Origin: Gemmatimonadota bacterium
GTDB lineage: Bacteria > Latescibacterota > UBA2968 > UBA8231
Assembly: GCA_038128265.1 (NCBI GenBank)
Contig: JAYPJE010000007.1
Span: 8,384-72,383 of the forward strand
Length of the DNA stretch: 64,000 nucleotides
Direction: 5' to 3'
Shown here piece by piece: positions 1 to 64,000 of the stretch. The position numbers and the translations under genes are program-made. The notes under the pieces are model-generated. The model saw nothing but the letters and a program-made list of their open reading frames with translations, ran no database searches and was not told the DNA's origin. Numbering within the stretch: the stretch's first letter is position 1; every line of letters starts with the position of its first letter.

Positions 1-1648
1 GTTTGCGCTAAACTACGCCCTAAGCGGATACGAAACCTGGAGCTATCACCTGCTCTCGCTGCTGCTGCATTTAGGCTGCGTTGGTTTGGTTGCAGCGATA
101 GGGCGCGTGCTACTCGGAACGAGTCGGGGCGCCTGGTGGGCCGCCTGCCTCTTTGCTATCCATCCGATAAACAGCGAGTCGCTCAATTACATCAGCAGCC
201 GCTCTGAAATTATGGCGGCGCTGTTTTTTCTCCTTGCTTTTTGGATCTATCTACAGACGCATTGGCGCGTCGAACGCTGGGTTGCCTGTATTGCGCTTGC
301 CTACGCCTGTGCGCTCTTGGGCAAATCCATTGCGATTGTCCTGCCTGCCGTGCTTCTCGCGCATGCGTGGCTTGTCGGTGCTCGTCGCTCAGGACTGCCG
401 GCGCTGTTTGCTGCACTCGCTGGGGTTGCTCTGGCCTATCTAGCCGTCGTATGGAAATTCCTCGCTCGCGCGACGGTGGGCGAGCCCGTGCGCTCCTACG
501 ACGAGCAGGTGTGGACTCAGGTAAAAGCCCTTGTTTTCTACATCAAAATGGTGCTATGGCCTAGCGGGCAGAGCATTGATCACCAATTTCTCATTTCCGA
601 CACTCCGCTCGACCCAATTGCCGCGTTGGCGCTTCTGTTCGTGCTGTCGCTGACGCTACTGGCCTGGCGCTATCGGCACGGGCATCCAGCTCCGACCTTT
701 TTTCTCGCCTGGTTTCTGTTCGTTCTGGCGCCATCGTCGCTCGTGCCCTTAAACGTATTGGTCAACGAGCACAGGCTGTACTTGCCGGGCGTGGCCCTTT
801 TCTATGCGCTGGGCTATGCGCTCAACCGCCTCGTGCAGTGCTGGTCGTCCCAGCGCAGCGCGATCGAAGCGGCAGCGTTGGTGATCGCCGTGGGCATGGC
901 GGCGGCCACCGTGCAGCGCAATGCCGTGTGGGCTAGCCCACTGGCGCTGTGGCAGTCGGCAGCTGAGCGCGCTCCGCTTATGGCGCGCCCCCACATGTAC
1001 TGGGGCGGAGCGCTGGAAGAGCGCGGGCAGTTTGCCGGTGCGATTAGGGCCTACGAGCACGCCCTGCGACGGGACCCCGGCTTTGCCCCGCTGCACCGGC
1101 GCCTGGGGGCCGCATATATGGAAGTCGATCAGACCGAGCGCGCGATCGCCCTGTTTGAGCGCGGGGTGGCACTCGACCCAACGGACGGCCCCATGTGGTT
1201 GGGCTTGGGTGAGGCGCTGCGCATGGGAGGGCGCTGGCAGGAAAGCTTGAGTGCCTACCAGCGCGCCGTGAACCTAATGCCCGATGACAGTGGGGCGCAC
1301 AACAACTTAGGCAATACCTATCAGGTGTTAGAGCGTCCAGAGCAGGCCCTTGAGCACCACCTGCGCGCGCGGGCGCTGGCCCCAAACGACGCGCAGACGC
1401 AGGTTAACCTGGGCAATGCCTACGCGATGCTGGGTAAGAGCACGGAGGCGTTGGAAGCCTATTCCAAGGCGGTGGATATCGATCCACAATACGGTGGTGC
1501 TTGGTTGAATATGGCCAGCGCGCTGGAGCGTGCTGGCCAAACCCGGGATGCTCTTTCAGCCTACGAGCGGGCGCGGGTGCTCACTGCTGACAAGGGTCCA
1601 TATTTGCAGGCGAAGATTGCTGCACTGCGCGAGGTGCTCGGTGAATAG
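1..1648 (+). CDS. TMTC-like GT-C-fold membrane protein with C-terminal TPR domain, paralog 1 (5' end off the window)
   Basis: The frame is open from nt 2 (FALNYALSGYETWSYHLLSLLLH...), so the ORF-track Met at 86 is internal. It shares the family motifs LNYISSRSE, LGKSIAIVLPAV, PLNVLVNEHRLYLPG and QRNAVW..LW with the five downstream genes. The C-terminal half is TPR-like (NNLGNTYQ, VNLGNAYA, AYSKAVDIDPQY). Confidence 0.8.
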   Translation, partial: FALNYALSGYETWSYHLLSLLLHLGCVGLVAAIGRVLLGTSRGAWWAACLFAIHPINSESLNYISSRSEIMAALFFLLAFWIYLQTHWRVERWVACIALAYACALLGKSIAIVLPAVLLAHAWLVGARRSGLPALFAALAGVALAYLAVVWKFLARATVGEPVRSYDEQVWTQVKALVFYIKMVLWPSGQSIDHQFLISDTPLDPIAALALLFVLSLTLLAWRYRHGHPAPTFFLAWFLFVLAPSSLVPLNVLVNEHRLYLPGVALFYALGYALNRLVQCWSSQRSAIEAAALVIAVGMAAATVQRNAVWASPLALWQSAAERAPLMARPHMYWGGALEERGQFAGAIRAYEHALRRDPGFAPLHRRLGAAYMEVDQTERAIALFERGVALDPTDGPMWLGLGEALRMGGRWQESLSAYQRAVNLMPDDSGAHNNLGNTYQVLERPEQALEHHLRARALAPNDAQTQVNLGNAYAMLGKSTEALEAYSKAVDIDPQYGGAWLNMASALERAGQTRDALSAYERARVLTADKGPYLQAKIAALREVLGE

Positions 1649-3803
1649 GGCCCTGTGCATCGCCGCCGTGTGTGGTCTGCTCTATGCCAATGCGCTGAGC
1701 GGATCGTTTCACTACGACGACTTCCACTCGATTGTCGACAATCCCCACCTGCGCTCGTTGGCCAACGTGCCGGCTTTTTTTGCCGATCCCGATATGTTTT
1801 CCGGCGATCCCGAAAAGAGCATGTATCGCCCGCTGCTCCTGCTGACCTACGCATTCAACTACGCGGTCGGAGGGTATGAGCCCTGGGGATATCTGTTGGT
1901 CAACCTGCTCTTACACGTCTTGGTGAGCGTGCTCGTCGCTCTGCTGGCCGAAAGAATGTTGGTCAGCGCGCGCGCCGGTTGGGTCGCCGGGATGCTCTTT
2001 GCCGTTCATCCGCTGGCAACGGAGTTGGTCAACTACGTCAGCAGCCGATCGGAGTCGTTGGCGGCTTGTTTATACTTGCTGGTTCTGGCCGCCCATGGGC
2101 GCGTAGTTAGGGGGGGGAGCTCGGCCGCTATCGGTGCATACGGCGGCGCGCTGCTGGCTAAATCCGTGGCGATCAGCGCGCCGCTGGCCGCCCTAGCGTG
2201 GGATTGGGGGCAGGGGCGAGCACTGCGCGTGCGGGTCTGGGCTCCCTATGGTGCAGTGGCTCTCTGCTATGCGGTCATCGTCTATCTAAATCGTTTTATC
2301 GGCGATTCGCTCGCTGCTCCGGTGCGCCCCCTGGCGGTGCAGCTATGGACGCAGCTCAAAGCACCGGCCTATTACCTCTACTTGGCTTTTATGCCGGTAA
2401 AGCTCAATGTGCATCACCAATTTTTCACTTCGTCAGGACTTGCTGACCCAGCCGTTTGCCTGGGTTTGGCGCTGGTCCTGAGTATGCTATATATCGGCTG
2501 GCGTGGATGGCGCACGCCCGTGGGCTGGTCTATGCTGTGGGCCGGCTTGGTCCTCGCGCCCACCTTTATCATGCCGCTCAATATGTTGGTTAACGAGCGA
2601 CGTTTGTACTTGCCGATGGCCGGTCTGGCATTCGCGTTGGGGTGGGTTTTGCGTCGTACTTCCGTGCCGACTTCGCTAGGGCTGATCGCGGTACTACTCT
2701 ATGCAGGGCTTACGATTCAGCGCAATGCAGTCTGGCAAGACGAACTGAGTCTGTGGGCGGACGCTGCCGAGAGGGCGCCGCAAATGCACGCGGTGCAGAA
2801 CAATCTGGGCAAGGCCCTGCAGGAAGATGGACGATGGGACGAGGCGCTAGTCGCGTATGGGCGCGCCGCAGCGATTGATCCCCGGCACGGCGATGCCTAT
2901 AACAACGCGGCGACGATTTACCATTTGCGCGGCAAAGAAATGCTCGCCGAAGGTAGGAAAGCGGAGGGCATGGCTTCTCTGCGTCGGGCCCAGGACGCGT
3001 ATCGGAAGGCCCTTGCGGTCTATCCAACGTACGAAGAAATACATCAGAATTTGGCCGTTGCCTGCGCCGAGCTCGGAGAGATAGATCAGGCATTTACCCA
3101 CTACGCGCGCGCGCTGGAACTCAACCCGCAGCGCGGCGACGTGTGGAATAACTACGGACAGCTGCTGTATGACAGTGGTCGTTTGGAACAAGCGGAAGCC
3201 GCATTTGTGCGTGCCATTGAAGCCCAGCCGGAACAGGCTGAGCCCTACAACAATCTGGGCAATATATACGCCGACAGGGGGGATTGGGAGCGGAGCGTTC
3301 GCTCTTACGAAGAGGCATTGGGGCGTGCGGGAACGCAGCGCCAGGCCGTTTTTGTCAATCTGGTTGCGGCGCTGCGCAACGCCCAACAGTATGATCGGGC
3401 GCGCGCACTCCTGCAGGAGCAGATGGCGGCGGGGGGACGGGATGATCGATGGCTTTACCAACTCGCGTTGGTCGAACGCGCGGCCGGTCGCTTAGGCGAA
3501 GCCGAACGCGTGTTGGCAAGCGCGGCGGCGGCGGGCGGGGCCATACAAACACTGGTGCTGTGGGGCGAGGTCTTGGGCGATCTGCAGCGCTACGGCGAGG
3601 CCGCCCAGCGCTTCCAGGACGCACTGGCTTCCGACGGGACCAACGCCCGCGCCTTATATGGCTTGGGCGTTGCGCAGATGCAGGGAGGGCAGCCCCAATC
3701 GGCGCTGGTTACGCTGCGCGCATTTTTGCGGCAATGGCGTTCAGACGACGAGCGCGCGCGGCGGGTGCGCGCGTGGATTGCCCAGCTGGAGGGGGCGCCG
3801 TGA
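1641..3803 (+). CDS. TMTC-like GT-C-fold membrane protein with C-terminal TPR domain, paralog 2 (720 aa)
   Basis: GTG at 1641 overlaps the upstream stop (GTGAATAG). The N-terminus is VNRALCIAAVCGLLYANALSGSFHYDDFHSIVDNPHLRSL. Motifs present: MYRPLLLLTYAFNYA, VNYVSSRSESLAA, LAKSVAISAP, PLNMLVNERRLYLP, QRNAVWQDELSLW. It has a long TPR tail. The ORF-track start at 1530 adds only an Arg/Cys-rich extension inside gene 1. Confidence 0.8.
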   Translation: MNRALCIAAVCGLLYANALSGSFHYDDFHSIVDNPHLRSLANVPAFFADPDMFSGDPEKSMYRPLLLLTYAFNYAVGGYEPWGYLLVNLLLHVLVSVLVALLAERMLVSARAGWVAGMLFAVHPLATELVNYVSSRSESLAACLYLLVLAAHGRVVRGGSSAAIGAYGGALLAKSVAISAPLAALAWDWGQGRALRVRVWAPYGAVALCYAVIVYLNRFIGDSLAAPVRPLAVQLWTQLKAPAYYLYLAFMPVKLNVHHQFFTSSGLADPAVCLGLALVLSMLYIGWRGWRTPVGWSMLWAGLVLAPTFIMPLNMLVNERRLYLPMAGLAFALGWVLRRTSVPTSLGLIAVLLYAGLTIQRNAVWQDELSLWADAAERAPQMHAVQNNLGKALQEDGRWDEALVAYGRAAAIDPRHGDAYNNAATIYHLRGKEMLAEGRKAEGMASLRRAQDAYRKALAVYPTYEEIHQNLAVACAELGEIDQAFTHYARALELNPQRGDVWNNYGQLLYDSGRLEQAEAAFVRAIEAQPEQAEPYNNLGNIYADRGDWERSVRSYEEALGRAGTQRQAVFVNLVAALRNAQQYDRARALLQEQMAAGGRDDRWLYQLALVERAAGRLGEAERVLASAAAAGGAIQTLVLWGEVLGDLQRYGEAAQRFQDALASDGTNARALYGLGVAQMQGGQPQSALVTLRAFLRQWRSDDERARRVRAWIAQLEGAP

Positions 3804-5692
3804 GCGGCCTGCCGATTGCTCGCGCAGTGGGCCTGACCGTGGGGGTCTGGCTGGTCTATGGCCAGGCACTAGGTGGGGGCTTTCACTACGACGACTTCCA
3901 TTCACTGGTTTTCAATCCGCATCTGCGCGACTTGGGCAATATAGGCGCTTTCTTTACGGAGCCTGGTCTGTTTTCGGTGGATCCAAACAAGGCGATGTAT
4001 CGCCCTCTGGTGTTGGTCAGCTACGCGCTCAATTACGCTTGGGGTCAATATAGTCCGGCCGGCTATCTGTTCGTCAATATATCTATTCATCTGACTAATG
4101 TGCTGCTGGTCTGGTCTATTGGCAGACGGCTGGGCCTGAGCGAAAATGGATCGCTGTGGGCCGCTGTGCTGTTTTGCTTCCATCCGCTGGTGGGCGAACC
4201 AATAAACTACGTTAGTAGCCGTTCGGAGAGTTTAGCCGTTGCCGGGCAGCTCGCTGCGTTCTACTTCTACCTGCAAACGGGACGGCGTTGGTGGCCGTGG
4301 CTGAGTTGGGGAGCGCTGCTATGCGCACTGCTGGCCAAGTCCATTGCCGCGGTGCTGCCGGCCGTGCTGCTGGCCTACGAAGTGCTGTGGCGGGGGCAGA
4401 GCGTGTCTTGGCGTCGGCATGCCCCGTACTGGGTAATTACTGGAGCGTATATCGGGGTTATCAGCGCCAACCGCTTTTTGGGCACCTCGCTATCGAACGC
4501 GCCGCGCGGACTCTATGAACAGCTGCTCACGCAGGGAAAGGCCCTGGTATACTACGCCTATTTACTCGCTGAGCCCGTGCATCTGAGCGTCGAACATCCG
4601 TTTTCGGTGTCCAACAGAATGGGTGTCGAGCCGCTACTGGCACTGGGAGCGGTGGTCAGCTTGGTCGTTGTCGCGTTGGTGCAGGGCGATCGCCGCCTGC
4701 GCTTTTTTCTGTGCTGGGGCGGATTGTCGCTGCTGCCGACGGTGCTGGTGCCGCTCAACGTATTGGTCAACGAGCACCGGTTGTATATGCTCGTGGCAGT
4801 GATGTCCATTGCGCTGGGAATGGGCTGGGAGCGATGGGAGCGGCCGGTGCGGTGGAGTCTATGTGTGTGGGTGATCGTTGCCGGGATGCTATCCCATCAG
4901 CGCATTGCGGTTTGGCGCGACGAACTCAGCCTTTGGCAGGATGCAGCGCATAAGGGGCCGCACATGGTGCGGCCGCAGGTCTTTCTCGGCAATGCCTGGC
5001 GGGCGGCAGGGGATTATCCGGCCGCTCGTGCAGCCTATGAACGCGCACTGGAATTGGATCCGCACCACCGCTCGGCGCGCACGAATTTAGCCAATGTCTA
5101 TCTCGAAGCGGCTGGGGGGGACCAGGCGCAGGCACCCTTGCTGTTGGAGCGCGCAGAGCGACACTATCGGCAGGTGTTGGATTCCGATCCCAGTTATCGC
5201 GAGGCCCTCACCAACCTGGGCAGCCTATATATGCTGCGCGGCGAGTGGACGCGCGCTGATGGGGTGCTGTCGGCCGCGATTGAGCAGCATCCCTACTACG
5301 CCGATGGCTATTTTAACCTGGGTTTGGTGCGCGTGGAGCTTGGAGATAGTGCCGCCGCCGTTGCGCTATTTAAACGCGCGCTAGCGTTGGACGAGGGGGC
5401 TGAGATATGGTATGAATTAGCCAATGCGCATGCTCGACTCGACCAGCTGGATGCCGCGGCAGCGGCCTATCGACAGGCCCTCAGTCGAGATCGGGCGGTA
5501 GAGGGTGCGTTGTATAACTTGGCCGAGGTGCTGCTCGTGGCCGGCGAGCGGGCCGGAGCCGCTGCTGGGGATGCTCGGGGTATTGCCCTGTGGCGCGAAG
5601 CGGGAGAGGCTTTGGAAGAGCTGTTGGAACGCGATCCGCGTCACGTGCGTGCAAATCAGCGCTTAGACCAACTGCGCGAGCGCATGCCGTGA
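3800..5692 (+). CDS. TMTC-like GT-C-fold membrane protein with C-terminal TPR domain, paralog 3 (630 aa)
   Basis: GTG at 3800 forms a GTGA overlap with the upstream stop. The N-terminus is VSGLPIARAVGLTVGVWLVYGQALGGGFHYDDFHSLVFNPHLRDL. Motifs present: MYRPLVLVSYALNYA, INYVSSRSESLA, LAKSIAAVLPAV, PLNVLVNEHRLYM, VWRDELSLW, followed by a TPR tail. Confidence 0.8.
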   Translation: MSGLPIARAVGLTVGVWLVYGQALGGGFHYDDFHSLVFNPHLRDLGNIGAFFTEPGLFSVDPNKAMYRPLVLVSYALNYAWGQYSPAGYLFVNISIHLTNVLLVWSIGRRLGLSENGSLWAAVLFCFHPLVGEPINYVSSRSESLAVAGQLAAFYFYLQTGRRWWPWLSWGALLCALLAKSIAAVLPAVLLAYEVLWRGQSVSWRRHAPYWVITGAYIGVISANRFLGTSLSNAPRGLYEQLLTQGKALVYYAYLLAEPVHLSVEHPFSVSNRMGVEPLLALGAVVSLVVVALVQGDRRLRFFLCWGGLSLLPTVLVPLNVLVNEHRLYMLVAVMSIALGMGWERWERPVRWSLCVWVIVAGMLSHQRIAVWRDELSLWQDAAHKGPHMVRPQVFLGNAWRAAGDYPAARAAYERALELDPHHRSARTNLANVYLEAAGGDQAQAPLLLERAERHYRQVLDSDPSYREALTNLGSLYMLRGEWTRADGVLSAAIEQHPYYADGYFNLGLVRVELGDSAAAVALFKRALALDEGAEIWYELANAHARLDQLDAAAAAYRQALSRDRAVEGALYNLAEVLLVAGERAGAAAGDARGIALWREAGEALEELLERDPRHVRANQRLDQLRERMP

Positions 5693-7668
5693 AAAGGCTA
5701 TACGGAGTGCTCATCGCCCATCGGAGCGTCTCCGCGCTCCTGCTAGTGGCCTGTTCCGCGCTGCTCTACGCAAATTCGCTCGATAATGGCTTTCAATACG
5801 ACGACCGCCATTCGATTGTAGAGAATCCGCATATTCGCGACCTGGGTAATCTCAGTGCTTTTTTCTATGACCCCACCCTTTTTTCACGCGACGCCGACAA
5901 GGCGATGTACCGCCCCTTGCTGCTAGCAACGCTCGCGCTGAACCACGCTTGGAGTGGCTACGAACCCTTTTCGTATCACCTGATAAACTGGGCGCTGCAC
6001 GCCCTGTGTGCGCTGTTGGTGTGGGGCATTTTGCTGGGAGCACAGCGACCTCCGTGCTTGGCCCTGTTGGGTGGACTGCTCTTTGCCTTGCATCCGCTCT
6101 GCAGCGAGCCGGTAAACTATATCAGTTCACGCTCTGAGCTGCTCGCCGCTACGGGGGCCCTTGCTGCCCTTTGGCTCTATATGCGAGATCGAGAGGTCGG
6201 CGCATATTGGTCGCTTGTGCTTTCGCTGCTCTGCTTCACCGCCGGATTGTTTGCCAAATCGGTGGCTATCGTTGCACCGGTGTGGTTGGTGGCGTGGGAT
6301 GTGCAGCGGGGACGGGGGGTGCGCTGGCTGCGCTACCTGCCCTATGGAATGGTTGCGCTGGGCTATCTTGCGCTAGTGGGGCAGGCCCTCGAGCGCGCTG
6401 TGCTGGGGGAGCCAGTGCGCACAATGGGCGTCCAGTTGGCCACGCAAGCCAAGGCGTTGGTCTACTATGTCTATTTAGCATGGTCGCCCTTCCACCTCAG
6501 CGTCGACCACGCCTTTGCCGAGTCGAACCCGGCTGATCCGCTGGTTTGGTTGGCGCTCTTTGCCCTGATTTCGTGTGTTGTAGTTGTACTGCGGTGCCGA
6601 GGGGAATATCTGGGATGGGTGCTGGCGCTCAGCGCACTGCTGCCGACGCTTATTGTGCCGCTCAACGTGCTGGTTAATGAACACCGACTCTATTTGCCCG
6701 TTGCAGGGTTGGCCATTGTGCTAACTGGAATACGCGGATTGGAAAGGGTGCCCGGTATGGGGTGGGGGGCGCCGCTGCTGCTGTGCTTGCTCTCGGCGCT
6801 GACGCTGCAGCGCAATGCCGACTGGCGCGACGAGTTTAGCCTGTGGAGCGCCGCGCACCGCACCAATCCCCACTCCGTGCGTCCGCTGGTCTACATGGGC
6901 AATGCCGCGCGGTCCGAGGGAGATGCAGCGCGCGCGCGCATGGCCTATGGCAAAGCACTAGAATTGGATCCGCAAAATGCCGTTGTGCTGGCCGGATTGG
7001 GGGGGGTATTTATGGACGGCGGGCAACTGGACCAGTCCGTCGAGCTGTATGCCCGGGCCCTGGAGGCCCAGCCAGCAATGGTGGATTTGCACTATAGTTT
7101 GGCGCGTGCACTGCAGGAAGGCGGTCGTTATGCCGAGGCGCGCAGGCACTACGCCGCTCTGGATGGCAACAGTCCCCATCGATCGATCGCCCTCAATAAT
7201 ATTGGCACGACTTTTGAACTGCAGGGAACGGTGGACAGCGCGCTGGTATACTATCGTCGTTCGGCTGAGGGCGGTGCCCTGGACGGGCGGCACAACCTTG
7301 AACGGTTGGTTGCGCGCTCTGTTGCCGAAGCGGAGCAGGCGTTAGAGGCTGGCGATTGGCCACGCGTCGAACGGGCTGCACGCACTGCGCTGCGGGGAGA
7401 TCGCCAGCATGCCTACGCGCGCTTTTTTCTCAGCGTCAGCCTGCTGCAGCAGGGGCGTGGGGAGGAAAGTATCGCCGAAAACGAGCGCCTGCTGCGCGAG
7501 CGGCCTGATTTTGATGAGGGGTGGCTGCAGTTGGCCAATGCCTACGAAACGGTTGGGCGGCCAGATCTGGCGCGGGGCGCGTACCGTCAGCTGATCGATC
7601 GGGCACAGAGCAAACCCATGCGCACGCTGGCACAGCAGCGACTGCAGCGATTGGAGCAAAGGCAATGA
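5689..7668 (+). CDS. TMTC-like GT-C-fold membrane protein with C-terminal TPR domain, paralog 4 (659 aa)
   Basis: GTG at 5689 forms a GTGA overlap. The N-terminus is VKRLYGVLIAHRSVSALLLVACSALLYANSLDNGFQYDDRHSIVENPHIRDL. Motifs present: MYRPLLLATLALNHA, VNYISSRSELLAA, FAKSVAIVAPV, PLNVLVNEHRLYLP, QRNADWRDEFSLW, followed by a TPR tail. Confidence 0.8.
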   Translation: MKRLYGVLIAHRSVSALLLVACSALLYANSLDNGFQYDDRHSIVENPHIRDLGNLSAFFYDPTLFSRDADKAMYRPLLLATLALNHAWSGYEPFSYHLINWALHALCALLVWGILLGAQRPPCLALLGGLLFALHPLCSEPVNYISSRSELLAATGALAALWLYMRDREVGAYWSLVLSLLCFTAGLFAKSVAIVAPVWLVAWDVQRGRGVRWLRYLPYGMVALGYLALVGQALERAVLGEPVRTMGVQLATQAKALVYYVYLAWSPFHLSVDHAFAESNPADPLVWLALFALISCVVVVLRCRGEYLGWVLALSALLPTLIVPLNVLVNEHRLYLPVAGLAIVLTGIRGLERVPGMGWGAPLLLCLLSALTLQRNADWRDEFSLWSAAHRTNPHSVRPLVYMGNAARSEGDAARARMAYGKALELDPQNAVVLAGLGGVFMDGGQLDQSVELYARALEAQPAMVDLHYSLARALQEGGRYAEARRHYAALDGNSPHRSIALNNIGTTFELQGTVDSALVYYRRSAEGGALDGRHNLERLVARSVAEAEQALEAGDWPRVERAARTALRGDRQHAYARFFLSVSLLQQGRGEESIAENERLLRERPDFDEGWLQLANAYETVGRPDLARGAYRQLIDRAQSKPMRTLAQQRLQRLEQRQ

Positions 7669-9536
7669 GGCATGGTTGGGTTTGGATCGTCGGAGCGTGC
7701 CTGTTGGTCTACGCAAACTCGCTCCAAAACGGCTTTCACTACGACGACGAACACTCGGTCCAGAATAATATCCACATCCGCGATCTGAGCAATATAGGCC
7801 GTTTTTTTTCGGATCCCGCAACGTTTTCGGTCGATCACGACAAGGGCATGTATCGCCCGCTGCTGTTGGTTAGCTATGCCCTCAACTATGCCGTTGGCGG
7901 CTACGAGGTAGGCGGCTACCATCTGGTAAATATTGCACTACACGCGGCCAATGCATCCCTGCTATGGGCCCTGCTGATCGCGATGGGAGCAGGGCGTTCG
8001 GCTGCCCTGATGGCCGGCTTACTCTTTGCGCTGCACCCGTTGGGCAGCGAGCCAGTAAACTATATCAGTTCGCGCTCAGAAAGCCTGGCTGCCCTTTTCT
8101 ACCTGGGCGGTCTATGGGCTTTTGTCCTGGCCCAGCATAGAGGGAGCCGCGCTTACCGCACGCTGTCCTGGGGCTGTTTGCTCTGCGGGTTATTGAGCAA
8201 GTCGAGCGCTATCACGCTGCCGGCCGTGCTCTTGCTGTATGAAATAATTGTCCTGCGCGGAGCGACGAGCTGGCGTTTGGGACGCGATGTGCTGCGGCGC
8301 CACGGCCCCTACTGGATTGTATCATTCGGCTACATCGCGCTGATCGTGGCCAACCGCTTTTTGACCACTTCGCTGTCCAAGCGCGTGCGTGGGATGGACG
8401 AGCAGCTGCCGACGCAGATCAAAGCCTTGGCCTTCTATGCCAAGCTGCTAGTCTGGCCTCATGGTTTAAATGTGGAGCACCAATTTGCCGTTTCAACCGC
8501 CGGGGCCGCGGCCGTTTGGCCGGCGGTCCTGCTGTTGATCAGCGTTGCGCTAGGCCTGCTGTGGCTGCAGCGCAAAACAAAGCGTGGTCTGCTGTTCCTA
8601 TCTTGTTGGTCTTTGGTCGCGTTGCTGCCCGTAGCTATTATGCCGCTCAACGTGCTGGTCAACGAACGGCGGCTCTACGTGCCCGCTGCCGCCTTTTGTG
8701 CGGCGCTGGCGCTGCTGTTACACCGCCCGAGTCTGCGCCGGCATACACTGCGCATCGGCGGGGCCGTCTTGGTAGTGTATGCCCTGCTGACCTGGCAGCG
8801 CAATGGGGTGTGGGAGAACGACTTTACCCTGTGGGAAGACGCTGTATCCAAGGCACCGCTGATGCCGCGTGCACACCTATATATGGGCAATGCGCACAAA
8901 GACGCTGCGTTTATGCAGCGGGCCGGTAGTTCGCAGGCCGGTGCGCACTGGGAACAGGCGCGCGCAGCATACCGTCGGGCCCTCGAACTTCAGCCCAGCG
9001 GTGAGTTGGCGCTTCGCGCATTAAACAACCTGGGTGCGGTGAGCTTTGTGCTGCGCGACGTGGAGGGGGCAGAGCGGGCCTACCTGCGCGCCGTCGAACT
9101 CAACCCCCGCTTCGCCGATGCGCTGGTCAACCTCGGCACGGTTTATCACGATCGCGGGCGCAATACCAGCGGCGTGGCCGGAAGACAGCTGTTGGGAAAA
9201 TCCGTGGAGTACTACCGGCGCGCGCTGCAGCAACTGCCCAACCACGCCGATGCCTGGGCCAATATGGGGTTGGCCTATCACGATATGGGTGATTTCGCAG
9301 GGGCGCGGCAGGCCTACGAGCGGGCCCTATATCTGAACCCGCGCAACGAGCGGCTGTTGAATAACTTAGGCAATTACTACGCCGCGCTGGCAGAGCAATC
9401 CCAAGGGGCGGAGCGACAGCGCAATCTGCTGGAGGCGCGCTCCTATTTTCAACGAGCGCTGGGTCTCAATCCGGCCTATGCAGGGCCGCGCAGCGGGCTA
9501 CAGTTTGTAGAAGACGCTTTGAAGCAGTTGCAATGA
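7665..9536 (+). CDS. TMTC-like GT-C-fold membrane protein with C-terminal TPR domain, paralog 5 (623 aa)
   Basis: ATG at 7665 forms an ATGA overlap. The N-terminus is MRHGWVWIVGACLLVYANSLQNGFHYDDEHSVQNNIHIRDL. Motifs present: MYRPLLLVSYALNYA, VNYISSRSESLAA, LSKSSAITLPAV, PLNVLVNERRLYVP, QRNGVWENDFTLW, followed by a TPR tail. Confidence 0.8.
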   Translation: MRHGWVWIVGACLLVYANSLQNGFHYDDEHSVQNNIHIRDLSNIGRFFSDPATFSVDHDKGMYRPLLLVSYALNYAVGGYEVGGYHLVNIALHAANASLLWALLIAMGAGRSAALMAGLLFALHPLGSEPVNYISSRSESLAALFYLGGLWAFVLAQHRGSRAYRTLSWGCLLCGLLSKSSAITLPAVLLLYEIIVLRGATSWRLGRDVLRRHGPYWIVSFGYIALIVANRFLTTSLSKRVRGMDEQLPTQIKALAFYAKLLVWPHGLNVEHQFAVSTAGAAAVWPAVLLLISVALGLLWLQRKTKRGLLFLSCWSLVALLPVAIMPLNVLVNERRLYVPAAAFCAALALLLHRPSLRRHTLRIGGAVLVVYALLTWQRNGVWENDFTLWEDAVSKAPLMPRAHLYMGNAHKDAAFMQRAGSSQAGAHWEQARAAYRRALELQPSGELALRALNNLGAVSFVLRDVEGAERAYLRAVELNPRFADALVNLGTVYHDRGRNTSGVAGRQLLGKSVEYYRRALQQLPNHADAWANMGLAYHDMGDFAGARQAYERALYLNPRNERLLNNLGNYYAALAEQSQGAERQRNLLEARSYFQRALGLNPAYAGPRSGLQFVEDALKQLQ

Positions 9537-11440
9537 AGGCGCAATATACTTCGGTGCTGAGCATCCTACTGCTGGCGCTACTCGGTCACGCAAACAGCTT
9601 TCCGGGGGCATTCCACTATGACGATGCCCATTCTATCGTCGAGAATCCGTCGATTCGCTCCTTTGATCATATGCCCGCCCTATTTATCGATCCGGCGCTG
9701 TTTTCCAGTGAAAAGGGCATGGCCATGTACCGGCCGCTGGTGGTGCTCAGCTATCGGCTCAACTATGCGTTGGGGGGGCTTGAGGCGGCTGGCTATATCG
9801 CCGTCAACCTGCTCCTGCACGCCTGTACGGCCGTATTCGTCCTGCTGCTACTGCAGCGCTGGTTACCCGCTGGGATGAGCGCTTGGTCTGCCGCCGCCGT
9901 GTTTGCCCTGCATCCGGTGCATGCGCAGGTGGTCAATTATATAAGCTCGCGTTCGGAGAGCATGGCCGCGCTGGCGGTGTGCGCGACGCTCTACTATGTG
10001 CTGGTTCAACGCGATCGGGCCGCCTGGTGTAGCTACGCGCTGGGCCTTGGGGCCAAGTCGCAGGCCATCGTGTTGATGCCGCTGCTCCTTGTCGTGCAGT
10101 GGGGGCGGAGTCAGGGAACTGCTCTCGTGCGCCTCTTCGTGCCGTTTGCGGCCCTTTCTTTGGGCTATTTGGCGCTGATCTACGGCAATGATTTCCTGCC
10201 GCGCTCGCTGAACCAAGAGGTGAGAGCACCCTTTGTCCAGGCCTATACACAAGCCAAGGCGCTCGTCTATTACGTCTATCTGTTTGTCTGGCCCGTGCCG
10301 TTAAGCGTGGAGCACCCGCTAGGGGAATCGTCGCGGCCCGACGGCGCGGTCCTCTGGGCATTCGCCGCGCTATGCTCTGCTGTATACCTTGCCCTGCGTG
10401 CCCGCTATTGGGCCGGTCGCGCTGCGCTGTTTTGGCTGGCGGCGATGAGCCTGACCAGTATTGTGCCGCTCAATGTAGTGGTCAACGAACACCGCCTCTA
10501 CCTTGGCTCCATCGGTTTGTGCGCTCTGCTGGCCGGGGTGTCCATGGGAGGGGACAAACGGGTGCTGCGCCGCTTGGGCGCAGTCTATTTGTTGGCCCTG
10601 GCCGTGCTCGGGTGGCAGCGCAACGCCGTTTGGCAGGACGAGTATGCGCTGTGGAGCGACGCTGTGGATAAGTCGCCTAACTCCTTTCGTGCACTGAGCA
10701 ATCTTGGTCTGGCCCAACTCGAACGCGGGGAGTTGGAGGCGGCGCGCCAAACGCTGGAACGCGCGCTCCATCTCAACCGGGGGTATGGACGTACCTGGAG
10801 CAATTTGGGCTTGGTCCACGAGGAATTAGGCGCCTACGATAAGGCCGAGTCCTCGTATCGACAGGCCGTGGCGCTGCGGCCCGATTGGACGGGTTTTCGC
10901 CTCCAGCTAGGGCGACTTTACGTGGGATTGGGGCGCTATGGAGAGGCGATTGCCCTGCTGGCAGACGCTGCTGTGGGCGATGTGCACTCGGGGGCCGTGC
11001 ACGCGCTGCTGGGGTTGGCTCATCAGCGTGCAGGAAGGATGCAAAATGCTGTAGAACAGTATAATACAGCTATTACATTAGGAAATACATCAATTGAATT
11101 GCTCAATAACTTGGGGTTGGCTAGGCAGGATCTGGGCGATTGGGAAGGGGCGCGTGCGGCGTTTAGCCAGGCGCTAGGGCTAGCGCCCGAAGACGGGTCG
11201 ACGCGCATCAATCTGCGCATGCTAGAGCTCCGTCAGGAGGGCCGCTCGGCGCTGGCGTGTTATGAGCAATTGGTTGAGGAATTTCCCCGGCAGATCGATG
11301 TATGGCGCGCTCTGGCCAGCGAATTGGCTCGCGTCGGGCGGATAGGCGAGGCCATTGAAGCCTGCTATAAGGTGCTGGAACTCCATCCGCAAGACCGGCA
11401 GGCGGCGGCAAATATAAGGCGTTTAAGAGCGCTGAAATAA
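9533..11440 (+). CDS. TMTC-like GT-C-fold membrane protein with C-terminal TPR domain, paralog 6 (635 aa)
   Basis: ATG at 9533 forms an ATGA overlap. Motifs present: HANSFPGAFHYDDAHSIVENPSIRSF, MYRPLVVLSYRLNYA, VNYISSRSESMAA, PLNVVVNEHRLYLG, QRNAVWQDEYALW. The C-terminus is TPR-like (SNLGLAQLERG, WSNLGLVHEELG). Confidence 0.8.
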   Translation: MKAQYTSVLSILLLALLGHANSFPGAFHYDDAHSIVENPSIRSFDHMPALFIDPALFSSEKGMAMYRPLVVLSYRLNYALGGLEAAGYIAVNLLLHACTAVFVLLLLQRWLPAGMSAWSAAAVFALHPVHAQVVNYISSRSESMAALAVCATLYYVLVQRDRAAWCSYALGLGAKSQAIVLMPLLLVVQWGRSQGTALVRLFVPFAALSLGYLALIYGNDFLPRSLNQEVRAPFVQAYTQAKALVYYVYLFVWPVPLSVEHPLGESSRPDGAVLWAFAALCSAVYLALRARYWAGRAALFWLAAMSLTSIVPLNVVVNEHRLYLGSIGLCALLAGVSMGGDKRVLRRLGAVYLLALAVLGWQRNAVWQDEYALWSDAVDKSPNSFRALSNLGLAQLERGELEAARQTLERALHLNRGYGRTWSNLGLVHEELGAYDKAESSYRQAVALRPDWTGFRLQLGRLYVGLGRYGEAIALLADAAVGDVHSGAVHALLGLAHQRAGRMQNAVEQYNTAITLGNTSIELLNNLGLARQDLGDWEGARAAFSQALGLAPEDGSTRINLRMLELRQEGRSALACYEQLVEEFPRQIDVWRALASELARVGRIGEAIEACYKVLELHPQDRQAAANIRRLRALK

Positions 11441-11533
11441 ATGCCATCCGATTGACAGGAAGGGCGGCGAATCCTTTCTTTGAAAGACACTTTTTCTCCC
11501 AAATTTACAACCGGTTGAGGCATTTACGAGGGC

Positions 11534-13333
11534 ATGGACGCATCGCGCATCCGCAACTTTTCCATTATCGCTCACATCGATCACGGCAAGTCGACGCTCG
11601 CCGATCGGCTGCTTGAAAAAACGGCTACGCTCACGCAGAAGCAGATGCAGGAACAGGTCCTCGACAGCATGGATCTGGAGCGAGAGCGCGGCATCACGAT
11701 TAAGGCCCATGCCGTGCGCATGAATTACAGGGCCCAAAGCGGCGAAATTTACCAGTTTAACCTCATCGACACGCCGGGCCACGTCGATTTCACCTACGAA
11801 GTTTCGCGAAGTTTGGCCGCCTGTGAAGGCGCCCTGCTCGTCGTGGATGCCACGCAGGGGGTAGAGGCGCAGACCGTGAGCAACTTGCTGCTGGCCATGA
11901 ACAACGACCTGGCCATAATTCCCGTGCTCAATAAGATCGATATGCCCGCAGCGCAGGTCGACTCGGTCAAGCAGCAGGTGCTGGATTTGCTCGGGGGCAG
12001 CGAGGACGAAATTATCTCCATAAGTGCCAAAGCGGGCATGGGGATAGACGAAGTGCTGGAAGCGGTGGTCGAACGCATACCAGCGCCGACCGGACCGCGC
12101 GAAGCGCCGCTGCGCGCGCTGATCTTTGACTCGCTCTACGACCAGTATCGCGGCGTAATATGCTTTATCCGCGTGGTGGATGGCATGCTGCGCAAGGGGC
12201 AGAAGGTGCGCTTTTACTCCACGGGAGTCGTCTACGAAGTTGAGGAAGTGGGCACACTGGTGCTCGACCGGGTTGCGACGCCGGAGCTGCTGGCTGGGGA
12301 AGTGGGCTATTTGACGGCGAATATCAAAGAACTGGATGAAGCGGGAGTGGGCGATACGGTGATGGATGCCGGCAGCGAGGGCGTGCTGCCCCTGCCGGGC
12401 TATCAGCCGCTCAAATCCATGGTATTCAGCGGTATCTATCCGGTTAACCCGGACGACTACGAAGAACTGCGCGACGCGCTGGATCGGCTCAAACTCAACG
12501 ATGCGGCCTTCTCATACGAACCGGAGACATCGCCCGCGCTGGGCTTTGGCTTCCGCTGCGGGTTTCTCGGGCTGCTGCATATGGAGATCATTCAGGAGCG
12601 TCTGGACCGCGAGTACCAGGTTGAAATCATTACCACGCTGCCCAATGTGCGCTATGAAGTCCTCAAGAAGGACGGCGAATTGATCGAAGTTGAAAATCCC
12701 TCGCTATTGCCTCCGGCCGTAGAGATCGACGAGGTGCGCGAACCCATCTTGTCGGTGCAAATACTCGTCCCGAGTGATTACATCGGCGCGGTGATGAAGA
12801 TTTGCAACGATCGCCGGGGCCTCTACCTCAACACGGAATACCTCGATGGCAGCCGCGCCATTCTCAGCTTTGAACTGCCCCTTTCGGAGGTGGTGATTGA
12901 CTTTTACGACCGCCTGAAATCATCGACGCGCGGCTACGCTTCGTTTGACTACGAGCACAAGGAAATGCGGGCTGGACCGCTGGCTAAGCTCGATATTCTC
13001 ATCAACGGCGAACCGCTCGATGCGCTTTCGGCCATTATTCACCGCGATAATGCGCCCGTGTGGGGACGCAAGCTCTGTCTCAAGCTGAAGGAACTGATTC
13101 CGCGCCAGATGTTTGAGGTTGTTATCCAGGGGGCCGTGGGCAATAAGATCGTCGCGCGCGAAGTCGTGCGGCCCTTTCGCAAAAACGTCATTGCCAAGTG
13201 CTATGGGGGCGATATAACGCGCAAGCGCAAATTGCTCGAGAAACAAAAGGAGGGCAAGAAGCGCGCCAAGCAGTTTGGCAAAGTTGAAATACCCCAAGAG
13301 GCCTTTCTCGCTGCGCTCAAAATGGAAGATTGA
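11534..13333 (+). CDS. lepA: Translation elongation factor 4 (LepA)
   Basis: The N-terminus IRNFSIIAHIDHGKSTLADRLLE, then DTPGHVDF and NKID GTPase boxes. The characteristic LepA C-terminus is present (ITRKRKLLEKQKEGKKRAKQFGKVEIPQEAFLAAL). Length is 599 aa. Confidence 0.97.
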   Translation: MDASRIRNFSIIAHIDHGKSTLADRLLEKTATLTQKQMQEQVLDSMDLERERGITIKAHAVRMNYRAQSGEIYQFNLIDTPGHVDFTYEVSRSLAACEGALLVVDATQGVEAQTVSNLLLAMNNDLAIIPVLNKIDMPAAQVDSVKQQVLDLLGGSEDEIISISAKAGMGIDEVLEAVVERIPAPTGPREAPLRALIFDSLYDQYRGVICFIRVVDGMLRKGQKVRFYSTGVVYEVEEVGTLVLDRVATPELLAGEVGYLTANIKELDEAGVGDTVMDAGSEGVLPLPGYQPLKSMVFSGIYPVNPDDYEELRDALDRLKLNDAAFSYEPETSPALGFGFRCGFLGLLHMEIIQERLDREYQVEIITTLPNVRYEVLKKDGELIEVENPSLLPPAVEIDEVREPILSVQILVPSDYIGAVMKICNDRRGLYLNTEYLDGSRAILSFELPLSEVVIDFYDRLKSSTRGYASFDYEHKEMRAGPLAKLDILINGEPLDALSAIIHRDNAPVWGRKLCLKLKELIPRQMFEVVIQGAVGNKIVAREVVRPFRKNVIAKCYGGDITRKRKLLEKQKEGKKRAKQFGKVEIPQEAFLAALKMED

Positions 13334-13336
13334 GCT

Positions 13337-14047
13337 ATGAGCAAGAAGGGGCCGAGCAAGGCCAAAGAGCCCGTTCGCCGCGCCGGCAGCCGGGCGGGAG
13401 CGGGGCGCACTCGCCGGCCTTACGTTGTGCTGGCGGTTTTAGCGTTGCTGGCGGTCGTGCTGTATTGCTCCGTTGCACTGCCCTATCGCGTGCCCTCACG
13501 GGCTATGGAAGATACGCTGTTGGCCGGCGATTACGTGCTGCTGGAAAAGCTGAGTTACGGAGCCCAATTACCCTTTGCGCTGGGGCGATTACCGGCCCTG
13601 GGAAGGGTCGACGTCGGCGACGTCGTCGTATTTCACCTGCCCGACGATGCGCAGCGCGTATACGTTAAACGCTGTATGGCAACGGAGGGGCAGGTGGTGG
13701 AGATCGTCGACAAAGTCCTCTACGTCGATGGCGTGCGCGTGCCGGATCCGCCGCACTCGAAATACATAGACGCGCGCATTATGGCCGTCGGTCAGAGCAC
13801 GCGCGACAATTGGGGGCCGGTCGAAGTGCCTCCCGGTAGCTTCTTTCTGGTGGGCGATAACCGCGATAACAGCCGCGATAGCCGGGCGTGGGGATTTATC
13901 CCCGTTGAAATGCTGGTTGGCCGGGCGGTCGCCGTGCTCTTTTCGCTGCATCCGCTGGCTGGGGCCGACGACGGCCCGCTGTGGGCTGCGCTGGGTGGGT
14001 TGCCCGAACGCGTGCGCTGGACGCGGCCCGGCACCTGGGTGGACTGA
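13337..14047 (+). CDS. lepB: Signal peptidase I homolog with Ala at the expected nucleophile position
   Basis: An N-terminal TM segment is followed by box B-like VPSRAMEDTLLAGD, box D YVKRCMATEGQVV and box E GDNRDNSRDSRAWGFIP. It sits 3 nt after lepA. See the finding on the Ser->Ala substitution. Confidence 0.85.
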   Translation: MSKKGPSKAKEPVRRAGSRAGAGRTRRPYVVLAVLALLAVVLYCSVALPYRVPSRAMEDTLLAGDYVLLEKLSYGAQLPFALGRLPALGRVDVGDVVVFHLPDDAQRVYVKRCMATEGQVVEIVDKVLYVDGVRVPDPPHSKYIDARIMAVGQSTRDNWGPVEVPPGSFFLVGDNRDNSRDSRAWGFIPVEMLVGRAVAVLFSLHPLAGADDGPLWAALGGLPERVRWTRPGTWVD

Positions 14048-14049
14048 GC

Positions 14050-15231
14050 GTGCTGCGCGGCCTCTATGTCCACATTCCCTTTTGTCCGCAAATCTGTCCC
14101 TATTGCGCCTTTGCCTCGCTGCGCGGCCGCGATCATTTGCACCGGCCCTATATGGTAGCGCTGAGACGGGAGTTGGAGCGTTGGGCGACTGTGCGCCCGT
14201 CCGCGCCGCTGGATACGGTGTTTATCGGTGGCGGCACGCCGACTCAGATTGCACCGGCCCTGTTAGCTGAACTGCTGGAGGCGGTGGACGGAGTGCTGGG
14301 AGTGGGCGAAGGGACGGAAATAACGGTCGAGGCCAATCCCGGCACCGTCGATCAGAGCGCTTTTGCCGCTCTGCGTGCGGCTGGTTGTACGCGCCTCAGT
14401 TTGGGCGTCCAGTCCTTTGACGACGGGGCCCTCAAGAGATTGGGGCGCGTGCATAGCGCCGCCGATGCCGAGCGGGCCTTTGCCGGGGCGCGTCAGGCGG
14501 GTTTTGAAAACGTCAGTATTGACCTCATCTTTAGCGTGCCCGGCGTAGGGCAAGACGCCTGGCGGGGAAGCGTCGACAGGGCCATTTCCTTGGAACCCGA
14601 GCACGTGTCGGCCTACGCGCTGACCATAGAAGAGGGCACGACGTTTGCCGATCGCCAGCGCGATGGACGCCTTAAGCCACTGGGTGAAGACGAAGATGCC
14701 GCGCAGTATGAATGGACGCGGCATCGCCTAATCGAAGCCGGATTTGAGCAGTACGAAGTGTCTAATTTCGCCCGCAGCGGGCGCCGTTCGCGCCACAACT
14801 GGTCCTATTGGACGGGCGTGGAGTACCTCGGCATCGGTCTTTCGGCTCACAGCTATCTAGGCGGGGAGCGATTCTGGAATACGCGCGAAATAGAGACTTA
14901 TATTGACCGGCTCGAGGCCGGCCAATCGCCGATTGATGGGAGCGAGCGGGTGGACGAGCAGACGGCGCGGCGAGAGCGCTATTGGCTGGGATTGCGGACG
15001 AGCCAAGGCGCTGCGTTACAGGGAGAAGAAGGCGCCCGCCTAGCATCGAGCACGCGCTTTGGCCAGCTGGTTGACGCCGGCTATCTATCCTTGGGAAGGG
15101 AGTATCTAACGCTTGGTGAAGGGGGGTGGAGTCTGGCTGATTTGCTGGCGGTAGAAGTGACAAACATACTTGAGGGCGCGCCCCTTACTCGCCTTGCAAC
15201 TTCGCAGGAAAACGAGATGAACGTATGCTAA
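14050..15231 (+). CDS. hemW: Radical SAM HemW/HemN-like protein (heme chaperone / coproporphyrinogen III oxidase family)
   Basis: GTG at 14050 lies 2 nt after the lepB stop. LYVHIPFCPQICPYCAF supplies the CxxxCxxC radical-SAM cluster motif, and IGGGTPT is present. lepA-hemN/hemW linkage is a common synteny. Confidence 0.85.
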   Translation: MLRGLYVHIPFCPQICPYCAFASLRGRDHLHRPYMVALRRELERWATVRPSAPLDTVFIGGGTPTQIAPALLAELLEAVDGVLGVGEGTEITVEANPGTVDQSAFAALRAAGCTRLSLGVQSFDDGALKRLGRVHSAADAERAFAGARQAGFENVSIDLIFSVPGVGQDAWRGSVDRAISLEPEHVSAYALTIEEGTTFADRQRDGRLKPLGEDEDAAQYEWTRHRLIEAGFEQYEVSNFARSGRRSRHNWSYWTGVEYLGIGLSAHSYLGGERFWNTREIETYIDRLEAGQSPIDGSERVDEQTARRERYWLGLRTSQGAALQGEEGARLASSTRFGQLVDAGYLSLGREYLTLGEGGWSLADLLAVEVTNILEGAPLTRLATSQENEMNVC

Positions 15232-16925
15232 AACGGACGCTGTTACTGTGGCTTGTAGTCGGCTTTGTGCTATCCCCTACAGTGCACGCGCAGCAAACGG
15301 CGCAGAGAGCCGGAGTAGACGTACTCGAGGAGCAGAGCGATGTGTCCGAGAGGGAAGCTCCAGTCATCGGTATGGAAGCGTACCGCGAAGTGCTGGAATC
15401 TGGTGCCTACTTGGTGGGACCGGGAGACGAATTCCTCGTTTATGTGCCGGGCATGACGCAGCCCATGTACAATCGGGTGCTGGCTGAGGGGAGCGTGTTT
15501 ATTCCCCAGGTCGGCAATATCAGCGTTGGCGGTCTGCGCCTAGACGAAGCGCGTCGGCGCGTGCAGCAGCGCTTTGCCGAAGTGGTGCGCTTGGGGGATC
15601 TGAGTTTTGAATTAAGCGAGGCGCGGAAATTTCCCGTGCCCATTCTAGGCATGGTAAGCGAACCGGGCATTTACAGGGCCAGCGGCGTTGAACGGGTAAG
15701 TCAGGTCATAGGCAACGCCGGCGAACTGCAAGAACGGGCTACGACGCGCAATATCCACTTGTTGAAAACGACCCATATGTCGGTCGAGGAGCGCGCGGAG
15801 CTCAGCAAGCGCCTCGCCCTTGGCTTCGGTGCGGGTAAAGTGGATGGCGTCGAGATCAAACGGGTCGATATCGATATGTACCGGATAACGGGGGAGTCGC
15901 GCTACAACCCGTTTATCGAAGACGGCGATATTATTTTGGTGACCGCTTCTATTGGGCGCATGGCCTGTTTTGGCGCGATGAATCGCCCGGGCTATTACGA
16001 GTATGTGCCGGGCGATCGCATGAGCGACCTGCTGCGTCTGGCGCTTGGTCCCTCGGCTGATGTCGATATGTCCAACATCTGGCTGTTTCGCTATGAAAAC
16101 GATTTAGAGGGGCGCGTTGCTCTGCCGGTAGATGTACAGGCGGTGTTGGCGGGTTATCCGGAGGCAGATATAGAGCTTAAAGCCGACGATTGGCTCAACG
16201 TGCGGTCCATTCCTGAATTTCACAAGCGGAGCGAGGTCTCCATTTTGGGCGAAGTGGCCTATCCGGGCTACTACGTCATTGATACGGAAGGTATGGATCT
16301 GCGTTCGCTGGTTGCCAAGGCCGGCGGCTTTACGGCGCGTGCCGCTCTTGCGGAGGCGCGCATCGTGCGCCAAAACAGCCTGCAGCAAGGAGACCAGCAG
16401 ACTCGGGTTGAGGAAGTCGATCCCGAATTTGAGCGCATTCGCTTTATTCCCGTGGCCGACCGCACGGAAGACGAAAACCAGTATTTTATCATGAAGTCGC
16501 GCGAGCGCGCGGGGCAGATGTCCGTCGACTGGGTAAAGCTCTTTACCGAGGGCGATGAGTCGCATAATATACCGCTTCTGCCCGGTGATATTGTCGTAGT
16601 GCCAACGCTGCTGCGCACGGTGTCTGTAAGCGGGGCCGTTGCCCAGCCCGGCTCGGTGACCTACGATGCGTCTTTTACCGTCGCTGACTATATAGAGCGC
16701 ACGGGAGGGTTGGGATGGCGCGCCTCCGATGATGTGCGTGTCATCAAGGGGCTTACGGGCGAGATCAAACGCGCAAAGGATTCGGTGCAAATCCAACCCG
16801 GCGACCGGATATGGGTCAAGGAAAAGCCCCAGCGCGATTATTGGGAGATTTTTACGCAGACCATGAGCGTGATAGGCGAGGTGACGACGGTGGTCTTACT
16901 CTTTGTAACGATTACGGGAAACTGA
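15225..16925 (+). CDS. Polysaccharide export protein (Wza-like; Poly_export plus SLBB repeats), secreted
   Basis: Signal peptide MLKRTLLLWLVVGFVLSPTVHAQ. YLVGPGDEFLVYVPG...GNISVGGLRLDEARRRV matches the Poly_export signature. SLBB-like GDIILV and PGDIVVVP repeats follow. The start overlaps the hemW stop (ATGCTAA). Confidence 0.75.
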   Translation: MLKRTLLLWLVVGFVLSPTVHAQQTAQRAGVDVLEEQSDVSEREAPVIGMEAYREVLESGAYLVGPGDEFLVYVPGMTQPMYNRVLAEGSVFIPQVGNISVGGLRLDEARRRVQQRFAEVVRLGDLSFELSEARKFPVPILGMVSEPGIYRASGVERVSQVIGNAGELQERATTRNIHLLKTTHMSVEERAELSKRLALGFGAGKVDGVEIKRVDIDMYRITGESRYNPFIEDGDIILVTASIGRMACFGAMNRPGYYEYVPGDRMSDLLRLALGPSADVDMSNIWLFRYENDLEGRVALPVDVQAVLAGYPEADIELKADDWLNVRSIPEFHKRSEVSILGEVAYPGYYVIDTEGMDLRSLVAKAGGFTARAALAEARIVRQNSLQQGDQQTRVEEVDPEFERIRFIPVADRTEDENQYFIMKSRERAGQMSVDWVKLFTEGDESHNIPLLPGDIVVVPTLLRTVSVSGAVAQPGSVTYDASFTVADYIERTGGLGWRASDDVRVIKGLTGEIKRAKDSVQIQPGDRIWVKEKPQRDYWEIFTQTMSVIGEVTTVVLLFVTITGN

Positions 16926-16929
16926 GCGC

Positions 16930-18126
16930 ATGCAAGGCGAAAAGACCCTGCTCGACTACGTGTACGTCTTGGTCAAATGGCGGCGCCTAATCATCTGGCC
17001 CGTGCTGGTCGTATCACTGGCGGCTGCCGGCGTGGCCCTACTCCTACCGGAGCGCTGGCAGGCTGATACCGTGCTCTTGCCCAGCGAAGATGAACCGGGT
17101 CGCTTCGAGATGACGATGCTGCTGGGGCCAACGATGCCTGGGGGATTGGGTGGCTTGTTGGGCCAGGCGACGCCGGGGGAACGCCTGCTGACCGTATTGA
17201 AGAGCCGGCGCGTTCTGGGAGCCATGGTCGACCGCTTTGCCCTCGTTGAGGACTATGGCGTGCCCAATCGCGAATTGGCCATTGAGGCGCTGCGCGAGAT
17301 CGTCGAGGCCGAGCTGAGCCGCGACGGGGCGCTCTATGTGCAGGTAGAGGCGTCCAGTCCGCAGGGAGCTGCCGATCTAGCCAACGCACTCGCCGTTGAA
17401 CTCGACGCCGTCGTGCGCCAAAACAAGCGGACGCAGGCTGACGAACTGCGCGGCTTTTTGGAAGATCGCATGGAGACGGTGCAGGGGGAAATTGAGGCCA
17501 AAGCGCTCTATATGCGCCGTTTTCAGGAAGAGCGGGGCATTGTCGACCTCGAAGCGCAGACGGCGGCCATGGTCGAACTGACGCAACATATCGTCCAAGA
17601 GCTGGCCATGCTCGAGGTAAAACTGGGCATTGCCCAGCGTCGCCTCAAACCCGACCACGAGGAGCGCCTCCTGCTGGAAATGGAGGCCGAAGAGTTGCGC
17701 GGGCAGCTGCAGCGGGCCGTCGGCGATATGGGAGAGCAGGTCGTTTTTGAGCGAGAGCAACGGGATGACGCCTTTGCCGCACTTGGACCTCCGCTGCGCC
17801 AGTGGCCGAGCCTGGGGCTCGAATACGCCCAGCTAAGCCTTGAGATGAAAGTAGCCGAACAGGTGCTGGCCTTTCTCGCCGCCCAGTTGGAGGACGCCAA
17901 ATATCGCCAGGCCCAAGACGCGCCGACCCTGCAAATACTGGATCCGGCCTCGGTCCCCGAATTCCGCAGTGCGCCGAGTCGGACCCTTATCGTCTTGATA
18001 TCGGCCGGGCTGAGTCTAGCCATCGGCGTGGTGCTGGCCTTTTTCTTTGAGTCGCTGCAGGGGCTGTCTAACGAGAACCGCGACAAGCTGCTGGCCATAC
18101 GCCAGGCGTGGGGCAAAAATGGGTAG
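16930..18126 (+). CDS. Wzz/GumC-like polysaccharide chain-length determinant (no kinase domain)
   Basis: N-terminal LLDYVYVLVKWRRLIIWPVLVVSLAAAGVALLLPERWQA (Wzz-type TM1). A long periplasmic coiled coil follows, then a C-terminal TM (LIVLISAGLSLAIGVVLAFFF). There are no Walker motifs. Confidence 0.7.
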   Translation: MQGEKTLLDYVYVLVKWRRLIIWPVLVVSLAAAGVALLLPERWQADTVLLPSEDEPGRFEMTMLLGPTMPGGLGGLLGQATPGERLLTVLKSRRVLGAMVDRFALVEDYGVPNRELAIEALREIVEAELSRDGALYVQVEASSPQGAADLANALAVELDAVVRQNKRTQADELRGFLEDRMETVQGEIEAKALYMRRFQEERGIVDLEAQTAAMVELTQHIVQELAMLEVKLGIAQRRLKPDHEERLLLEMEAEELRGQLQRAVGDMGEQVVFEREQRDDAFAALGPPLRQWPSLGLEYAQLSLEMKVAEQVLAFLAAQLEDAKYRQAQDAPTLQILDPASVPEFRSAPSRTLIVLISAGLSLAIGVVLAFFFESLQGLSNENRDKLLAIRQAWGKNG

Positions 18127-18187
18127 TTGGTAATTTTTCTGGCCGGAATGCTCGCCGTGCCGATACAATAATTAGGTGAATTATTGT

Positions 18188-18379
18188 ATGAATTTTAAGA
18201 AAAACTACCCATTGCCCGAGCATCTCAGCGACGAAGATGCCCTGCCGCGCAGCCAAGAAGAGCGCCTGATGTGGATTCGACTGCGCGTCGAGAAGGGGTA
18301 CTACGAGAGCGATCGGATTAAAAAAGCCGTTGCGGAAGCGTTTATGGATCCGCCGACGTGCCGACGTGCTGGGGAGTGA
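18188..18379 (+). CDS. Small protein with FlgM-like (anti-sigma-28-like) C-terminus, 63 aa
   Basis: ATG at 18188 is preceded by TAGGTGA. The C-terminal segment EERLMWIRLRVEKGYYESDRIKKAVAEAFMD resembles the FlgM helix pattern (..I..G.Y.vD...iA..m). This is a weak, short match. Confidence 0.3.
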   Translation: MNFKKNYPLPEHLSDEDALPRSQEERLMWIRLRVEKGYYESDRIKKAVAEAFMDPPTCRRAGE

Positions 18380-18403
18380 GCCAGTCTAAAAGAGAATAAA
18401 AAA

Positions 18404-18439
18404 GGCGCCGCATCTACTGGAGATGCGGCGCCTTTTTTT
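18404..18439. terminator. Bidirectional rho-independent terminator
   Basis: A perfect 12-bp stem GGCGCCGCATCT / AGATGCGGCGCC has a 5-nt loop. It is flanked by an A-run (AATAAAAAA) upstream and T7 downstream. It lies between the convergent + operon and tRNA-Tyr. Confidence 0.8.
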
Positions 18440-18440
18440 A

Positions 18441-18525
18441 TGGTGGGGGGAGCAGGATTCGAACCTACGAAGGCTGAGCCAACAGATTTACAGTCTGCCC
18501 CGTTTGACCGCTTCGGTATCCCCCC
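18441..18525 (-). tRNA. tRNA-Tyr (anticodon GTA), 85 nt with encoded CCA and a long variable arm
   Basis: The reverse complement reads GGGGGGATACCGAAGCGGTCAAACGGGGCAGACTGTAAATCTGTTGGCTCAGCCTTCGTAGGTTCGAATCCTGCTCCCCCCACCA. It has a 7-bp acceptor stem, anticodon loop CTGTAAA and T-loop GGTTCGAATCC. It is close to E. coli tRNA-Tyr. Confidence 0.93.
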
Positions 18526-18548
18526 AGATGTTTCTTTTTAGAAATCTA

Positions 18549-18576
18549 AAGATAGGGGGGATTAAAAAACTGTCAA
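18549..18576 (-). promoter_or_regulatory. Candidate sigma70-type promoter for tRNA-Tyr
   Basis: The minus strand reads TTGACA-N16-TATCTT, ending about 23 nt upstream of the mature tRNA 5' end. The same TTGAC(A/T)-N16/17-TATC(T/A)T architecture recurs at 30832 and 50642. Confidence 0.4.
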
Positions 18577-18581
18577 CACTT

Positions 18582-19430
18582 TCACGCCTCGCTAGACAGG
18601 CTTTTAAGCGTTCCGTTCCGCGAGGGATGACGTAGCTTGCTAAGCGCTCTCTCTTTGAGTTGGCGAATGCGCTCGCGGGTTAAGTTCATCATGTCGCCGA
18701 TCTCTTCGAGCGTTAGCGCCTCATTGCCGTCAAGACCAAAATAGAGACGGATAATGCGAAGTTCGCGTTCGTCCAACGTGTTGAGCGCATTCTCGAGCTG
18801 GACTCTGGCTGACTCGCGCAGAACGTCGGCATCGGGTGCCTCTAGAGACTGGTCGGGCAGCGTGTTGAGAAGGCTGCGTTCGTCATCGTCGGTGAAAGAC
18901 TCATCAAGAGAGCATACGGAACGGGCACTTAGGATGGTTTCTAAGATCTCTTCGGCGGGAACATCGAGTTCTTGTGCAATCTCTTCTACGTCAGGATCGC
19001 CTTCGCGGTCTTGCCCTAGCTTGCGAGATGCTTTGGATATGTCTTTTAAGAGACTGACTTTGTTGAGGGGGAGTCGGACCGTGCGCACGTGTTCGGCTAG
19101 CGTTTGTAATATGGATTGTCGAATCCACCAGACAGCGTAGGAGATGAATTTGTAGCCTTTTGTGCCGTCAAAGCGATCTGCTGCGGTTATCAGCCCCAGA
19201 TTACCAGCACTAATAAGGTCGGAAAGAGAGAGCCCTCGGTTCTGATATTTCTTTGCTACGTCGACGACAAAGCGGAGATTGGCGCGAATCATTTCGTCTC
19301 GGGCCCTCATGTCGCCATTTTTAATGCGTTCTGCTAGCTCTACTTCACGCTCGCGGCTAAGCGGCGTAGATTCGGCGATATCGTCGAAGTAGAGTCGTAG
19401 GGTACTCTCCTCGTCGTGCAGATTCTGCAT
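18582..19430 (-). CDS. RNA polymerase sigma factor, RpoD/SigA family, short form lacking region 1.1 (282 aa)
   Basis: Regions 2-4 are present: ANLRFVVDVAKKYQNRGLSLSDLISAGNLGLITAADRFD, YKFISYAVWWIRQSILQTLAE, VRLPLNKV, LTLEEIGDMMNLTRERIRQLKERALSKLR. The length and the C-terminus (..LKSLSSEA) resemble Bacteroidota-type primary sigma factors. Confidence 0.9.
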   Translation of the reverse strand: MQNLHDEESTLRLYFDDIAESTPLSREREVELAERIKNGDMRARDEMIRANLRFVVDVAKKYQNRGLSLSDLISAGNLGLITAADRFDGTKGYKFISYAVWWIRQSILQTLAEHVRTVRLPLNKVSLLKDISKASRKLGQDREGDPDVEEIAQELDVPAEEILETILSARSVCSLDESFTDDDERSLLNTLPDQSLEAPDADVLRESARVQLENALNTLDERELRIIRLYFGLDGNEALTLEEIGDMMNLTRERIRQLKERALSKLRHPSRNGTLKSLSSEA

Positions 19431-19479
19431 AGTTCCTCTCGTTTATCGTGTAGGGTTAAACGGAGCGATTGTACATAAG

Positions 19480-19728
19480 TTAAGGAGCTCGGTCAAGTTT
19501 TTTATCGCGTGGGGCGGCGGGGCGCAACACGTCGACGATGTATTGGTGCGCGCCCTCGTAGGGCGGATTGCCCATTTCGCGTGCGACCACAAGGGCACTT
19601 TCGACCAAGAGGCGGTCGCCCAGTGCGAGGTCCAGTAGCTGTTGGACGTGGTTGGGGCGCAGGGCAAAGCGGTCAGTCAATAGCTCTATTGCGTCTGTAT
19701 CTTCCGGTTTGATTCCTGTATCGAGCAT
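19480..19728 (-). CDS. Hypothetical protein (82 aa from the internal Met; the ORF could extend to 19788)
   Basis: An ORF on the same strand lies upstream of the sigma gene. I recognised no motif. The start is uncertain (ATG at 19788 or 19728) and neither has a good SD. Confidence 0.3.
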   Translation of the reverse strand: MLDTGIKPEDTDAIELLTDRFALRPNHVQQLLDLALGDRLLVESALVVAREMGNPPYEGAHQYIVDVLRPAAPRDKKLDRAP

Positions 19729-20036
19729 CGAGAATCGCTTGGGTGAATAAGGGGATGGGGCGGAAGCGGCCCTGTCAAAACATACCATTTTGAGGAAGTT
19801 TCCGCTACCTGTGCGGCGCTGTGTAGAAGCGGTGAAAAAGGGCAGATGGAGGGTTGTTATTCGCCCCGATCTTCTGTAAGCAGAGCTAGTTAGCTACAAT
19901 TCTCTGCGTGAGCGGTATGGACCTACTTGAAAAGGTAAAAAAACTCTAAGTATAATAAAAACAGACTATTAAAAATTAAATATAAAAAGTTGATATTTTG
20001 CGCGATTTCCCATCGATGCCGTCCCTCAGCGCGGGC

Positions 20037-20064
20037 GAGCTCGATCTTGTAACGGATCGAGCTC
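20037..20064 (-). terminator. Stem-loop downstream of the amidohydrolase gene
   Basis: A perfect 10-bp inverted repeat GAGCTCGATC / GATCGAGCTC has an 8-nt loop. It starts 13 nt after the minus-strand stop at 20077. No clean U-tract follows directly, but the AT-rich island follows. Confidence 0.35.
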
Positions 20065-20076
20065 ACCTCAGTACAC

Positions 20077-21237
20077 TCAGTCAATGCGCTTGTAGTCACC
20101 GCTCTTGTCCCAATGAGGCCGCGAGCGCCCGTTGGGGTCCCAGACGATGCGGCCCGAGCGCAGGGTGAGCTGACAGTCGAGCAATTGACCGCCATCGTGG
20201 CGTGCCCCGCCTGAATCGACAAAGCCGAAGGAGCCCTCGCGCAGTTCAAACGCGGCAATATCGGCTCCGGCGCCTGCGGTTATATGGCCGAGCTCGGGGC
20301 GGCGAATCACTTTGGCGGCTTTGTGCGTGGAGCGGTAAATCACCTCCTGTAGAGGCATACCCATGGCCAGGAACTTCGACATGGTGACGGGCATGGTCGC
20401 ATTGGGGCGCATGCGGCTGCTCTTGTGCAGGTCTGTGCTAATGGTGTCCGGTGGGAAGCCCTGCTGCATGGCGGGTACCGCAATGCGAAACCAGAACGAG
20501 CCGCCGCCGTGGCCCGTATCGAAAATGATGCCGCGCTTGCGCGCCGCCAGCACGTAGTCGTTGACAACCTTGTCGTCGTCGAGCAGGGGAATGTGCGAAG
20601 CATAGAGGTGGGTGTGGATATCGCCGGGGCTCATGCGCTCGAGCAGCTCCTCGTACGAGCGCGTGGGGCGCGGGGCAAAGTCGATCATGGCGATGGAGTC
20701 GCTCAGGCGGGCGGCCTCGATGGCACCACCCGCTGACTCCCAGCCCGGTCCGCCGAAATGGGCGGACTTCGAACCGACGACGTGTTCGCGATACTGCTTG
20801 ATGGTGGCGGCACAGGGAATGGGATCCATCTCGCTGGTATCCTGCTCCGGGGGGCCCGTCATACCAGCGCCCACGATATTGATGAAGGCCAACACGCGCG
20901 TGGTCGAGCGGTCGATGATGGACGATTTAAAATCGGCGAAATCTTTCCAGCCGGCCCCACCCGTGTCGACCACGGTCGTCACGCCGTTCGTCAGCGAATG
21001 CTGGTCGGGAAAGAGCCAGCCGTCGTAGCCGCCGTAGACGTGCACGTGAATATCGATCAGCCCCGGCGTGACGTAGAGACCGCTCACGTCGACCTCCTTT
21101 GTTGCGCTGCCCTCCAACTGCGGCGATACGGCGGCGACGAGGCCGTCTTTTACGGCGATATCGGCGGGGCCGTCGATATTGTTCCTGGGGTCAATGACGT
21201 GCCCACCGCGCAGCAGAACATCGTATGTTTCGCTCAT
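20077..21237 (-). CDS. Amidohydrolase-superfamily metallohydrolase (dihydroorotase/deacetylase-like)
   Basis: The sequence MSETYDVLLRGGHVIDPRN...IAVKDGLVAAV...VTPGLIDIHVHVYGG carries the HxH metal motif. ATG at 21237 has an AAAGGA SD. The ORF track extends to a TTG at 21255. Confidence 0.8.
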   Translation of the reverse strand: MSETYDVLLRGGHVIDPRNNIDGPADIAVKDGLVAAVSPQLEGSATKEVDVSGLYVTPGLIDIHVHVYGGYDGWLFPDQHSLTNGVTTVVDTGGAGWKDFADFKSSIIDRSTTRVLAFINIVGAGMTGPPEQDTSEMDPIPCAATIKQYREHVVGSKSAHFGGPGWESAGGAIEAARLSDSIAMIDFAPRPTRSYEELLERMSPGDIHTHLYASHIPLLDDDKVVNDYVLAARKRGIIFDTGHGGGSFWFRIAVPAMQQGFPPDTISTDLHKSSRMRPNATMPVTMSKFLAMGMPLQEVIYRSTHKAAKVIRRPELGHITAGAGADIAAFELREGSFGFVDSGGARHDGGQLLDCQLTLRSGRIVWDPNGRSRPHWDKSGDYKRID

Positions 21238-21397
21238 GGCCGATCCTTTCATCAAGTTGGAATGCCGCTACCGGTGGCTGCCGGTGGGCGGCGCGGGCAG
21301 CGTGTTGCCCACTAGGGAATTATTGAGCAAATTGTAGATACTTGAAACCTGTTCATTTAGAGCATGTACTGCAATTTCCAGCAAGGAGAATAAACAA

Positions 21398-22387
21398 ATG
21401 GCTCGCACTGTGAAAGTGGCTGTGACCGGTGCCGCAGGGCAGATAGGATATGCGCTGTTGCCGCGTCTGGCATCGGGCGCTGTATTCGGTCCCGACGTGC
21501 GCGTTTCGCTGCACCTTTTGGAAATCACGCCCGCGCTCAAAGCGCTTGAGGGGGTGGTTATGGAGTTGGACGATTGTGCCTTTCCACTGCTTGACGATAT
21601 CGTCATTACGGATGATGCCGACAAGGCATTTGACGGCATCAACTGGGGGCTGTTGGTGGGGTCTAAGCCGCGCGGCAAGGGTATGGAACGCGGCGATTTA
21701 ATTCGCGAAAACGGCCCCATCTTTGTCGGGCAGGGCAAGGCGCTGGCGCGCGCGGCATCGGACGTGCGCGTGTTGGTTGTGGGTAACCCGGCCAACACCA
21801 ACTGTCTGATCGCCATGCACAATGCCGCGCAAGGCGGAGTGCCGAAAGAGCGCTTTCACGCCATGACGCGCTTAGATCAGAATCGGGCCCAGGCGCAGTT
21901 GGCCAAGAAGGCGGGTGTCAAAGTGGCCGAGGTGACCAATATGGCTATCTGGGGCAATCACAGCGCGACCCAATATCCCGACGCGGAGAATGCGCGCATT
22001 GGCGGGCGTCCGGTGACCGAGGTGATCGGTCACGTGTCGTGGCTACAGGAGGACTTCATAAAGATCGTGCAGCAGCGCGGCGCGGCGGTGATCGAAGCGC
22101 GCGGCCTGTCGTCGGCCGCTTCGGCTGCCAACGCGGCGCTCGACCACGTTATGAGCATGGAGCATGCCACGCCAGAGGGCGACTTCTTTTCGGCCGCCAT
22201 TGCCTCCGATGGCAGCTATGGCGTGGAAGAGGGGTTGATGTTCTCCTTTCCCGTGCGCAGCGACGGGCAGGGAAATTGGAGCATTGTAGAGGGACTCCCG
22301 CTGAGCGGCTTTGCGCGCGAGAAAATTGCCGCCACCGAGGCAGAACTCAAAGAAGAGCGGGCCGTCATAGCCGATTTGCTCTCGTAA
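21398..22387 (+). CDS. mdh: Malate dehydrogenase (long, Thermus/cytosolic-type)
   Basis: Contains [27 protein letters not shown] (Rossmann fold), VGNPANTN and IWGNHS. An AAGGAGA SD lies upstream. Length is 329 aa. Confidence 0.93.
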
Positions 22388-23158
22388 TTGTCCCCTTCTG
22401 AACCGCAGTGGGACGCGTGTCTGTACGACGAGCATCACGGCTACGTAGCTCGTCTGGGCCGCGATTTACTCGAATTGCTGTCCCCCCAGGTCGGGGAATC
22501 CATCCTCGACCTGGGGTGTGGCACAGGCGATTTGACCGTGCGGCTAGCGGATGCTGGATCGCGGGTATTGGGGGTCGACGCCTCGGCCGAAATGGTCGCT
22601 GCGGCCCGTGCCAAGTATCCCCGCCAGACCTTCGAGCAGGCCGACGCGTGTGCGCTTGATCAGGCGCTGTCCGACGATCGGTTTGACGCCGTTTTTTCCA
22701 ATGCCGTTTTACACTGGATTCGCCAGCCCGAACTGGCGCTGCGCCAGATAGCCGCCCGACTGAAAGAGGGGGGGCGCTTGGTATTGGAAATGGGGGGTGC
22801 GCGCAATATTGCAGCTATACGCTCTGGGCTGCTCGAAGCGCGCCGCCGACTGGCGCTGCCCGATGTAGAATCTCCCTGGTATTTTCCCACGTTGGGCGAG
22901 TACAGTGCGCTTGTTGAAGGGAGTGGCCTGCGCGTCGGGGCGGCGTGGCACTTTGCCCGTCCGACGCCAATGGCGGGCGAAGGGGGGCTGCGCAACTGGT
23001 TACTCATGTTTGCCAACGCGTACCTCGACGAGGTGGATTCGCCCATCAGAGAAAAGCTGATTGAGGCCGTCGAAGTCGGCACGCGTGCAGCGCTCTATCG
23101 CGACGGCCAGTGGTGGATCGACTACTGGCGCCTGCGCATCGTTGCCTACAGAGACTGA
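22388..23158 (+). CDS. Class I SAM-dependent methyltransferase (Tam-like)
   Basis: A TTG start sits directly after the mdh TAA. Motif I ILDLGCGTGDLTVRLADAGSRVLGVDAS is present, with post-I and motif II-like FDAVFSNAVLHW. Confidence 0.8.
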   Translation: MSPSEPQWDACLYDEHHGYVARLGRDLLELLSPQVGESILDLGCGTGDLTVRLADAGSRVLGVDASAEMVAAARAKYPRQTFEQADACALDQALSDDRFDAVFSNAVLHWIRQPELALRQIAARLKEGGRLVLEMGGARNIAAIRSGLLEARRRLALPDVESPWYFPTLGEYSALVEGSGLRVGAAWHFARPTPMAGEGGLRNWLLMFANAYLDEVDSPIREKLIEAVEVGTRAALYRDGQWWIDYWRLRIVAYRD

Positions 23159-23164
23159 GGTCGC

Positions 23165-23929
23165 ATGGAAGCGTATCGGGCGCAGTTCTACGACGCATAC
23201 TTTACTGGGGTGGAAGGAGAGGTCGACTTTTACGTTGACGAGGCGGCTGATGTGGGCGGTCCCGTGCTCGAGTTGGGCTGCGGCACAGGACGCGTATTAT
23301 TGCCCATTGCCCGCAGTGGCGTTGAGGTAGTCGGGCTCGATCGATCGCCGCAACTGCTCGCCGTGCTGAGAGAAAAGTTGGGTGGCGAAGAGGAGACAAC
23401 CGCCGGTAGGGTGCGTCTCGTCGAGGCGGATATGGTCGACTTTTCCCTCGAGCAAACGGTGGCGGCAGCCTTTATCCCCTATCGCTCTTTTCAGCACCTA
23501 TTGGATCGGCAAGACCAGGAGCGCGCGCTGCACGCTATAGGGCAGCACCTCGAAGAAGGGGGACGGCTGGTCTTTAATACGTACGACCCACTGGGCGATA
23601 TTGCGCGCGAAGGGCTTGCCTCTCCGATGCGCAAAGACCTCGACTTTTTCGACGAGCGCACAGGGCGTGCAGTGGTCGTCTATTACAGCCGACAGGTTGA
23701 TCCCCAGGTGCAGATCATAGAGCAGGAACTCCTCTTTGAGGAATTCGACGAAGAGGGTGTTTCGTTTGGACGCTGGCTGAGCGTGTTGCAGCTGCGCTGG
23801 ACCCCGCAGGGAGAAATGGCGCATTTGTTGGAGCGCTGCGGTTTCCATGTAGATGCACTATACGGCGATTTTGAGGGGGCACCCTATCCGGGGTACGGGG
23901 AGCAGGTATGGGTAGCCAGCCGCGCGTAA
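23165..23929 (+). CDS. Class I SAM-dependent methyltransferase
   Basis: Contains VLELGCGTGRVLLPIARSGVEVVGLDRSPQLL and RLVEADMVDF. It is the second methyltransferase in tandem and is not a close copy of the first. Confidence 0.8.
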   Translation: MEAYRAQFYDAYFTGVEGEVDFYVDEAADVGGPVLELGCGTGRVLLPIARSGVEVVGLDRSPQLLAVLREKLGGEEETTAGRVRLVEADMVDFSLEQTVAAAFIPYRSFQHLLDRQDQERALHAIGQHLEEGGRLVFNTYDPLGDIAREGLASPMRKDLDFFDERTGRAVVVYYSRQVDPQVQIIEQELLFEEFDEEGVSFGRWLSVLQLRWTPQGEMAHLLERCGFHVDALYGDFEGAPYPGYGEQVWVASRA

Positions 23930-24588
23930 CGGCCTATCGGCATCTGGTCTGGGATTGGAACGGTACGCTCATGGACGACGTGCAGCTATGCTTGGAGATT
24001 ACCAACCTGCTGCTGGCTCGTCGCGCGCTACCCCCAATGGATACCGTTCGCTATCGCGACGTATTCGGCTTTCCCCTGCGCGACTACTGCCAGCGAATCG
24101 GGTTTGATCTGTGCCGCGATTCCTATGAGGCAATCAGCGATGAATTTGCCGAGATATATGAGCAGCGGCGCTACGAGTGTCCGCTGCAAAAAGGAGCCGC
24201 TGCGCTCCTGGCAGAACGCGCCCGGTTAGGAGTCGACCACTCGTTGCTCTCGGCCTATGGTCAGGAGAGACTGGAAGAGATTGTGCATTTCTACGGGTTG
24301 GACTCCTTTTTTTCTGCTGTGGTTGGATTGGACAACGACTATGGCGAAGGCAAGGTCGAGCGCGGCCGACGGCGTATGGAAGAAATGAGTTGGGATGCAG
24401 CCGCTGTGCTCTACGTCGGAGATACGCTCCACGATGCCGAAGTGGCGCGGGCCATGGGGGTCGACTGCCTGCTCATAGCGCACGGTCATCAGAGTCGCGT
24501 CAGGCTGCAGGATGCCGGTTACCCCGTGGTAGACGATTTGGGCGACGTAGAGCCATTTTTGGCAGGTAATTTTGATCCCCGTTCGTGA
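23908..24588 (+). CDS. HAD-superfamily hydrolase (phosphatase-like)
   Basis: The motif I variant is WDWNGTLMDD. Motif IV-like is YVGDTLHDAEVARAMG. It overlaps the upstream gene by 22 nt. Confidence 0.7.
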   Translation: MGSQPRVTAYRHLVWDWNGTLMDDVQLCLEITNLLLARRALPPMDTVRYRDVFGFPLRDYCQRIGFDLCRDSYEAISDEFAEIYEQRRYECPLQKGAAALLAERARLGVDHSLLSAYGQERLEEIVHFYGLDSFFSAVVGLDNDYGEGKVERGRRRMEEMSWDAAAVLYVGDTLHDAEVARAMGVDCLLIAHGHQSRVRLQDAGYPVVDDLGDVEPFLAGNFDPRS

Positions 24589-25777
24589 AGAGTCACTAAG
24601 GGCTTGGTGTGAAGTGCGGGGAGATGCGCTGCGCGCCAATGTGGCGACGCTGCGCTCGCGGCTGGCTCCTGAGGCCTTGTTGGGTGTCGTGGTCAAAAGC
24701 GATGCCTATGGACATGGCCTCGTTCTATGCGCTCGCGAATTTATCGCCGCTGGGGCCGATTGGCTGATAGTGAACTCGCTCGCAGAGGCCGTGCGTCTGC
24801 GCCGAGCAGGTTTGACGGCTCCGGTCTATATCTGCGCACAGGTCGCCCCTTTTGAGGCATCCATCGCCGTTGAGAGCGGGGCGCGCGTCGTGCTCTGCGA
24901 TCGGGACAGTGCGCGCGCGTTGGCCGCTGCTGCCCACCAGCACGGCACCGTGTTGTCCTGTCATATAAAGCTGGAAACGGGGACCCACCGGCAGGGGATC
25001 GCCCCGGAAGACCTGCTGGAATACGCCCGGTGGGTCGAAGGGTTAGAGGGCTTGAAAATCGAGGGGCTGACGACGCACTTTGCCGATATTGAAGACACGG
25101 CTGACCGCGGATTCGCCCAAGAGCAGATGCGTATTCTGTCGGCTGCAGCCGAAACGCTGCGCGCGGGGGGCTTGGATATACCCATGGTTCACGCGGCCAA
25201 TTCGGCGGCTGCGCTGCTGTGGCCTGAAACGCACGGCAGCCTGGTGCGTGTGGGCATTGCCGCCTACGGATTATGGCCCTCCGATACGCTGCGCGAAGTA
25301 GCCGAGGAGCGCCTTCCATTGCCGCCCCGGCTCTGCCCGGCACTCAGTTGGAAAGCGCGCATCGCTCAGGTAAAAACTGTTCCAGAGGGGGGCACGATTG
25401 GCTATGGCCGCACCTTTCGCGCCCCAAAGCCGATGCGCATTGGCATTGTGCCGGTTGGCTATTACGAGGGCTACGATCGTCGCATGTCGAACCGAGGTCA
25501 CGTGCTCATAGACGGCGCGCGTGCCCCCGTGCGCGGTCGCGTCTGTATGAATATGTTTATGATTGACCTGGCCGACGCGCCAGAGGCGCAGCCCGGGCAG
25601 GTAGTGACGCTGCTGGGATCAGAGGGGGAGGAAGAGGTCGGCGCCGATCGATGGGCTTCGTGGATGGACAGCATACACTACGAAGCCGTGAGTCGCATTC
25701 ACCCCGAGCAGCCGCGCTTGCTGCGCGCAGAAGACGGACTGCTCTATTTAGCAGAGGATGCAAAAGCATATGAGTGA
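24572..25777 (+). CDS. alr: Alanine racemase
   Basis: The PLP-lysine motif is VVKSDAYGHGL. RVGIAAYGLWPS and GYGRTF, with PVGYYEGYDR and the VCMNMFMID tail, are also present. The TTG start at 24572 is uncertain. Confidence 0.88.
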   Translation: MIPVREESLRAWCEVRGDALRANVATLRSRLAPEALLGVVVKSDAYGHGLVLCAREFIAAGADWLIVNSLAEAVRLRRAGLTAPVYICAQVAPFEASIAVESGARVVLCDRDSARALAAAAHQHGTVLSCHIKLETGTHRQGIAPEDLLEYARWVEGLEGLKIEGLTTHFADIEDTADRGFAQEQMRILSAAAETLRAGGLDIPMVHAANSAAALLWPETHGSLVRVGIAAYGLWPSDTLREVAEERLPLPPRLCPALSWKARIAQVKTVPEGGTIGYGRTFRAPKPMRIGIVPVGYYEGYDRRMSNRGHVLIDGARAPVRGRVCMNMFMIDLADAPEAQPGQVVTLLGSEGEEEVGADRWASWMDSIHYEAVSRIHPEQPRLLRAEDGLLYLAEDAKAYE

Positions 25778-26669
25778 GACTTGGCGCGGTATTATGCCCA
25801 TCGTGGCCACGCCCTTTACGCGCACGTATGAGTTGGATGAAGCGGGGCTGCGCAAACTGGTGCGCTTCTGCATTGAAGCCGGTGCGACCGGTTTGGTCGG
25901 TCCGGCCAATGCCAGCGAGTTTTCGACGCTTTCCGACGACGAGCGCCGGCGCTGGATCGAAATCGTCGTCGGCGAAGCGGGTGGCCAGGTGCCGGTTATC
26001 GCTGCGGTGACTTCGGGGCACGCGCTGCCAGCCGTGGCCCTGTCCTGCTTTGCCCAGCGCGTGGGGGCAGGAGGCATTATGTCGATGCCGCCGCACGTAC
26101 TGCATCCCGATGCCGGTGGCTGCTATGCCTTTTACGATGCTCTAAGCTCGGCGGTTGATATGCCAATTTGCGTGCAGAATTTCAATCTGCCCATCGGCAC
26201 GCCGATGAGCGCCGAGCTGTTGGCGCGCATGTGTGTTGAGTTGGATGGCGTTCAGTACATAAAGGAGGAGACCGCGCCTGAGCCGCGCCAAATAAGCCGC
26301 ACACTGGAAGCGGCGAAGACGGGTTGCCGCGGCGTTCTGGGTGGACAGGGAGGGATCTACATCATCGACGAATTCCGCCGTGGGGCCTGCGGCAATATGC
26401 CGGGGTGTCATACTACGGATGTATTGGTGGATCTATGGACCAGGCTAGAAGGCGACGACGAGCAGGGAGCCAGAACGCTCTTTAACCAACTGCTGCCGCT
26501 TATGAACTACGAACGGCTTTACGGCGTGGCCGTTTACAAGCTGATACTGCACCGGCGCGGTTTAATTGATACGCCCCTGCGCCGCGCCCCTGGGGGAGAT
26601 CTCGACGCCTACGATATGGCCGAGTTGGACAGCGTGCTGGCCGGCGTCGAACCGCTTTTCCGCCTGTAG
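25770..26669 (+). CDS. DapA/NAL-family class I aldolase (dihydrodipicolinate synthase family)
   Basis: Contains GIMPIVATPFTRTYELDEAGLRKLVRFCIEAGATGLVGPANASEFSTLSDDER. Specificity is not assignable. An alternative ATG lies at 25758. Confidence 0.75.
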   Translation: MSETWRGIMPIVATPFTRTYELDEAGLRKLVRFCIEAGATGLVGPANASEFSTLSDDERRRWIEIVVGEAGGQVPVIAAVTSGHALPAVALSCFAQRVGAGGIMSMPPHVLHPDAGGCYAFYDALSSAVDMPICVQNFNLPIGTPMSAELLARMCVELDGVQYIKEETAPEPRQISRTLEAAKTGCRGVLGGQGGIYIIDEFRRGACGNMPGCHTTDVLVDLWTRLEGDDEQGARTLFNQLLPLMNYERLYGVAVYKLILHRRGLIDTPLRRAPGGDLDAYDMAELDSVLAGVEPLFRL

Positions 26670-26675
26670 GATTCC

Positions 26676-27521
26676 TTGGTTATAGAATCGGCTATAGGTG
26701 CGATAGCGCGCGATGGGTTTTGCCTAGTCGAGGGCGTGCTACCGGGGGATGAACTGCCGGAGATCCGCCGTCAGGTAGTCGCCGCGCAGGCTGCTCACAG
26801 TGCCCAGTCCGAAGCGCAAAAGCAGGCTACGCGCGCGCGCGGTCACCGAGTCGGAGCGCGCGGTGTTGGCAGTATGCGCCAGATTATAAATGCCACGCAG
26901 GCGTTCGCCCCCTATTTAGCCGATCCCCGCATACTCGATATTGTCAAAGCCTGCTTTGGGTCTTGGCCGCGCATTTCCTGCACCGATTGCGTAATAAACG
27001 AGCCGGGCAATGAACGCGGCTATTGGCACGCCGACTGGCCCTATAACGGGACCAACGCATCGCATGTGGCCGCACCCTATCCATACGTGCTTATGCACCT
27101 GTCGACCATTTGGATGCTGAGCGATTTTACCCAGGACAACGGCGCGACCTGGATTTTGCCAGGCAGCCACCGTCAGAGAGAGAACCCTTCGGCCGGCACG
27201 ATGATCGGCGTCGACTGCGATCGGCCGCTGCCCGGGCAAATGCAGGTAGAAGGCCAGGCCGGCAGCGTGCTCCTTTACGACAGTCGACTGTGGCACGCGG
27301 TGGCGGCCAATACCAGCGAGTCTAGCCGCGTGGCGCTCCTAGTGCGCTATGCTCCTTGGTGGCTCAACCTGAATCCCGCGCATCCGGGCACGCCGGAATA
27401 CCAGATGATGGTGGAAGAGACCGGGGGAAAGAACTACGAAGTCCCTCCGCTACGCCGCGAGGTCTTCGATGCCTTGCCGCCCGCCGTGCAGGTGCTCTAC
27501 CGACACTGGGTTCACCCTTAG
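26676..27521 (+). CDS. Phytanoyl-CoA dioxygenase (PhyH)-family Fe(II)/2-oxoglutarate oxygenase
   Basis: Contains DGFCLVEGVL, HADWPY (HxD), WILPGSHR and LWHAVAANTS (distal His). It uses a TTG start. Confidence 0.72.
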   Translation: MVIESAIGAIARDGFCLVEGVLPGDELPEIRRQVVAAQAAHSAQSEAQKQATRARGHRVGARGVGSMRQIINATQAFAPYLADPRILDIVKACFGSWPRISCTDCVINEPGNERGYWHADWPYNGTNASHVAAPYPYVLMHLSTIWMLSDFTQDNGATWILPGSHRQRENPSAGTMIGVDCDRPLPGQMQVEGQAGSVLLYDSRLWHAVAANTSESSRVALLVRYAPWWLNLNPAHPGTPEYQMMVEETGGKNYEVPPLRREVFDALPPAVQVLYRHWVHP

Positions 27522-27534
27522 CGAAAGGCCTGCC

Positions 27535-29040
27535 GTGCAGCGCGCTCCCAATATCCTCTACGTGATGACCGACCAGCAGCGCTTCGATACCATCGCCGCG
27601 CTGGGAAACGAGCATATTTACACGCCGAATTACGATCGCCTCGTTCGCCGGGGCCTGGCCTTTACCAATGCCTATTCGACCTGTCCAGTGTGCGTGGCGG
27701 CGCGCTATACGATTCGCACGGGCTGCGAACCGCTGACTACGCGCGTTTTTTCCAACGGGATGGATGATCCGGCGCCTGGGCAGGCGGCCACGATGGCCGA
27801 GCGCTGCGGTCCCTATCTGGCGCAGGAGATGGCGGCGAGAGGGTATCGCACATTTGGCATAGGCAAGTTTCACACTAACCCGTGGGATGAGGCGCTCGGC
27901 TACCAGTCGCACCTGCGCAGCGAAGAGCTATACGGCAGTCCCGAGCGCCGACGCGGCGATGCTTATGCACGGTTTATCGCTGAGCGTTACCCGGCGTATG
28001 ATTTTATCGAGGGGCTGATGGGGGAGCGAACGGAAATGTACTACATGCCGCAAATGAGTCCTATGCCGGCCGAGTGCACGGTTGAGGCATGGGCGGCCGA
28101 TCGCGCGGTCGAGCGCATACGCCTCGACGACGGCCGCCCTTTTTTTGGCTTCGTCTCTTTTATCGGGCCCCATCCGCCGCTGGCCCCGCCCATTCCCTTT
28201 AATCGCATGTACGATCCCGATCGCATGCCCAATCCGGTGCGCGGTCTTGCCGAATCGGACCATATGGACGAGCAAATTCCCTGGATGAACTACGCCATTT
28301 GGGCCGAAGATATAAACGACGCGCACGCACGCGTACTAAAGGCGCGCTACTACGGTGAGATAAGCTATATCGATCAGTGTTTGGGGCGCATCCTCGATGC
28401 GGTAGAGGCGCGCGCCGATGCCGATAATACCCTCATCTGTTTTTTTGCCGATCACGGCGACCATATGGGCGACCACGGCGCCTGGCAAAAGGAGAGCTTC
28501 TTTGACGCATCGTGCCGCATACCATTCATGCTCAGCTGGCCTTCGCAGTTACCCGCAGATGGGCGGCGCGAGGAGTTGGTCTGTCTGACCGATCTCTTTG
28601 CCATTGCAACGGGTGCCAGTGGAAAGGTGCAGACGCGCGATGGGTGTGACGTGCTGGGCGCGCTAGGGGGGGATGCGCCCGCGCGCAGCGCGCTCTTTGG
28701 CTACTACGGTTCTCCGGGTACACCGCGGTTTAAAGTTATGGTGCGAGAAGGGGATTGGAAGTATATCTTCCTGGCCAACGGCGGGCGCCAACAGCTTTTT
28801 AACCTGCGCGAAGATCCGGGCGAAAGGGACGAATGCGCGCAACGACACAGCGAAAAGCGGGCACGCTTGCACAGCCTGGCCGTGGGCGCACTCGACTGCG
28901 ATGCCGGTCGCGCTGCGCTAGATGACGGCGATCTACGCGCCTTTCAATTCGAGGCTCGACCGCTGGAGCGCATCTACCAATTCGATCGCTCGCGCGGGGT
29001 GGTCGGATTCCCCGAGCATCCAGAGGATGCTCTAAACTAG
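27535..29040 (+). CDS. Sulfatase (Cys-type, alkaline-phosphatase superfamily), no signal peptide
   Basis: The N-terminus is VQRAPNILYVMTDQQRFD. The active-site segment STCPVCVAARYTIRTG carries a C-x-A-x-R variant of C-x-P-x-R. FFADHGDHMGDHG is also present. GTG at 27535 lies 14 nt after the PhyH stop. Confidence 0.85.
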   Translation: MQRAPNILYVMTDQQRFDTIAALGNEHIYTPNYDRLVRRGLAFTNAYSTCPVCVAARYTIRTGCEPLTTRVFSNGMDDPAPGQAATMAERCGPYLAQEMAARGYRTFGIGKFHTNPWDEALGYQSHLRSEELYGSPERRRGDAYARFIAERYPAYDFIEGLMGERTEMYYMPQMSPMPAECTVEAWAADRAVERIRLDDGRPFFGFVSFIGPHPPLAPPIPFNRMYDPDRMPNPVRGLAESDHMDEQIPWMNYAIWAEDINDAHARVLKARYYGEISYIDQCLGRILDAVEARADADNTLICFFADHGDHMGDHGAWQKESFFDASCRIPFMLSWPSQLPADGRREELVCLTDLFAIATGASGKVQTRDGCDVLGALGGDAPARSALFGYYGSPGTPRFKVMVREGDWKYIFLANGGRQQLFNLREDPGERDECAQRHSEKRARLHSLAVGALDCDAGRAALDDGDLRAFQFEARPLERIYQFDRSRGVVGFPEHPEDALN

Positions 29041-29062
29041 CGATCCACAGCGAGGGCGCTGT

Positions 29063-30301
29063 TTACAAATGCGTTTGCCCGGCCGAATGGAGGGCGCGCG
29101 CGCTGACGCCCAGGACCCCGAGGAAGCCTTCGGAATCGCGGTGGTCAAAGTCGCCAACGGCTTCCATGGAGGCCGTGTCTTCGCTGTAGAGCGAGTGGGG
29201 CGCATCGTCGGCCGCGTGGAAAGCCACCTGCCCTTTATACAGCGACACGGAGATGGTGCCGGTGGCTAGCGCGTTGAGGTGTTCGACAAATTTCCAGCAG
29301 GCCTGCGTCGCCGTATCAAACCAATATCCCTGATAGACCTGCTCGGCGATATAGTCGCTGATCGGGGCAAACACGCGCCGTGCGCGGCGGTCGAGCACGA
29401 GCTGTAGCAGGTACTCATAGCACTGCCCAAGCAGTTCGAGGGCCGGCGCTTCGTAGATGCCGCGCGATTTGATCCCCACAAAGCGATTTTCCACGGCGTG
29501 TAGGCCGATGCCGACGCCGTTGCGTCCGCCAATGGCGTTGCTCAGGGTAATTGCCTCCAGCGGCGTGACGGCCTTGCCGTTGATGGCGATCGGCTGTCCC
29601 CTTTCAAAGCGCACCGTAAAGCGTTCCGCTTCGTCGGGAGCGTCTGCGGCAAAAACGCCCATTCCGGGTGTGACGCGGCTGGTTGGCGTGTGCAGATCTT
29701 CCAATTCGCCGGCCTCGTGCGTCAGGCCGAGTATGTTGGCGTCGGTCGAGTAGGGCTTGTCGTGCGTGGCAGTTATGGGGAGACCGTGTGCCTGGCAGTA
29801 GTCGATCATTTCCTTGCGGCCGCCGAACACCTCGAGAAAGTGGCTGTCGCGCCAGGGGGCATAGACGGCAATGTGCGGATCGAGCATCTGCGTGGCCAGC
29901 TGAAAGCGCACCTGATCGTTGCCCCGTCCGGTGGCGCCGTGCCCGAGGATGCGAATGCCGCGCTCCTGCATCAGCGGCACCATATCGGCGACTACGATGT
30001 GGCGGGCAAGGCCCGTCGTATTCCAGTAGCCCCCCTCATAGCGCGCCTGTGCCTGCACCAGCTGAATGCCGGCCTGGCTTATGGCGTCTTTCAAATCGCC
30101 GATGAGCATCTCGCCAGCGCCGCAGGCCAGCATGCGCGTGCGCACGTCTTCGATATCGGTCTCGTCGGGCTGCCCCAGGTCCGCCGTATAGGCGATTACT
30201 TCGACTCCCCGCTGACTCAGCCAGTGGGTGATGGTGCAGCTATCGAGTCCGCCGGAGACGGCCATCATGATTTTCTGTCCCTTGAGATCGGCGACGTTCA
30301 T
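29063..30301 (-). CDS. argG: Argininosuccinate synthase
   Basis: Contains KIMMAVSGGLDSCTITHWL (SGGxDS PP-loop), AYTADLGQ, HGATGRGNDQVRF and YSTDANILG. Length is 412 aa. Confidence 0.95.
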   Translation of the reverse strand: MNVADLKGQKIMMAVSGGLDSCTITHWLSQRGVEVIAYTADLGQPDETDIEDVRTRMLACGAGEMLIGDLKDAISQAGIQLVQAQARYEGGYWNTTGLARHIVVADMVPLMQERGIRILGHGATGRGNDQVRFQLATQMLDPHIAVYAPWRDSHFLEVFGGRKEMIDYCQAHGLPITATHDKPYSTDANILGLTHEAGELEDLHTPTSRVTPGMGVFAADAPDEAERFTVRFERGQPIAINGKAVTPLEAITLSNAIGGRNGVGIGLHAVENRFVGIKSRGIYEAPALELLGQCYEYLLQLVLDRRARRVFAPISDYIAEQVYQGYWFDTATQACWKFVEHLNALATGTISVSLYKGQVAFHAADDAPHSLYSEDTASMEAVGDFDHRDSEGFLGVLGVSARALHSAGQTHL

Positions 30302-30464
30302 TGCGCTAACTCCTGAAGGTTGCGATGTATTTTCGATGTGAGAAGGACTTCAACTACAAAAACGCAGCTGGTGCGAGATGGACCTGAATTACCGCTAGGC
30401 CTGGAGAAAAGTCAAGGTTGCGGTTAAGGTGGAGTTGGGTGCTGGTAGGACGGGGGAAAGGGGC

Positions 30465-30734
30465 TTAATGCAGGCCCTCTTCAAAGCTATTTAGCACGCT
30501 GCGTAGGCGCTCCATATCCTGCGCTGGCACCGCGGTCAGGCGTCGTCTGGGGCGCACTTTGAGCCAGAGTTCGCGCCAGAGAGACGAATCGGAGTGCAGG
30601 GGCACGGTTTGTGGCTGTTCGCCTTCGGCGCGTTTGGCGCGGCGCAGTGCGCCCAGCAGAAAGTAGGCTAGGGCGCCCAAGATATCTAGGACAATGACGA
30701 TCTGTAACAGGTGGGTGAGAAATTGATCCATCAT
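30465..30734 (-). CDS. Hypothetical small membrane protein (89 aa, one TM)
   Basis: The N-terminal hydrophobic helix LLQIVIVLDILGALAYFLLGAL is followed by a basic stretch. I recognised no motif. Confidence 0.4.
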   Translation of the reverse strand: MMDQFLTHLLQIVIVLDILGALAYFLLGALRRAKRAEGEQPQTVPLHSDSSLWRELWLKVRPRRRLTAVPAQDMERLRSVLNSFEEGLH

Positions 30735-30831
30735 GTGCGCTTCTTGCCTAGGATAAGGAGTGTGTGGCAGCCCTTAATATAGTAAAACTTGATACAAAGT
30801 CATACTTTATATCGGCGGGCCGGTCAATTCC

Positions 30832-30860
30832 TTGACAGTTTTATGGGGGAGCGGTATCAT
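30832..30860 (+). promoter_or_regulatory. Candidate sigma70-type promoter
   Basis: TTGACA (30832-30837), then 17 nt, then TATCAT (30855-30860). It sits in a divergent intergenic region with no upstream + gene. Confidence 0.4.
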
Positions 30861-30871
30861 AGGAAAACACT

Positions 30872-30914
30872 GTGAGCGAAATGGAACGGGTGTTTTATCG
30901 CTCGCTTTTTTTTT
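30872..30914 (+). terminator. Intrinsic-terminator-like hairpin plus T9 in the 5' leader of the 30943 gene (attenuator or small RNA end)
   Basis: An 8-bp stem pairs 30872-30879 (GTGAGCGA) with 30898-30905 (TCGCTCGC), including one G.U pair. The loop is 18 nt. Nine consecutive T follow at 30906-30914. Confidence 0.45.
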
Positions 30915-30942
30915 GTAAATCACAGTATAATAGGGGGCTTAT

Positions 30943-31806
30943 ATGCTGATAGATGCCCATAACCATCCCAATTGGCACGGCTTTAACGCGGACAAGATTC
31001 TGCGCAATATGGACGAGCAGGGCATCGATCAGATGTGGCTCTTTAGTTGGGAGGTGCCCGAGGATGAGTATGCACCGTCCTATCACGCCGTATTGCCTCC
31101 CACGGGTATGGGGATCCCGCTGGAGGACGTGATCGAGGTCGGCAAGGCGGCCCCCGACCGCTTTGTATTGGGCTATATGCCGCACCCGAAACGGCCCGAT
31201 GCGATCGATCGGCTCAAGGCGGCCGTAGAAATTCACGGAATTCGCCTTGCTTCTGAGCTCAAGGTGCGCCTGCCCTTTGACGACCCGGACGCGCTGCGTC
31301 TCTACGCCTTTTGCGGCGAGCAAAAACTGCCGATCACAATTCACTTAGACTATCCCATTGATCACGGTCGCGGTAATTACCCGCGGCCCAATTGGTGGTA
31401 TGGCGGCAGCATGGACGCCTTTGAACGGGCCGTTGTCGCCTGCCCCGAAACGGTTTTTATCGGGCACGCACCCGGTTTTTGGGCCCATATTTCCGGCGAC
31501 GATCAATTCGATAAGGTTTCCTACCCCGAAGGGCCGGTTGCTCCCGGGGGCCGCGTCGGGCAGATGCTGCGCACATACCCCAACCTCTACGCCGACCTGT
31601 CGGCCGGGTCTGGTCTACGTGCTTTGCAGCGCGACGCGGAGTTTGGCCGACAGTTCCTCGTGGAATTTCAGGATCGCCTGCTCTTTGGCAGGGATTATTT
31701 CGATACGCGTCTAATGGATTTTCTTCTCGAGATCCAGCTGCCGCCAGAAGCGTTTGCCAAGATTACCCATCGCAATGCCGAGCACCTATTAAATGCGTAC
31801 CTCTGA
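30943..31806 (+). CDS. Amidohydrolase-family (TIM-barrel metal-dependent hydrolase, Amidohydro_2-like) protein
   Basis: Contains MLIDAHNHPNW (HxH), ITIHLDYP and FIGHAPGFWAHISGDD. GGGGG lies 5 nt upstream of the ATG. Confidence 0.7.
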   Translation: MLIDAHNHPNWHGFNADKILRNMDEQGIDQMWLFSWEVPEDEYAPSYHAVLPPTGMGIPLEDVIEVGKAAPDRFVLGYMPHPKRPDAIDRLKAAVEIHGIRLASELKVRLPFDDPDALRLYAFCGEQKLPITIHLDYPIDHGRGNYPRPNWWYGGSMDAFERAVVACPETVFIGHAPGFWAHISGDDQFDKVSYPEGPVAPGGRVGQMLRTYPNLYADLSAGSGLRALQRDAEFGRQFLVEFQDRLLFGRDYFDTRLMDFLLEIQLPPEAFAKITHRNAEHLLNAYL

Positions 31807-31886
31807 GCGAGTCCTCCTTTGAAGGCCAATAGCGCCGCCTTCGGGCGCGTGATCGCGCACATTCTGTGCGCACGGTGCCGCTTGCT

Positions 31887-32831
31887 ATGAACCCCTTGGA
31901 AATTCTCTGGTTTGTACTGGGTTTGGTCGGACTCTACTTTGGCGCCGAGTGGATGGTCACAGGGGCTTCGCGCTTAGCCGGTAGCTTTGGCATACGGCCC
32001 ATGGTCGTAGGGCTTACGGTGGTGGCTTTTGGCACATCCAGTCCCGAACTGGCGGTGAGCCTGATCGCCGTTTTCGAGGAGAGTGACGGCATTGCCATCG
32101 GCAATATAATCGGCAGCAATATTGCGAATATCGGTCTCATTATGGGCGCTTCAGCCCTTGTTTCCCCGCTCAAAGTCGAGCTCACGGTCCTGCGCAGAGA
32201 GCTGCCGATTATGGTTGGCGTGTCCCTGCTCTTTATCGCGCTGCTCTACGATGGAACCATCGGCTCCTGGGATGGATGCCTGCTCTTTGCCGGTCTTCTG
32301 TGCTACCTTGCCTACCAGCTGCGCGGCCTGTTTGGAGGGGGCGATCCTTCAGCAGGGCCGACCGAAGGCCAGGCTGAGGCACCGCGGCATGGATGGAATG
32401 CGCTGCTGATTGTCGTCGGGCTCGCTCTGCTTGTTGGCGGGGCCAATCTGATGATCGAATCGGGCATTGTCATAGCCAGAATGTTGGGTATTAGCGAAAT
32501 CGTTATTGGCATTGCGCTGGTCGCAGTGGGCACATCGCTGCCCGAATTGGCCACTTCTATGGTGAGCGCGTTTCGCGGCGAGAGCGATATTTCGGTCGGC
32601 AACATCATTGGCAGCAATATTTTCAACGTGATGTGCGTCGTGGGGATAGTCTCGATGATTGTCCCGTTGTCCGTAAACGGGGAACTGCTTTATTTTGAGC
32701 TGCCCGTAATGATGGCGTTCAGTCTGGTGCTCTTCCCCTTTATGCGAACGAGCTTTGTGCTGAGCAGGTTAGAGGGGGCGGTGCTGCTCGTCGGCTATGC
32801 CGTCTTTATATCCTATCTGTTTGGCCGGTGA
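31887..32831 (+). CDS. CaCA-family sodium/calcium (K+-dependent-like) antiporter, YrbG-type
   Basis: Two alpha-repeats are present: GTSSPELAVSLIAV..GNIIGSNIANIGLIMG and GTSLPELATSMVSA..GNIIGSNIFNVMCVVG. The ORF track starts at GTG 31866. Confidence 0.85.
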   Translation: MNPLEILWFVLGLVGLYFGAEWMVTGASRLAGSFGIRPMVVGLTVVAFGTSSPELAVSLIAVFEESDGIAIGNIIGSNIANIGLIMGASALVSPLKVELTVLRRELPIMVGVSLLFIALLYDGTIGSWDGCLLFAGLLCYLAYQLRGLFGGGDPSAGPTEGQAEAPRHGWNALLIVVGLALLVGGANLMIESGIVIARMLGISEIVIGIALVAVGTSLPELATSMVSAFRGESDISVGNIIGSNIFNVMCVVGIVSMIVPLSVNGELLYFELPVMMAFSLVLFPFMRTSFVLSRLEGAVLLVGYAVFISYLFGR

Positions 32832-32922
32832 GAACGGCTGGGCTCTCGTCGTGCTCTCGATGTGGGCTAGGCGCTGGCACATCGCGTGCTGGCTGTGATT
32901 GAAAAAAGCAAAGGAGTTTAAT

Positions 32923-33693
32923 ATGGATTTGGGTTTAAAGGATAAAGTGGCCATCGTCAGCGGCGCCAGTCGCGGAATTGGCCGTTCAATTGCGCTGTCT
33001 CTGGCTGCCGAGGGCGCGAAACTGTGCATTTGCGCGCGCAACGAGGAAGGGCTTAACCGGGCCGCAGAGGAGATGCGTGCGGCTGGCGCCGAGGTCGAAG
33101 CGCTGGCCCTCGACGTAACGACGGCCGAGGGCGCCGACGCGCTTGTCGCCGGTGCGGTGGCGCGCTTTGGCGGCGTCGATATCCTCGTAAACAACGTCGG
33201 TGGCTCGGTGTGGACTCCCTTTGCCGAAATAAGCGACGACGAGTGGAACCACGTGCTCAATTTGAGCTTTATGTCGGCCGTGCGCGTCAGCCGTGCGGCG
33301 TTCCCAGTGATGGAACAGCGGGGCGGCGGCAGCATCGTCAATATATCGTCTATCTTTGGGCGCGAGACGGGCGGCCCCATTTCGTATAACGCCGCCAAGT
33401 CCGCCATGATTAGCATGTCGTCCAATTTGGCTATCGAGGGCGCCGGCAAAAATATTCGCGTCAACTCGGTGGCGCCGGGATCTATTATCTTCCCCGGCGG
33501 TAGCTGGGAGCGCCGCCAAAAGGAAAACCCCGAACAGATCGCCGCATTTATCGATGCCAACCTGCCCTTCGGGCGCTTTGGCAAGCCAGAAGAGGTCGCC
33601 GACGTCGTGGCCTTTCTCGTATCGGAGCGCGGCAGCTGGGTCACGGGTACCTGCATTAATGTCGATGGTGGCCAGTCTAAGTCGAACACGTAA
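32923..33693 (+). CDS. Short-chain dehydrogenase/reductase (FabG-like)
   Basis: An AAAGGAG SD lies 7 nt upstream of the ATG. Contains KVAIVSGASRGIGRSIA (TGxxxGxG variant), NNVG and YNAAKSA (YxxxK). Confidence 0.88.
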   Translation: MDLGLKDKVAIVSGASRGIGRSIALSLAAEGAKLCICARNEEGLNRAAEEMRAAGAEVEALALDVTTAEGADALVAGAVARFGGVDILVNNVGGSVWTPFAEISDDEWNHVLNLSFMSAVRVSRAAFPVMEQRGGGSIVNISSIFGRETGGPISYNAAKSAMISMSSNLAIEGAGKNIRVNSVAPGSIIFPGGSWERRQKENPEQIAAFIDANLPFGRFGKPEEVADVVAFLVSERGSWVTGTCINVDGGQSKSNT

Positions 33694-33700
33694 GCCGGCG

Positions 33701-34723
33701 ATGGGGCTCGGGCTCGTTATCGCGCTTCTCCTAGCGGGGCACCCATTCGTCGTAGATGCGGGTGCGCAGCCGCGCAAACAGTCGATCGACTTTCTCAACG
33801 AGCGCCTAAAAATCCCCGATTCGTCGAGGTTTACCGAGGCCGAATACATTGAGAGCGGGGTGGGCGTGCCCTTTGGCGTGGACAAGCGCCTCAGTTATTT
33901 CAGCGGCAACTATGCCGAATCCATTGCGCGCTTTGGCGAGGCGCTGCGCCGCTATCCCTACAAGGCCGAAATATGGGTGTTCCTAGCGCGCTCCTATTTC
34001 TACGAAAAGGTCCCAGAAGAAGCCAAGAGGACCATTGAGCGGGCGGCAGAGACTATGCCCGATCTGTCGGATAGCTTTTGGAACCCCCTATTGGATAGCA
34101 TGCTGGGGGTGATTCGCAATCGCGCCCTCGACCAGCAGGCCCAGATCGATTTCTATACGAGAAGTCAGGAAGAGTTTCTCGAACTTTTCCGCCTATTTCG
34201 CTTTTTGGTCGATGAAGATGGAATGACCGGTATTGTGCTGCGGGCCGATGCCAAGGCAGCTAAAATGTCGTTTCTCGCTACGATGGTCTCGGCCGATTCG
34301 CGCACGCGCTACCGAGACGAGTCGGATAAGTGGGCCGCGCTGGCCGAGCAAATGCGCGGCGAAATGCGTGCTCTGGGCTTTGCACCGCCCGATGCCATTG
34401 ACGTGCCGGTTTACAGGGAGGAGGAAATTCCCCCAGCCGACGCCGACCTACTAGAGCAGACGCACCAGCTGCAGCTAAAAGTCGACTTTTACCAGCCCAT
34501 ATTAGAAGATTTTAGTGCGCTGTTTGAAAACTATCTGGCGCTCGATCTGCCAGAAGGTGCGCGCTTTGTGCTCGATGGTTTGCAGCGCGAGGCCGGGCGC
34601 GTGCGCTTGCAGGCCGACACGGCGAATGATTTTGCCATGGCTAGCCAGTACGCAGAAGAGGCCGATGCGCTCGATGCGCTGCGCGCAGAGCTCAGTCAGC
34701 GCCTAGCGGGCAGCGGTCCCTGA
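33701..34723 (+). CDS. Hypothetical secreted alpha-helical protein with one TPR-like unit (340 aa)
   Basis: ATG at 33701 lies 7 nt after the SDR stop. The signal-like N-terminus is MGLGLVIALLLAGHPFVVDAGAQ. Contains YFSGNYAESIARFGEALRRYPYKAEIWVFLARSYF. The ORF-track start at 33554 lies inside the SDR gene. Confidence 0.55.
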   Translation: MGLGLVIALLLAGHPFVVDAGAQPRKQSIDFLNERLKIPDSSRFTEAEYIESGVGVPFGVDKRLSYFSGNYAESIARFGEALRRYPYKAEIWVFLARSYFYEKVPEEAKRTIERAAETMPDLSDSFWNPLLDSMLGVIRNRALDQQAQIDFYTRSQEEFLELFRLFRFLVDEDGMTGIVLRADAKAAKMSFLATMVSADSRTRYRDESDKWAALAEQMRGEMRALGFAPPDAIDVPVYREEEIPPADADLLEQTHQLQLKVDFYQPILEDFSALFENYLALDLPEGARFVLDGLQREAGRVRLQADTANDFAMASQYAEEADALDALRAELSQRLAGSGP

Positions 34724-34724
34724 G

Positions 34725-35876
34725 ATGTATCGGCTGGCTGCTTTGCTGCTGCTGTGGGGAGCGGGCGAGTGCGTTGCTAACGCATCTCTTGCGGTGCGCC
34801 GCGAGTACAATCAGGTTGTGGCTGGTATCGATACGCTCACACGCCTCAACGCCGATCAGGACTTTACTGCCCTCGTGCGCCAGCGGGGCAACCGCGGAGC
34901 AAACGTGCCGCTTGTGCTGCTGTTTTGGGCAGACGATGAGGCGGAGATTTTTATCAATGGTTTCCGCATTGCTCAAACGCGCCTGACGCCGACGCAGGTG
35001 GAAATACCCGCTCTCTATTTGCGCGATGTCAATCTGATCCAGGCTCATTGCTGGGATACCGACAAAGTGGAGAGCGGGTTTATGGCGGGAGTGTACGCGC
35101 GCGATGCTTCCGGTGGGTTGCGGCCGGTCTTGGTTACCGACGAGGGACCATGGCGAGCCGGAGACAAACCTGCCGAGGTGCGATTTTACTCCAATACGCA
35201 GCCCGATATACCTGGGGCTGAGGTTATTTGGGGCGAGGGGCTCTATGGCGAAGTGTGGCTGGAGGCCGAGTTTAGCGCACAGACTATTCAGCAGGCCTTG
35301 CAGCGCCGCGCCGTAGAAATGCCGGCCGCTAGCCCGCAGGTTATGGATGCACACGCAGTGCTAAGTCGCCTGGTGCAGCTGCAGGCTAGGCAAAAGGAGC
35401 TGGAAGCGCGCCTGAGCGGCCGTGATGAACTGGCCGGTATACCGCGCTATAAGGGCTACGTGAGCGGTCGCTTGGGTTTTAGTTTGGGTCGAGCGGGTAG
35501 GCTGGCTGAGCGGCAAAATCGCCAGCGTACGGAAGCGCTACACGAGTGGGCCCAGGCCCTGCCCGCCCAAGAGCGCGCGCTTGTCTTTCGCCCGCCGCGC
35601 CAGTTAAAGGGCGTCGAGGCTGCTGTAGGGCGCCAGTCAATGGCAGCGGGAAAGAGCGAGGGCCGCACCGATCGGCGCAAAGACTACCTGCCGCCGCCCG
35701 AACGGGCGCCGCAGCGGCCGGGGCAGACGGCCAGCGCCATCGCCGCTAGCGCGCCGACCGTTGCTCGGGCAGTGGCTTGGATGCGTTGGGCGGCACTAAT
35801 GGGATTGCTGGGGTATGTCGCCGGGGCCGGAAGGCGTTGGTGGGCCCTTTTCACAGCCGAGGAATGGAAGCAATGA
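34725..35876 (+). CDS. Hypothetical single-pass envelope protein: signal peptide, beta-rich domain, coiled coil, C-terminal TM
   Basis: Signal peptide MYRLAALLLLWGAGECVANA. A coiled segment follows (LVQLQARQKELEARL). The C-terminal TM is WMRWAALMGLLGYVAGAG. It starts 1 nt after the upstream stop. Confidence 0.55.
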   Translation: MYRLAALLLLWGAGECVANASLAVRREYNQVVAGIDTLTRLNADQDFTALVRQRGNRGANVPLVLLFWADDEAEIFINGFRIAQTRLTPTQVEIPALYLRDVNLIQAHCWDTDKVESGFMAGVYARDASGGLRPVLVTDEGPWRAGDKPAEVRFYSNTQPDIPGAEVIWGEGLYGEVWLEAEFSAQTIQQALQRRAVEMPAASPQVMDAHAVLSRLVQLQARQKELEARLSGRDELAGIPRYKGYVSGRLGFSLGRAGRLAERQNRQRTEALHEWAQALPAQERALVFRPPRQLKGVEAAVGRQSMAAGKSEGRTDRRKDYLPPPERAPQRPGQTASAIAASAPTVARAVAWMRWAALMGLLGYVAGAGRRWWALFTAEEWKQ

Positions 35877-36640
35877 ACGCGTTGCTTATCGCAGTGGGGA
35901 TCGCCCTTGTCGTTGCCGGCGGTGTGAGCGGCAGCTTGCTCCAGTTGATGCGCGCACGCCGGTTGCACCTGCGCGACCGAGAGCACGGCGTGGCGATACA
36001 GAACCTCCGGCACGTCGCCGGCGCGATAGGGGCCGTGGCGGGCGTGATTATTGGCGCGTTGGCAGCTTACTATCTATCGCTCAACCAGCGCGCCGATTTA
36101 ATTGCCTGGGTAGGTCGCTGCTCGTACGGGCTCATTGCATGGGCGGCTGGCGGGCACGTGCTGACGCTAGTGCATATGGGGCTCCACTTGGTGCGCGAGG
36201 AGCGCGCGCTGCGCAATTTGGGTGATAATCCATCGCTTACAGCGCGCCGTCTGCACTTATTGCAGGAAGGGCGCAGGGCCCACCGCCATTACATTGATTT
36301 CAAGACGCGCGATGAAGAGGGAATGGATGGGTTGATCGGATTTTTTGCCGAACCGCTGCTCAACGCGCGGCGCGATATGGCCCGTCTGCCCCTATACGGC
36401 TATCTCGGCACCGTGTGCGGTATATTGCTTATGGCACAGGAGTTGGGCCAGATTGACGAGGCATCGCAGACCTTCAAGGTGCTGTCTTCCATGGCTGAAG
36501 GATTGGCACTGGCATTTAAAACGACGCTGGTTGCGCTCGTTTCCTACCTGCCGCTGCGCAAAGCCGTCGACTATATGCTGCAGCGCGTTGCCGCTGTCGA
36601 GGAAGCTTGGCGGCGCATGCGCGAGGACGCAGGCGAATGA
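35873..36640 (+). CDS. MotA/TolQ/ExbB-family proton-channel-like membrane protein (255 aa)
   Basis: It has an ATGA overlap with the upstream gene. The C-terminal signature LPLYGYLGTVCGILLMAQELG...LSSMAEGLALAFKTTLVALVSYLPL matches the MotA_ExbB pattern (..LGLLGTV.G...F......l..Gi..AL.tT..GL..aiP). Three N-terminal TM helices are present. Confidence 0.6.
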   Translation: MNALLIAVGIALVVAGGVSGSLLQLMRARRLHLRDREHGVAIQNLRHVAGAIGAVAGVIIGALAAYYLSLNQRADLIAWVGRCSYGLIAWAAGGHVLTLVHMGLHLVREERALRNLGDNPSLTARRLHLLQEGRRAHRHYIDFKTRDEEGMDGLIGFFAEPLLNARRDMARLPLYGYLGTVCGILLMAQELGQIDEASQTFKVLSSMAEGLALAFKTTLVALVSYLPLRKAVDYMLQRVAAVEEAWRRMREDAGE

Positions 36641-37056
36641 GCCGTTTAATGCGGCGCTGGGAAGAGGAAGTCGAAGAGCACGATATTAGCAAGGAGCTCT
36701 TTCTCGGCATCATGATGCTGATGCTTTGCCTCGGCATTATGATTCTCAATGCGACGCAGCCGGTTTGGCGCGTCCATCGGCACGACCCGCAGCCCGATGA
36801 TATTGTCGTTCTCTACACGCGCGATGGATTGGGGCTCTCGCAGGATGGCTACACCATTGCCCAGCAGCTAGGCGAGTCCAGCTTTCAAAAACTGGTGCGC
36901 GGGATGGTAAGCGACCCCGAAGCGGATTTACATCTCTTCTTAAAGGGAGGAAGCCGCGATCAGCTGGTGCGGCATGCTTCGTTTGCCGATTCGCTGCTGT
37001 CGACGGACCAGGCCGGGAACAAAGTGCGCACGGCCGTCTACGTGCATACGTGGTAG
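36637..37056 (+). CDS. Small single-TM protein in the ExbD/TolR/MotB position (139 aa), no recognisable ExbD motif
   Basis: It has an ATGA overlap with the MotA-like gene. An acidic N-terminus (WEEEVEEHDISKE) precedes the TM helix LFLGIMMLMLCLGIMIL and a periplasmic domain of about 95 aa. Confidence 0.45.
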   Translation: MSRLMRRWEEEVEEHDISKELFLGIMMLMLCLGIMILNATQPVWRVHRHDPQPDDIVVLYTRDGLGLSQDGYTIAQQLGESSFQKLVRGMVSDPEADLHLFLKGGSRDQLVRHASFADSLLSTDQAGNKVRTAVYVHTW

Positions 37057-37063
37057 CAAAACA

Positions 37064-37104
37064 AATAGAGGGGATGGGACCATAGCAAGCCCACCCCCTC
37101 TATT
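37064..37104. terminator. Stem-loop between convergent genes (terminator for the minus-strand gene, possibly bidirectional)
   Basis: AATAGAGGGGATGGG / CCCACCCCCTCTATT form 15 bp with one mismatch and an 11-nt loop. On the minus strand it is followed by TTTGTTTTG. Confidence 0.5.
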
Positions 37105-37121
37105 GACATCAAATTGGACGG

Positions 37122-37940
37122 TTAGTTTTCGATAACGGCTAGGACATCGGTGCCGGTGACCATTTCGTTCAAAAAGGTAATGGTGGTTTGTCCATCGGCC
37201 GTTTTGAGCGTGTAATCATCGCCCTTTTTCAAGGTGCCATAGCGATCGGCTAGTGCCTTGACCTTACCCGTTACGACGAGCTCGGTGCCAACGGGTACCA
37301 GCTGCACGCCGGGGTCTTCGGGGTCGACCTTCTTTACCAGCTTGTACTGCTTGCGGAAGGCGCTGCCAAAGGGACGACTGGTATCGAGGTAGCCATTTTC
37401 CTGTAGAAATTTCTCGCTTCCGGCATAGAGCCGCACCGAACGCTGTGCGGCTTTGAGCGTCGATACTTGGTCCTGCGTTTGGGCCAAATCCATTTCTAGC
37501 TGGCGAATGTGGTCGCTCTGGCGGCGAATAGAGGTATGGGCTTCCAGAAGGACTGTATTGAGGCTGTCGGCCTGGCCGCGCAGTCCGGCAATCGTGCGGC
37601 TGTCGGCTTGCTTATCCTCTTTTAGGCGGCGGATTTCTGCCTGTAGTCGATCGTTTTGCTGTCTGCGCTGTTCGGCCAAGTTGCGGAACTCGCGCAGCGA
37701 TTTATTAAGTCCCTGCACGTCGCTGATGAGTTTTTCATTGACGTGCTGTGCGCTGTCGGCTTTGGCGCGCATTGCGTCTAATAGCAGATTGGAGTCGTCG
37801 AGCGTATAGGTGAGCGAATCAATCGCTGCGTTGGCCGAGTTGAGGTCTGTCTGCAGCTGGGCCAGCATCTGCTCCTGTTCTTCGTTGGCACAGGCTGTCA
37901 ACAGCACAACAGTGCAGAAAAAGGCGATAGTGCGTAACAT
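37122..37940 (-). CDS. Coiled-coil lipoprotein, hypothetical
   Basis: The lipobox is in MLRTIAFFCTVVLLTAC. About 150 aa of heptad-like sequence follows (LQAEIRRLKEDKQ..), then a C-terminal beta-rich domain. Confidence 0.6.
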   Translation of the reverse strand: MLRTIAFFCTVVLLTACANEEQEQMLAQLQTDLNSANAAIDSLTYTLDDSNLLLDAMRAKADSAQHVNEKLISDVQGLNKSLREFRNLAEQRRQQNDRLQAEIRRLKEDKQADSRTIAGLRGQADSLNTVLLEAHTSIRRQSDHIRQLEMDLAQTQDQVSTLKAAQRSVRLYAGSEKFLQENGYLDTSRPFGSAFRKQYKLVKKVDPEDPGVQLVPVGTELVVTGKVKALADRYGTLKKGDDYTLKTADGQTTITFLNEMVTGTDVLAVIEN

Positions 37941-37957
37941 ATGAGCTCCTTTGGGCT

Positions 37958-38791
37958 TTATTTAAATTCTTTGCTGTAGAGGCTGTCGATTTCGGCCATG
38001 GTCTTGTTCAAATCGTCGTAGAGCGAGGCCTGATTGCGTGCCAGTGCATCGATTTTCTGCGCCGTCAAATCCTGTATTTCACGAGTTGTGTTGACCTTGC
38101 CGAGCAGCGTGTTGTGCTTCGAGTCCAGGGAGGCCGTCGTCGTGCTGAGCTTGGCCAAGTCGCCCTGCATCGCTCCTAGCTGTTTTTGCACCGTTTGCTG
38201 TGCGCGACGCTGGGTTTCTGTAAACTCCCGATAGCGCTGATCCTCTTGGACAAAGCGATCCTCCAGCCTTTTGTTGGTTTGCTGCTGGTAGGCTAGCCTG
38301 GCACGGCGCTCGGCTTCGAGCTTGGATTCGAGTGCGCTATTGGCCTCTGTTTGATCGGCTAAGTTTTGGCGCGTTCGCTCGTGGTTGCTGCGCTCGTTTT
38401 GCAAGTCGCGGCGCACTTCGAACTCGGACTGCGTCAAGTTCGCTTTTTCTTCCAGCTGCGCTGCGAGTCGAGCACTGAGCGCGTTGAGCCGCGAAGAAAA
38501 CTCATTCATCTGGTCGTTGAGCTCTTGGCGGTGCTCTTTCTGGCGCTCGTGATTGGTATACAGCACCAAGCCCATAACGCACCCGGCCACAAGCGTCGCA
38601 TAGGCGCCCAGCAGAAAGATATGCTTGCGCTCAAACATGTCGACGACGCGGAGCAGACCGATAATACCGCCCCAAATAAGAACAATGCCGCCCGCAATTG
38701 CGGCGATTATTACGTTCAACGGGCTAACCCTCGTTTGCCATGTGTCAGGGGATACATAGGCAAAAATAACACGGTCCACAGTGCGGCGCAA
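37958..38791 (-). CDS. Membrane-anchored coiled-coil protein, hypothetical
   Basis: Two TM helices are present (NVIIAAIAGGIVLIWGGIIGLL, IFLLGAYATLVAGCVMGLVLY). A coiled coil of about 190 aa follows, rich in Q/E/R/L. Confidence 0.55.
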   Translation of the reverse strand: MRRTVDRVIFAYVSPDTWQTRVSPLNVIIAAIAGGIVLIWGGIIGLLRVVDMFERKHIFLLGAYATLVAGCVMGLVLYTNHERQKEHRQELNDQMNEFSSRLNALSARLAAQLEEKANLTQSEFEVRRDLQNERSNHERTRQNLADQTEANSALESKLEAERRARLAYQQQTNKRLEDRFVQEDQRYREFTETQRRAQQTVQKQLGAMQGDLAKLSTTTASLDSKHNTLLGKVNTTREIQDLTAQKIDALARNQASLYDDLNKTMAEIDSLYSKEFK

Positions 38792-38938
38792 ACGCCAATA
38801 TAAATCGCAAACAAATTACCTTGCCGTTGCAAAAAAGGCGTTTGCCCGTAATGTTTTAAAATGTGCTGAGGTTGGATATTCTTGAAGAATTGGTTAACGG
38901 GGGAACAGAATGTGCCGTCAAAAAAGGTCACGCGTGTG

Positions 38939-40567
38939 ATGCGGAATATGCTGTGGGCAAAGACGCTTTTAGTGATTGGGGCAACCGCGCTCTGTGCCCA
39001 ACAGGTCGAGTTTGTCGACGTCACGCGCGATGTCGGCATTAACTTTACCCATCACAATGGGGTAAGCGAAGAAAAACGCCTGCCGGAGACGGATGGGTCC
39101 GGGGCCGCTTTTTTCGACTATGACGGGGATGGCGACCTCGATCTCTATTTCGTAAATAGCGGCGACCTCATAGAGGGGCGGGGGCAGTGGAGTAATGCGC
39201 TTTACCGCAATGACGGGGCGCTGTTTGCGGACGTTACGCAGGCGACGAATACGGCCGGAGAGCACTACGGTATGGGAGTTGTTGCCGCCGATTACGACAA
39301 CGACGGCGATGCCGATATGTACCTGACCAACTGGGGCGAAGATGCGCTTTACCGCAACGACGGGGGGGTGTTTAGCGACGCAACGCGCGCAGCGGGTATC
39401 TCCAATAGGGGGTGGGGAAGTAGTGCGGCATTTTTTGATTACGATAACGATGGGGATCTCGACCTTTTTGTGGTGAACTACGTCGACTTTACCTTGGAGA
39501 CGCATAAGTGGTGCGGTCACGAGGCGCTTGGGCTGCGCTTTTACTGCGATCCGCGCCAGCACAACCCTACGGTTGATCGACTCTTTCGCAACGAAGGAGA
39601 TGGCACCTTTTCCGATATTGGCGAACAGGTCGGCATTGTCAAAAGGGGAAACGGGCTGGGGCTAGTGTGCTGGGACTACGATAACGACGGCGATCAGGAC
39701 GTATACGTGGCCAACGATATGGAGGCCAACTTTCTCTACGAGAACGGGGGCGACGGCCAGTTTGTTGAGGTGGGCTTGCTTTCTGGCACGGCGCTCAGCG
39801 CCGACGGAGCGGCGCAGGCCGGAATGGGGGTAGATACGGGGGATTTTGACGGCGACGGCGATCTGGATCTTTTTGTGACCAACTATCAGTTGGAAAACAA
39901 CGCCCTCTATCGCAACGATGGCCTCATGTTTACCGACGTCAGCTTTCGCACGGGCTTGGGGGAAATTAGCCTTAACTACCTCGGGTTCGGCGCCCTCTTC
40001 ACCGACTTTGATAACGACGGTTGGCTCGATCTATTTGTTGCTAATGGCCATGTGCACGACAATATCGAGGCATACGATAAATTGGTCACCTATGCGCAGA
40101 AGGCACAGCTCTTTCGCAACGAAAAGGGCACGTTTAGCGAGTACACTGTCAACGCTGGACCCGCTTTTGCCGTCGACTACGTCGGGCGTGGCACGGCGCA
40201 GGGCGATTACGATGCCGATGGCGACATCGACCTAGTGCTGACCAATTCTGGGGAGCCGGCCGCCCTGCTGCGCAACGAGGGCGGCAATGCGGGCAACTGG
40301 TTGCAGATCGACTTAGAGGGGACAACCAGCAACCGCGACGCCATCGGAGCCATCGTGCGCATAGAGGCAGGGGGCCGAGTGCAAATGCAGCAGGTCAAGG
40401 CTGGTTCGGGGTACCAGTCGAGCAGCCAAAAAAGCCTGTTCTTTGGTCTGGGACGCACGGAGCAGGTCAAACGCATTACGGTCGAGTGGCCTTCCGGGGG
40501 CAAGCAGTCCAAAGGCGATGTTGCGGTAAATCAGTCGATATACATTGTTGAAGAGGCCACTCCCTAA
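38939..40567 (+). CDS. CRTAC1-family protein (FG-GAP/VCBS repeats plus C-terminal ASPIC/UnbV domain), secreted
   Basis: Signal peptide MRNMLWAKTLLVIGATALCAQ. Repeated FFDYDGDGDLDLYFVN, DYDNDGDADMYLTN and FDGDGDLDLFVTNY units are present. The C-terminal RDAIGAIVRIEAGGRVQMQQVKAGSGYQSSSQKSLFFGLG is typical of UnbV_ASPIC. Confidence 0.85.
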   Translation: MRNMLWAKTLLVIGATALCAQQVEFVDVTRDVGINFTHHNGVSEEKRLPETDGSGAAFFDYDGDGDLDLYFVNSGDLIEGRGQWSNALYRNDGALFADVTQATNTAGEHYGMGVVAADYDNDGDADMYLTNWGEDALYRNDGGVFSDATRAAGISNRGWGSSAAFFDYDNDGDLDLFVVNYVDFTLETHKWCGHEALGLRFYCDPRQHNPTVDRLFRNEGDGTFSDIGEQVGIVKRGNGLGLVCWDYDNDGDQDVYVANDMEANFLYENGGDGQFVEVGLLSGTALSADGAAQAGMGVDTGDFDGDGDLDLFVTNYQLENNALYRNDGLMFTDVSFRTGLGEISLNYLGFGALFTDFDNDGWLDLFVANGHVHDNIEAYDKLVTYAQKAQLFRNEKGTFSEYTVNAGPAFAVDYVGRGTAQGDYDADGDIDLVLTNSGEPAALLRNEGGNAGNWLQIDLEGTTSNRDAIGAIVRIEAGGRVQMQQVKAGSGYQSSSQKSLFFGLGRTEQVKRITVEWPSGGKQSKGDVAVNQSIYIVEEATP

Positions 40568-41905
40568 TCACTGCCGCTCATCGAGTTGGGCGAGCCGCTG
40601 TCGTATTTGTTCGCGCAGGGGATGACCAGGCGCCGTGCGCTCGAGGCTTTTTTGCCACGCCTGGCGCGCGCCTTCCGCACGGCCCGCATTGAATTCGCTC
40701 AGGCCAAAGGCATACCAACCGCGAGGGTCGTCGGGGGCTAGTTGCTGCACGCGCTCGTAGTACCCGCGTGCCTCTTGGCCGCGCGCAAGCAGTTCGAGTG
40801 CCACGGCGGCGTTGAGAAGCGTGGGAATGTGCTGGGGTTGGATGTGTAGGGCTGCTTTAAATAGGCGCAGGGCCGATAGGGGGCGTTCGTAGCGCAGCAT
40901 GAGGCCGCCCATTCTTCTAAGCTGTTCGGCATCGGCTCCCGGCAGTTCGCTCGCCAAGTCAAATAGATTTTCCGCTTCGCTCATAAAGCCGTGGCGGGCG
41001 AAAAATGCGCCCATCCTCTCGTGGTGAGAGGGCGATTCCGGTGCGTTGAGTATGGAGGCGCGCAGTTTCTTCATTTGCTTTGGCACATCGGGGTCGCCGC
41101 CCCCAATGCTCTGTAGCTGTTGGAACTTGCGCAGGCTCTGTCGGGCAAGGTCCCCTCGACCTGCGCGCCGTGCCAGTTGGGCCAAACGGTAGAAGCTTTC
41201 GGCAAAGCCGCTATCTAATTGAGTGGCTTGAACGAAAGCGGCTAAGGCGTCGCTATCGTTGCCCGACCCTTCGTAGGCGCGTCCTAAATAGTAGTGCAGC
41301 GTAGAGGCACGGGGGAATAGGCGGATGGCTTCGCTGAAATGTACGGCGGCTTCGTCAAAACGCTCCGTGCCGAGGTATACTTCGCCAAGACGGCGATGCA
41401 CTTCGGGTTGGTTGGGCGCGTGGACTAGCGCCTGTGCAAGGTAGCGCTCGGCCGATTCGTACTGGCCGAGTTTGGTATAGATACCGCCCAGGTTCAAATA
41501 GGTCAGAGCAAAATCGGGTCGCAGCGACCGTATGCGTTCCAATGCCTCAATGGCTAGGGCATAGCGCCCTTCCGAAGCGTGCGCGGTGGCCAAAATGTTG
41601 AGGAGATCGACCGAGGTAGAATCTACCGCCAATCCCGCCTGGCAGGCACTGACGGCTTCGACGTACTGCCCACGGGCCATATGCTCCTGCGCGCGCTGTA
41701 AGAAAGGGGTGGGCGATTGGGGTTGGGTGGGTGGAATCGGCTCGATGTGTCCGTCCTGCTGGGGGCTGTCGCCGCAGGAAAACCAAGTCAGTGTTAGCAG
41801 TAAGAGAAGGGCCTGGCGAAAGCCCGTTAGCGCATATAGGAGCGGGATACGCACGGTGTCTTGAAGCACTTTCGTATGAGGTAAGAGAAGGAACGGATTG
41901 CTCAT
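40568..41905 (-). CDS. TPR-repeat protein, probable lipoprotein
   Basis: The internal Met at 41905 gives ..ALLLLLTLTWFSCGDSPQ. Multiple TPR units follow (YLNLGGIYTKLGQYESAERYLAQAL etc.). The ORF-track start at 42016 would overlap the divergent gene. Confidence 0.7.
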   Translation of the reverse strand: MSNPFLLLPHTKVLQDTVRIPLLYALTGFRQALLLLLTLTWFSCGDSPQQDGHIEPIPPTQPQSPTPFLQRAQEHMARGQYVEAVSACQAGLAVDSTSVDLLNILATAHASEGRYALAIEALERIRSLRPDFALTYLNLGGIYTKLGQYESAERYLAQALVHAPNQPEVHRRLGEVYLGTERFDEAAVHFSEAIRLFPRASTLHYYLGRAYEGSGNDSDALAAFVQATQLDSGFAESFYRLAQLARRAGRGDLARQSLRKFQQLQSIGGGDPDVPKQMKKLRASILNAPESPSHHERMGAFFARHGFMSEAENLFDLASELPGADAEQLRRMGGLMLRYERPLSALRLFKAALHIQPQHIPTLLNAAVALELLARGQEARGYYERVQQLAPDDPRGWYAFGLSEFNAGRAEGARQAWQKSLERTAPGHPLREQIRQRLAQLDERQ

Positions 41906-42014
41906 CGTCGAGAACGGGGTGCGAAGAAGGATACGATTTACTGAGCAATATAAACTATTTTCGGGGGTATATTGAACGGCGGGGGAAGAAAATGCGTGGA
42001 GGCATGATGCTCTC

Positions 42015-43268
42015 ATGAGCGCAAAACAGAAAAAAGAGGAGCAACGCCAACGCCAGCAGCGCCAGCGGCGCCTAGGGGCAGGTATGGCTTTGCTCGTGGC
42101 TATTGGCTTGGGCGCTGGCTATTGGGATTGGCAGCGTAAAGTCGACGGACGAGAAGCCGTTGAATCCCTGCGGCGGGGCGATGGATTGATGGCGCAGGGG
42201 TATGCGCTACAGGCCGTTTCGCTCTACGAACGGGCGGTAGAATTGGCGCCAGAACAAGCAGAGGGATGGGCCAAAGTTGCCTCGGCGCATGCCGCTGCTG
42301 AACGCTTTGCAGAAGCGGCACCGCTTTACGAACGGGCCCTGGAACTGGATCCGGCACATTTCGAGGCGCGCATCGGCCTGGCCATATGCCGAGAGCGGCT
42401 CGGAGATTTTCTCGCAGCCGAGACACATTACAAAGCGGCTATTGAGCTCCGACCGACATTTGCCGAGATCTACTACAACCTGGGCTACCTGTACCAGCAG
42501 CAGCGATTGTATCAGAACGCAGCGCTGCAGTATGAGAAGGCACTAGAAATTAAGCCTAAATTTATCGGTGCATTGGCCAATCTGGGGTGGGTCTGGGACC
42601 GGCTACACGATCCGGGAAAGGCCGTTGAAATTTACCAGCGGGCGCTGAGTATAAAGCCCGATGAGGTGCCTATCTACGTCCGGCTCGGCGCCAGCTATAT
42701 GAGCATGAGCCAGTACGAGGACGCGAGATCGGCCTATGAGCGGGCGATGAGTTTGGGCGACGAGCGCCCGTCCGTTCTGCACGATTTGGGCATAATAAGC
42801 GAGCATGAGGGGGCACTTGAGGCGGCGCGTGGCTATTTCCGACGGGCACTGCAGCTGCAGCCGCGCGCAAGCGAAACGCATTTTCATCTGGCTGGTGTAA
42901 TGGATCGGTTGGGGGATCGGGTGGGTGCCGAGGTGCATTTCCGCCGGGCAATTTCACTAGATCCGGACGATGCCGGTGCCCACTATGGGTTGGCGCAGAT
43001 GCTTTTTGCTGAAGGGCGCGGCGAAGAGGGCCAGGCGTTGTTAAAAATTTTTGCTCAGCTCAAGGAGTATCAGGGCCGCCTAGTGCCGTTGAAGCGAGCG
43101 GTAGAACAGGCCCCGCGCGACGCGCAGGCCGCATACGATTTAGCCCAGCTGCACGTGGAATACGGGCGCGTGGAAAAAGGGGCTGCCATTCTGCGGCGCA
43201 TTCTCGAGCTAAATCCCGACTTTGCCGAGGCACAAAAACGCCTCGATGAGCTCGAAGAGCGGATGTAG
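42015..43268 (+). CDS. TPR-repeat protein with N-terminal membrane anchor
   Basis: A basic N-terminus precedes the TM (GMALLVAIGLGAGYW). At least 8 TPR units follow (YYNLGYLYQQQRLYQNAALQYEKALEIKP etc.). Confidence 0.75.
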   Translation: MSAKQKKEEQRQRQQRQRRLGAGMALLVAIGLGAGYWDWQRKVDGREAVESLRRGDGLMAQGYALQAVSLYERAVELAPEQAEGWAKVASAHAAAERFAEAAPLYERALELDPAHFEARIGLAICRERLGDFLAAETHYKAAIELRPTFAEIYYNLGYLYQQQRLYQNAALQYEKALEIKPKFIGALANLGWVWDRLHDPGKAVEIYQRALSIKPDEVPIYVRLGASYMSMSQYEDARSAYERAMSLGDERPSVLHDLGIISEHEGALEAARGYFRRALQLQPRASETHFHLAGVMDRLGDRVGAEVHFRRAISLDPDDAGAHYGLAQMLFAEGRGEEGQALLKIFAQLKEYQGRLVPLKRAVEQAPRDAQAAYDLAQLHVEYGRVEKGAAILRRILELNPDFAEAQKRLDELEERM

Positions 43269-43278
43269 GAAATCGGCC

Positions 43279-45006
43279 CTAAGGCTGGAGCGCGTAGGGG
43301 TTAGAGCGCAGGTCCACGGCCCTGTGGGATCCGTTCTGATAGACGACTAAGAGTTTGTTGGCCGGCACGTCCTGCAGGCGCTGGGTCGATCCGTCGGGCC
43401 AGGTGATGTCGACTGCGTCAACGCGCTCGGACTGGCCAAGGCCAAACTGCGCGCGCAGGTCGCTGTGTGACAGATAGCTTCCGGCGCCATTAATGCGCCG
43501 GCGCTGGCGGCGATCCCCGCTGGTAATCTCTATCAGAGCACCAACCCCGTCGCGGCTGCCGGCTTGGCCGACTAGCTGCACGTACAGCCAGTGTTGTCCA
43601 TTCCCACCCTCGTTGCGCATTAGCACGGCGCGATCATTCAAGTTGACAACTAGAATATCGAAATCGCCGTCGTTGTCATAGTCGCCAAAGGCGGCGCCTC
43701 TACTGACCTGTTCGAGCGCGAGGGCGTGTGCGGCTCCTTCCTGCTCAAAGCGCCCATTGCCCCGATTGGCAAAGAGCTGGTTGGGCTGTTTGTACGGCGA
43801 TCCCGTATCAATCCGTTCGACCTGTGGGTATACGTGGCCGTTGGCAACAAATACGTCCAACAGTCCGTCGTTGTCGAAATCAACAAAGCGCGTGCCCCAG
43901 CCCATCAGGTCGATGGTGGGTCCGGCTAGTCCAGCCGTGGTCGTTACGTCGGTAAAGCGCCGACCGTCTTCATTGCGGTACAGCGTGTTGGTTTCGCTAA
44001 AAAAGTGGGTGACGTATACGTCGGGATCGCCGTCGTTGTCGTAATCGGCAAAGTCCACGCCCATGCCCGCCTCGGTATCGCCGTCGGCATTGTAGGCAAC
44101 ACCGGCCATTAACGCGACGTCTTCAAAGGTGCCGTCGCCCCGATTGTGAAAAAGGACATTGGGCGTTTCGTCGTTGGCGATAAATAGGTCCATATGCCCG
44201 TCGCCGTTGTAGTCTTCAGGCACGACGCCGAGGCCGTAATAGCGGTTGGCGCGACCGACGCCAGATTGCTCGGTGACGTCGGTAAAGGACCCGTCGCCCT
44301 CGTTGCGGTAGAGCACGTCGGGAGCACCGACCAATCCCTTGGGGCCGCAGTAGACCTGCAGGCCTCCGTAAAAGGTGCACAGCTTGGGATTAGCCGGGCG
44401 ATTTTCGGCGTCAAAAACAACGTAATTGGTAACGTAGAGATCGAGATCGCCGTCGTTATCGTAGTCGAAAAAAGCCGAACTAGCGCTAAAACTGTTTCCA
44501 GCGGTGCCGGCTGCCTGAGTTTGGTCGACAAAGGTCCCAGCCCCCGTATTGAGGTAGAGAATATTGGCACCAAAGTTGGTAACGTAGAGATCGCGATAGC
44601 CATCGTTGTCGACGTCGCCGACGGCAATGCCCGTGCCCCAGCCGGCGTGGTCTGCACCAGAAGCGGCGCTGTGGTCGGCGTAATGCCCATCGCCGTCGTT
44701 GATGTAAAACTGGTTACCCGGCCCCGACTGGTCTTTGTAGGTGGAAAAGGTCGCCCCGTTGGGCAGGTATAAATCCAGGTCGCCGTCATTATCCGCGTCA
44801 AAAAAAGCGGCGCCGTTACCGTGGGCTTCCAGGACAAACTGCTTGTCGGAGCCGCCGCAGACATTCTCGTAATTAAGGCCGGCTGCCTGCGTTTGGTCGC
44901 TAAAATGGATCTGCGCTGACAGCGTGAGAGGGGCAAAAGAGATCCACAGTCCGGCAATAAGGCACTTGGTCAAATTCAACTCCCGGCGAGTGAGAAAACG
45001 CGGCAT
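43279..45006 (-). CDS. CRTAC1-family protein (FG-GAP/VCBS plus ASPIC/UnbV), secreted
   Basis: A signal-like N-terminus is followed by FFDADNDGDLDLYLPN, VGDVDNDGYRDLYVTN and FFDYDNDGDLDLYVTNY. The C-terminus is RDGVGALIEITSGDRRQRRRINGAGSYLSHSD. Confidence 0.85.
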   Translation of the reverse strand: MPRFLTRRELNLTKCLIAGLWISFAPLTLSAQIHFSDQTQAAGLNYENVCGGSDKQFVLEAHGNGAAFFDADNDGDLDLYLPNGATFSTYKDQSGPGNQFYINDGDGHYADHSAASGADHAGWGTGIAVGDVDNDGYRDLYVTNFGANILYLNTGAGTFVDQTQAAGTAGNSFSASSAFFDYDNDGDLDLYVTNYVVFDAENRPANPKLCTFYGGLQVYCGPKGLVGAPDVLYRNEGDGSFTDVTEQSGVGRANRYYGLGVVPEDYNGDGHMDLFIANDETPNVLFHNRGDGTFEDVALMAGVAYNADGDTEAGMGVDFADYDNDGDPDVYVTHFFSETNTLYRNEDGRRFTDVTTTAGLAGPTIDLMGWGTRFVDFDNDGLLDVFVANGHVYPQVERIDTGSPYKQPNQLFANRGNGRFEQEGAAHALALEQVSRGAAFGDYDNDGDFDILVVNLNDRAVLMRNEGGNGQHWLYVQLVGQAGSRDGVGALIEITSGDRRQRRRINGAGSYLSHSDLRAQFGLGQSERVDAVDITWPDGSTQRLQDVPANKLLVVYQNGSHRAVDLRSNPYALQP

Positions 45007-45010
45007 AGGT

Positions 45011-47302
45011 TTATTCGGCTTCGGAGAAGCGCACTATGTGATCCGTCTGAAGTGGGCCGTGCCGTTCGCTCCGTCCAGACGGCCAGAAGATATGCAGGCT
45101 GTCGATGGCCTGCTGTGCTCCCAGGCCAAATTCGAGGGCAAAGCTGCTGGTCGAACCGAAGCCCCCACCGCTCTGGACTTCGCCGCGAAGGGCCTGCCCG
45201 TTGCCAAAGGCGACGGCTTGGGCGCCGATGGCCGAGGTATTGGGGGGCCGTCCTTGGAGGTGGACGCTCAGCCACCGGTTTGGAGTTCCCTCGTTGCGGT
45301 AGAGGCTGTTGGGCCACAGATCGCCCGGGTAGTGGCCGCCGAGCCCCACGTAGAGGTCGACATCGCCGTCGGCGTCGTAGTCGGCAAAAGCGACGCCGTG
45401 GCCCTTTCCCTGGTTGGCGACACCGGCATCGCTGGCAACGTCCACATAGCCGTCTTGGCGTGCGATAAACAGCGCGTTGGGTTCGAAACGCGCCATAATG
45501 GGGCCGCCGTTGGCAAGGTAGATATCGATTTGTCCATCGCCGTCTAAATCGCTATAGCCGGCCCCCATGGAGCCAAATGCACGCGCTAGCCCGGCGTCCG
45601 TTGCCCGTTCGGTAAATCGATCCTTGCCGTCGTTGCGATAGAGGTGGGCGCGGCTGCGATAAACGCCCGCTGCGCTGGTAGCCGAGGCTACAAAGTCCTC
45701 GTAGTAGGCCATCGCAGAAACAAAAATATCCAAATCGCCGTCGCCGTCGCTGTCAAAAAAGAGGGGGACGTAGCTGCCGTTGACTGGCGCGCCTACCCCG
45801 GCCCTTTCTGCAATATCGGAAAAGCGACCGCCGTCGTTGCGGTAGAGGCGATTGGCACCGGCCACATTGGCCACGTAGAGGTCGAGATCGCCATCGTTGT
45901 CGTAGTCGCCAAAGGCTACGCCAAGAGATTTACCGGCATCGTCTACGCCAAAGGATGCCGCGCGCTCGCGAAACCGGCCGCCGCCGCTGTTTATGTAGAG
46001 TTTGTTGGGCGCTCCGCTGCCGGTTACGCCGTCGGCTACGTAGAGGTCGAGCCAGCCGTCGCCGTCGACGTCGCCCCAGGCGGCGGTGAAGCTATCGTCT
46101 CCATCTTCAGTGCCCGCTGCCGCGGCAATGTCGGTAAAGCGCGCCTGGCCGTCGTTTTGGTAGAGGGAGTTTACAGCGGCCCCTTCCCACGCGTCGCGCG
46201 TGACGTAGAGGTCGCTGTCGCCGTCGCCATCAAAATCGGCGGCAATAGCCGCCCAGCCGCCTATGTGGTCGTCTAATGCTGAGCGCTCCGCAGTGGGAAC
46301 AAAGCGGTCGCCATCGCGCATAAACAGCCCGTGCGGGGTGGAAATGCCAACGGTAAACAGATCGAGGTCGTCATCGCCGTCAAAGTCGGCCCAGGCCACG
46401 CCGCGCCCCCGGTCGGTTTTATCCACCCCGTTTTCTCGGGCTACGTCGGTAAAGTGAACCGGGGACTTCTGCTGGCCGTGCGCCGGGGAGATAACGTGAG
46501 CTGGCGCCAGGTCACCCGGGTAGGAACCGTGCGCGGCTAAGTAGGCCAGGCGCAGATTCCAGAGGCGCACCGGCCGCTGTGGGGAGGCTGGTGGCAGCAC
46601 GTCTATGGCGCGCTTATAGGCCTCGATGGCACCGATATAATCGCGCTGCCAGTGCCGGGTGGTCGCCAGCAAAAAGGGAAGGTGCAGGTCGTCGGGGTCC
46701 TTTTGCAGCAGCTCCTCAAAATCGCGTTCGGCGCGTTCGAACTGTCCCAACCGCAGGCGCGAAGCAGCGGCCCCGGCCTTGGCCTTGACCATATCGGGGT
46801 CGACTTTCAGAATGGCCTCGTACTGCTCGAGCGCGCCCTTTGGTCGGGGGGGGGCATCCGTCATTAGCACATCGGCGTAGGCCATGCAGGCCGGTGTAAA
46901 AGTGGGGAAGCGCTCGACGATCAGTTTGAGCAGCCTGCGGGCCTCGTCGTCGCGTCGCATCATGCGGTAGACTTGCGCCAATTGATAGGGCGCGTCTACG
47001 CGCAGCGTGTCCACGCGAATGGCCCGCTGCAGAAAGGGAATGGCTTGGTCTAGCTGGCGCTTGCGCATACTGATCTCAGCAAGGCCGAGCAGCGCCGTAT
47101 ATTCGCTCGAGTCGCGGCGGACGATTTCGGCAAAGAGCGCGCGCGCCGAATCGAGCTGTGAGCGTGCTACGAGCTGCATGGCGCGATCATACAGGGCGGG
47201 AATGGGCTCTTTTGTAGGGGAAGCTGGTTCGGGCGTACTACAGCTCATACTCGCTGCGGCTGCCATAAAGAGGAGCAGAGCTATTGGCATGCGGGCGGTC
47301 AT
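45011..47302 (-). CDS. Fusion protein: N-terminal TPR domain plus CRTAC1-type FG-GAP/ASPIC domain, probable lipoprotein (763 aa)
   Basis: The start at 47302 (MTARMPIALLLFMAAAASMSCS) overlaps the upstream stop (ATGA). About 280 aa of TPR follow, then WADFDGDDDLDLF, DFDGDGDSDLYVT and FGDYDNDGDLDLYVAN repeats. The C-terminus is SAIGAQAVAFGNGQALRGEVQSGGGFGSTSS. Confidence 0.8.
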   Translation of the reverse strand: MTARMPIALLLFMAAAASMSCSTPEPASPTKEPIPALYDRAMQLVARSQLDSARALFAEIVRRDSSEYTALLGLAEISMRKRQLDQAIPFLQRAIRVDTLRVDAPYQLAQVYRMMRRDDEARRLLKLIVERFPTFTPACMAYADVLMTDAPPRPKGALEQYEAILKVDPDMVKAKAGAAASRLRLGQFERAERDFEELLQKDPDDLHLPFLLATTRHWQRDYIGAIEAYKRAIDVLPPASPQRPVRLWNLRLAYLAAHGSYPGDLAPAHVISPAHGQQKSPVHFTDVARENGVDKTDRGRGVAWADFDGDDDLDLFTVGISTPHGLFMRDGDRFVPTAERSALDDHIGGWAAIAADFDGDGDSDLYVTRDAWEGAAVNSLYQNDGQARFTDIAAAAGTEDGDDSFTAAWGDVDGDGWLDLYVADGVTGSGAPNKLYINSGGGRFRERAASFGVDDAGKSLGVAFGDYDNDGDLDLYVANVAGANRLYRNDGGRFSDIAERAGVGAPVNGSYVPLFFDSDGDGDLDIFVSAMAYYEDFVASATSAAGVYRSRAHLYRNDGKDRFTERATDAGLARAFGSMGAGYSDLDGDGQIDIYLANGGPIMARFEPNALFIARQDGYVDVASDAGVANQGKGHGVAFADYDADGDVDLYVGLGGHYPGDLWPNSLYRNEGTPNRWLSVHLQGRPPNTSAIGAQAVAFGNGQALRGEVQSGGGFGSTSSFALEFGLGAQQAIDSLHIFWPSGRSERHGPLQTDHIVRFSEAE

Positions 47303-48117
47303 TCGACTACGTAGTCGATGCCTGTGAGTTCCTGCAGCGCTTTGCGGGCGGCAACGGCGTCGGGGCCTTCGCGCTGCTTGAGTAAAGCTAACAGCAGGTC
47401 TGCCGAAGCCGTATCTGCGTGCGCCGCTAGTCCCCGCACGGCTTCCAAGCGAACCCATTCACTTGGATCGCGAAGGGCCGTTCGCAGCAGGGGAATCGCA
47501 CCATTGAGGGGGCGAATAGCCGCTATTTGCGTGGCGATATAGCGGACACTCTCATCGGGATCGCGCATGGAACGCAACACCGCGGGGGCGGCGCTCTGCG
47601 TCCAAATTTTGTTGATGGCAGCCAGGGCACTCTGTCGCACGGCTGCTGCACTGTCGTCGAGGGCTCGCTGAAGGACGAGCGTAGCGGATGTGTCGCGAAA
47701 GCCGGGCAGCGCTTCGGCTGCCGCCGCGCGCAGGTCGGCGTGCGGCGAAGAGAGTAGGAACTGGCGCACCGTATCGATCAGGGTTGGCAGGTGGATTTTC
47801 GATAGGGATAGGATTGCTTCTTTGGCAATGTGCGTATTGCTGCTATGGGCCAGGGCACGCAGTGTGTTTTCGGCGCGGGGAGAGCCAATGCGGCCGAGCA
47901 CCTGTGCGCCTATGTAGCGCAGCGTGTCGGATCCGCTCGCCATAGCGGCGATAAGTGGTTCAACGGCCGTATTACCTTGGTCTACGAGGCGGTAGGCGGC
48001 TTTGCGTCGCACTCCTGAAGAAGGATCGGCTAAGTCGCCTATGAGCTGGTCTGTGCGATGTTGCTCACAGCCTAAACAGAACAGAAGAGCAAGGGGTATG
48101 AGTCGATGGAAAGGCAT
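47299..48117 (-). CDS. HEAT-repeat (PBS-lyase-type) lipoprotein
   Basis: The lipobox is in MPFHRLIPLALLFCLGC. Repeated D(P/S)xxxVRxxA units are present (DPSSGVRRKAAYRL, DDSAAAVRQSALAAI, DPDESVRYIATQI, DPSEWVRLEAVRGL). Confidence 0.7.
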   Translation of the reverse strand: MPFHRLIPLALLFCLGCEQHRTDQLIGDLADPSSGVRRKAAYRLVDQGNTAVEPLIAAMASGSDTLRYIGAQVLGRIGSPRAENTLRALAHSSNTHIAKEAILSLSKIHLPTLIDTVRQFLLSSPHADLRAAAAEALPGFRDTSATLVLQRALDDSAAAVRQSALAAINKIWTQSAAPAVLRSMRDPDESVRYIATQIAAIRPLNGAIPLLRTALRDPSEWVRLEAVRGLAAHADTASADLLLALLKQREGPDAVAARKALQELTGIDYVVE

Positions 48118-48141
48118 GGCGGGAACTGACGGGAATACGCC

Positions 48142-48169
48142 GTTTCGAGAGGCATGTTCCTCCCGAAAC
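48142..48169 (-). promoter_or_regulatory. Intercistronic stem-loop between the DUF4159-like and HEAT genes
   Basis: GTTTCGAGAGG / CCTCCCGAAAC form 11 bp with one mismatch and a 6-nt loop. It lies in the 96-nt gap of an otherwise overlapping minus-strand gene string. There is no U-tract. Confidence 0.3.
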
Positions 48170-48213
48170 AGCGCGTAGAATTAGGTGATGTGAATATAGA
48201 TCGCAGTGCGTTC

Positions 48214-49395
48214 TCAGTTGACCATCTGCATGAGGCGCTGCGTCATAGAGCCTTCTTGAGTAAGGGCATAGACTATTACGTTGATGGCCATTTGCATTTG
48301 GCGCAGCTTGTCCTGCCCTTCAACAGACTCCGTGTATCCTAGGCCGAGGCTAAAATCAATTCCCACGAGGCGGCCCTTAATAAAGTGGCCGGTCGTATAT
48401 TGCCAGGCGTTCTGGTTTTTGTTCGAACTGGTTCCGCGCGTCGAGGTAGGCGCGCCTCCTTTAAAGTCAAAGTAGGCGCTGAATACGGGGTGGTCGTCCG
48501 GAAGGCGCTCAGACCAAAAATCGCGCCCTTCCACCAGGCCACCGTACTTTTCCAGCCCCTCCTTTACGAAACCAATGCCGCCAAAAATAAAGCCGCCGTT
48601 CAGCAAGTAGCGAGTCATCTGCTCCAACTCGCTCTCGTTGGGAGCGCCGGCGGGCAAGATAATGGGTATTTCCAACAGGCGATCGTCGTCGTAGGTAATA
48701 CTGCCGATAAAATCGGCGTTAATACCGGTGTACTCATTCAGGCCGTTGACCAAAAAGCGCAGGTTGTTTGTCGATCCAGTCGCCGTTCCCGAGGCCAGGG
48801 CGGCGGCAGATATTACGCGGGCAAAATTGATAAAGCCTTTGATAGCCTGTGGATCGCCTTGCTCTTGCACCAGCATAGCGCGGTAGCGACCGGTGTCCAT
48901 GCTGTTGACGTCGAGCATTTCAAGCGCCATGTCGATTTTGTTGTCTGGCTGGCGCGAGCCCGTGATATCTACCGCGGTCATGGAAGGCTCCAATGCAACG
49001 GAGCCCAAGTCCACGGAACGGGCGACCATCATCGAGGGGCTCGCGGTCATATTGAGTGCGGAAATGGTGCTAAAACTGGCCGTGGCCTTCACCTGGTCCA
49101 TGCGCGCACGCGTTGCTACGGTCTGGCGCTGTATCATTTGCCGTTTGGGCTTGGGGATCTTGCGCAGTTCGAGCGGCTTGGTTAGCCGCGGCTCGCGCTT
49201 GATGAACTTGGTCGTCAGGGGACGCGGTGCCGTCTCCACTGTTTCTTCCAGTGGATCTATAATGGCCGCAGAGAGATGGATTAGCACGGCGAGTATCAGC
49301 GATATGAGGAGATACTTGTGGAGCTCTTTGAGAAGAATCTCAGGATGGAACGATCGGGCGGGTGAAACAAAGCGCCGCGCAATACCTGAACTCAT
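48214..49395 (-). CDS. Membrane-anchored protein with C-terminal DUF4159-like domain
   Basis: An N-terminal TM is present (YLLISLILAVLIHLSAAII). The C-terminal pattern is LLEIPIILPAG..ESELEQMTRYLLNGGFIFGG, LPDDHPVFSAYF, GRLVGIDF and MAINVIVYALTQ. This matches my recollection of the DUF4159 consensus (..fPflym.G....s..E...LR.YL..GGfl, dHPif, N...YAlt). Confidence 0.55.
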   Translation of the reverse strand: MSSGIARRFVSPARSFHPEILLKELHKYLLISLILAVLIHLSAAIIDPLEETVETAPRPLTTKFIKREPRLTKPLELRKIPKPKRQMIQRQTVATRARMDQVKATASFSTISALNMTASPSMMVARSVDLGSVALEPSMTAVDITGSRQPDNKIDMALEMLDVNSMDTGRYRAMLVQEQGDPQAIKGFINFARVISAAALASGTATGSTNNLRFLVNGLNEYTGINADFIGSITYDDDRLLEIPIILPAGAPNESELEQMTRYLLNGGFIFGGIGFVKEGLEKYGGLVEGRDFWSERLPDDHPVFSAYFDFKGGAPTSTRGTSSNKNQNAWQYTTGHFIKGRLVGIDFSLGLGYTESVEGQDKLRQMQMAINVIVYALTQEGSMTQRLMQMVN

Positions 49396-50450
49396 TGTAA
49401 ATCCCTTTTCTCGTAGTGAACGGGCCGCTGCTTTGAATAGACGAGATCGCCGATGCCCAGTGTTTGACCGCGCTCGCGCACGACGCGCTCCAATTTGTGG
49501 AGCCGCACGGTCGCCGAGGTCGCAGCGACGGCCACCACTTTTACTCGGCCTAGCTTTACTTGCCTATTTTCTCGCTGATACACATCGAGTTGTATACCCT
49601 CAATAATGCCATGAATGGCGCCTCTGTCAATGCGGTACTGTGGACGGTCGCCCGTAGTGGCCGCAATGACGGTGGAGATGGTGCCCCACAAGGGTAGGTG
49701 TGCGTCGATTTGTGGCAGCAGGTCGCGCATCATGGAGTCGATGAGACGGCCCCCAACTGCCGCATCGTTTTCAAGGGGGGACAAATACCAACGGTCCGCT
49801 GAATTGAGCATGCGTAAGGCTGCTGGGTTCTTAAATCGCTGCCGCAATATGGGTGCGACGTAATCGCGGATAACCTCCGGATGCGTATAGCCCGGATATT
49901 TGTCAGGGTTGTAGATGAATTTACTGTCGTGTTGCAGCATAATGGTGCTATCCTGTAATGCGGACCACACAATTTTATTGCGTTGGGCTTCTATGAGCCG
50001 CACTTCAATTGCCGCACTCAGCGCGGGAAGGGCGGCCACCTCTCTGGGCTGCGCGTCTGCCGAACTGGAAAGCGTAGCCGCACTCGGTTCTGCGTAGTAC
50101 AGCGTGCGGTTGCGATACAGCCTGTCGACGCGTCGCAGCACAAAGTGCAAAACAAAGTCGATGCCTTCCTCTGGCTCAAATACGCTGCGGCCACGCGCGT
50201 CTAACCGCGCTTCTCGTGAGACGAGCCGGCAGCGAGGAATGGCTTGAAATCCCAGCATCGCCGCTTTCTGTGCACGAAAACGGGCCGATCCGTACAGTGC
50301 TTCTAAATGATCCCACTGCCTGTCGGTATCGCTATCGTCGCTGATTGCGATTGCAATATTGAGTTGGGGAGCGGCCCGAAGACCAGTAGGAGCGATGACT
50401 AATACAACGACAATCCACACGCTCCACCGCATGACCTGCTCTACTTTCAT
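49392..50450 (-). CDS. Hypothetical secreted protein (352 aa)
   Basis: Signal peptide MRWSVWIVVVLVIAPTGLRAAPQ. Its stop overlaps the downstream start (ATGA). I recognised no motif. Confidence 0.5.
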   Translation of the reverse strand: MKVEQVMRWSVWIVVVLVIAPTGLRAAPQLNIAIAISDDSDTDRQWDHLEALYGSARFRAQKAAMLGFQAIPRCRLVSREARLDARGRSVFEPEEGIDFVLHFVLRRVDRLYRNRTLYYAEPSAATLSSSADAQPREVAALPALSAAIEVRLIEAQRNKIVWSALQDSTIMLQHDSKFIYNPDKYPGYTHPEVIRDYVAPILRQRFKNPAALRMLNSADRWYLSPLENDAAVGGRLIDSMMRDLLPQIDAHLPLWGTISTVIAATTGDRPQYRIDRGAIHGIIEGIQLDVYQRENRQVKLGRVKVVAVAATSATVRLHKLERVVRERGQTLGIGDLVYSKQRPVHYEKRDLQ

Positions 50451-50641
50451 GTCCTGTCCAATGTAGCGACGAATTTTTTTAAGTATACGTCTCCCTCTAC
50501 GTCATTTCAATAAGATTTTTCTCATATGGTGGCCCTCATTGGCTTGGGCAAGGAGAAGGCCCCGCGTGCCGGTGGCGTTGGGACGGGCAACGCGGGGCAG
50601 CACTTGTTAAGAATTTTTTTCTGAGAGGGTGTCTAATGACC

Positions 50642-50670
50642 TTGACTTAGATTGCTCTGCCAATTATCTT
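50642..50670 (+). promoter_or_regulatory. Candidate sigma70-type promoter for the 50769-64000 operon
   Basis: TTGACT-N17-TATCTT lies in the 318-bp divergent intergenic region, about 95 nt upstream of the ATG at 50769. Confidence 0.3.
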
Positions 50671-50768
50671 GGCCCCCTAAGTAGATGTATCAACCGCTCA
50701 ATGCCTTGGCTTTAGTCGTGCACCGTGCGCGGAGATGGCCGTTGGCATTTTTCTTCAAGGAGAAGAAT

Positions 50769-51701
50769 ATGAGGAAGCTGAGCATTGCTGTAGCTGCAGT
50801 GGTCGGTTTGGCCGGTGCCTCTTTCGCCCAGGGCGATAGGGTATTCGACCTTCCGAAGCTTACCCAGGCGCCCGTTCTCGACGGTGTCATTGATGGCGAC
50901 GAGTGGAACGGTGCCCTCGAGCTCGACTGTTCTCCGTCGCGCGTTCAGGCCGACGGGGCCGAGTATGGCTGGCGCGATATCGAAGCCCAGCAGAGCGAAG
51001 TTAGTGTTAACCAGCTGGTGCAGTCCGATGGCGAAGATGCCGCGATTGCCCGCACCGACGCTGACTTCAACTCGCGTATTTGGCAGGCTTGGGATGACGA
51101 CGGCCTGTGGGTCGTGACCGCCGCCGCTGACAACGTCCATGACGTTGAGGGTGGTGACCGCGGTTGGGCCTGGTGGGAGCGCGATAGCCTCTCCCTCTAC
51201 GTTGACCTGCTCAACGAAAAGGAAGAGTCGGTGCTCAACGGTGAGTACACGGCCTTGAACATCATCAACTTCCAGGCCCGTCCGCTCGAGTCGAGCCCCT
51301 ACACCGTTTCGTGGGCCCGCACGGTTGAAAACGCGCGTTCCGACGAAGATGGTAACGATCCTGACCTCGTCGCCGGTTTTCTCAACGGCTACCGCGACGC
51401 GGGTGATGAGCTTGGTGGCGGAGCGGACTACGTCCTCGAGATGTTCATTCCCTGGGACAACCTGCTCCGTTTCAACCTGCCGGCCACGCCGGTCGTAGGT
51501 ACCGAGATGGGTTTCTCCTGGTTGCCGCCGGACCCCGATGGCGATGACGCCTACGGCGGTCAGCTGCAGTGCTGGGGCTGGGCTGATGACCCCTCCAACT
51601 ACTCCACTTGGGTCTTCTCTGATACGCCGGCGGGTCCCGCTGGTGGCAGCACGGCTGTCGAGAGCGATTCGTGGGGTCGTATCAAGACGACGTTTCAGTA
51701 G
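50769..51701 (+). CDS. Secreted CBM9/DOMON-like protein (310 aa)
   Basis: An AAGGAG SD lies 7 nt upstream. Signal peptide MRKLSIAVAAVVGLAGASFAQ. Contains APVLDGVIDGDEWNGAL..., RIWQAWDDDGLWVVTAAADNVHD and WWERDSLSLYVDL, fitting the CBM9-like pattern. The C-terminus is SWGRIKTTFQ. Confidence 0.55.
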   Translation: MRKLSIAVAAVVGLAGASFAQGDRVFDLPKLTQAPVLDGVIDGDEWNGALELDCSPSRVQADGAEYGWRDIEAQQSEVSVNQLVQSDGEDAAIARTDADFNSRIWQAWDDDGLWVVTAAADNVHDVEGGDRGWAWWERDSLSLYVDLLNEKEESVLNGEYTALNIINFQARPLESSPYTVSWARTVENARSDEDGNDPDLVAGFLNGYRDAGDELGGGADYVLEMFIPWDNLLRFNLPATPVVGTEMGFSWLPPDPDGDDAYGGQLQCWGWADDPSNYSTWVFSDTPAGPAGGSTAVESDSWGRIKTTFQ

Positions 51702-51739
51702 GACTGGGCTTTATAGCCTGATGTAACGGTCGTATTGTT

Positions 51740-51780
51740 AGGTTTCATGCCGGGGAAGCTATTTCCTCGGCATGAAACCT
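51740..51780 (+). promoter_or_regulatory. Strong intercistronic hairpin (partial terminator or RNA-stability element)
   Basis: A perfect 13-bp inverted repeat AGGTTTCATGCCG / CGGCATGAAACCT has a 15-nt loop that can extend the helix (GGAA/TTCC). It is followed by ATACGGGTTTTCCTATTTC. It lies between the first gene and the large barrel gene. Confidence 0.5.
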
Positions 51781-51857
51781 ATACGGGTTTTCCTATTTCA
51801 CTTCACATTGAGTGCGCGCCTCACGGGGTGTGCGCCGAGGATGACGGGGAGCCAACG

Positions 51858-54800
51858 GTGAAAACACCCCCAAAGGTGAATATTAGCCAAAAAGCACGGT
51901 TCTTGGCGTTGGTTGGCCTTTTGACACTTGCCACCCAGGTCGATGCGCAGCGCCATCCGGAATCGCAGGGTCCCTTGCCCTATTATCGCGATGAACCGGG
52001 CGTTCTGCCGGAGCCCGAATGGCTGCATCGTCCCGAATTCATCCGCGGACCGCGCGATCGCTATGAGCGCGGTGCCAATCGTCTTTTTTTGGCCACCGGC
52101 GACGACATTCCCTATCTGAACTACGCCGAAGAGCGTTTTATTCTCTCGCAGCGAGAGCTGATTCCCTGGTTTCAGCCCAAGGGCCGTCCCTGGAAGTTCC
52201 GCAATACGCGCTGGGACCGCATGGGCAATTATATGGGATCCCCCTCGAGCACCTCTTCGCCGGCCAGCGGTTATTTGCGGCTGTTTTCTTGGGAAGAGAC
52301 TCGCAGCGACGACAACGGTTTAGGGCGCAGTTTTATCGACCATCGCTCGCCTTCGCCGTGGGGGCCACCTGCCGGATATAACGACGCCACTCTGCGCATA
52401 GGTCACTACAACTACAAGGATTTACACTGGACGGCTACCGTCGGTCAGAGTGTGCGCAGCTATTTTACGCCGCTCACGCTGGCACAAAGCCACCTCTCCG
52501 TTGCGCGCTTGGACTTCGACAATAAGTTCGGCAAAGATCGCGCCACAATCCTGCTCAACAGGGGGCGAACGCGCCCAGGTGGTCTTTTCTCCGAATGGGC
52601 TTCGGTCGGTGGAGAGACTGAAGACGCCAATCCAGTCCTCATGTACGGCCTGCATTACAAGCATCGATTTGGCCGCTACGCCCAGTTCGGAACGACGGTC
52701 CTCAACCAGATTTTGAACCAGCCCGGATCCGGCAGCAGCAGCCCCCTTAAGGGAGATCTTCCCTACGACATGCTCGGTCCGCGCGTTATTCGCGTATTTA
52801 TTGGCGACGACTCTCCCAAAGAAACCCTGCACAATGCCAAGGTCTACGGCGTTGACATCGTCGTTCGCGGCACTCGCGAAGACCAGTCGGTGACTCTAAG
52901 CAACAGACAGGGAGAATTTTACGACCCGAGCCTAGAGCCCGTAATAGTGGGGGGGCGGTTGTTGAGTGGAGAGGGGCGCGAGGCTGTAGGCCGTGAAACG
53001 GTCATCTACGAGTTCACTATCCCGAGTGATATAACTGCGACGTCGGCCCGTTTCTTTGCCGATGTTTCTGACGACTACCGCATTGGCGTTCGCCAGATCT
53101 ACGATTTTCCCGGGATTAACCGCTCGGGTGAGCTCGATCTGGAAGAACGGGTATGGCCCGACGACTTTGTCGTTACCGAAGCCGTTACGCGCCGCCCCTT
53201 CAAATGGGATATTGGGGAGGGAGAAGAGCCCTACTACACGGTGGCCCGTTCGGATGGCATTGGGAAAAACGGATCAAACCGGCGGGTTGTGCAGTTTGAT
53301 CACGGGATGCCCACGGGGCAGAACCTGTTCTCGTTTGACGCACAGGCCAATCTAGTCGGCCTGAAATTCAGCGGTGAAATTGTTCGTAACAACCAGAACT
53401 TCATCTACCCAGTAGGAAGCAACGACGGTCGACGGACGACGCACAAGGCGCTGGCCTATTGGCTCAACGTCAAAAAAGACATTGGGATCGCCAAGCGTTT
53501 GGGTGCGCAACTGGGTGCTGAAGTTTTTCGCTTAGATCCCAACTACAGCGGAGGTTATGACAGCCAGCGGGGCGGCATGGCCTTTCACTTGGATTCGCAG
53601 GACAAGCCGGGTGCTCGTGTGAAGTCGGATACGCAAGAGTATGGGCTGGTTGAAGATAACGACGACGACGATCAGTGGCCCGATGACTTTGTAGAGGATA
53701 CGGCCTCGCCTGGACGCCTTTCCTATCCCGGTTGGCCCAACGCATCCGTATACCCCGGCCTGGACGAAAACCTCGACAACATCCCCGACGTTGACCGAAA
53801 CGAGAACTTCGTACCCGATTGGGACGAGGCATTTCTCACGTACGATGTCGACCCGCCAGAATTCGTCTACGGCATTGATTTCAACAACAACGGGATGCCG
53901 GACTTTCGCGAGAACGACGACTTGCCCGACTATCCCTATCGCCGAGATCAAAAGGGGCAGCACTTCTTCCTTCTGCTGGATCGATTGGGCGGCTGGGGCA
54001 ATTCGATTTCTGCGGGCTATTACAAGTCGAACGAAATAGCTGGCGGGACGGAATCCAAGAGCATGTACCTGCGCTACGCTCTCGAGAAGGAGCGCGATGG
54101 TGTGGGCAGTTTGCAGATTAACTTCGATACCAAAATCGTCGAAGACAATATCCAAGACGACAGCTACGTCTATATCGTCCCACCCAACGACGACGACGTT
54201 ATTCCCTGGCTCAACAAGCCGGACCACCACCCCGACGTTGCCGGACGCTACCGCCCGGCAACCCCCGATCCGCTGCGGATGCGCGCTAGCTGGGTAAACA
54301 CCGCGTATATCGACGTAGCTTACATAAAACTTGCCAATATGCGTATTCACAATGCGCTGCTGTGGACGCGCAATAGCATGGCTGAAATTCCCCTTGAAGG
54401 GGGAGCAGAGGGCGAGTTGTTGCAGGCCGAAGACGTGCGCTCTCGCCTCATTTTAATCAACAAGGTCGATCGAACCTGGCTGCTTAAATCGATCGCGCTT
54501 TCGACGAAGTTCAAACACCGCCTGATTTACGAAAACATCGATAGCGAAGAAAATCCGCGCACTTCGGCGTCCGACTTTATTCCCATTGTGATGGGCGAGT
54601 ATGCGCTAACCCCAAAAACTCGCTTGGTGTTGGGCGCTCAGGGCATGCCTTTCCTGCCGATGAAGCACTGGGACCGGGCCAACAAAGACGGCACGTATTC
54701 TCAAACAGACTACGCCTTCATGTATAAGATGCGCTCGGAATACTTTGGTTTCGAAAACGACTTCTTCTTCGGCTATTTGCTCACGGATAGGGAGTATACT

Positions 54801-54863
54801 CGATTGCGCGACCGCGACTTTAACCGCGGAACGTTTTTCGTCGAAGTCATAACGCCATTCTAA
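51858..54863 (+). CDS. Large predicted outer-membrane protein A (about 1001 aa) with acidic Ca-binding-like insert; paralog of 58899-61829
   Basis: GTG at 51858 has GGGGAG 6 nt upstream. The signal peptide is ..KARFLALVGLLTLATQVDAQ. The sequence is beta-rich and aromatic-rich throughout. The C-terminus GTFFVEVITPF ends in Phe, an OMP beta-signal-like feature. Collinear motif matches to the paralog are listed in the findings. Confidence 0.65.
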   Translation: MKTPPKVNISQKARFLALVGLLTLATQVDAQRHPESQGPLPYYRDEPGVLPEPEWLHRPEFIRGPRDRYERGANRLFLATGDDIPYLNYAEERFILSQRELIPWFQPKGRPWKFRNTRWDRMGNYMGSPSSTSSPASGYLRLFSWEETRSDDNGLGRSFIDHRSPSPWGPPAGYNDATLRIGHYNYKDLHWTATVGQSVRSYFTPLTLAQSHLSVARLDFDNKFGKDRATILLNRGRTRPGGLFSEWASVGGETEDANPVLMYGLHYKHRFGRYAQFGTTVLNQILNQPGSGSSSPLKGDLPYDMLGPRVIRVFIGDDSPKETLHNAKVYGVDIVVRGTREDQSVTLSNRQGEFYDPSLEPVIVGGRLLSGEGREAVGRETVIYEFTIPSDITATSARFFADVSDDYRIGVRQIYDFPGINRSGELDLEERVWPDDFVVTEAVTRRPFKWDIGEGEEPYYTVARSDGIGKNGSNRRVVQFDHGMPTGQNLFSFDAQANLVGLKFSGEIVRNNQNFIYPVGSNDGRRTTHKALAYWLNVKKDIGIAKRLGAQLGAEVFRLDPNYSGGYDSQRGGMAFHLDSQDKPGARVKSDTQEYGLVEDNDDDDQWPDDFVEDTASPGRLSYPGWPNASVYPGLDENLDNIPDVDRNENFVPDWDEAFLTYDVDPPEFVYGIDFNNNGMPDFRENDDLPDYPYRRDQKGQHFFLLLDRLGGWGNSISAGYYKSNEIAGGTESKSMYLRYALEKERDGVGSLQINFDTKIVEDNIQDDSYVYIVPPNDDDVIPWLNKPDHHPDVAGRYRPATPDPLRMRASWVNTAYIDVAYIKLANMRIHNALLWTRNSMAEIPLEGGAEGELLQAEDVRSRLILINKVDRTWLLKSIALSTKFKHRLIYENIDSEENPRTSASDFIPIVMGEYALTPKTRLVLGAQGMPFLPMKHWDRANKDGTYSQTDYAFMYKMRSEYFGFENDFFFGYLLTDREYTRLRDRDFNRGTFFVEVITPF

Positions 54864-54865
54864 TC

Positions 54866-55630
54866 ATGGTGAATGCAATGCCATTGCTGAACTATACTGG
54901 CATACTCGCGGCCTTGGTGGTTGCGGGATGCTCGCTTCCACCGCAGCCGGTCCTGAAGTACCAGGTGCAGGCTACGCCCATTATTCCCTCGGGTGAATCG
55001 GTTTTTTACCAAGACCCGGTGGACAGCACCATCGTTTGGAGCAAAGAGGGGCTGCAGCTCAAGGTTAGGTTTTACAACGACGAAATGCTGGATGCTCGTT
55101 TTGACCCCAAAGTCAGCCCCTATACGCTTACCGGCTGGAGCGATCCGGTTTTGGGCTATACGCCGCCCCTGTGGACGACCTTTGAGATCACGGTGATAAA
55201 CCGCACGCGCGAACGCGTGGAACTCGATCCTACGCAGGCTATACTGCGGCTTGATAATGGGAACCATCTCTATTGCCGTCAGGGCGTCGGCGTGTGGAAG
55301 ACGCTGCCTCACTACTACGACTACAGCTATCTAAAGTGGAGTGGCCGCGAGGGCAACGTCGAGTTCTATGCCAACACCGACCGCAACGCCATCTGGAATC
55401 GCACGGCGTTTCAGCGCGAAAAACCCGTTCGCAAAGGTCGAAAATATACCGGCATGCTGACCTTTCCCCGCCTGCCCAACGACGTTGAGTCGTTTACCTT
55501 GGAAATCAACGACTTCATCCTGGCCTATGACAGCGCCGAGGCTGGGTTTGGAAATCCAATAGAGTTCACTGATATACACTTTGACTTTACCGTGAAGCAG
55601 GGGGTAGTCACCGTGGAGAGGAGTCGCTAA
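54866..55630 (+). CDS. Hypothetical lipoprotein (254 aa)
   Basis: The lipobox is in ILAALVVAGCS. The rest is beta-rich. It starts 2 nt after the upstream stop. An alternative ATG lies at 54878. Confidence 0.6.
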   Translation: MVNAMPLLNYTGILAALVVAGCSLPPQPVLKYQVQATPIIPSGESVFYQDPVDSTIVWSKEGLQLKVRFYNDEMLDARFDPKVSPYTLTGWSDPVLGYTPPLWTTFEITVINRTRERVELDPTQAILRLDNGNHLYCRQGVGVWKTLPHYYDYSYLKWSGREGNVEFYANTDRNAIWNRTAFQREKPVRKGRKYTGMLTFPRLPNDVESFTLEINDFILAYDSAEAGFGNPIEFTDIHFDFTVKQGVVTVERSR

Positions 55631-56299
55631 ATGAGGGCGTCTGCTCGATACATGCGTGCATTTGCAGCCCTATGTGCCATGACGGCGATCGTTGGCTGCG
55701 GGAATCTGAAATACCAAGCTCTTAAAGGCACCAGCGTCGAGAATCCGCCGCAGACGCCGGTGAAGGTCTACGTAAAGGAGTTCCCCGTTACCAGTAAGGC
55801 CAACGTAATTGATCCCAACGCCGCGCTGGGTGATGGCGGCTATGGGGGGGGCGGTCGATCCATTAACGCGCTAGCCGAGGTGGGCAATGCCATCATGGTC
55901 ATATCCAGGCCATCGCGCATCGAAGATCTGACCCGTTCCCTGCTGCGCGAGCTGCGCCCACAGGAGCTGCGCGTCTTCACCGAGTACGATCGCGTCACAG
56001 ATCTTAATGGCGTGCGCAGCATTGCCAACCCGTTTGTCCTCGTGCCGCCGGAGGACGAGGCGGCGCAGCTGGAGATTAGCGGTTCCGTCTATTTGCTGAG
56101 CGAGCGCGTCGAACAGCGATTCTCGCAAAATAGCAGCAGTGCTCGCGTAGAGCTTGTAGTACGGGATATTGCCAGCGGGGAAGAAGTGCGCCTGCCGCCT
56201 ACAGCCGCTGGCATAAGCATGACCTATAACTCGAAAGAGTTGGAAGAGGCGATCGCCATTTTTATTTCCACGCTGCTGACCCAAAAGACGCTCTTTTGA
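55631..56299 (+). CDS. Hypothetical lipoprotein (222 aa)
   Basis: A GGAGAGGAG SD is present. The lipobox is in AMTAIVGCG. It starts directly after the upstream TAA. A Gly-rich loop GDGGYGGGGRS is present. Confidence 0.6.
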   Translation: MRASARYMRAFAALCAMTAIVGCGNLKYQALKGTSVENPPQTPVKVYVKEFPVTSKANVIDPNAALGDGGYGGGGRSINALAEVGNAIMVISRPSRIEDLTRSLLRELRPQELRVFTEYDRVTDLNGVRSIANPFVLVPPEDEAAQLEISGSVYLLSERVEQRFSQNSSSARVELVVRDIASGEEVRLPPTAAGISMTYNSKELEEAIAIFISTLLTQKTLF

Positions 56300-56300
56300 G

Positions 56301-57953
56301 GTGGTGAGGAAGAGTGCCTTGGTTGCAATGGTAACTATGCTGACTGCGCATGCCGATGGAGCGGATGCTGCAAGCCAAACGGAGACTTGGCGCTGGGGCG
56401 GCGCCGATGCGGATGTCTTGGAGTTGGAGCATACGAGCGTCGATGCCGGTCGCGGGGTCGTATTGGCTGCGCTGTCGCCAGATAAAAACATCGCGCTAGG
56501 CACGGTGGCGCGAAACGATTTTGGCCAGCGCGAACCCCTCACGGACGGGGAAATCTCTCTGGTTGCCAGCGAGTGGATATCGAATACGCCAAACGTATTC
56601 GGCCGATATTTTACCGTTGACCTTGGTGTCAATCGGGCGATTACCCGCGTGCGGGTGCGGCCCGGCCAGACTGCAATTAATCAGCCAGAATACTACATCC
56701 GCGGATATAGAGTGGAAGCGGCTTTGGAAAACGACCCGGATATTTGGCGCCTGCTCGCCGAAGAACGCACCAACTTCAATCTGCTGATTGACACGGATGC
56801 AGACTCGACCTGGGTTGTGGAAGCCAACGGTCAGCCCGCGTCGCGTCTCGGACGGCACGTGCGCTTCACCATAACGCGTCAAGACCGCAGCAATTGGGTC
56901 GCTGTGGGCGATATTGAGGTATTCGGCGAGGGCGTTGAGTCTACGGGCACGGCACAGCACACTTGGTCGCCGCCGGGCCCGGTCAACGTGGGGCGTATAC
57001 GATGGCAGAGCGATGACCGTGCCGGGGGCTTCACATTGTCAGCTAAAGGGGGCGAGGAGCCGTGGTCTTCCGTGCTTCCGCTAGAACCGAATCGTTCTTT
57101 TGCAGGGGCTGAGCCGATTGATTCGCTGCAGCTGCTGGCCGAGCTGTCGACCAAAGACCCATTTTCAACGCCCGTTTGGCAGACATTGGAAGTCGAGTTT
57201 GATGCGCGCCTAATTGCCGATGGGGCACTGGGAGCAGTCGAACCGAATGCGGTGCCACGAGGCGAGTTGGCCCAGATTACCTACAGCATTGAACTGGATC
57301 TGAGCGCGGAAAACTACGGTGTCGATAGAGTGCTCTTGGATGGCGTTGCGCTGGCCGTCGATGCGCTGCGCGTGGATGGCGTTCCATTAGATGGGAACGA
57401 CTACAGTTACAGTGCCAGCGATGAGTTTGGACAGACTGAGATCCGACTCAACCGTGCCATCACAAACTCGCAGACGGCGCTCCTGCAAATAGGGGGGCGT
57501 GCACTCTTTCTGAACGAAGTAACGGATATTGGTTTCCGCGTCGGCAACTCGCTGCAAGAAGAGGCCGATGGCTATATCAACTGGCAAAATGGTCGGCAGA
57601 GTCCAAGCGCCAGTTGGCGCGTGCGTGCACAGGGGGCGCCGGGGGAATTGGTAGGGGCCGTCGCCCTTTCCGAACGGCCTTTTTCACCCTACGACAGCGA
57701 GGCGCTGACGTTCAAGTTTATCGTATCCAACTTGAACAATCCAACCGACGTTGTCCTTTCGCTCTACCGGTTGAACGGTGTTCGAGTCCGACAAATGCGG
57801 CAAAACGGGGGGGCGCGCCCATACGAATTTCGCTGGGATGGAAGGGATGAGGGAGATCGAATAGTAGACCCCGGCCTCTACTTATACGAAGTGAGCGTTG
57901 CAGGCAGCAGTGCTAAAAGTGGGCGGCGAGGAACATGCGTTGTCGCGTATTAA
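56301..57953 (+). CDS. Secreted protein with discoidin (F5/8 type C)-like domain and C-terminal FlgD-Ig / T9SS-CTD-like domain
   Basis: YFTVDLGVNRAITRVRVRPG...YYIRGYRVEAALENDPDIWRLL...HVRFTITRQDRSNWVAVGDIEVFGEG fits the discoidin pattern. The C-terminal DVVLSLYRLNGVRVRQMRQNGGARPYEFRWDGRDEGDRIVDPGLYLYEVSV fits the FlgD_ig / Por-tail pattern. Confidence 0.7.
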   Translation: MVRKSALVAMVTMLTAHADGADAASQTETWRWGGADADVLELEHTSVDAGRGVVLAALSPDKNIALGTVARNDFGQREPLTDGEISLVASEWISNTPNVFGRYFTVDLGVNRAITRVRVRPGQTAINQPEYYIRGYRVEAALENDPDIWRLLAEERTNFNLLIDTDADSTWVVEANGQPASRLGRHVRFTITRQDRSNWVAVGDIEVFGEGVESTGTAQHTWSPPGPVNVGRIRWQSDDRAGGFTLSAKGGEEPWSSVLPLEPNRSFAGAEPIDSLQLLAELSTKDPFSTPVWQTLEVEFDARLIADGALGAVEPNAVPRGELAQITYSIELDLSAENYGVDRVLLDGVALAVDALRVDGVPLDGNDYSYSASDEFGQTEIRLNRAITNSQTALLQIGGRALFLNEVTDIGFRVGNSLQEEADGYINWQNGRQSPSASWRVRAQGAPGELVGAVALSERPFSPYDSEALTFKFIVSNLNNPTDVVLSLYRLNGVRVRQMRQNGGARPYEFRWDGRDEGDRIVDPGLYLYEVSVAGSSAKSGRRGTCVVAY

Positions 57954-58803
57954 AGGCTGGGTTTGGTTTTGTTGCTGTTTGGGAGGGGGATGGGCTTGGC
58001 CGGCGGTGGCGGCCTTTGAAATTGGTGCCGGAGCGCATGCAACCGCCCTCGGAAATGCATTTTCGGCAGGGGTAGAATCGGCCGAAGCGATTTGGTTTAA
58101 CCCTGCAGCGTCGGCGCGGTTGCGCTTGCCGCGCGTAGCCGTAACGCACGGTGTGCTTTTTGCCGGCCTTGGCGAGAGCCCCAGCATTAGCTCGGCAGCG
58201 GGTGTTTGGCCAAGGAACTGGGGCGTGCTGCAGGCGGGGTTTTCGGGTCTTCGTGCCGAGAATTGGACGGAGAGCCAATGGCTGATGGGATACGGTCGCG
58301 TGCTGCATCCTCGACTTGCCCTTGGTGCGCAGATGCGAACGGCTGGCTGGAGTTCGGGGCGCTACGGACAGCGCCGCTGGTTGGCCAATATTGGCGCTCT
58401 CTACGAAGCGGGTTGGGTTAGTTCGCGGGCCTACGTTCGCTTTTCGGTTGTAGTGGCTAATGTGGGCCGTGATGTATCCAAGTCAGCCCGCTCGTCGGGA
58501 ATGCCTGAGCGTTTACACACGCTGGGTATGCAGGTGCGTAATGGCACGCGCGCTCTGTTGCTCGACTTGGGTACACAGGGCGGCGATTGGCAGGTGCGCT
58601 GTGGATATGAATCGGTGCTGCGCGCCGAGCTAAAGCTGCGGCTTGGAGCGACGGTGTTGCGTGGCGATACCGTGAGTCGAACCGGGCATGTAGGACTGGG
58701 GTACGAGTGGAAAAACGTGCATTTCGACTATGCGTTTTCGCGTTCGTACGACCTAAATGACTTTGGAGCCGATCACCGATTTGGCATTGGTTATGCCTGG
58801 TGA
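57940..58803 (+). CDS. Small outer-membrane beta-barrel, PorV/PorQ/FadL-like N-terminal motif
   Basis: Contains FEIGAGAHATALGNAFSAGVESAEAIWFNPAA, matching the G.GAr..amGgAf.A.a.Da.A...NPA pattern of FadL/PorV-type barrels. Alternating beta-strand sequence follows. The C-terminus is HRFGIGYAW (terminal aromatic). The start is uncertain: TTG at 57940, or ATG at 57898 in the ORF track. Confidence 0.5.
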   Translation: MSRIKGWVWFCCCLGGGWAWPAVAAFEIGAGAHATALGNAFSAGVESAEAIWFNPAASARLRLPRVAVTHGVLFAGLGESPSISSAAGVWPRNWGVLQAGFSGLRAENWTESQWLMGYGRVLHPRLALGAQMRTAGWSSGRYGQRRWLANIGALYEAGWVSSRAYVRFSVVVANVGRDVSKSARSSGMPERLHTLGMQVRNGTRALLLDLGTQGGDWQVRCGYESVLRAELKLRLGATVLRGDTVSRTGHVGLGYEWKNVHFDYAFSRSYDLNDFGADHRFGIGYAW

Positions 58804-58898
58804 GGTTTCGAACGCAACAAAAAAAAGGATTCGCTGAGCGGAGGCGAACGTCCATGAAAATAGAGCGGTTTTTATACTTCTCGGGTGAGGGAGCAAAT

Positions 58899-61829
58899 AT
58901 GGAGCACGCGAATCGCGGTTATCGCTTGAGGTTACACGTCCTCTGGGTGCTGTGTGCGCTGTTCGCTCTGGGTGATGTCGGGGTTGCGCAAACGCATTTG
59001 CGCGATCGCGACTTTCTCAATCTGGGCTCGACTGAGGGCTATCTCAACTACGGTCGCACGGAGTATGAGCCCTATCCCGAACTCATCAGTGCGCGCAATC
59101 GCTACGATCGACTGGGCAATTTTCAGATGCGCGGCCATAGGACGTTCACATGGGAACTCCAGCGCCCTGGATTTAGCGAAATCAGCACGCGCTCCGAGCA
59201 GTACTTGGGCTGGTTTAACAACCTCATCATCATGAACGATACCTACCGCGGCTGGGATTTTGGCGTCACGGTGGGTGAGGATATCCGCACAAAGCTCACC
59301 GATCTAACGTTCCACGACCCGCGCTACTACGGTATTCGCATGGACGGTGCGTCCGCCGACAACCGCTTTACGCTGCTACTTAGCCAGGGCGGCACGCAGG
59401 CTACGCAGTCGCCGAATCCCAAGTTTTCGACCTTTCAGGGCGGCAAAGAGCGGTCGTCGGTGCTGATGTTCGGTGGTCACTGGGAGACGCAGTTGGGTAA
59501 TATGCTCAAGCTCGGCGCCACCTATTTCAACCATCACATGCTGGACACGTTCAATGATAAGGGCGCCTTTGTCCGCGGAGACACGCCCTATAGCATGCTT
59601 GCTCCTGCGTTTATCACGATTATCGTCGAGGATGATTCGCCCGATGCCGATCAGGTTGGAGCCGTTGTCTACGACATGGGTATAGAGATCCAGGCCGAGT
59701 CGCTGGGCCAGCAAATTCGCCTCAGCAGTATGGAGGGCGATGCCAACTACGATCCCACGTTGAGGCCGACGGTAGAAGGCGGCGTGCTCAATGCGGACGG
59801 TGGACGTCACGTCAGCGGCGACGGTCAGCGCGTGTTCTACACCTTCCGGATGCCTGAGTTTGCTCTGCCAGATGCGGCTGATTACGCCAACGACCCCTCC
59901 GTGGCGTTGAATGGCATTACGGTCAAGTCCGTTCGCTTCCTAGCCGATGTGGCGGGAGACTATAGGATTTCGGTCAAGCAACAGCACCTTTTCTTTAACG
60001 AATCTGCCTACGAGAAGAACCTCGAAAAGGAATATGTCCCAGGCGACAATAGCTACGTCAACCCGTTTACCGGGTTGAAAGGGGATGAGGCCCTACTCAG
60101 CCCGCAAGAGGCCTACGATGCGGGGGAAGACATATTCAAGCAGTGGCCGGTGCCACCCAATCCGTCGATCAGCCAGCTCAACCCCTTTATGCAATTCAAG
60201 TGGAATCTGGAGAACCCGGAAGAGGTTGCCTATACCGTTGTGCGGGCCGAGTCCAACACGACCGATCTGAGCAACCGTCGCGTGGTGACCTTTGACTATG
60301 GTATTCCTACCGGACAGGCGCTATTTGGTCTCAATGGCCATCTGACATTGGGAGGCTTCGACGTCAAGGCCGAGTTCGTGACCAACCCGCAGTATTTTAT
60401 CTATCCCATTGGGAATAATGCCGGCAAGCGCTTTCAGAAGCAGACTCTGGCGTACTTTGTCAATGCGGTCAAGCGATATGAGTCGCTGTCTTTTGGTATC
60501 GAACTCTTTCAGCTCGACCCAGACTACGGCGGCAACTACGATAGCATTCGCGGCGGCGTCCCCTTCTTCACTGACGTGGCGCAAACCGGTTCGCAAATGC
60601 AGGAAATGTTCGTCATGACCGACAACGACGACAACGATCAGTGGCCCGACGAGCTGATCGTCGAATTGCCCAGCGCCGACCGCCAAGACTCGGGCGTTTT
60701 TCCCGGCCTGGACGAAAACCAGGACCTAGTGCCCGATACGGACCAGAACCTCAACGGAATCGCCGACTGGACCGAGCCGATTATTTTCTACGATGCCGAC
60801 CCCCCAGACTTTGTCTACGGGCTGGATTTCAACAACAACGGCGTGGTAGACTTTCGCGAAAACGATGGGTTGCCCGACTATCCCTACCGGCGAGACCGTC
60901 GCGGCTTTCACGTATTTTCGCGCAAGGATGGCCTTGGTCTATTTGGTAAGACCCTCTCTTTGGGCTATTACGATACGAAGGAAGTGGCTGGACGGGGCAG
61001 GGCCAAAGCGATCTATGCCCGCTACGAATACAGCATCAACTCTCCCTATTTGGGGCGTATTCGCATCAACGACGATATCAAGCGCGTAGAAGACAGCATT
61101 CGCGATGATGTCTATATCTGGCGCGATCGCAGCGTGCAGCGCATCGACTCGCCCTATCCGCACATTACGCCGCGCCAAATCGAGGAACGCGATCTCAACT
61201 CCCAGCTGCTACCGCCGGACAGGGATCCTTTGCTCATGCGCAATAGCCTGGTCAACACGCTGTTTATCGAGGCGCGCACGAGTCCGATTGTCGACTTCAA
61301 TCTGATCAATAACATCCAGTGGGTGCGCAATAGCCAGGCAGCCGACGAGTTTGATGATGGCGTCGTGCAGGACGAGGACGTCCGCTCGCTTATCACTATG
61401 GTCAACAAAGTCGACTATACGATTCGAGCTGGAAATGTCACGGTTAAACCGATGTTCAAGCATTTGCTCCTGCGCGAACACTCGCAAAAGCTCGATCGCG
61501 ACCAGGGGCAGGGAAGCACGCGCTCATTCTCCATTTTTACGCCGATCCTACGCACGCGTCTCGATTTGACCAATAAATCGAATCTCCAGTTGGGATTTCA
61601 GGGTTTGCCCTTCTGGCGCTATACCAAGACGGACCGCGTCGACAGCAGCCAAGACTTCAAAGAGTGGACCACCGTGTTTATGCTGACCAACCGCTCGGAT
61701 TATTATGGTTTTGCGCTGTCGACTCAGATTGGCTGGGAGACGACGCGTCGCGAATACGATGACGAGATCAACTCGGCTCTCAATCGCAACAGCTCAACGC
61801 TGTTTTTCGACGTGCTCGCCGGTTTCTAA
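58899..61829 (+). CDS. Large predicted outer-membrane protein B (about 976 aa) with acidic Ca-binding-like insert; paralog of 51858-54863
   Basis: ATG at 58899 has GAGGGAG 5 nt upstream. Signal peptide MEHANRGYRLRLHVLWVLCALFALGDVGVAQ. The C-terminus is STLFFDVLAGF. Alternative starts are GTG 58800 (GTGA overlap) and ATG 58854. Confidence 0.65.
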   Translation: MEHANRGYRLRLHVLWVLCALFALGDVGVAQTHLRDRDFLNLGSTEGYLNYGRTEYEPYPELISARNRYDRLGNFQMRGHRTFTWELQRPGFSEISTRSEQYLGWFNNLIIMNDTYRGWDFGVTVGEDIRTKLTDLTFHDPRYYGIRMDGASADNRFTLLLSQGGTQATQSPNPKFSTFQGGKERSSVLMFGGHWETQLGNMLKLGATYFNHHMLDTFNDKGAFVRGDTPYSMLAPAFITIIVEDDSPDADQVGAVVYDMGIEIQAESLGQQIRLSSMEGDANYDPTLRPTVEGGVLNADGGRHVSGDGQRVFYTFRMPEFALPDAADYANDPSVALNGITVKSVRFLADVAGDYRISVKQQHLFFNESAYEKNLEKEYVPGDNSYVNPFTGLKGDEALLSPQEAYDAGEDIFKQWPVPPNPSISQLNPFMQFKWNLENPEEVAYTVVRAESNTTDLSNRRVVTFDYGIPTGQALFGLNGHLTLGGFDVKAEFVTNPQYFIYPIGNNAGKRFQKQTLAYFVNAVKRYESLSFGIELFQLDPDYGGNYDSIRGGVPFFTDVAQTGSQMQEMFVMTDNDDNDQWPDELIVELPSADRQDSGVFPGLDENQDLVPDTDQNLNGIADWTEPIIFYDADPPDFVYGLDFNNNGVVDFRENDGLPDYPYRRDRRGFHVFSRKDGLGLFGKTLSLGYYDTKEVAGRGRAKAIYARYEYSINSPYLGRIRINDDIKRVEDSIRDDVYIWRDRSVQRIDSPYPHITPRQIEERDLNSQLLPPDRDPLLMRNSLVNTLFIEARTSPIVDFNLINNIQWVRNSQAADEFDDGVVQDEDVRSLITMVNKVDYTIRAGNVTVKPMFKHLLLREHSQKLDRDQGQGSTRSFSIFTPILRTRLDLTNKSNLQLGFQGLPFWRYTKTDRVDSSQDFKEWTTVFMLTNRSDYYGFALSTQIGWETTRREYDDEINSALNRNSSTLFFDVLAGF

Positions 61830-61874
61830 AAGGGCTCAGCCACTTAGGACGCACAACGAACTAAGGATCCAACT

Positions 61875-64000
61875 ATGCTTCTTGTGAATCTTCTCGTGAT
61901 TGCCATCATGGGCGGTGCTGTGGGGTTGACTTCGCGCTATTTTTCCCCGCAGGAACTGCAGGATCGCTTTGGCTTTGGGCAGAAACTCTATGCCTTGGGC
62001 GATTACGAGAAGGCGTTGCCCCATTTCGAAGCCGTTATGGCGACTCAGAATAACGTCACCATCAATGTCGATGAGGTAACGGTAACGCTCGATGAGTTTA
62101 TTCTGCCCGTGCGGGTTGCTGCTACCTACCAATTGGGCAACACGCACAACAAACTGGGGCAGGATAAGCTGCGTCGTTCGGGTTTTCTGCGCGCGGAGGG
62201 CAAAGAGGACCAGGCCGACGAGCGCTACCAGGAAGCGTTGGATGAGTTTAAGCGCAGTTTGGAGTATTTTGGCGAAATTAGCGCCGGTGAAGATATCGAT
62301 GAGCGCACGCGCGTTATGGCGCAGTTTCAAACGCTTGAAACCAATTACAAACTCAAGCAATTCGATAGCGTGATTGAAGAGGGAGAGCGGCTGCTGGAGA
62401 AGTTCCCCAACAGCGTGTATGAAACCGCCGCTTATTACAATATCGGTTGGTCGTACTATGAGCTGGGTCGGTATGGGGACGCTGTCGAAAATTTCAAAGA
62501 AGTGATAACGCTTTCTCCGCGCGGTTCGCACGCCGATCGTTCGTACTTTCAGATCGCCGAGTCGTACAGCAGCCTAGAAGAGTACGATCAATCGTTGAAC
62601 TACTTAGATCGGCTCATACGGCGCTACGACTTTTCTGCGATGTCGGAAAAAGAGCTCATAGAAATGGCAAGCCTCAAGCTCAAGGGGCTCGTCGAAGAGA
62701 CTTCGCGCGAACTGGTTGCCAAAGCGCAGCTAAAGCGCGGCGATATTTTTGCCCGACGCGGCGATGTCGATCAGGCGCTGGCCGCCTATGCCACTGTGCC
62801 CGAGAAATACCCCATGGAAACGGCGCTGGTGCAGAATGCCTACATTCGCTCGGCCGAGTTAATCAACGAAAAGCGCGGCACCGACGCGGCGCTCATCGCC
62901 TACCAGAGTGCGATTGAAAACGTCGATGACAAGCGCTTTCAAGCTAGGACACAGCTGACCATTGCGCGCCTGCTCTTTGAGAAGGATGACTACGAGCGCG
63001 CAGCGGAGCAATATCGCATTTTCCTCAGTGCCTACGGCGATGTTGCATCGCGCATTGGCTTTGCCGAAGACAAGGTGCTGTTCCGGATTGGCCAATGTCA
63101 CCAGTCGCTGATGCGCTCACACTTGGCCAGCGGTAATATGGAGGGGGCCGATGCCGCCTCGGCAGAGGCGATGAAGCTGTACGATGAGTTGCTTGCCAAA
63201 TTTGGCGATAGTCCGCTGTTGCCCGACGTGTATTTCTCGCGTGGCTACGCACGTCAGCTGGCAAAGGATCAAGGCGCCGCGGACGACTTCAACCACATGG
63301 TTGTAACCTACCCAGATCACCCCGCTGCTCCCAATGCGCTGTTACAGCTTGCGCGCATTGATTTTGAGACCGGTCGCTATGGCGATGCGCAAGCGACCTA
63401 TGAGCGCCTGCTGGCGGACTACCCCGAGTCCGATCCAGTCAATCCGGCTCGAATGGAACTGGGCCTGTGTTTCAAAAACCTGAACGATCTAACCCGCGCC
63501 ATAGACTCTTTCGAGTCCATTGATACCGAATGGAGCCAGTGGGGCAAAGTGCAGGCCGAACTAGCGGATCTCTATGTGCGTTCCGGCGACCGAACGGGTG
63601 CCAAACGCGTGCTCGAGCGCGCGATGGAACAGGTGGATAGCGACGAATTGCGTGGACAGCTCGTCTACGTGAAGTCGCGATTGCACTTTACTGAAGCGGA
63701 ATACCGCGAGGCAATTGAGGGATTTTCCCAGGCGCTCGAACTGCCGATCCGCGAAGATATCTACAACGGTTCTCTGCTGTCGCGAGGTAGTGCCTATTAC
63801 GAGCTGGCCAAGATGCTCGACGCCAAAGGCGATACGGCACGCGCGCGCGGTGAATACGAAGAGTCTCTCATCGATATGAAAGCCCTGCTTGAACGCGACC
63901 CGCCGGCCAATATAAAGGACAGTGCCTTCCGCACGCTGGGCGCCGGTATGATCCGCCTGCAGCGCGAAGACGAAGCCGTTCGCTACTATAAAGAGCTCAT
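61875..64000 (+). CDS. Large TPR / BamD-YbgF-like repeat protein, N-terminal TM anchor (3' end off the window)
   Basis: This ORF is absent from the ORF track because no stop is reached. My own translation from ATG 61875 stays open to nt 64000: MLLVNLLVIAIMGGAVGLTSRYF..., with repeated helical-pair units (YYNIGWSYYELGRYGDAVENFKEVI, ALLQLARIDFETGRYGDAQATYERLLADYP, ..). Confidence 0.7.
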   Translation, partial: MLLVNLLVIAIMGGAVGLTSRYFSPQELQDRFGFGQKLYALGDYEKALPHFEAVMATQNNVTINVDEVTVTLDEFILPVRVAATYQLGNTHNKLGQDKLRRSGFLRAEGKEDQADERYQEALDEFKRSLEYFGEISAGEDIDERTRVMAQFQTLETNYKLKQFDSVIEEGERLLEKFPNSVYETAAYYNIGWSYYELGRYGDAVENFKEVITLSPRGSHADRSYFQIAESYSSLEEYDQSLNYLDRLIRRYDFSAMSEKELIEMASLKLKGLVEETSRELVAKAQLKRGDIFARRGDVDQALAAYATVPEKYPMETALVQNAYIRSAELINEKRGTDAALIAYQSAIENVDDKRFQARTQLTIARLLFEKDDYERAAEQYRIFLSAYGDVASRIGFAEDKVLFRIGQCHQSLMRSHLASGNMEGADAASAEAMKLYDELLAKFGDSPLLPDVYFSRGYARQLAKDQGAADDFNHMVVTYPDHPAAPNALLQLARIDFETGRYGDAQATYERLLADYPESDPVNPARMELGLCFKNLNDLTRAIDSFESIDTEWSQWGKVQAELADLYVRSGDRTGAKRVLERAMEQVDSDELRGQLVYVKSRLHFTEAEYREAIEGFSQALELPIREDIYNGSLLSRGSAYYELAKMLDAKGDTARARGEYEESLIDMKALLERDPPANIKDSAFRTLGAGMIRLQREDEAVRYYKEL

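What the first reader, a model, noticed from the sequence alone, without database searches (positions are those of the whole stretch)
1..11440. Array of at least six head-to-tail paralogs of a TMTC-like GT-C membrane protein fused to TPR domains
Seen: six consecutive same-strand genes, the first truncated by the window edge, so the array may be longer. Each has a polytopic N-terminal domain of about 400 aa. The shared collinear motifs are F(H/Q)YDDxHS(I/L/V)xxNxxxR, MYRPLxxx(S/T)(Y/L)xLN(Y/H)A, (L/V/I)NY(I/V)SSRSE, (A/S/G)KSxAIxxP, PLN(V/M)(L/V)VNE(H/R)RLY and QRNxxWxxxxxLW. Each then carries a divergent TPR tail, so protein lengths range from 623 to 720 aa. Established: GT-C glycosyltransferases (PMT, TMTC, ArnT types) carry a catalytic acidic pair in the first extracytoplasmic loop, and metazoan TMTC1-4 are TPR-bearing protein O-mannosyltransferases. 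Inference: the YDD pair sits right after TM1 in all five complete copies, so the copies look functional rather than decaying. The variable TPR tails could give each copy a different acceptor-protein specificity, i.e. a battery of periplasmic protein glycosyltransferases. I am not aware of a characterised bacterial member, and a six-fold tandem expansion is unusual.
Basis: partly seen in the sequence, partly recalled or inferred. Interest (0 to 1): 0.7.

Follow-up and report, generated by a model that had tools for sequence, protein, structure and literature searches.

The report
Ancient bacterial operon of TMTC-like glycosyltransferases
The window opens inside a tightly packed operon of paralogous membrane enzymes that are clear bacterial relatives of the animal TMTC protein O-mannosyltransferases; the set is not a recent expansion but an ancient, fixed-order array (nine copies in the closest relative) shared by Gemmatimonadota and Latescibacterota, and what it glycosylates is unknown.

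Summary
Six same-strand paralogs fill window 1-11440, with 4-8 bp start/stop overlaps. Each has an 11-helix N-terminal membrane domain of about 385 aa and a divergent C-terminal TPR tail.

The TMTC-like GT-C reading is strongly supported. The AlphaFold model (pLDDT 95.5) matches only GT-C enzymes in the PDB. A profile of the bacterial family aligns over the whole TMTC1-4 N-domain (hhalign probability 100%, E 3e-54). The DD, YRP, RxE, K and ExRxY motifs are conserved in every copy. Topology puts the DD loop and the TPR tail in the periplasm. dN/dS is 0.09-0.17 for all copies.

The array is not an unusual expansion. It is longer than six: a seventh copy lies just upstream, and the closest relative has nine copies plus an embedded AsnB-type amidotransferase. 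Copies c1-c6 keep the same order in Gemmatimonadota, Latescibacterota and Handelsmanbacteria MAGs, always followed by lepA-lepB-hemW-Wza-Wzz and, where seen, preceded by sugar-modification genes.

The family is very large (about 10^5 cluster representatives), yet no Pfam or NCBIfam model covers its membrane domain. The acceptor, protein or polysaccharide, is unresolved. I found no characterised bacterial member; TfpW of Pseudomonas has the same architecture.

The parts
2..1648 (+). c1: TMTC-like GT-C + TPR paralog, 5' end cut by the window edge (full length 630 aa). N-domain to about nt 988, TPR tail after that.
   Evidence: 351 bits, HMM positions 78-398. Completed by L003, which is 99.8% identical over window 1-2132. 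dN/dS 0.12 (N-domain) and 0.16 (TPR).
1641..3803 (+). c2: paralog, 720 aa, GTG start overlapping the c1 stop by 8 bp. DD codons 1716-1721, KS 2160-2165, ERRLY 2595-2609. N-domain to about nt 2792, and the longest TPR tail.
   Evidence: (493 bits). TPR Pfam hits. dN/dS 0.14 and 0.13.
3800..5692 (+). c3: paralog, 630 aa, GTGA start/stop overlap. DD codons 3890-3895. N-domain to about nt 4972.
   Evidence: (481 bits). dN/dS 0.09 and 0.17.
5689..7668 (+). c4: paralog, 659 aa, GTGA overlap, FQYDD variant. DD codons 5800-5805. N-domain to about nt 6882.
   Evidence: (500 bits). dN/dS 0.10 and 0.15.
7665..9536 (+). c5: paralog, 623 aa, ATGA overlap. DD codons 7743-7748. N-domain to about nt 8870.
   Evidence: (507 bits). 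dN/dS 0.11 and 0.11.
9533..11440 (+). c6: paralog, 635 aa, ATGA overlap. DD codons 9620-9625. N-domain 9533-10690, followed by a tail of about seven TPR hairpins. This is the last gene of the array.
   Evidence: 462 bits. AlphaFold models: N-domain pLDDT 95.5 / pTM 0.94, full length pLDDT 93.5 / pTM 0.88. GT-C fold matches.
11534..15231 (+). lepA (11534-13333), signal peptidase I lepB (13337-14047) and hemW-type radical SAM (13981-15231). These housekeeping genes always follow the array in relatives. They are conserved neighbours and no functional link is shown.
   Evidence: Pfam. HemW TIGR00539 at 297 bits. The same order occurs in 27 fetched loci, counting overlapping and duplicate loci.
15225..18126 (+). 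Wza-like polysaccharide export protein (15225-16925; Poly_export + SLBB) and a Wzz/GNVR chain-length-determinant-like protein (16930-18126). These neighbours are conserved downstream of the array. Any functional link is inferred.
   Evidence: Pfam. NCBIfam EpsE / pepcterm_export / chain-length-determinant hits, all below the curated cut-offs. Synteny.

Best explanation
The six genes are the distal two-thirds of an ancient operon of paralogous inner-membrane glycosyltransferases of the TMTC type (GT-C fold). In the closest relative the operon has nine such genes plus one AsnB-type amidotransferase.

Each protein has a cytoplasmic N-terminus and 11 transmembrane helices. Its periplasmic active site is built from the DD pair in the first loop, the YRP loop, the RSE motif, the K(S/E) motif, an (E/D)H motif and the E-x-R-x-Y motif. 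A C-terminal TPR solenoid lies in the periplasm.

By homology, each enzyme takes a sugar from a polyprenyl-phosphate-sugar donor and transfers it to a hydroxyl group of an acceptor held by its own TPR module. I think the acceptors are most likely exported proteins. That would make the operon a battery of non-redundant protein O-glycosyltransferases, each with its own site or client, as in TMTC1-4 and TfpW.

What is shown and what is inferred:
- Shown: fold, homology, topology, conservation, purifying selection, and the age and fixed order of the array.
- Inferred: catalytic activity, a lipid-linked donor, a protein acceptor, and a division of labour through the TPR tails.
For: Fold:
- The AlphaFold N-domain model has pLDDT 95.5 and pTM 0.94.
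- Its 31 best PDB matches are all of the GT-C fold: STT3, ArnT, PglB, EmbA/B, Pmt4, Pmt1/2, ALG9, ALG3, DPY19, plus the GPI-transamidase subunit PIGU. Most have probability 0.9-1.0 and TM-score about 0.3-0.56. Matches ranked after these are noise.

Homology to TMTC:
- hhalign of the 97-sequence family N-domain against a 12-sequence TMTC1-4 alignment (taken from the supplement of PMC7801869) gives probability 100%, E 3e-54 and 374 aligned columns.
- In local mode E is 8.6e-40. A reversed-sequence control gives probability 0.1%.
- A plain HMM of the family scores 114-150 bits on each animal TMTC.
- TMTC motifs M1, M2, M3, M4, M5 and M7 align with FHYDD, MYRPL, SSRSE, KSxAI, (E/D)H and NE(H/R)RLY.

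Topology:
- The model has 11 helices.
- Short loops predicted to be cytoplasmic carry 65 K+R across the six copies, against 14 in short periplasmic loops.
- The odd helix count puts the TPR tail in the periplasm.

Functionality:
- D30, D31, R67, R140, K175, E319, R321 and Y323 are kept in essentially every complete copy across 19 loci. Position 142 is an acid in all but three. The only other departures are one c4 lineage with D at 319 and a few ambiguous residues.
- dN/dS against the 80%-identical relative is 0.09-0.17 for both the N-domain and the TPR tail of all six copies.

Division of labour:
- TPR tails are 20-33% identical between paralogs but 71-84% identical between orthologs.
- Paralog-specific signatures persist across phyla: Q131 in c6, ERRY in c2 and c5, DH in c1.
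- Copies c1-c6 keep the same order in Gemmatimonadota, Latescibacterota and Handelsmanbacteria MAGs. Orthologs across phyla (41-50% identity) are closer than paralogs within a genome (33-42%).

Precedent for protein acceptors:
- TMTC1-4 O-mannosylate cadherins (PMC7801869).
- TMEM260 is another GT-C with a TPR domain that O-mannosylates proteins.
- TfpW has 11 TM helices, a DDX motif and a periplasmic TPR domain, and is required for pilin O-glycosylation.
- The best structural matches of the tail are the TPR domains of OGT and SPINDLY, together with designed consensus TPR proteins.
- A second cluster of paralogs in the same genomes lies among housekeeping genes with no polysaccharide genes nearby.
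Against: - No acceptor or donor has been identified.
- No polyprenyl-phosphate-sugar synthase (GT2) is present in the 64 kb window or in the 10 kb upstream region of the relative.
- The conserved neighbourhood looks like a polysaccharide locus. Upstream are an epimerase, a UDP-glucose dehydrogenase, four methyltransferases, a FemAB-like protein and a GT4. An AsnB-type amidotransferase sits inside the array, and Wza/Wzz lie downstream. This fits a glycan acceptor at least as well as a protein acceptor.
- The glutamate that the TMTC models propose as metal ligand (KE motif) is serine in all six window copies.
- The TMTC DW motif is (E/D/H)H here.
- Pfam DUF1736, the hallmark of TMTC, does not hit.
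- TPR domains can also bind polysaccharide, as shown for PgaA (title and abstract of PMC9384988).
Confidence: 0.5

Rival explanations
1. The paralogs are a periplasmic assembly or decoration line for a surface polysaccharide. Each GT-C adds one specific sugar or linkage from a polyprenyl-phosphate-sugar to a growing or exported glycan. The TPR tails bind the polymer or dock onto the Wza/Wzz export machinery. The analogy is with the mycobacterial tandem paralogs EmbC-EmbA-EmbB and the Aft enzymes.
For: - The array is contiguous, on one strand, with sugar-nucleotide and glycan genes upstream. In the closest relative these are an epimerase, UDP-glucose dehydrogenase, methyltransferases, a FemAB-like protein and a GT4 whose end overlaps the first paralog. 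In Handelsmanbacteria they are NeuB, a WbuX amidotransferase, a GT4 and a PMT_2+TPR protein.
- An AsnB-type amidotransferase is embedded in the array in every lineage examined.
- Wza- and Wzz-like genes follow in most of the 27 fetched loci that carry lepA.
- A fixed gene order and translational coupling suit enzymes that act in sequence on one product.
- Emb proteins are among the fold matches.
- The TPR domain of PgaA binds polysaccharide.
Against: - The closest characterised homologs (TMTC) and all characterised proteins with this exact architecture (TMTC, TMEM260, TfpW) modify proteins.
- lepA, lepB and hemW separate the array from Wza/Wzz, so that link may be positional only.
- No Wzx, Wzy, initiating phosphoglycosyltransferase or synthase was seen in the stretches examined.
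- Additional paralog clusters lie in housekeeping contexts.
Confidence: 0.33
2. The paralogs work as one hetero-oligomeric machine, as the Pmt1-Pmt2 heterodimer does, in which only some subunits are catalytic and the others are regulatory or scaffolding pseudo-enzymes.
For: - The 4-8 bp start/stop overlaps suggest coupled, stoichiometric translation.
- Gene order is conserved across phyla.
- At position 176 there is a genome-wide switch (S in all copies, or E in c2-c6). This suggests that the copies co-evolve with a shared ligand or partner.
Against: - Every copy keeps the full set of catalytic and donor-binding residues in nearly every lineage examined.
- All copies show similarly strong purifying selection in the catalytic domain.
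- Pseudo-enzymes would be expected to lose the DD pair.
- No interaction data exist.
Confidence: 0.1
3. The array is a recent, lineage-specific tandem amplification of one gene, giving redundant copies.
For: Head-to-tail arrangement of similar genes.
Against: - Paralogs are only 37-47% identical in the N-domain and 20-33% in the TPR tail.
- Each copy has a positional ortholog in the same order in distant MAGs, and that ortholog is more similar than any paralog within the genome.
Confidence: 0.02

Closest known systems
Metazoan TMTC1-4 (protein O-mannosyltransferases of cadherins; CAZy GT105)
   Same: - Full-length homology of the membrane domain (hhalign probability 100%; 114-150 bits by plain HMM).
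- 11 TM helices, N-terminus inside, DD in the first outward-facing loop.
- YRPL...LN, HP..E..R.(D/E), K(E/S), E-R-x-x-Y-type and T..RN motifs in the same order.
- A C-terminal TPR domain on the same side as the active site.
- Several paralogs per genome with different TPR regions.
   Different: - Bacterial inner membrane and periplasm instead of the ER.
- The membrane domain is shorter (about 385 aa against about 430-470 aa), with a shorter fifth loop.
- The DNPA motif is absent and there is no Pfam DUF1736 hit.
- The DW motif is replaced by (E/D/H)H.
- KE is KS in this lineage (KE is kept in some relatives).
- The genes are arranged as an operon of nine.
- Donor and acceptor are unknown.
Pseudomonas aeruginosa TfpW (pilin D-arabinofuranosyl transferase, GT-C)
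   Same: According to the preprint 10.1101/2020.04.19.049825, TfpW is 646 aa with a cytoplasmic N-terminus, 11 predicted TM helices, a DDX motif in the first periplasmic loop and a large periplasmic TPR domain. It has a Yx6P-type motif in the fourth periplasmic loop; the window family has invariant Y247-x6-P254. It is a bacterial enzyme required for protein O-glycosylation that uses a polyprenyl-phosphate sugar.
   Different: - It is a single gene next to its acceptor gene pilA, not an array.
PMT/POMT family (GT39), including actinobacterial Pmt
   Same: - GT-C fold, an acidic pair in loop 1, a polyprenyl-phosphate-mannose donor and protein Ser/Thr acceptors.
- Pmt1, Pmt2 and Pmt4 are among the fold matches.
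- A few homologs of the window proteins carry weak precomputed PF02366 or PF13231 hits.
   Different: - PMTs carry a MIR beta-trefoil domain in a loop and have no TPR tail.
- None of the window copies reaches a PMT or PMT_2 Pfam hit at E<=10.
ArnT (GT83) and STT3/PglB (GT66)
   Same: They are among the best structural matches (5f15 with TM-score 0.52, 6s7t with 0.56). They share the GT-C core and the periplasmic or lumenal active site.
   Different: - Their acceptors are lipid A or Asn.
- There is no TPR domain.
- A profile of the window N-domains gives no sequence-level match to any PDB chain.
Mycobacterial EmbC-EmbA-EmbB
   Same: Tandem paralogous GT-C genes, each with a C-terminal periplasmic acceptor-binding domain. 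They use a polyprenyl-phosphate sugar. They are fold matches.
   Different: - Three genes rather than nine.
- The C-terminal domain is a carbohydrate-binding module, not TPR.
- The acceptor is arabinan.
- There is only distant structural similarity.

Membership tests
GT-C fold glycosyltransferases | Polytopic membrane domain with the conserved GT-C helical core | tested here: met
   The AlphaFold model (pLDDT 95.5) was searched with Foldseek. The 31 best PDB matches are all of the GT-C fold (GT-C enzymes plus the GPI-transamidase subunit PIGU), most with probability 0.9-1.0.
GT-C fold glycosyltransferases | Acidic catalytic residue(s) in the first extracytoplasmic loop | tested here: met
   The DD pair directly follows TM1 in c2-c6 and in the completed c1. 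It is invariant in 97 homologs. The positive-inside count places this loop outside.
TMTC family (GT105) | Full-length homology of the N-terminal 11-TM domain to TMTC1-4 | tested here: met
   hhalign gives probability 100%, E 3e-54 and 374 columns. Local mode gives E 8.6e-40, the reversed control gives probability 0.1%, and hmmsearch gives 114-150 bits.
TMTC family (GT105) | Motifs M1 (DD), M2 (SHKSYRP), M3 (RxD) and M7 (ERxxY) of Eisenhaber et al. 2021 | tested here: met
   The window has FHYDD, (K)xMYRP (YRP kept, the His/Lys only partly), SRSE (R-x-E) and NE(H/R)RLY, all aligned to the TMTC motifs.
TMTC family (GT105) | Motif M4 KE(T/Q)xxT with the proposed metal-binding Glu, and motif M5 DW | tested here: inconclusive
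   The Lys is invariant. The Glu is Ser in all six window copies, although it is Glu in c2-c6 of three related genomes. DW is replaced by (E/D/H)H.
TMTC family (GT105) | Significant match to Pfam DUF1736 (PF08409), the TM7-TM8 loop | tested here: not met
   There is no hit at E<=10 for any of the six N-domains. None of the 120 listed homologs carries PF08409. The loop still aligns to TMTC at profile level. I therefore file the proteins as a bacterial sister group of TMTC, not as TMTC orthologs.
TMTC family (GT105) | C-terminal TPR domain on the same (non-cytoplasmic) side as the active site | tested here: met
   TPR Pfam hits occur in all tails. The 11 helices and N-in topology put the C-terminus in the periplasm. 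The full-length model has pTM 0.88.
TMTC family (GT105) | Transfer of mannose from polyprenyl-phosphate-mannose to Ser/Thr of folded protein domains | not testable with these tools
   This needs biochemistry or glycoproteomics.
PMT family (GT39) | Pfam PMT/PMT_2 match and a MIR domain in a lumenal loop | tested here: not met
   No PMT, PMT_2 or MIR hit was found in any window copy.
TfpW-type pilin glycosyltransferases | Sequence homology to TfpW and location next to a pilin gene | not tested
No pilin gene adjoins the array. Only the architecture matches.
O-antigen ligase / Wzy_C-type oligosaccharyltransferases (PglL, TfpO) or transporters | Wzy_C domain or a transporter fold | tested here: not met
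   There is no such Pfam or NCBIfam hit. Transporters appear among the fold matches only at noise level, with probability <=0.08.

The most novel reading that the evidence does not exclude
The nine fixed-order paralogs form a previously unrecognised bacterial glycosylation system of Gemmatimonadota and Latescibacterota. In this reading it is a periplasmic, TMTC-type, polyprenyl-phosphate-sugar-dependent machine whose members each recognise a different protein client or site through their TPR solenoid, or add successive residues of one glycan. It would be distinct from the PglB, PglL/TfpO and actinobacterial Pmt systems. It would also represent the bacterial stock from which the eukaryotic TMTC O-mannosylation pathway derives.
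Probability: 0.25. Interest if true: 0.8.

Novelty: new variant of a known kind. Interest (0 to 1): 0.6.

Why it matters
TMTC enzymes are treated as an animal pathway for cadherin O-mannosylation. In the PDB copy I searched, no TMTC chain came up. Their catalytic activity was still inferred from sequence analysis and modelling in 2021 (PMC7801869).

This window shows that bacteria hold a very large sister family. About 10^5 cluster representatives at 50% identity match the membrane domain (the count probably includes eukaryotic TMTCs). That domain is invisible to Pfam and NCBIfam, so the genes are named only 'tetratricopeptide repeat protein'.

An operon of nine such enzymes, kept in one order across phyla and under purifying selection, implies nine separate jobs in envelope glycosylation in a poorly studied part of the bacterial tree.

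It also offers tractable, small, well-predicted bacterial models for the structure and mechanism of TMTC-type enzymes. Cultured Gemmatimonas species may give a concrete place to look for a new bacterial glycoproteome or surface glycan, if they carry the array as a MAG named Gemmatimonas phototrophica does.

Tried and rejected
- Single-sequence Pfam and NCBIfam scans of the N-domains found nothing.
- A 6-sequence profile against PDB sequences found nothing. The 97-sequence profile was swamped by TPR matches. The fold and the TMTC link therefore had to come from AlphaFold plus Foldseek and from an hhalign run against a TMTC alignment transcribed from a paper supplement.
- Foldseek with the full-length model returned only TPR proteins.
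It is absent from the window, from the 10 kb upstream region of the closest relative and from around a second paralog cluster.
- A link to the PEP-CTERM/exosortase system was considered because AsnB, FemAB-like, GT4, Wza and Wzz give their best or near-best NCBIfam matches to XrtA-associated models. All of those scores are far below the curated cut-offs and no exosortase was seen, so I do not claim the link.
- A protein upstream of the array in L045 has a C-terminal helix plus an RRRRKK tail but no PEP motif. I dropped it.
- Looking up the x1 ortholog of the window's own contig (P0281) returned no record, so the upstream part of the window's own array is inferred from relatives.
- Five literature searches found no characterised bacterial TMTC homolog and no description of these arrays. 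A sixth search turned up TfpW.

Full report
**The observation**

Window 1-11440 carries six consecutive + strand ORFs, the first cut by the window edge. I chose the start codons that give a short N-terminus before the first hydrophobic helix. The genes are then c1 <2-1648, c2 1641-3803, c3 3800-5692, c4 5689-7668, c5 7665-9536 and c6 9533-11440. Successive genes overlap by 4-8 bp at GTGA or ATGA junctions.

N-domains are 37-47% identical between copies and TPR tails only 20-33%. Each copy scores 351-507 bits against an HMM of the family N-domain. Pfam sees only TPR repeats, and these occur in every tail.

**The array is longer than the window shows**

A 3.6 kb public contig (L003) is 99.8% identical to window 1-2132. 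It completes c1 to 630 aa, including FHYDD, and shows a further copy, c0, immediately upstream.

The closest genome is a Gemmatimonadota MAG, GCA_038153405.1. It is 80.5% identical in DNA over 21.5 kb and collinear with the window. Its locus reads as follows:
- Upstream: epimerase, methyltransferase, UDP-glucose dehydrogenase, unknown, methyltransferase, FemAB-like, methyltransferase, GH-like, methyltransferase, GT4.
- The array: x1 (599 aa), x2 (581), AsnB-type amidotransferase (623), c0 (622), c1 (630), c2 (719), c3 (630), c4 (657), c5 (623), c6 (640).
- Downstream: lepA, lepB, hemW, Wza-like, Wzz-like.

That makes nine paralogs plus one embedded amidotransferase. An x1 ortholog, P0281, is very similar to that MAG's x1 (P0293). 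Its longest recorded contig has the same length, 112,407 bp, as the one listed for proteins the window itself encodes (P0042 and P0292). I therefore infer that the window's own array has the same upstream part. I could not read that DNA.

**What the proteins are**

Neither Pfam nor NCBIfam recognises the membrane domain. A small profile finds no PDB sequence.

An AlphaFold model of the c6 N-domain, built on 97 homologs, is very confident (pLDDT 95.5, pTM 0.94). Foldseek against the PDB returns GT-C-fold proteins in all of the first 31 places: STT3, ArnT, PglB, EmbA/B, Pmt4, Pmt1/2, ALG9, ALG3, DPY19 and the GPI-transamidase subunit PIGU. Most have probability 0.9-1.0 and TM-score about 0.3-0.56. 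The matches ranked after these are noise.

To test the TMTC idea directly, I transcribed twelve rows of the TMTC1-4 alignment from the supplement of Eisenhaber et al. 2021 (PMC7801869) and compared profiles.
- hhalign gives probability 100%, E 3e-54 and 374 aligned columns, covering the whole domain.
- In local mode E is 8.6e-40, and a reversed control gives probability 0.1%.
- A plain HMM of the bacterial family scores 114-150 bits on every animal TMTC.

The published TMTC motifs align as follows:

| TMTC motif | Window family |
|---|---|
| M1 DD | FHYDD |
| M2 SHKSYRP | (K)xMYRP |
| FAVHPIHTEAVAGVVGRAD | FALHPxxSEPVNYISSRSE |
| M4 KE(T/Q)xxT | KSxAI |
| M5 DW | (E/D/H)H |
| M7 ERxxY | NE(H/R)RLY |
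| T..RN | TxQRN |

The differences from TMTC are these:
- KE is KS in all six window copies.
- DW is (E/D/H)H.
- There is no DNPA motif.
- The fifth loop is shorter.
- Pfam DUF1736 does not hit.

I therefore treat the proteins as a bacterial sister group within the TMTC superfamily, not as TMTC orthologs.

**Topology and state of the copies**

The model has 11 membrane helices. Across the six copies, short loops predicted to be cytoplasmic carry 65 Lys+Arg, against 14 in short periplasmic loops. The N-terminus is therefore inside, while the DD loop and the TPR tail are in the periplasm, as in TMTC and TfpW. The full-length c6 model is also confident (pLDDT 93.5, pTM 0.88) and has about seven TPR hairpins. 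Its best PDB matches are designed consensus TPR proteins and the TPR domains of OGT and SPINDLY.

Against the 80%-identical relative, dN/dS is 0.09-0.17 for both the N-domain and the TPR tail of each of the six copies. The residues D30, D31, R67, R140, K175, E319, R321 and Y323 are kept in essentially every complete copy in 19 loci, and position 142 is an acid in all but three. The copies are functional, not decaying.

**Age and distribution**

One scan of species-representative genomes returned 66 loci from MAGs named Gemmatimonadota, Latescibacterota, Handelsmanbacteria and Planctomycetota. Most of the longer loci hold five or six copies within the flank fetched, and almost every locus holds at least two.

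Best-match analysis shows positional orthologs of c1-c6 in the same order in all three main groups. Orthologs are 41-50% identical across groups, while paralogs within a genome are 33-42% identical. Where the upstream part was fetched, the pattern x1, x2, AsnB, c0, c1-c6 recurs. It is seen complete in a MAG named Gemmatimonas phototrophica (L045 with L022) and in Handelsmanbacteria (L048 with L011), partly in a Latescibacterota chromosome, and with ten copies in a marine MAG.

The genes lepA-lepB-hemW-Wza-Wzz follow the array in 27 fetched loci, counting overlapping and duplicate loci. The same genomes carry a second small cluster of two or three paralogs. In the one example I annotated (L059) it lies among housekeeping genes.

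The family as a whole is very large. The window's six-sequence N-domain profile finds 108,726 cluster representatives at E<=1e-3 and 23,566 at E<=1e-30 among 1.84 billion representatives. This count probably includes eukaryotic TMTCs. Sources name the bacterial members 'tetratricopeptide repeat protein' or, in JGI, 'protein O-mannosyl-transferase'.

**Signs of division of labour**

TPR tails differ strongly between paralogs (20-33% identity) but are conserved between orthologs (71-84%). Paralog-specific active-site signatures persist across phyla: c6 always has Q where the others have E in HPxxxE, c2 and c5 have ERRY where the others have EHRY, and c1 has DH.

Position 176 is Glu in TMTC. It is Ser in all copies of the window's clade, but Glu in c2-c6 of three other genomes. 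Such a genome-wide switch in paralogs that are only about 40% identical suggests a shared ligand, either donor or metal.

**Mechanism**

By homology I propose that each protein is a periplasm-facing glycosyltransferase that uses a polyprenyl-phosphate sugar, and that its TPR solenoid presents the acceptor.

I favour protein acceptors, with a probability of about 0.5. Every characterised enzyme with this architecture modifies proteins:
- TMTC1-4 (PMC7801869).
- TMEM260.
- The bacterial TfpW, which has 11 TM helices, a DDX motif and a periplasmic TPR domain, and is required for pilin O-arabinosylation.

The main rival, at about 0.33, is an Emb-like set of enzymes that build or decorate an exported polysaccharide. 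The conserved neighbours argue for it: sugar-nucleotide enzymes, a GT4, AsnB and Wza/Wzz. A hetero-oligomeric machine with non-catalytic members is possible but disfavoured, because every copy keeps the catalytic set. Neither donor nor acceptor is identified. No polyprenyl-phosphate-sugar synthase lies in the window or in the stretches of relatives I examined.

**Novelty**

The fold and the superfamily are known. Eisenhaber et al. note prokaryotic homologs in one sentence. I found no paper that characterises a bacterial member of this family or describes these arrays.

What is new is the combination of three things:
- A very large bacterial sister family of TMTC that domain libraries do not cover.
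- Altered metal-site motifs.
- An ancient fixed-order operon of nine paralogs inside a glycan locus.

I rate it a new variant of a known kind, with interest 0.6.

Noticed in passing
window 38882-47458: Three paralogous FG-GAP / ASPIC-UnbV proteins lie at 38882-40567 (+), 43279-45006 (-) and 45011-47458 (-); the last also carries TPR repeats. Two TPR-only proteins are interleaved with them, at 40568-42016 (-) and 42015-43268 (+).
   Followed up: no
window 50685-61829: A same-strand run of large ORFs has almost no Pfam matches. It includes 1042 aa at 51735-54863, 1009 aa at 58800-61829, and four ORFs between them. The only hits are weak ones to CBM9 (50685-51701) and to F5/8 type C (56301-57953).
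   Followed up: no
window 18441-18525 (-), in the low-GC stretch 18001-20000: A tRNA-Tyr (GTA) gene lies between the Wzz-like gene and a sigma-70 gene (18582-19430, - strand). GC falls to 0.52 here, against about 0.60 elsewhere.
   Followed up: partly
related loci L070 13594-15465, L048 13656-15527, L045 4459-6342: An AsnB-type glutamine amidotransferase of about 623 aa sits inside the paralog array, between x2 and c0, in every lineage where that part was fetched. It scores about equally on the generic asparagine synthase model and on the XrtA/PEP-CTERM amidotransferase model, and is below the cut-off of the latter.
   Followed up: partly
c1-c6 and their orthologs in L004-L046 (position 176 of c6; window nt 10058-10060 in c6): The residue after the invariant Lys of the K(E/S) motif is Ser in all copies of the window's clade. 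It is Glu, as in TMTC, in c2-c6 of three other genomes (L022, L016, L011). This means parallel changes in paralogs that are only about 40% identical.
   Followed up: partly
L048 6591-8783: In the Handelsmanbacteria MAG, a different GT-C + TPR protein (730 aa, Pfam PMT_2 plus TPR) lies just upstream of the array. It sits next to NeuB, a WbuX-type amidotransferase, a FemAB-like protein and a GT4.
   Followed up: no
L059 9926-14126; also L054, L055, L057, L063, L047, L038, L052: The same genomes hold a second conserved cluster of two or three paralogs (two on the + strand, often one on the - strand). In L059 it is flanked by two PALP enzymes and aspS, with no polysaccharide genes nearby.
   Followed up: partly
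whole family: No Pfam-A or NCBIfam model detects the membrane domain of this family, although about 10^5 cluster representatives match it. Public annotation therefore reduces these enzymes to 'tetratricopeptide repeat protein'.
   Followed up: yes

Follow-up and report, generated by a model that had tools for sequence, protein, structure and literature searches.

Very large outer-membrane barrels of a new family, predicted from sequence and from a structural model, are encoded in a tightly packed gene set that is co-conserved across the uncultured phylum Latescibacterota and was found in a 64,000-nucleotide stretch of DNA from it (the window). The reading that we favour, with a probability of about 0.4, is that this locus encodes a new ExbB/ExbD-coupled trans-envelope machine peculiar to Latescibacterota, for which outward translocation or surface display is preferred over uptake.

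Organization and conservation of the locus

The operon, of about 14 genes, ran off the window, which contained its first two thirds and a divergent unit of three genes. This unit, on the minus strand, encoded a HEAT-repeat protein (47299..48117; Pfam HEAT_2, E 1.5e-31), a DUF4159 protein whose N-terminus resembled that of TonB/TolA (48214..49395; Pfam DUF4159, E 1.8e-9) and a secreted 352-aa protein with a signal peptide and no Pfam or NCBIfam match (49392..50450). On the plus strand, a CBM9-like secreted protein (50769..51701) was followed by G1, a giant predicted outer-membrane barrel of about 1000 aa (51858..54863), and, after 2 nt, by the lipoprotein Lp1 (54866..55630; lipobox ...VVAGC). 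The second lipoprotein, Lp2 (55631..56299; lipobox ...IVGC), began without any gap and was separated by 1 nt from Disc (56301..57953), a secreted protein that has a discoidin domain and, at its C-terminus, a FlgD-Ig/T9SS-type CTD. Disc overlapped the ORF of a small PorV-like barrel of the PorV/PorQ/FadL superfamily (57898..58803, start codon uncertain), which in turn overlapped that of the other giant predicted barrel, G2 (ORF 58800..61829; the recorded form, of 991 aa, starts at 58854). Finally, a gene for a TPR protein began at 61875 and continued past the end of the window at 64000, so that 708 aa of its product, counted from the N-terminus, were covered.

The earlier note on this DNA had described the tight packing of the plus-strand ORFs between 51858 and 61829 (gaps of 0-2 nt or overlaps), the signal peptides of the giants, the two lipoproteins and the TPR gene 45 nt downstream of G2, and all of these features were recovered, both lipoproteins carrying a lipobox Cys. 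Nevertheless, its count of eight genes in that range was a mistake, since six lie within it and eight are reached only with the flanking CBM9-like and TPR genes.

The gene order was the same in all of the 43 related loci compared, nearly all of them from Latescibacterota MAGs, which spanned 50-95% identity and included complete chromosomes as well as contigs of 3.7-4.5 Mb. In each genome, two more paralogous loci re-assorted the same protein families; three locus types were distinguished, and the giants made up six ancient conserved orthogroups (G1 in orthogroup 1 and G2 in orthogroup 2) spread over the three loci in each genome. Since a paralogous locus carried one, two or three giants, the term "two-barrel machine", proposed earlier, did not serve as a general description. 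CBM9-like orthologs were the first gene in every type A locus, with paralogs in type B loci, and orthologs of the 352-aa secreted protein occupied an unchanged position in 31 loci, co-conserved with type A. An ortholog of the HEAT-repeat protein was present at the matching upstream position in many type A loci (at least 20 among the loci listed); its membership in the system is uncertain. Type A loci ended with a 662-aa polytopic membrane protein, and type B loci with DUF6785/DUF6784 membrane proteins.

Giant barrels, lipoproteins and putative surface module

G1 and G2 were confirmed as paralogs (34% identity over 1004 aa, E 3e-153 by BLASTP), and all of the shared motifs quoted earlier fell within the alignment. 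Both had a signal peptide and a terminal Phe (...FFVEVITPF in G1 and ...LFFDVLAGF in G2). Neither giant matched a Pfam or NCBIfam family or a PDB sequence, every one of the 58 close homologs of G1 was annotated as hypothetical, and the exact 991-aa product of G2 was present in database records. The AlphaFold2 model of G1 (pLDDT 67.8, pTM 0.67), of medium confidence, was built of long antiparallel strands between residue 180 and the C-terminus, with the N-terminal 180 residues and an invariant acidic segment (601-693) lacking modelled structure. The structure search proposed in the earlier note returned SlpA (E 3.8e-9), MtrB (2.9e-8) and LptD (1.5e-5) as the top Foldseek matches, with a TM of only about 0.2, and FimD and SprA were also among the matches, the latter at rank 17 (E 3.4e-4, TM 0.2). 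The model is thus that of a large all-beta barrel, whose likeness to SlpA, MtrB, LptD, FimD and SprA is generic only. All five of these proteins are conduits or sheaths for macromolecules. The view that the giants fit no described family held against Pfam, NCBIfam and PDB sequences; the predicted fold was a barrel, the gene set was strongly co-conserved, and the idea of an undescribed envelope gene set was also sustained. None of the outcomes that the earlier note had named as refuting it was observed.

The lipoproteins Lp1 and Lp2 likewise matched nothing in Pfam, NCBIfam or the PDB sequences. Lp1 was modelled as a beta-sandwich with a helical insert (AlphaFold2 pLDDT 85.9), for which the Foldseek matches were all weak and generic (Ig-like/MPT63/YjhA, best E 6e-3). 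Paralogs of Lp1 were present in all locus types, and Lp2 was restricted to type A loci, with a mean column identity of 62% over 15 orthologs.

The CBM9-like assignment was upheld by a Pfam match exceeding the cut-off (CBM9_1, E 6.5e-7), and the extreme C-terminal peptide of this protein was conserved (...AGP..G.TAVE.DSWGR[IV]K.TF.Q). The discoidin and FlgD_ig domains, which scored below the Pfam cut-off in Disc of the window itself, were borne out across its relatives (FlgD_ig in 23/23, F5_F8_type_C in 21/23 with a best E of 3.5e-12, and CHU_C in 7/23). The Disc profile matched neuropilin b1, FlgD and the PorU CTD (6za2 residues 1066-1155, E 4.6e-3) in the PDB, and the CTD was located at the extreme C-terminus of Disc in all of the orthologs. 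Disc, which had been proposed as a substrate or adhesin, was a constant part of the set and not variable cargo.

The PorV/FadL-type call for the small barrel agreed with the NCBIfam model PorV_fam, although below its cut-off (44.5 bits against 90); this model matched 14/14 of the orthologs, with a best E of 1.4e-11 still below the cut-off, and distant profile matches carried Pfam PorV (PF19572), FadL and TraF_2. At another locus, L074, a distant PorV-like relative was encoded directly 3' of a Por_Secre_tail protein. Additional CTD proteins flanked just two related loci, and these Latescibacterota proteins carried T9SS type A CTDs exceeding the TIGR04183 cut-off. A canonical T9SS in these genomes, if present, may make the Disc/PorV-like pair perhaps merely its client.

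TPR protein, ExbB/ExbD motor and DUF4159 protein

The TPR protein reached a full length of 1089-1091 aa in two related loci (L051 and L032). It had an AAGGA ribosome-binding site 5' of the ATG, a hydrophobic anchor at the N-terminus, matches to TPR families, and TPR modules resembling those of CpoB and BamD (NCBIfam tol_pal_ybgF, 134.5 bits over five stretches; OM_YfiO, 86.4 bits); because the N-terminal helix lacks a charged n-region, its membrane side is uncertain. The motor genes lie beyond the end of the window and were identified only in close relatives whose G2 is 59-91% identical to that of the window. There, the TPR gene was followed by genes for ExbB (E 1.4e-29), two ExbD proteins (2.2e-26 and 5.2e-27), a third lipoprotein (Lp1b, a lipoprotein paralog), a PpiC-type peptidyl-prolyl isomerase (PPIase) of about 570 aa and a polytopic inner-membrane protein, with intergenic gaps of at most 81 nt in L051. 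The motor genes were missing between TPR and Lp1b in two of the six visible type A loci (L030 and L035). The best model for the ExbB-like protein was TolQ (95.5 bits, versus 70.1 for ExbB), both being under the cut-off.

In the DUF4159 protein, a short cytoplasmic tail and a single transmembrane helix preceded a Pro/Lys/Arg-rich linker with a conserved motif (KF.KR.P...KPLE.RK.P.P), and a His in the helix was conserved in 17 of the 19 aligned family members and missing in the other two. A copy was found in all three locus types, and its sole PDB relative, 4i66, is itself uncharacterized. Non-TonB "vWA" transducers have been proposed behind TPR-tolQ-tolR-tolR genes (PMC12204202), and these sequence features suggested the DUF4159 protein as a candidate force transducer. 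The presence of ExbB-ExbD-ExbD in the operon of the relatives, together with this conserved TonB-like protein, indicated that the system is motor-linked. Functional coupling was further argued for by the recurrence of ExbB/ExbD genes beside TPR or DUF4159 genes in rearranged paralogous loci (L056, L062, L068 and L069).

Proposed machine, alternatives and comparison with known systems

In the proposed machine, the ExbB/ExbD proton motor would drive the DUF4159 transducer and the TPR scaffold, and both would engage the giant barrels at conserved N-terminal segments. The giants and their lipoprotein partners would act as energised conduits for a macromolecule, and Disc would be held at the cell surface through its CTD docked on the PorV-like barrel. 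The function may be secretion; no single feature directly indicated the direction of transport. Counting against export, the polytopic membrane proteins at the locus ends and the sugar-binding modules fit uptake equally, and CTD-bearing neighbours were seen at two loci only.

The best of the alternatives, which we consider doubtful, is energised uptake, with the giants as new analogs, plug-less or differently plugged, of TonB-dependent transporters or of SusC, powered by ExbB/ExbD via the DUF4159 transducer. The polytopic inner-membrane proteins would complete import, and the CBM9-like and discoidin proteins would capture surface glycans or glycoproteins, like SusD/E/F. ExbB/ExbD in the operon, carbohydrate-binding folds (CBM9_1 and F5/8 type C), closing membrane proteins in both type A and type B loci, and several paralogous barrels per genome as in TBDT families speak for it, and Latescibacteria have been predicted to degrade polymers (PMC4454575). 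Nevertheless, the giants had no Plug or TonB_dep_Rec match and no recognizable TonB box, the TonB C-terminal domain was absent throughout the cluster, and the loci were devoid of glycoside hydrolases, binding proteins and regulators. Moreover, their content and order were rigid phylum-wide, in contrast to substrate-specific utilization loci, and the phylum has separate conventional Plug-domain receptors with TonB.

It is unlikely, and slightly more so, that the locus encodes a Tol-Pal- or Agl-Glt/Nfs-like complex for envelope integrity, tethering or surface movement. In such a complex, anchors in the outer membrane would be moved or held by motor, TPR scaffold and transducer, and the giants and lipoproteins would be platforms rather than channels, for instance in gliding, adhesion, constriction of the outer membrane or the deposition of surface polymers. 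The Glt core complex is mirrored by the TolQ-like protein and the two TolR-like ones, the TPR protein with its more than 1000 aa and the Pro-rich anchored protein; the sub-threshold preference for TolQ, the CpoB/BamD-like modules and the best fold match, SlpA, a tethering barrel, point the same way. So does a motor encoded at one locus and often missing from the paralogous ones: Wartel et al., in 2013, are said to have found the Agl motor serving both Glt and Nfs. Against this, the loci had no peptidoglycan-binding OmpA/Pal domain, TolB propeller or cytoplasmic track proteins, and barrels of some 26-30 strands far exceed the requirements of an anchor.

A true, highly divergent T9SS secreting the CTD proteins of the phylum, with the giants as split or shrunken SprA homologs, is very improbable. 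The PorV-superfamily barrel and CTD protein, a weak PorW/SprE match (83.5 bits versus a cut-off of 250), the PPIase (a PPI subunit is listed for the SprA translocon in PDB 8gl8), SprA among the fold matches and TIGR04183 CTDs in the phylum would agree with it. The PorW match, however, reflects generic TPR similarity, SprA ranked no better than any large barrel, the SprA, GldK/L/M/N, PorU and PorT models had no sequence match, ExbB/ExbD takes the place of GldL/GldM, and six giant paralogs per genome contrast with one translocon. A chance neighbourhood of unrelated outer-membrane proteins, a T9SS client pair and housekeeping Tol/Exb genes, which the sub-threshold assignments and interactions deduced from genes alone might allow, is already disfavoured and hardly credible given the 0-2 nt gaps or overlaps, the constant order in 43 loci at 50-95% identity and the re-assortment of the same families at two further loci per genome.

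The trans-envelope machine that we favour was compared with known systems, and a canonical T9SS, Ton, Tol-Pal or Lpt identity was rejected. LptD-LptE, MtrB-MtrA/C and Deinococcus SlpA provided the best fold matches of the G1 model, and the lipoprotein gene directly 3' of the barrel gene recalls LptE as the partner of LptD; unlike in these systems, LptD/OstA, SLH and cytochrome signatures were absent, the TM was low, and the Lp1 beta-sandwich had no LptE-like match in Foldseek. As in the TonB-ExbB-ExbD/vWA transducers (PMC12204202), ExbB-ExbD-ExbD follows the TPR gene, and the membrane-anchored candidate transducer combines a conserved helix His and a Pro-rich linker with a globular head of non-TonB type, which here is DUF4159 instead of vWA or TonB_C. 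In contrast to TonB systems, the barrels lack Plug and TonB_dep_Rec signatures and, relative to the motor genes, that of the candidate transducer is either divergent or distal.

The analogy with the T9SS drawn in the earlier note stood only for the CTD/PorV-like pair, the large TPR protein, the PPIase and a motor of another family, and failed for SprA, GldK/L/M/N and PorU, which, like PorT, had no homolog in the locus. A very large barrel, a proton-driven motor of the 5:2-type family and occurrence in the FCB group are also shared, whereas the motor is ExbB/ExbD and six paralogs of about 1000 aa replace one barrel of about 2400 aa.

The Agl-Glt/Nfs core of Myxococcus and relatives comprises AglR/Q/S, GltD, GltE, GltG and GltC, its Glt core complex having one TolQ-like, two TolR-like, a 1191-aa TPR and a TonB-like protein (PMC3169522). 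The likeness, one of composition, would lie in the motor genes (one TolQ/ExbB-like, two TolR/ExbD-like), the size of the TPR protein (more than 1000 aa), the Pro-rich TonB-like linker of a protein that spans the inner membrane once, the presence of barrels and lipoproteins in the outer membrane, and multiple paralogous gene sets per genome, some without their own motor. The Fibrobacter succinogenes cluster FSU_2396-2403 (OmpA-TPR-TPR-ExbB-ExbD-ExbD-TonB; PMC6851124) may be related. Unlike in Agl-Glt/Nfs, the barrels belong to a new family and reach about 1000 aa, where GltA/B/H are small, the candidate transducer has a DUF4159 head and not a TonB-C-like domain, and a CTD-protein/PorV-like pair and a CBM9-like protein occur without any cytoplasmic Glt component being seen. 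On our reading, the inner half of the machine would follow the plan of the Agl-Glt core or of the Ton or Tol systems, the outer half would be new, and the surface module of CTD protein and PorV-like barrel would resemble the T9SS; the whole would be a functional parallel to the T9SS and Agl-Glt/Nfs machines and a member of neither.

Gene order and conservation of the locus

Eight genes were found on the plus strand from position 50769 to the end of the window. A CBM9-like secreted protein (50769-51701) is followed by G1 (51858-54863), the first of two paralogous giants of about 1000 aa predicted to be outer-membrane barrels, by the lipoproteins Lp1 (54866-55630) and Lp2 (55631-56299), and by Disc, a secreted discoidin-domain protein of 550 aa with a T9SS-type C-terminal domain (CTD; 56301-57953). 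Next come a PorV-like barrel of about 290 aa (ORF 57898-58803), the second giant G2 (ORF 58800-61829; the form on record is a 991-aa product from 58854) and a TPR protein, which begins 45 nt after G2 behind an AAGGA ribosome-binding site and exits the window at residue 708. Genes from G1 through G2 are spaced by 0-2 nt or overlap. An earlier note had counted eight such tightly packed genes between 51858 and 61829; the packing was confirmed, but that interval holds six genes, and eight are reached only with both flanking ones. No RNA element was detected in 47000-64000 with Rfam, and promoter and terminator scans gave signals at background level.

In all of the type A loci, the type to which the window belongs (43/43), the order CBM9-G1-Lp1-Lp2-Disc-PorV-like-G2-TPR was preserved where the contig allowed, at 50-95% identity, so the gene set is co-conserved, as the proposal of a single system in that note had implied. 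Upstream, on the opposite strand, genes for a 352-aa secreted protein, a DUF4159 protein (48214-49395, minus strand) and a HEAT protein were also conserved. Two paralogous kinds of locus are built from the same protein families, ordered G-G-G-TPR-Lp1-CBM9-DUF4159 in type B and DUF4159-(small ORF)-Disc-G-TPR-Lp1 in type C, and a distant form (L068 and L069) reads DUF4159-Disc-G-G-TPR-ExbB-ExbD-ExbD-Lp1-G. The core recurring across locus types consists of one or more giants, a TPR protein of about 1050-1090 aa, Lp1 and the DUF4159 protein, with the CBM9-like protein and/or Disc.

The genes beyond the window end were deduced from related loci whose G2 is 88-91% (L051, L032), 78% (L044) or 59% (L033) identical to that of the window. 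The complete TPR protein has 1089-1091 aa in close relatives and is followed, with gaps of at most 81 nt, by MotA/ExbB (E 1.4e-29) and two ExbD genes (E 2.2e-26 and 5.2e-27), immediately 3' of the TPR gene in L051 and with the same placement in L032, L033 and L044. Further downstream lie the genes of an Lp1-paralogous lipoprotein (265 aa), of a PpiC-type peptidyl-prolyl isomerase (570 aa) and then of a 662-aa polytopic membrane protein without a family, which ends the type A loci. The motor genes were absent from the post-TPR position in two of the six type A loci where it is visible (L030, L035). They also adjoin TPR or DUF4159 genes in L056 (type C), L062 (type B) and L068/L069, and this recurrence in different arrangements argues well for a functional link between motor and cluster. 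The last gene of type B loci encodes a polytopic membrane protein of DUF6785 plus DUF6784 (E 4e-114; L057 18899-20851, L041 22053-22532, L053 15015-15692). A link between DUF6785 and the 662-aa type A protein was looked for and none was found; the latter had no family or database match.

A word-indexed search returned 58 close homologs of the giant, all unnamed or 'hypothetical', and the named ones came from Latescibacterota or from MAGs labelled Gemmatimonadota. When 1.84 billion representatives were searched exhaustively with a profile, 679 clusters reached E<=1e-3 and 205 reached E<=1e-30, members of the distant clusters having the same origins. Species-representative genomes have 461 stretches with a gene for a relative. 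Sixty-nine loci were kept, nearly all from Latescibacterota and a few from bins labelled Gemmatimonadota, Handelsmanbacteria, Planctomycetota or 'uncultured bacterium'. Their 122 full-length giants clustered into exactly six orthogroups, with 50-68% identity within and 31-35% between them, in fixed arrangements: G1...G2 in type A, three in tandem in type B and a single one in type C. Therefore, each genome has at least six anciently diverged giants at three loci.

The remaining window is ordinary chromosome, with lepA, signal peptidase, Wza/Wzz, sigma-70, mdh, alr and argG genes and one tRNA-Tyr. Wza-like (Poly_export/SLBB) and Wzz/GNVR polysaccharide-export genes occupy 15225-18126; the GC content dips to 0.516 after them (18001-20000), in a segment containing the tRNA-Tyr (18441-18525) and the sigma-70 gene. 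A tandem array on the plus strand (86-11440) comprises six consecutive paralogous genes whose products (520-757 aa) carry TPR repeats C-terminally, their N-terminal halves (about 300-400 aa) having no Pfam match. The region 38882-47458 (both strands) encodes three FG-GAP/UnbV_ASPIC (CRTAC1-like) proteins, of which one is a fusion to TPR, along with two TPR proteins. This cluster adjoins the DUF4159 unit on its upstream side, similar FG-GAP/ASPIC and TPR genes lie upstream in the related loci L001-L003, and it may be tied to the system or consist of mere neighbours.

The predicted giant barrels

G1 and G2 aligned across 1004 residues with 34% identity (E 3e-153), and both start with a signal peptide and end in an aromatic residue. 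Every motif quoted in the earlier note for their paralogy was recovered in this alignment. The giants, which had resisted matching by eye, fall in no characterised family: neither had a Pfam or NCBIfam match at E<=0.1, and searches against PDB by sequence, singly or as a 39-sequence profile, gave no accepted match. The sole PDB sequence match of G1, adiponectin 4dou (E 1.2e-5, residues 592-665), was judged compositional and not homologous because it lies in an Asp/Gly-rich segment.

An AlphaFold2 model from the 39-sequence alignment (pLDDT 67.8, pTM 0.67) showed long antiparallel strands all the way from residue 180 to the C-terminal end, most strand blocks scoring pLDDT 80-94. We counted roughly 26-30 strands of barrel length, plus an extra beta-rich insert at about 300-440. 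When the G1 model was compared with PDB by Foldseek, the matches were SlpA (E 3.8e-9), MtrB (2.9e-8), LptD (1.5e-5), FimD (2.8e-4) and SprA (3.4e-4), followed by TonB-dependent transporters (TBDTs) and porins, all generic large barrels at TM of about 0.1-0.25. The all-strand model and its matches to large outer-membrane barrels agree with the barrel prediction made beforehand, and the giants are very probably large beta-barrels. Membership in the LptD, usher, TBDT or SprA families was rejected, the matches being generic.

Two highly conserved parts were left unmodelled, the first 180 residues and an acidic segment at 601-693. Most columns that are invariant in the family fall in the latter (DNDDxD, several D/N ladders and DFNNNGxxDFRE), and the last of these motifs resembles an EF-hand or dockerin calcium loop. 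If strands are counted from the C-terminal end, on the secondary-structure string only, the acidic segment would sit in an extracellular loop. After the signal peptide, a conserved segment RxFLN..Y[LW]NY..Y.P...YDR[LV]G.[YH] (G1 residues ~35-135, window ~51960-52260), which AlphaFold leaves unstructured, was seen in representatives of five of the six giant orthogroups. As a candidate handle in the periplasm, it could be engaged by the TPR protein or the transducer. G1 (A|QRHPES, 51930-51960), G2 (A|QTHL, 58980-59000) and the CBM9-like protein (A|QGD, 50830-50840) are all predicted to begin with Gln once the signal peptide is removed, recalling the pyroglutamate 'Q-rule' of Bacteroidota cited in PMC11285876.

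Probable surface module, TPR protein and candidate transducer

The NCBIfam model PorV_fam matched the PorV-like barrel in 14 of 14 orthologs (best E 1.4e-11), at no more than 44.5 bits against a cut-off of 90, and distant relatives carry Pfam PorV, FadL or TraF_2; these scores support membership of the superfamily, not orthology. Disc of the window scored 13.4 bits with TIGR04183 (cut-off 23) and 18.1 bits with FlgD_ig (cut-off 27). Among its relatives, FlgD_ig was found in 23/23, F5/8 type C in 21/23 and CHU_C in 7/23, and the family profile matched neuropilin b1 domains, FlgD and the PorU CTD (E 4.6e-3) in PDB. The CTD stands at the extreme C-terminus in all Disc orthologs. Known pairs of a CTD protein and a barrel are PorU-PorV, PorZ-PorQ and type B CTD/PorP. 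By analogy with them (see also PMC9143113), Disc is probably anchored at the surface by the PorV-like barrel; it is a fixed component of the locus and not variable cargo. The same gene pairing recurs on the metagenomic contig L074 (5214-9929): immediately 3' of the gene for a 1061-aa PQQ-propeller protein with Por_Secre_tail lies one for a 499-aa protein distantly related to the PorV-like barrel.

Two type C loci (L046 24-6011, L049 26-6241) are immediately preceded by arrays encoding three to four unrelated proteins, and all five proteins scanned of the six in these arrays passed the cut-off of TIGR04183, the T9SS type A sorting domain. Hence, the phylum uses T9SS-type sorting domains. Enrichment of CTD cargo was discarded as general support for secretion, as the CTD HMM detected additional CTD proteins in L046 and L049 alone and the other type C loci had no arrays. 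A near-invariant peptide, AGP..G.TAVE.DSWGR[IV]K.TF.Q, closes every CBM9-like ortholog at the extreme C-terminus (51620-51701; L004-L040). No match among known signals was found for it, and it may serve in docking or sorting.

The Lp1 model (pLDDT 85.9) is a beta-sandwich with a helical insert whose fold matches were weak and generically Ig-like, and the structure search gave no functional analog. Searches with Lp2 and with the 352-aa upstream protein gave no match. The TPR protein has CpoB-like and BamD-like modules with summed scores above the NCBIfam cut-offs; that on TIGR02795 (CpoB/YbgF), 134.5 bits against 90.1, was summed across five repeated stretches of the ~1090-aa protein and probably reflects repeats rather than orthology. 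It opens directly with a hydrophobic helix (61875-61940, MLLVNLLVIAIMGGAVGL), without a basic n-region; in all orthologs a charged n-region is missing and an Arg follows the helix, so the TPR mass may be periplasmic or cytoplasmic.

The DUF4159 protein is laid out as a short cytoplasmic tail, one transmembrane helix with a His, a basic Pro-rich linker (KFIKREPRLTKPLELRKIPKPKRQ) and the DUF4159 domain, and 17 of the 19 family members aligned retain the helix His. TonB and TolA share this layout of tail, helix and linker, and their helix His contacts the motor. From this layout we infer that the DUF4159 protein may act as a force transducer. A 2025 analysis proposed 'vWA force transducers' of the same layout, of unknown function, 3' of TPR-tolQ-tolR-tolR (PMC12204202), and DUF4159 is possibly a second non-TonB transducer head after the vWA type. 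The only solved relative is 4i66, an uncharacterised structural-genomics protein (PDB), and the literature search gave no paper on DUF4159 function.

Proposed function and comparison with known systems

Giants, lipoproteins, CTD protein and PorV-like barrel, huge TPR protein, ExbB with two ExbD, peptidyl-prolyl isomerase and the DUF4159 protein with its TonB-like anchor form a rigid gene set throughout the phylum, and we infer that it encodes one trans-envelope machine coupled to the proton-motive force (PMF). To our knowledge, every characterised single-chain barrel of at least 24 strands handles a macromolecule (LPS, pilins, proteins or cytochrome), so the giants would most simply be conduits. 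A single PMF-coupled machine with the giants as conduits, outward translocation or surface display being favoured, was given a probability of about 0.4 as a whole. The outward direction is favoured because of the chaperone-like isomerase, the BamD-like TPR modules and the surface-anchoring pair, and because plug, TonB box, binding proteins and hydrolases are absent. Those absences count against uptake through the giants, to which the sugar-binding folds and the polytopic inner-membrane proteins at the locus ends would be suited; uptake is doubtful and, if true, would make the giants a new class of energised nutrient gate.

The outward reading can be extended tentatively, into a proposal that we consider unlikely to hold in all its parts. 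The giants, alone or as hetero-oligomers with Lp1/Lp2, would be the conduit of a new PMF-driven class of outer-membrane protein export and surface display, in which ExbB/ExbD energy would pass through the DUF4159-headed TonB-like transducer and the 1090-aa TPR scaffold; in Latescibacterota this system, and not an SprA-based T9SS, would hand proteins with T9SS-type CTDs to PorV-like anchors. Export, if true, would explain how proteins with T9SS-type sorting domains move in this phylum. Either way, structure prediction, metaproteomics and heterologous reconstitution have defined targets here, and three copies per genome across a widespread uncultured FCB phylum point to a core envelope role.

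We know of few routes that carry inner-membrane energy to the outer membrane, namely Ton, Tol-Pal, Agl-Glt/Nfs and T9SS, and the cluster appears to be another. As for T9SS, no homolog of the SprA/Sov translocon was found, the giants being without Pfam/NCBIfam matches at E<=0.1 and SprA (8gl6) standing at Foldseek rank 17 (E 3.4e-4, TM 0.20), not above other large barrels. GldL/GldM (PorL/PorM), GldK/GldN and PorU were absent among the genes of the window and related loci, the motor present being ExbB/ExbD. The literature search gave no paper linking Latescibacteria with T9SS, and the 2015 Latescibacteria genome paper (PMC4454575) mentions only conventional TonB receptors.

With TonB-dependent transport the cluster shares ExbB and ExbD, beyond the window in relatives. 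The giants have no N-terminal Plug/TonB_dep_Rec (Pfam), TBDTs were weak fold matches (E >1e-3), and no TonB with a TonB_C domain was matched in the cluster, the DUF4159 protein resembling TonB only in its anchor, His and Pro/Lys-rich linker. The TolB beta-propeller and Pal (OmpA-like lipoprotein) of Tol-Pal were absent from the window genes and the relatives' downstream genes. For LptD/LptE, there was no OstA Pfam match, the LptD fold match was generic (TM 0.13-0.15) and the Lp1 model had no LptE-like match.

The architecture of the Agl-Glt/Nfs core complex, with one TolQ-like and two TolR-like proteins, a long TPR protein and a TonB-like inner-membrane protein, is present, and it matches the description of the Glt core complex (PMC3169522) in architecture only; no Glt-named NCBIfam model matched the TPR fragment. 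A Tol- or Glt-like role in tethering or movement, which this close architectural match supports, was considered unlikely.

The cluster would work like the Ton/Tol/Agl-Glt/T9SS class but lacks SprA/GldKLMN/PorU, Plug/TonB_dep_Rec/TonB_C, TolB/Pal and LptD/LptE. Its outer-membrane half is drawn from families in no database, six orthogroups of ~1000-aa barrels and at least two lipoprotein families, and was rated wholly new within motor-coupled envelope machines.
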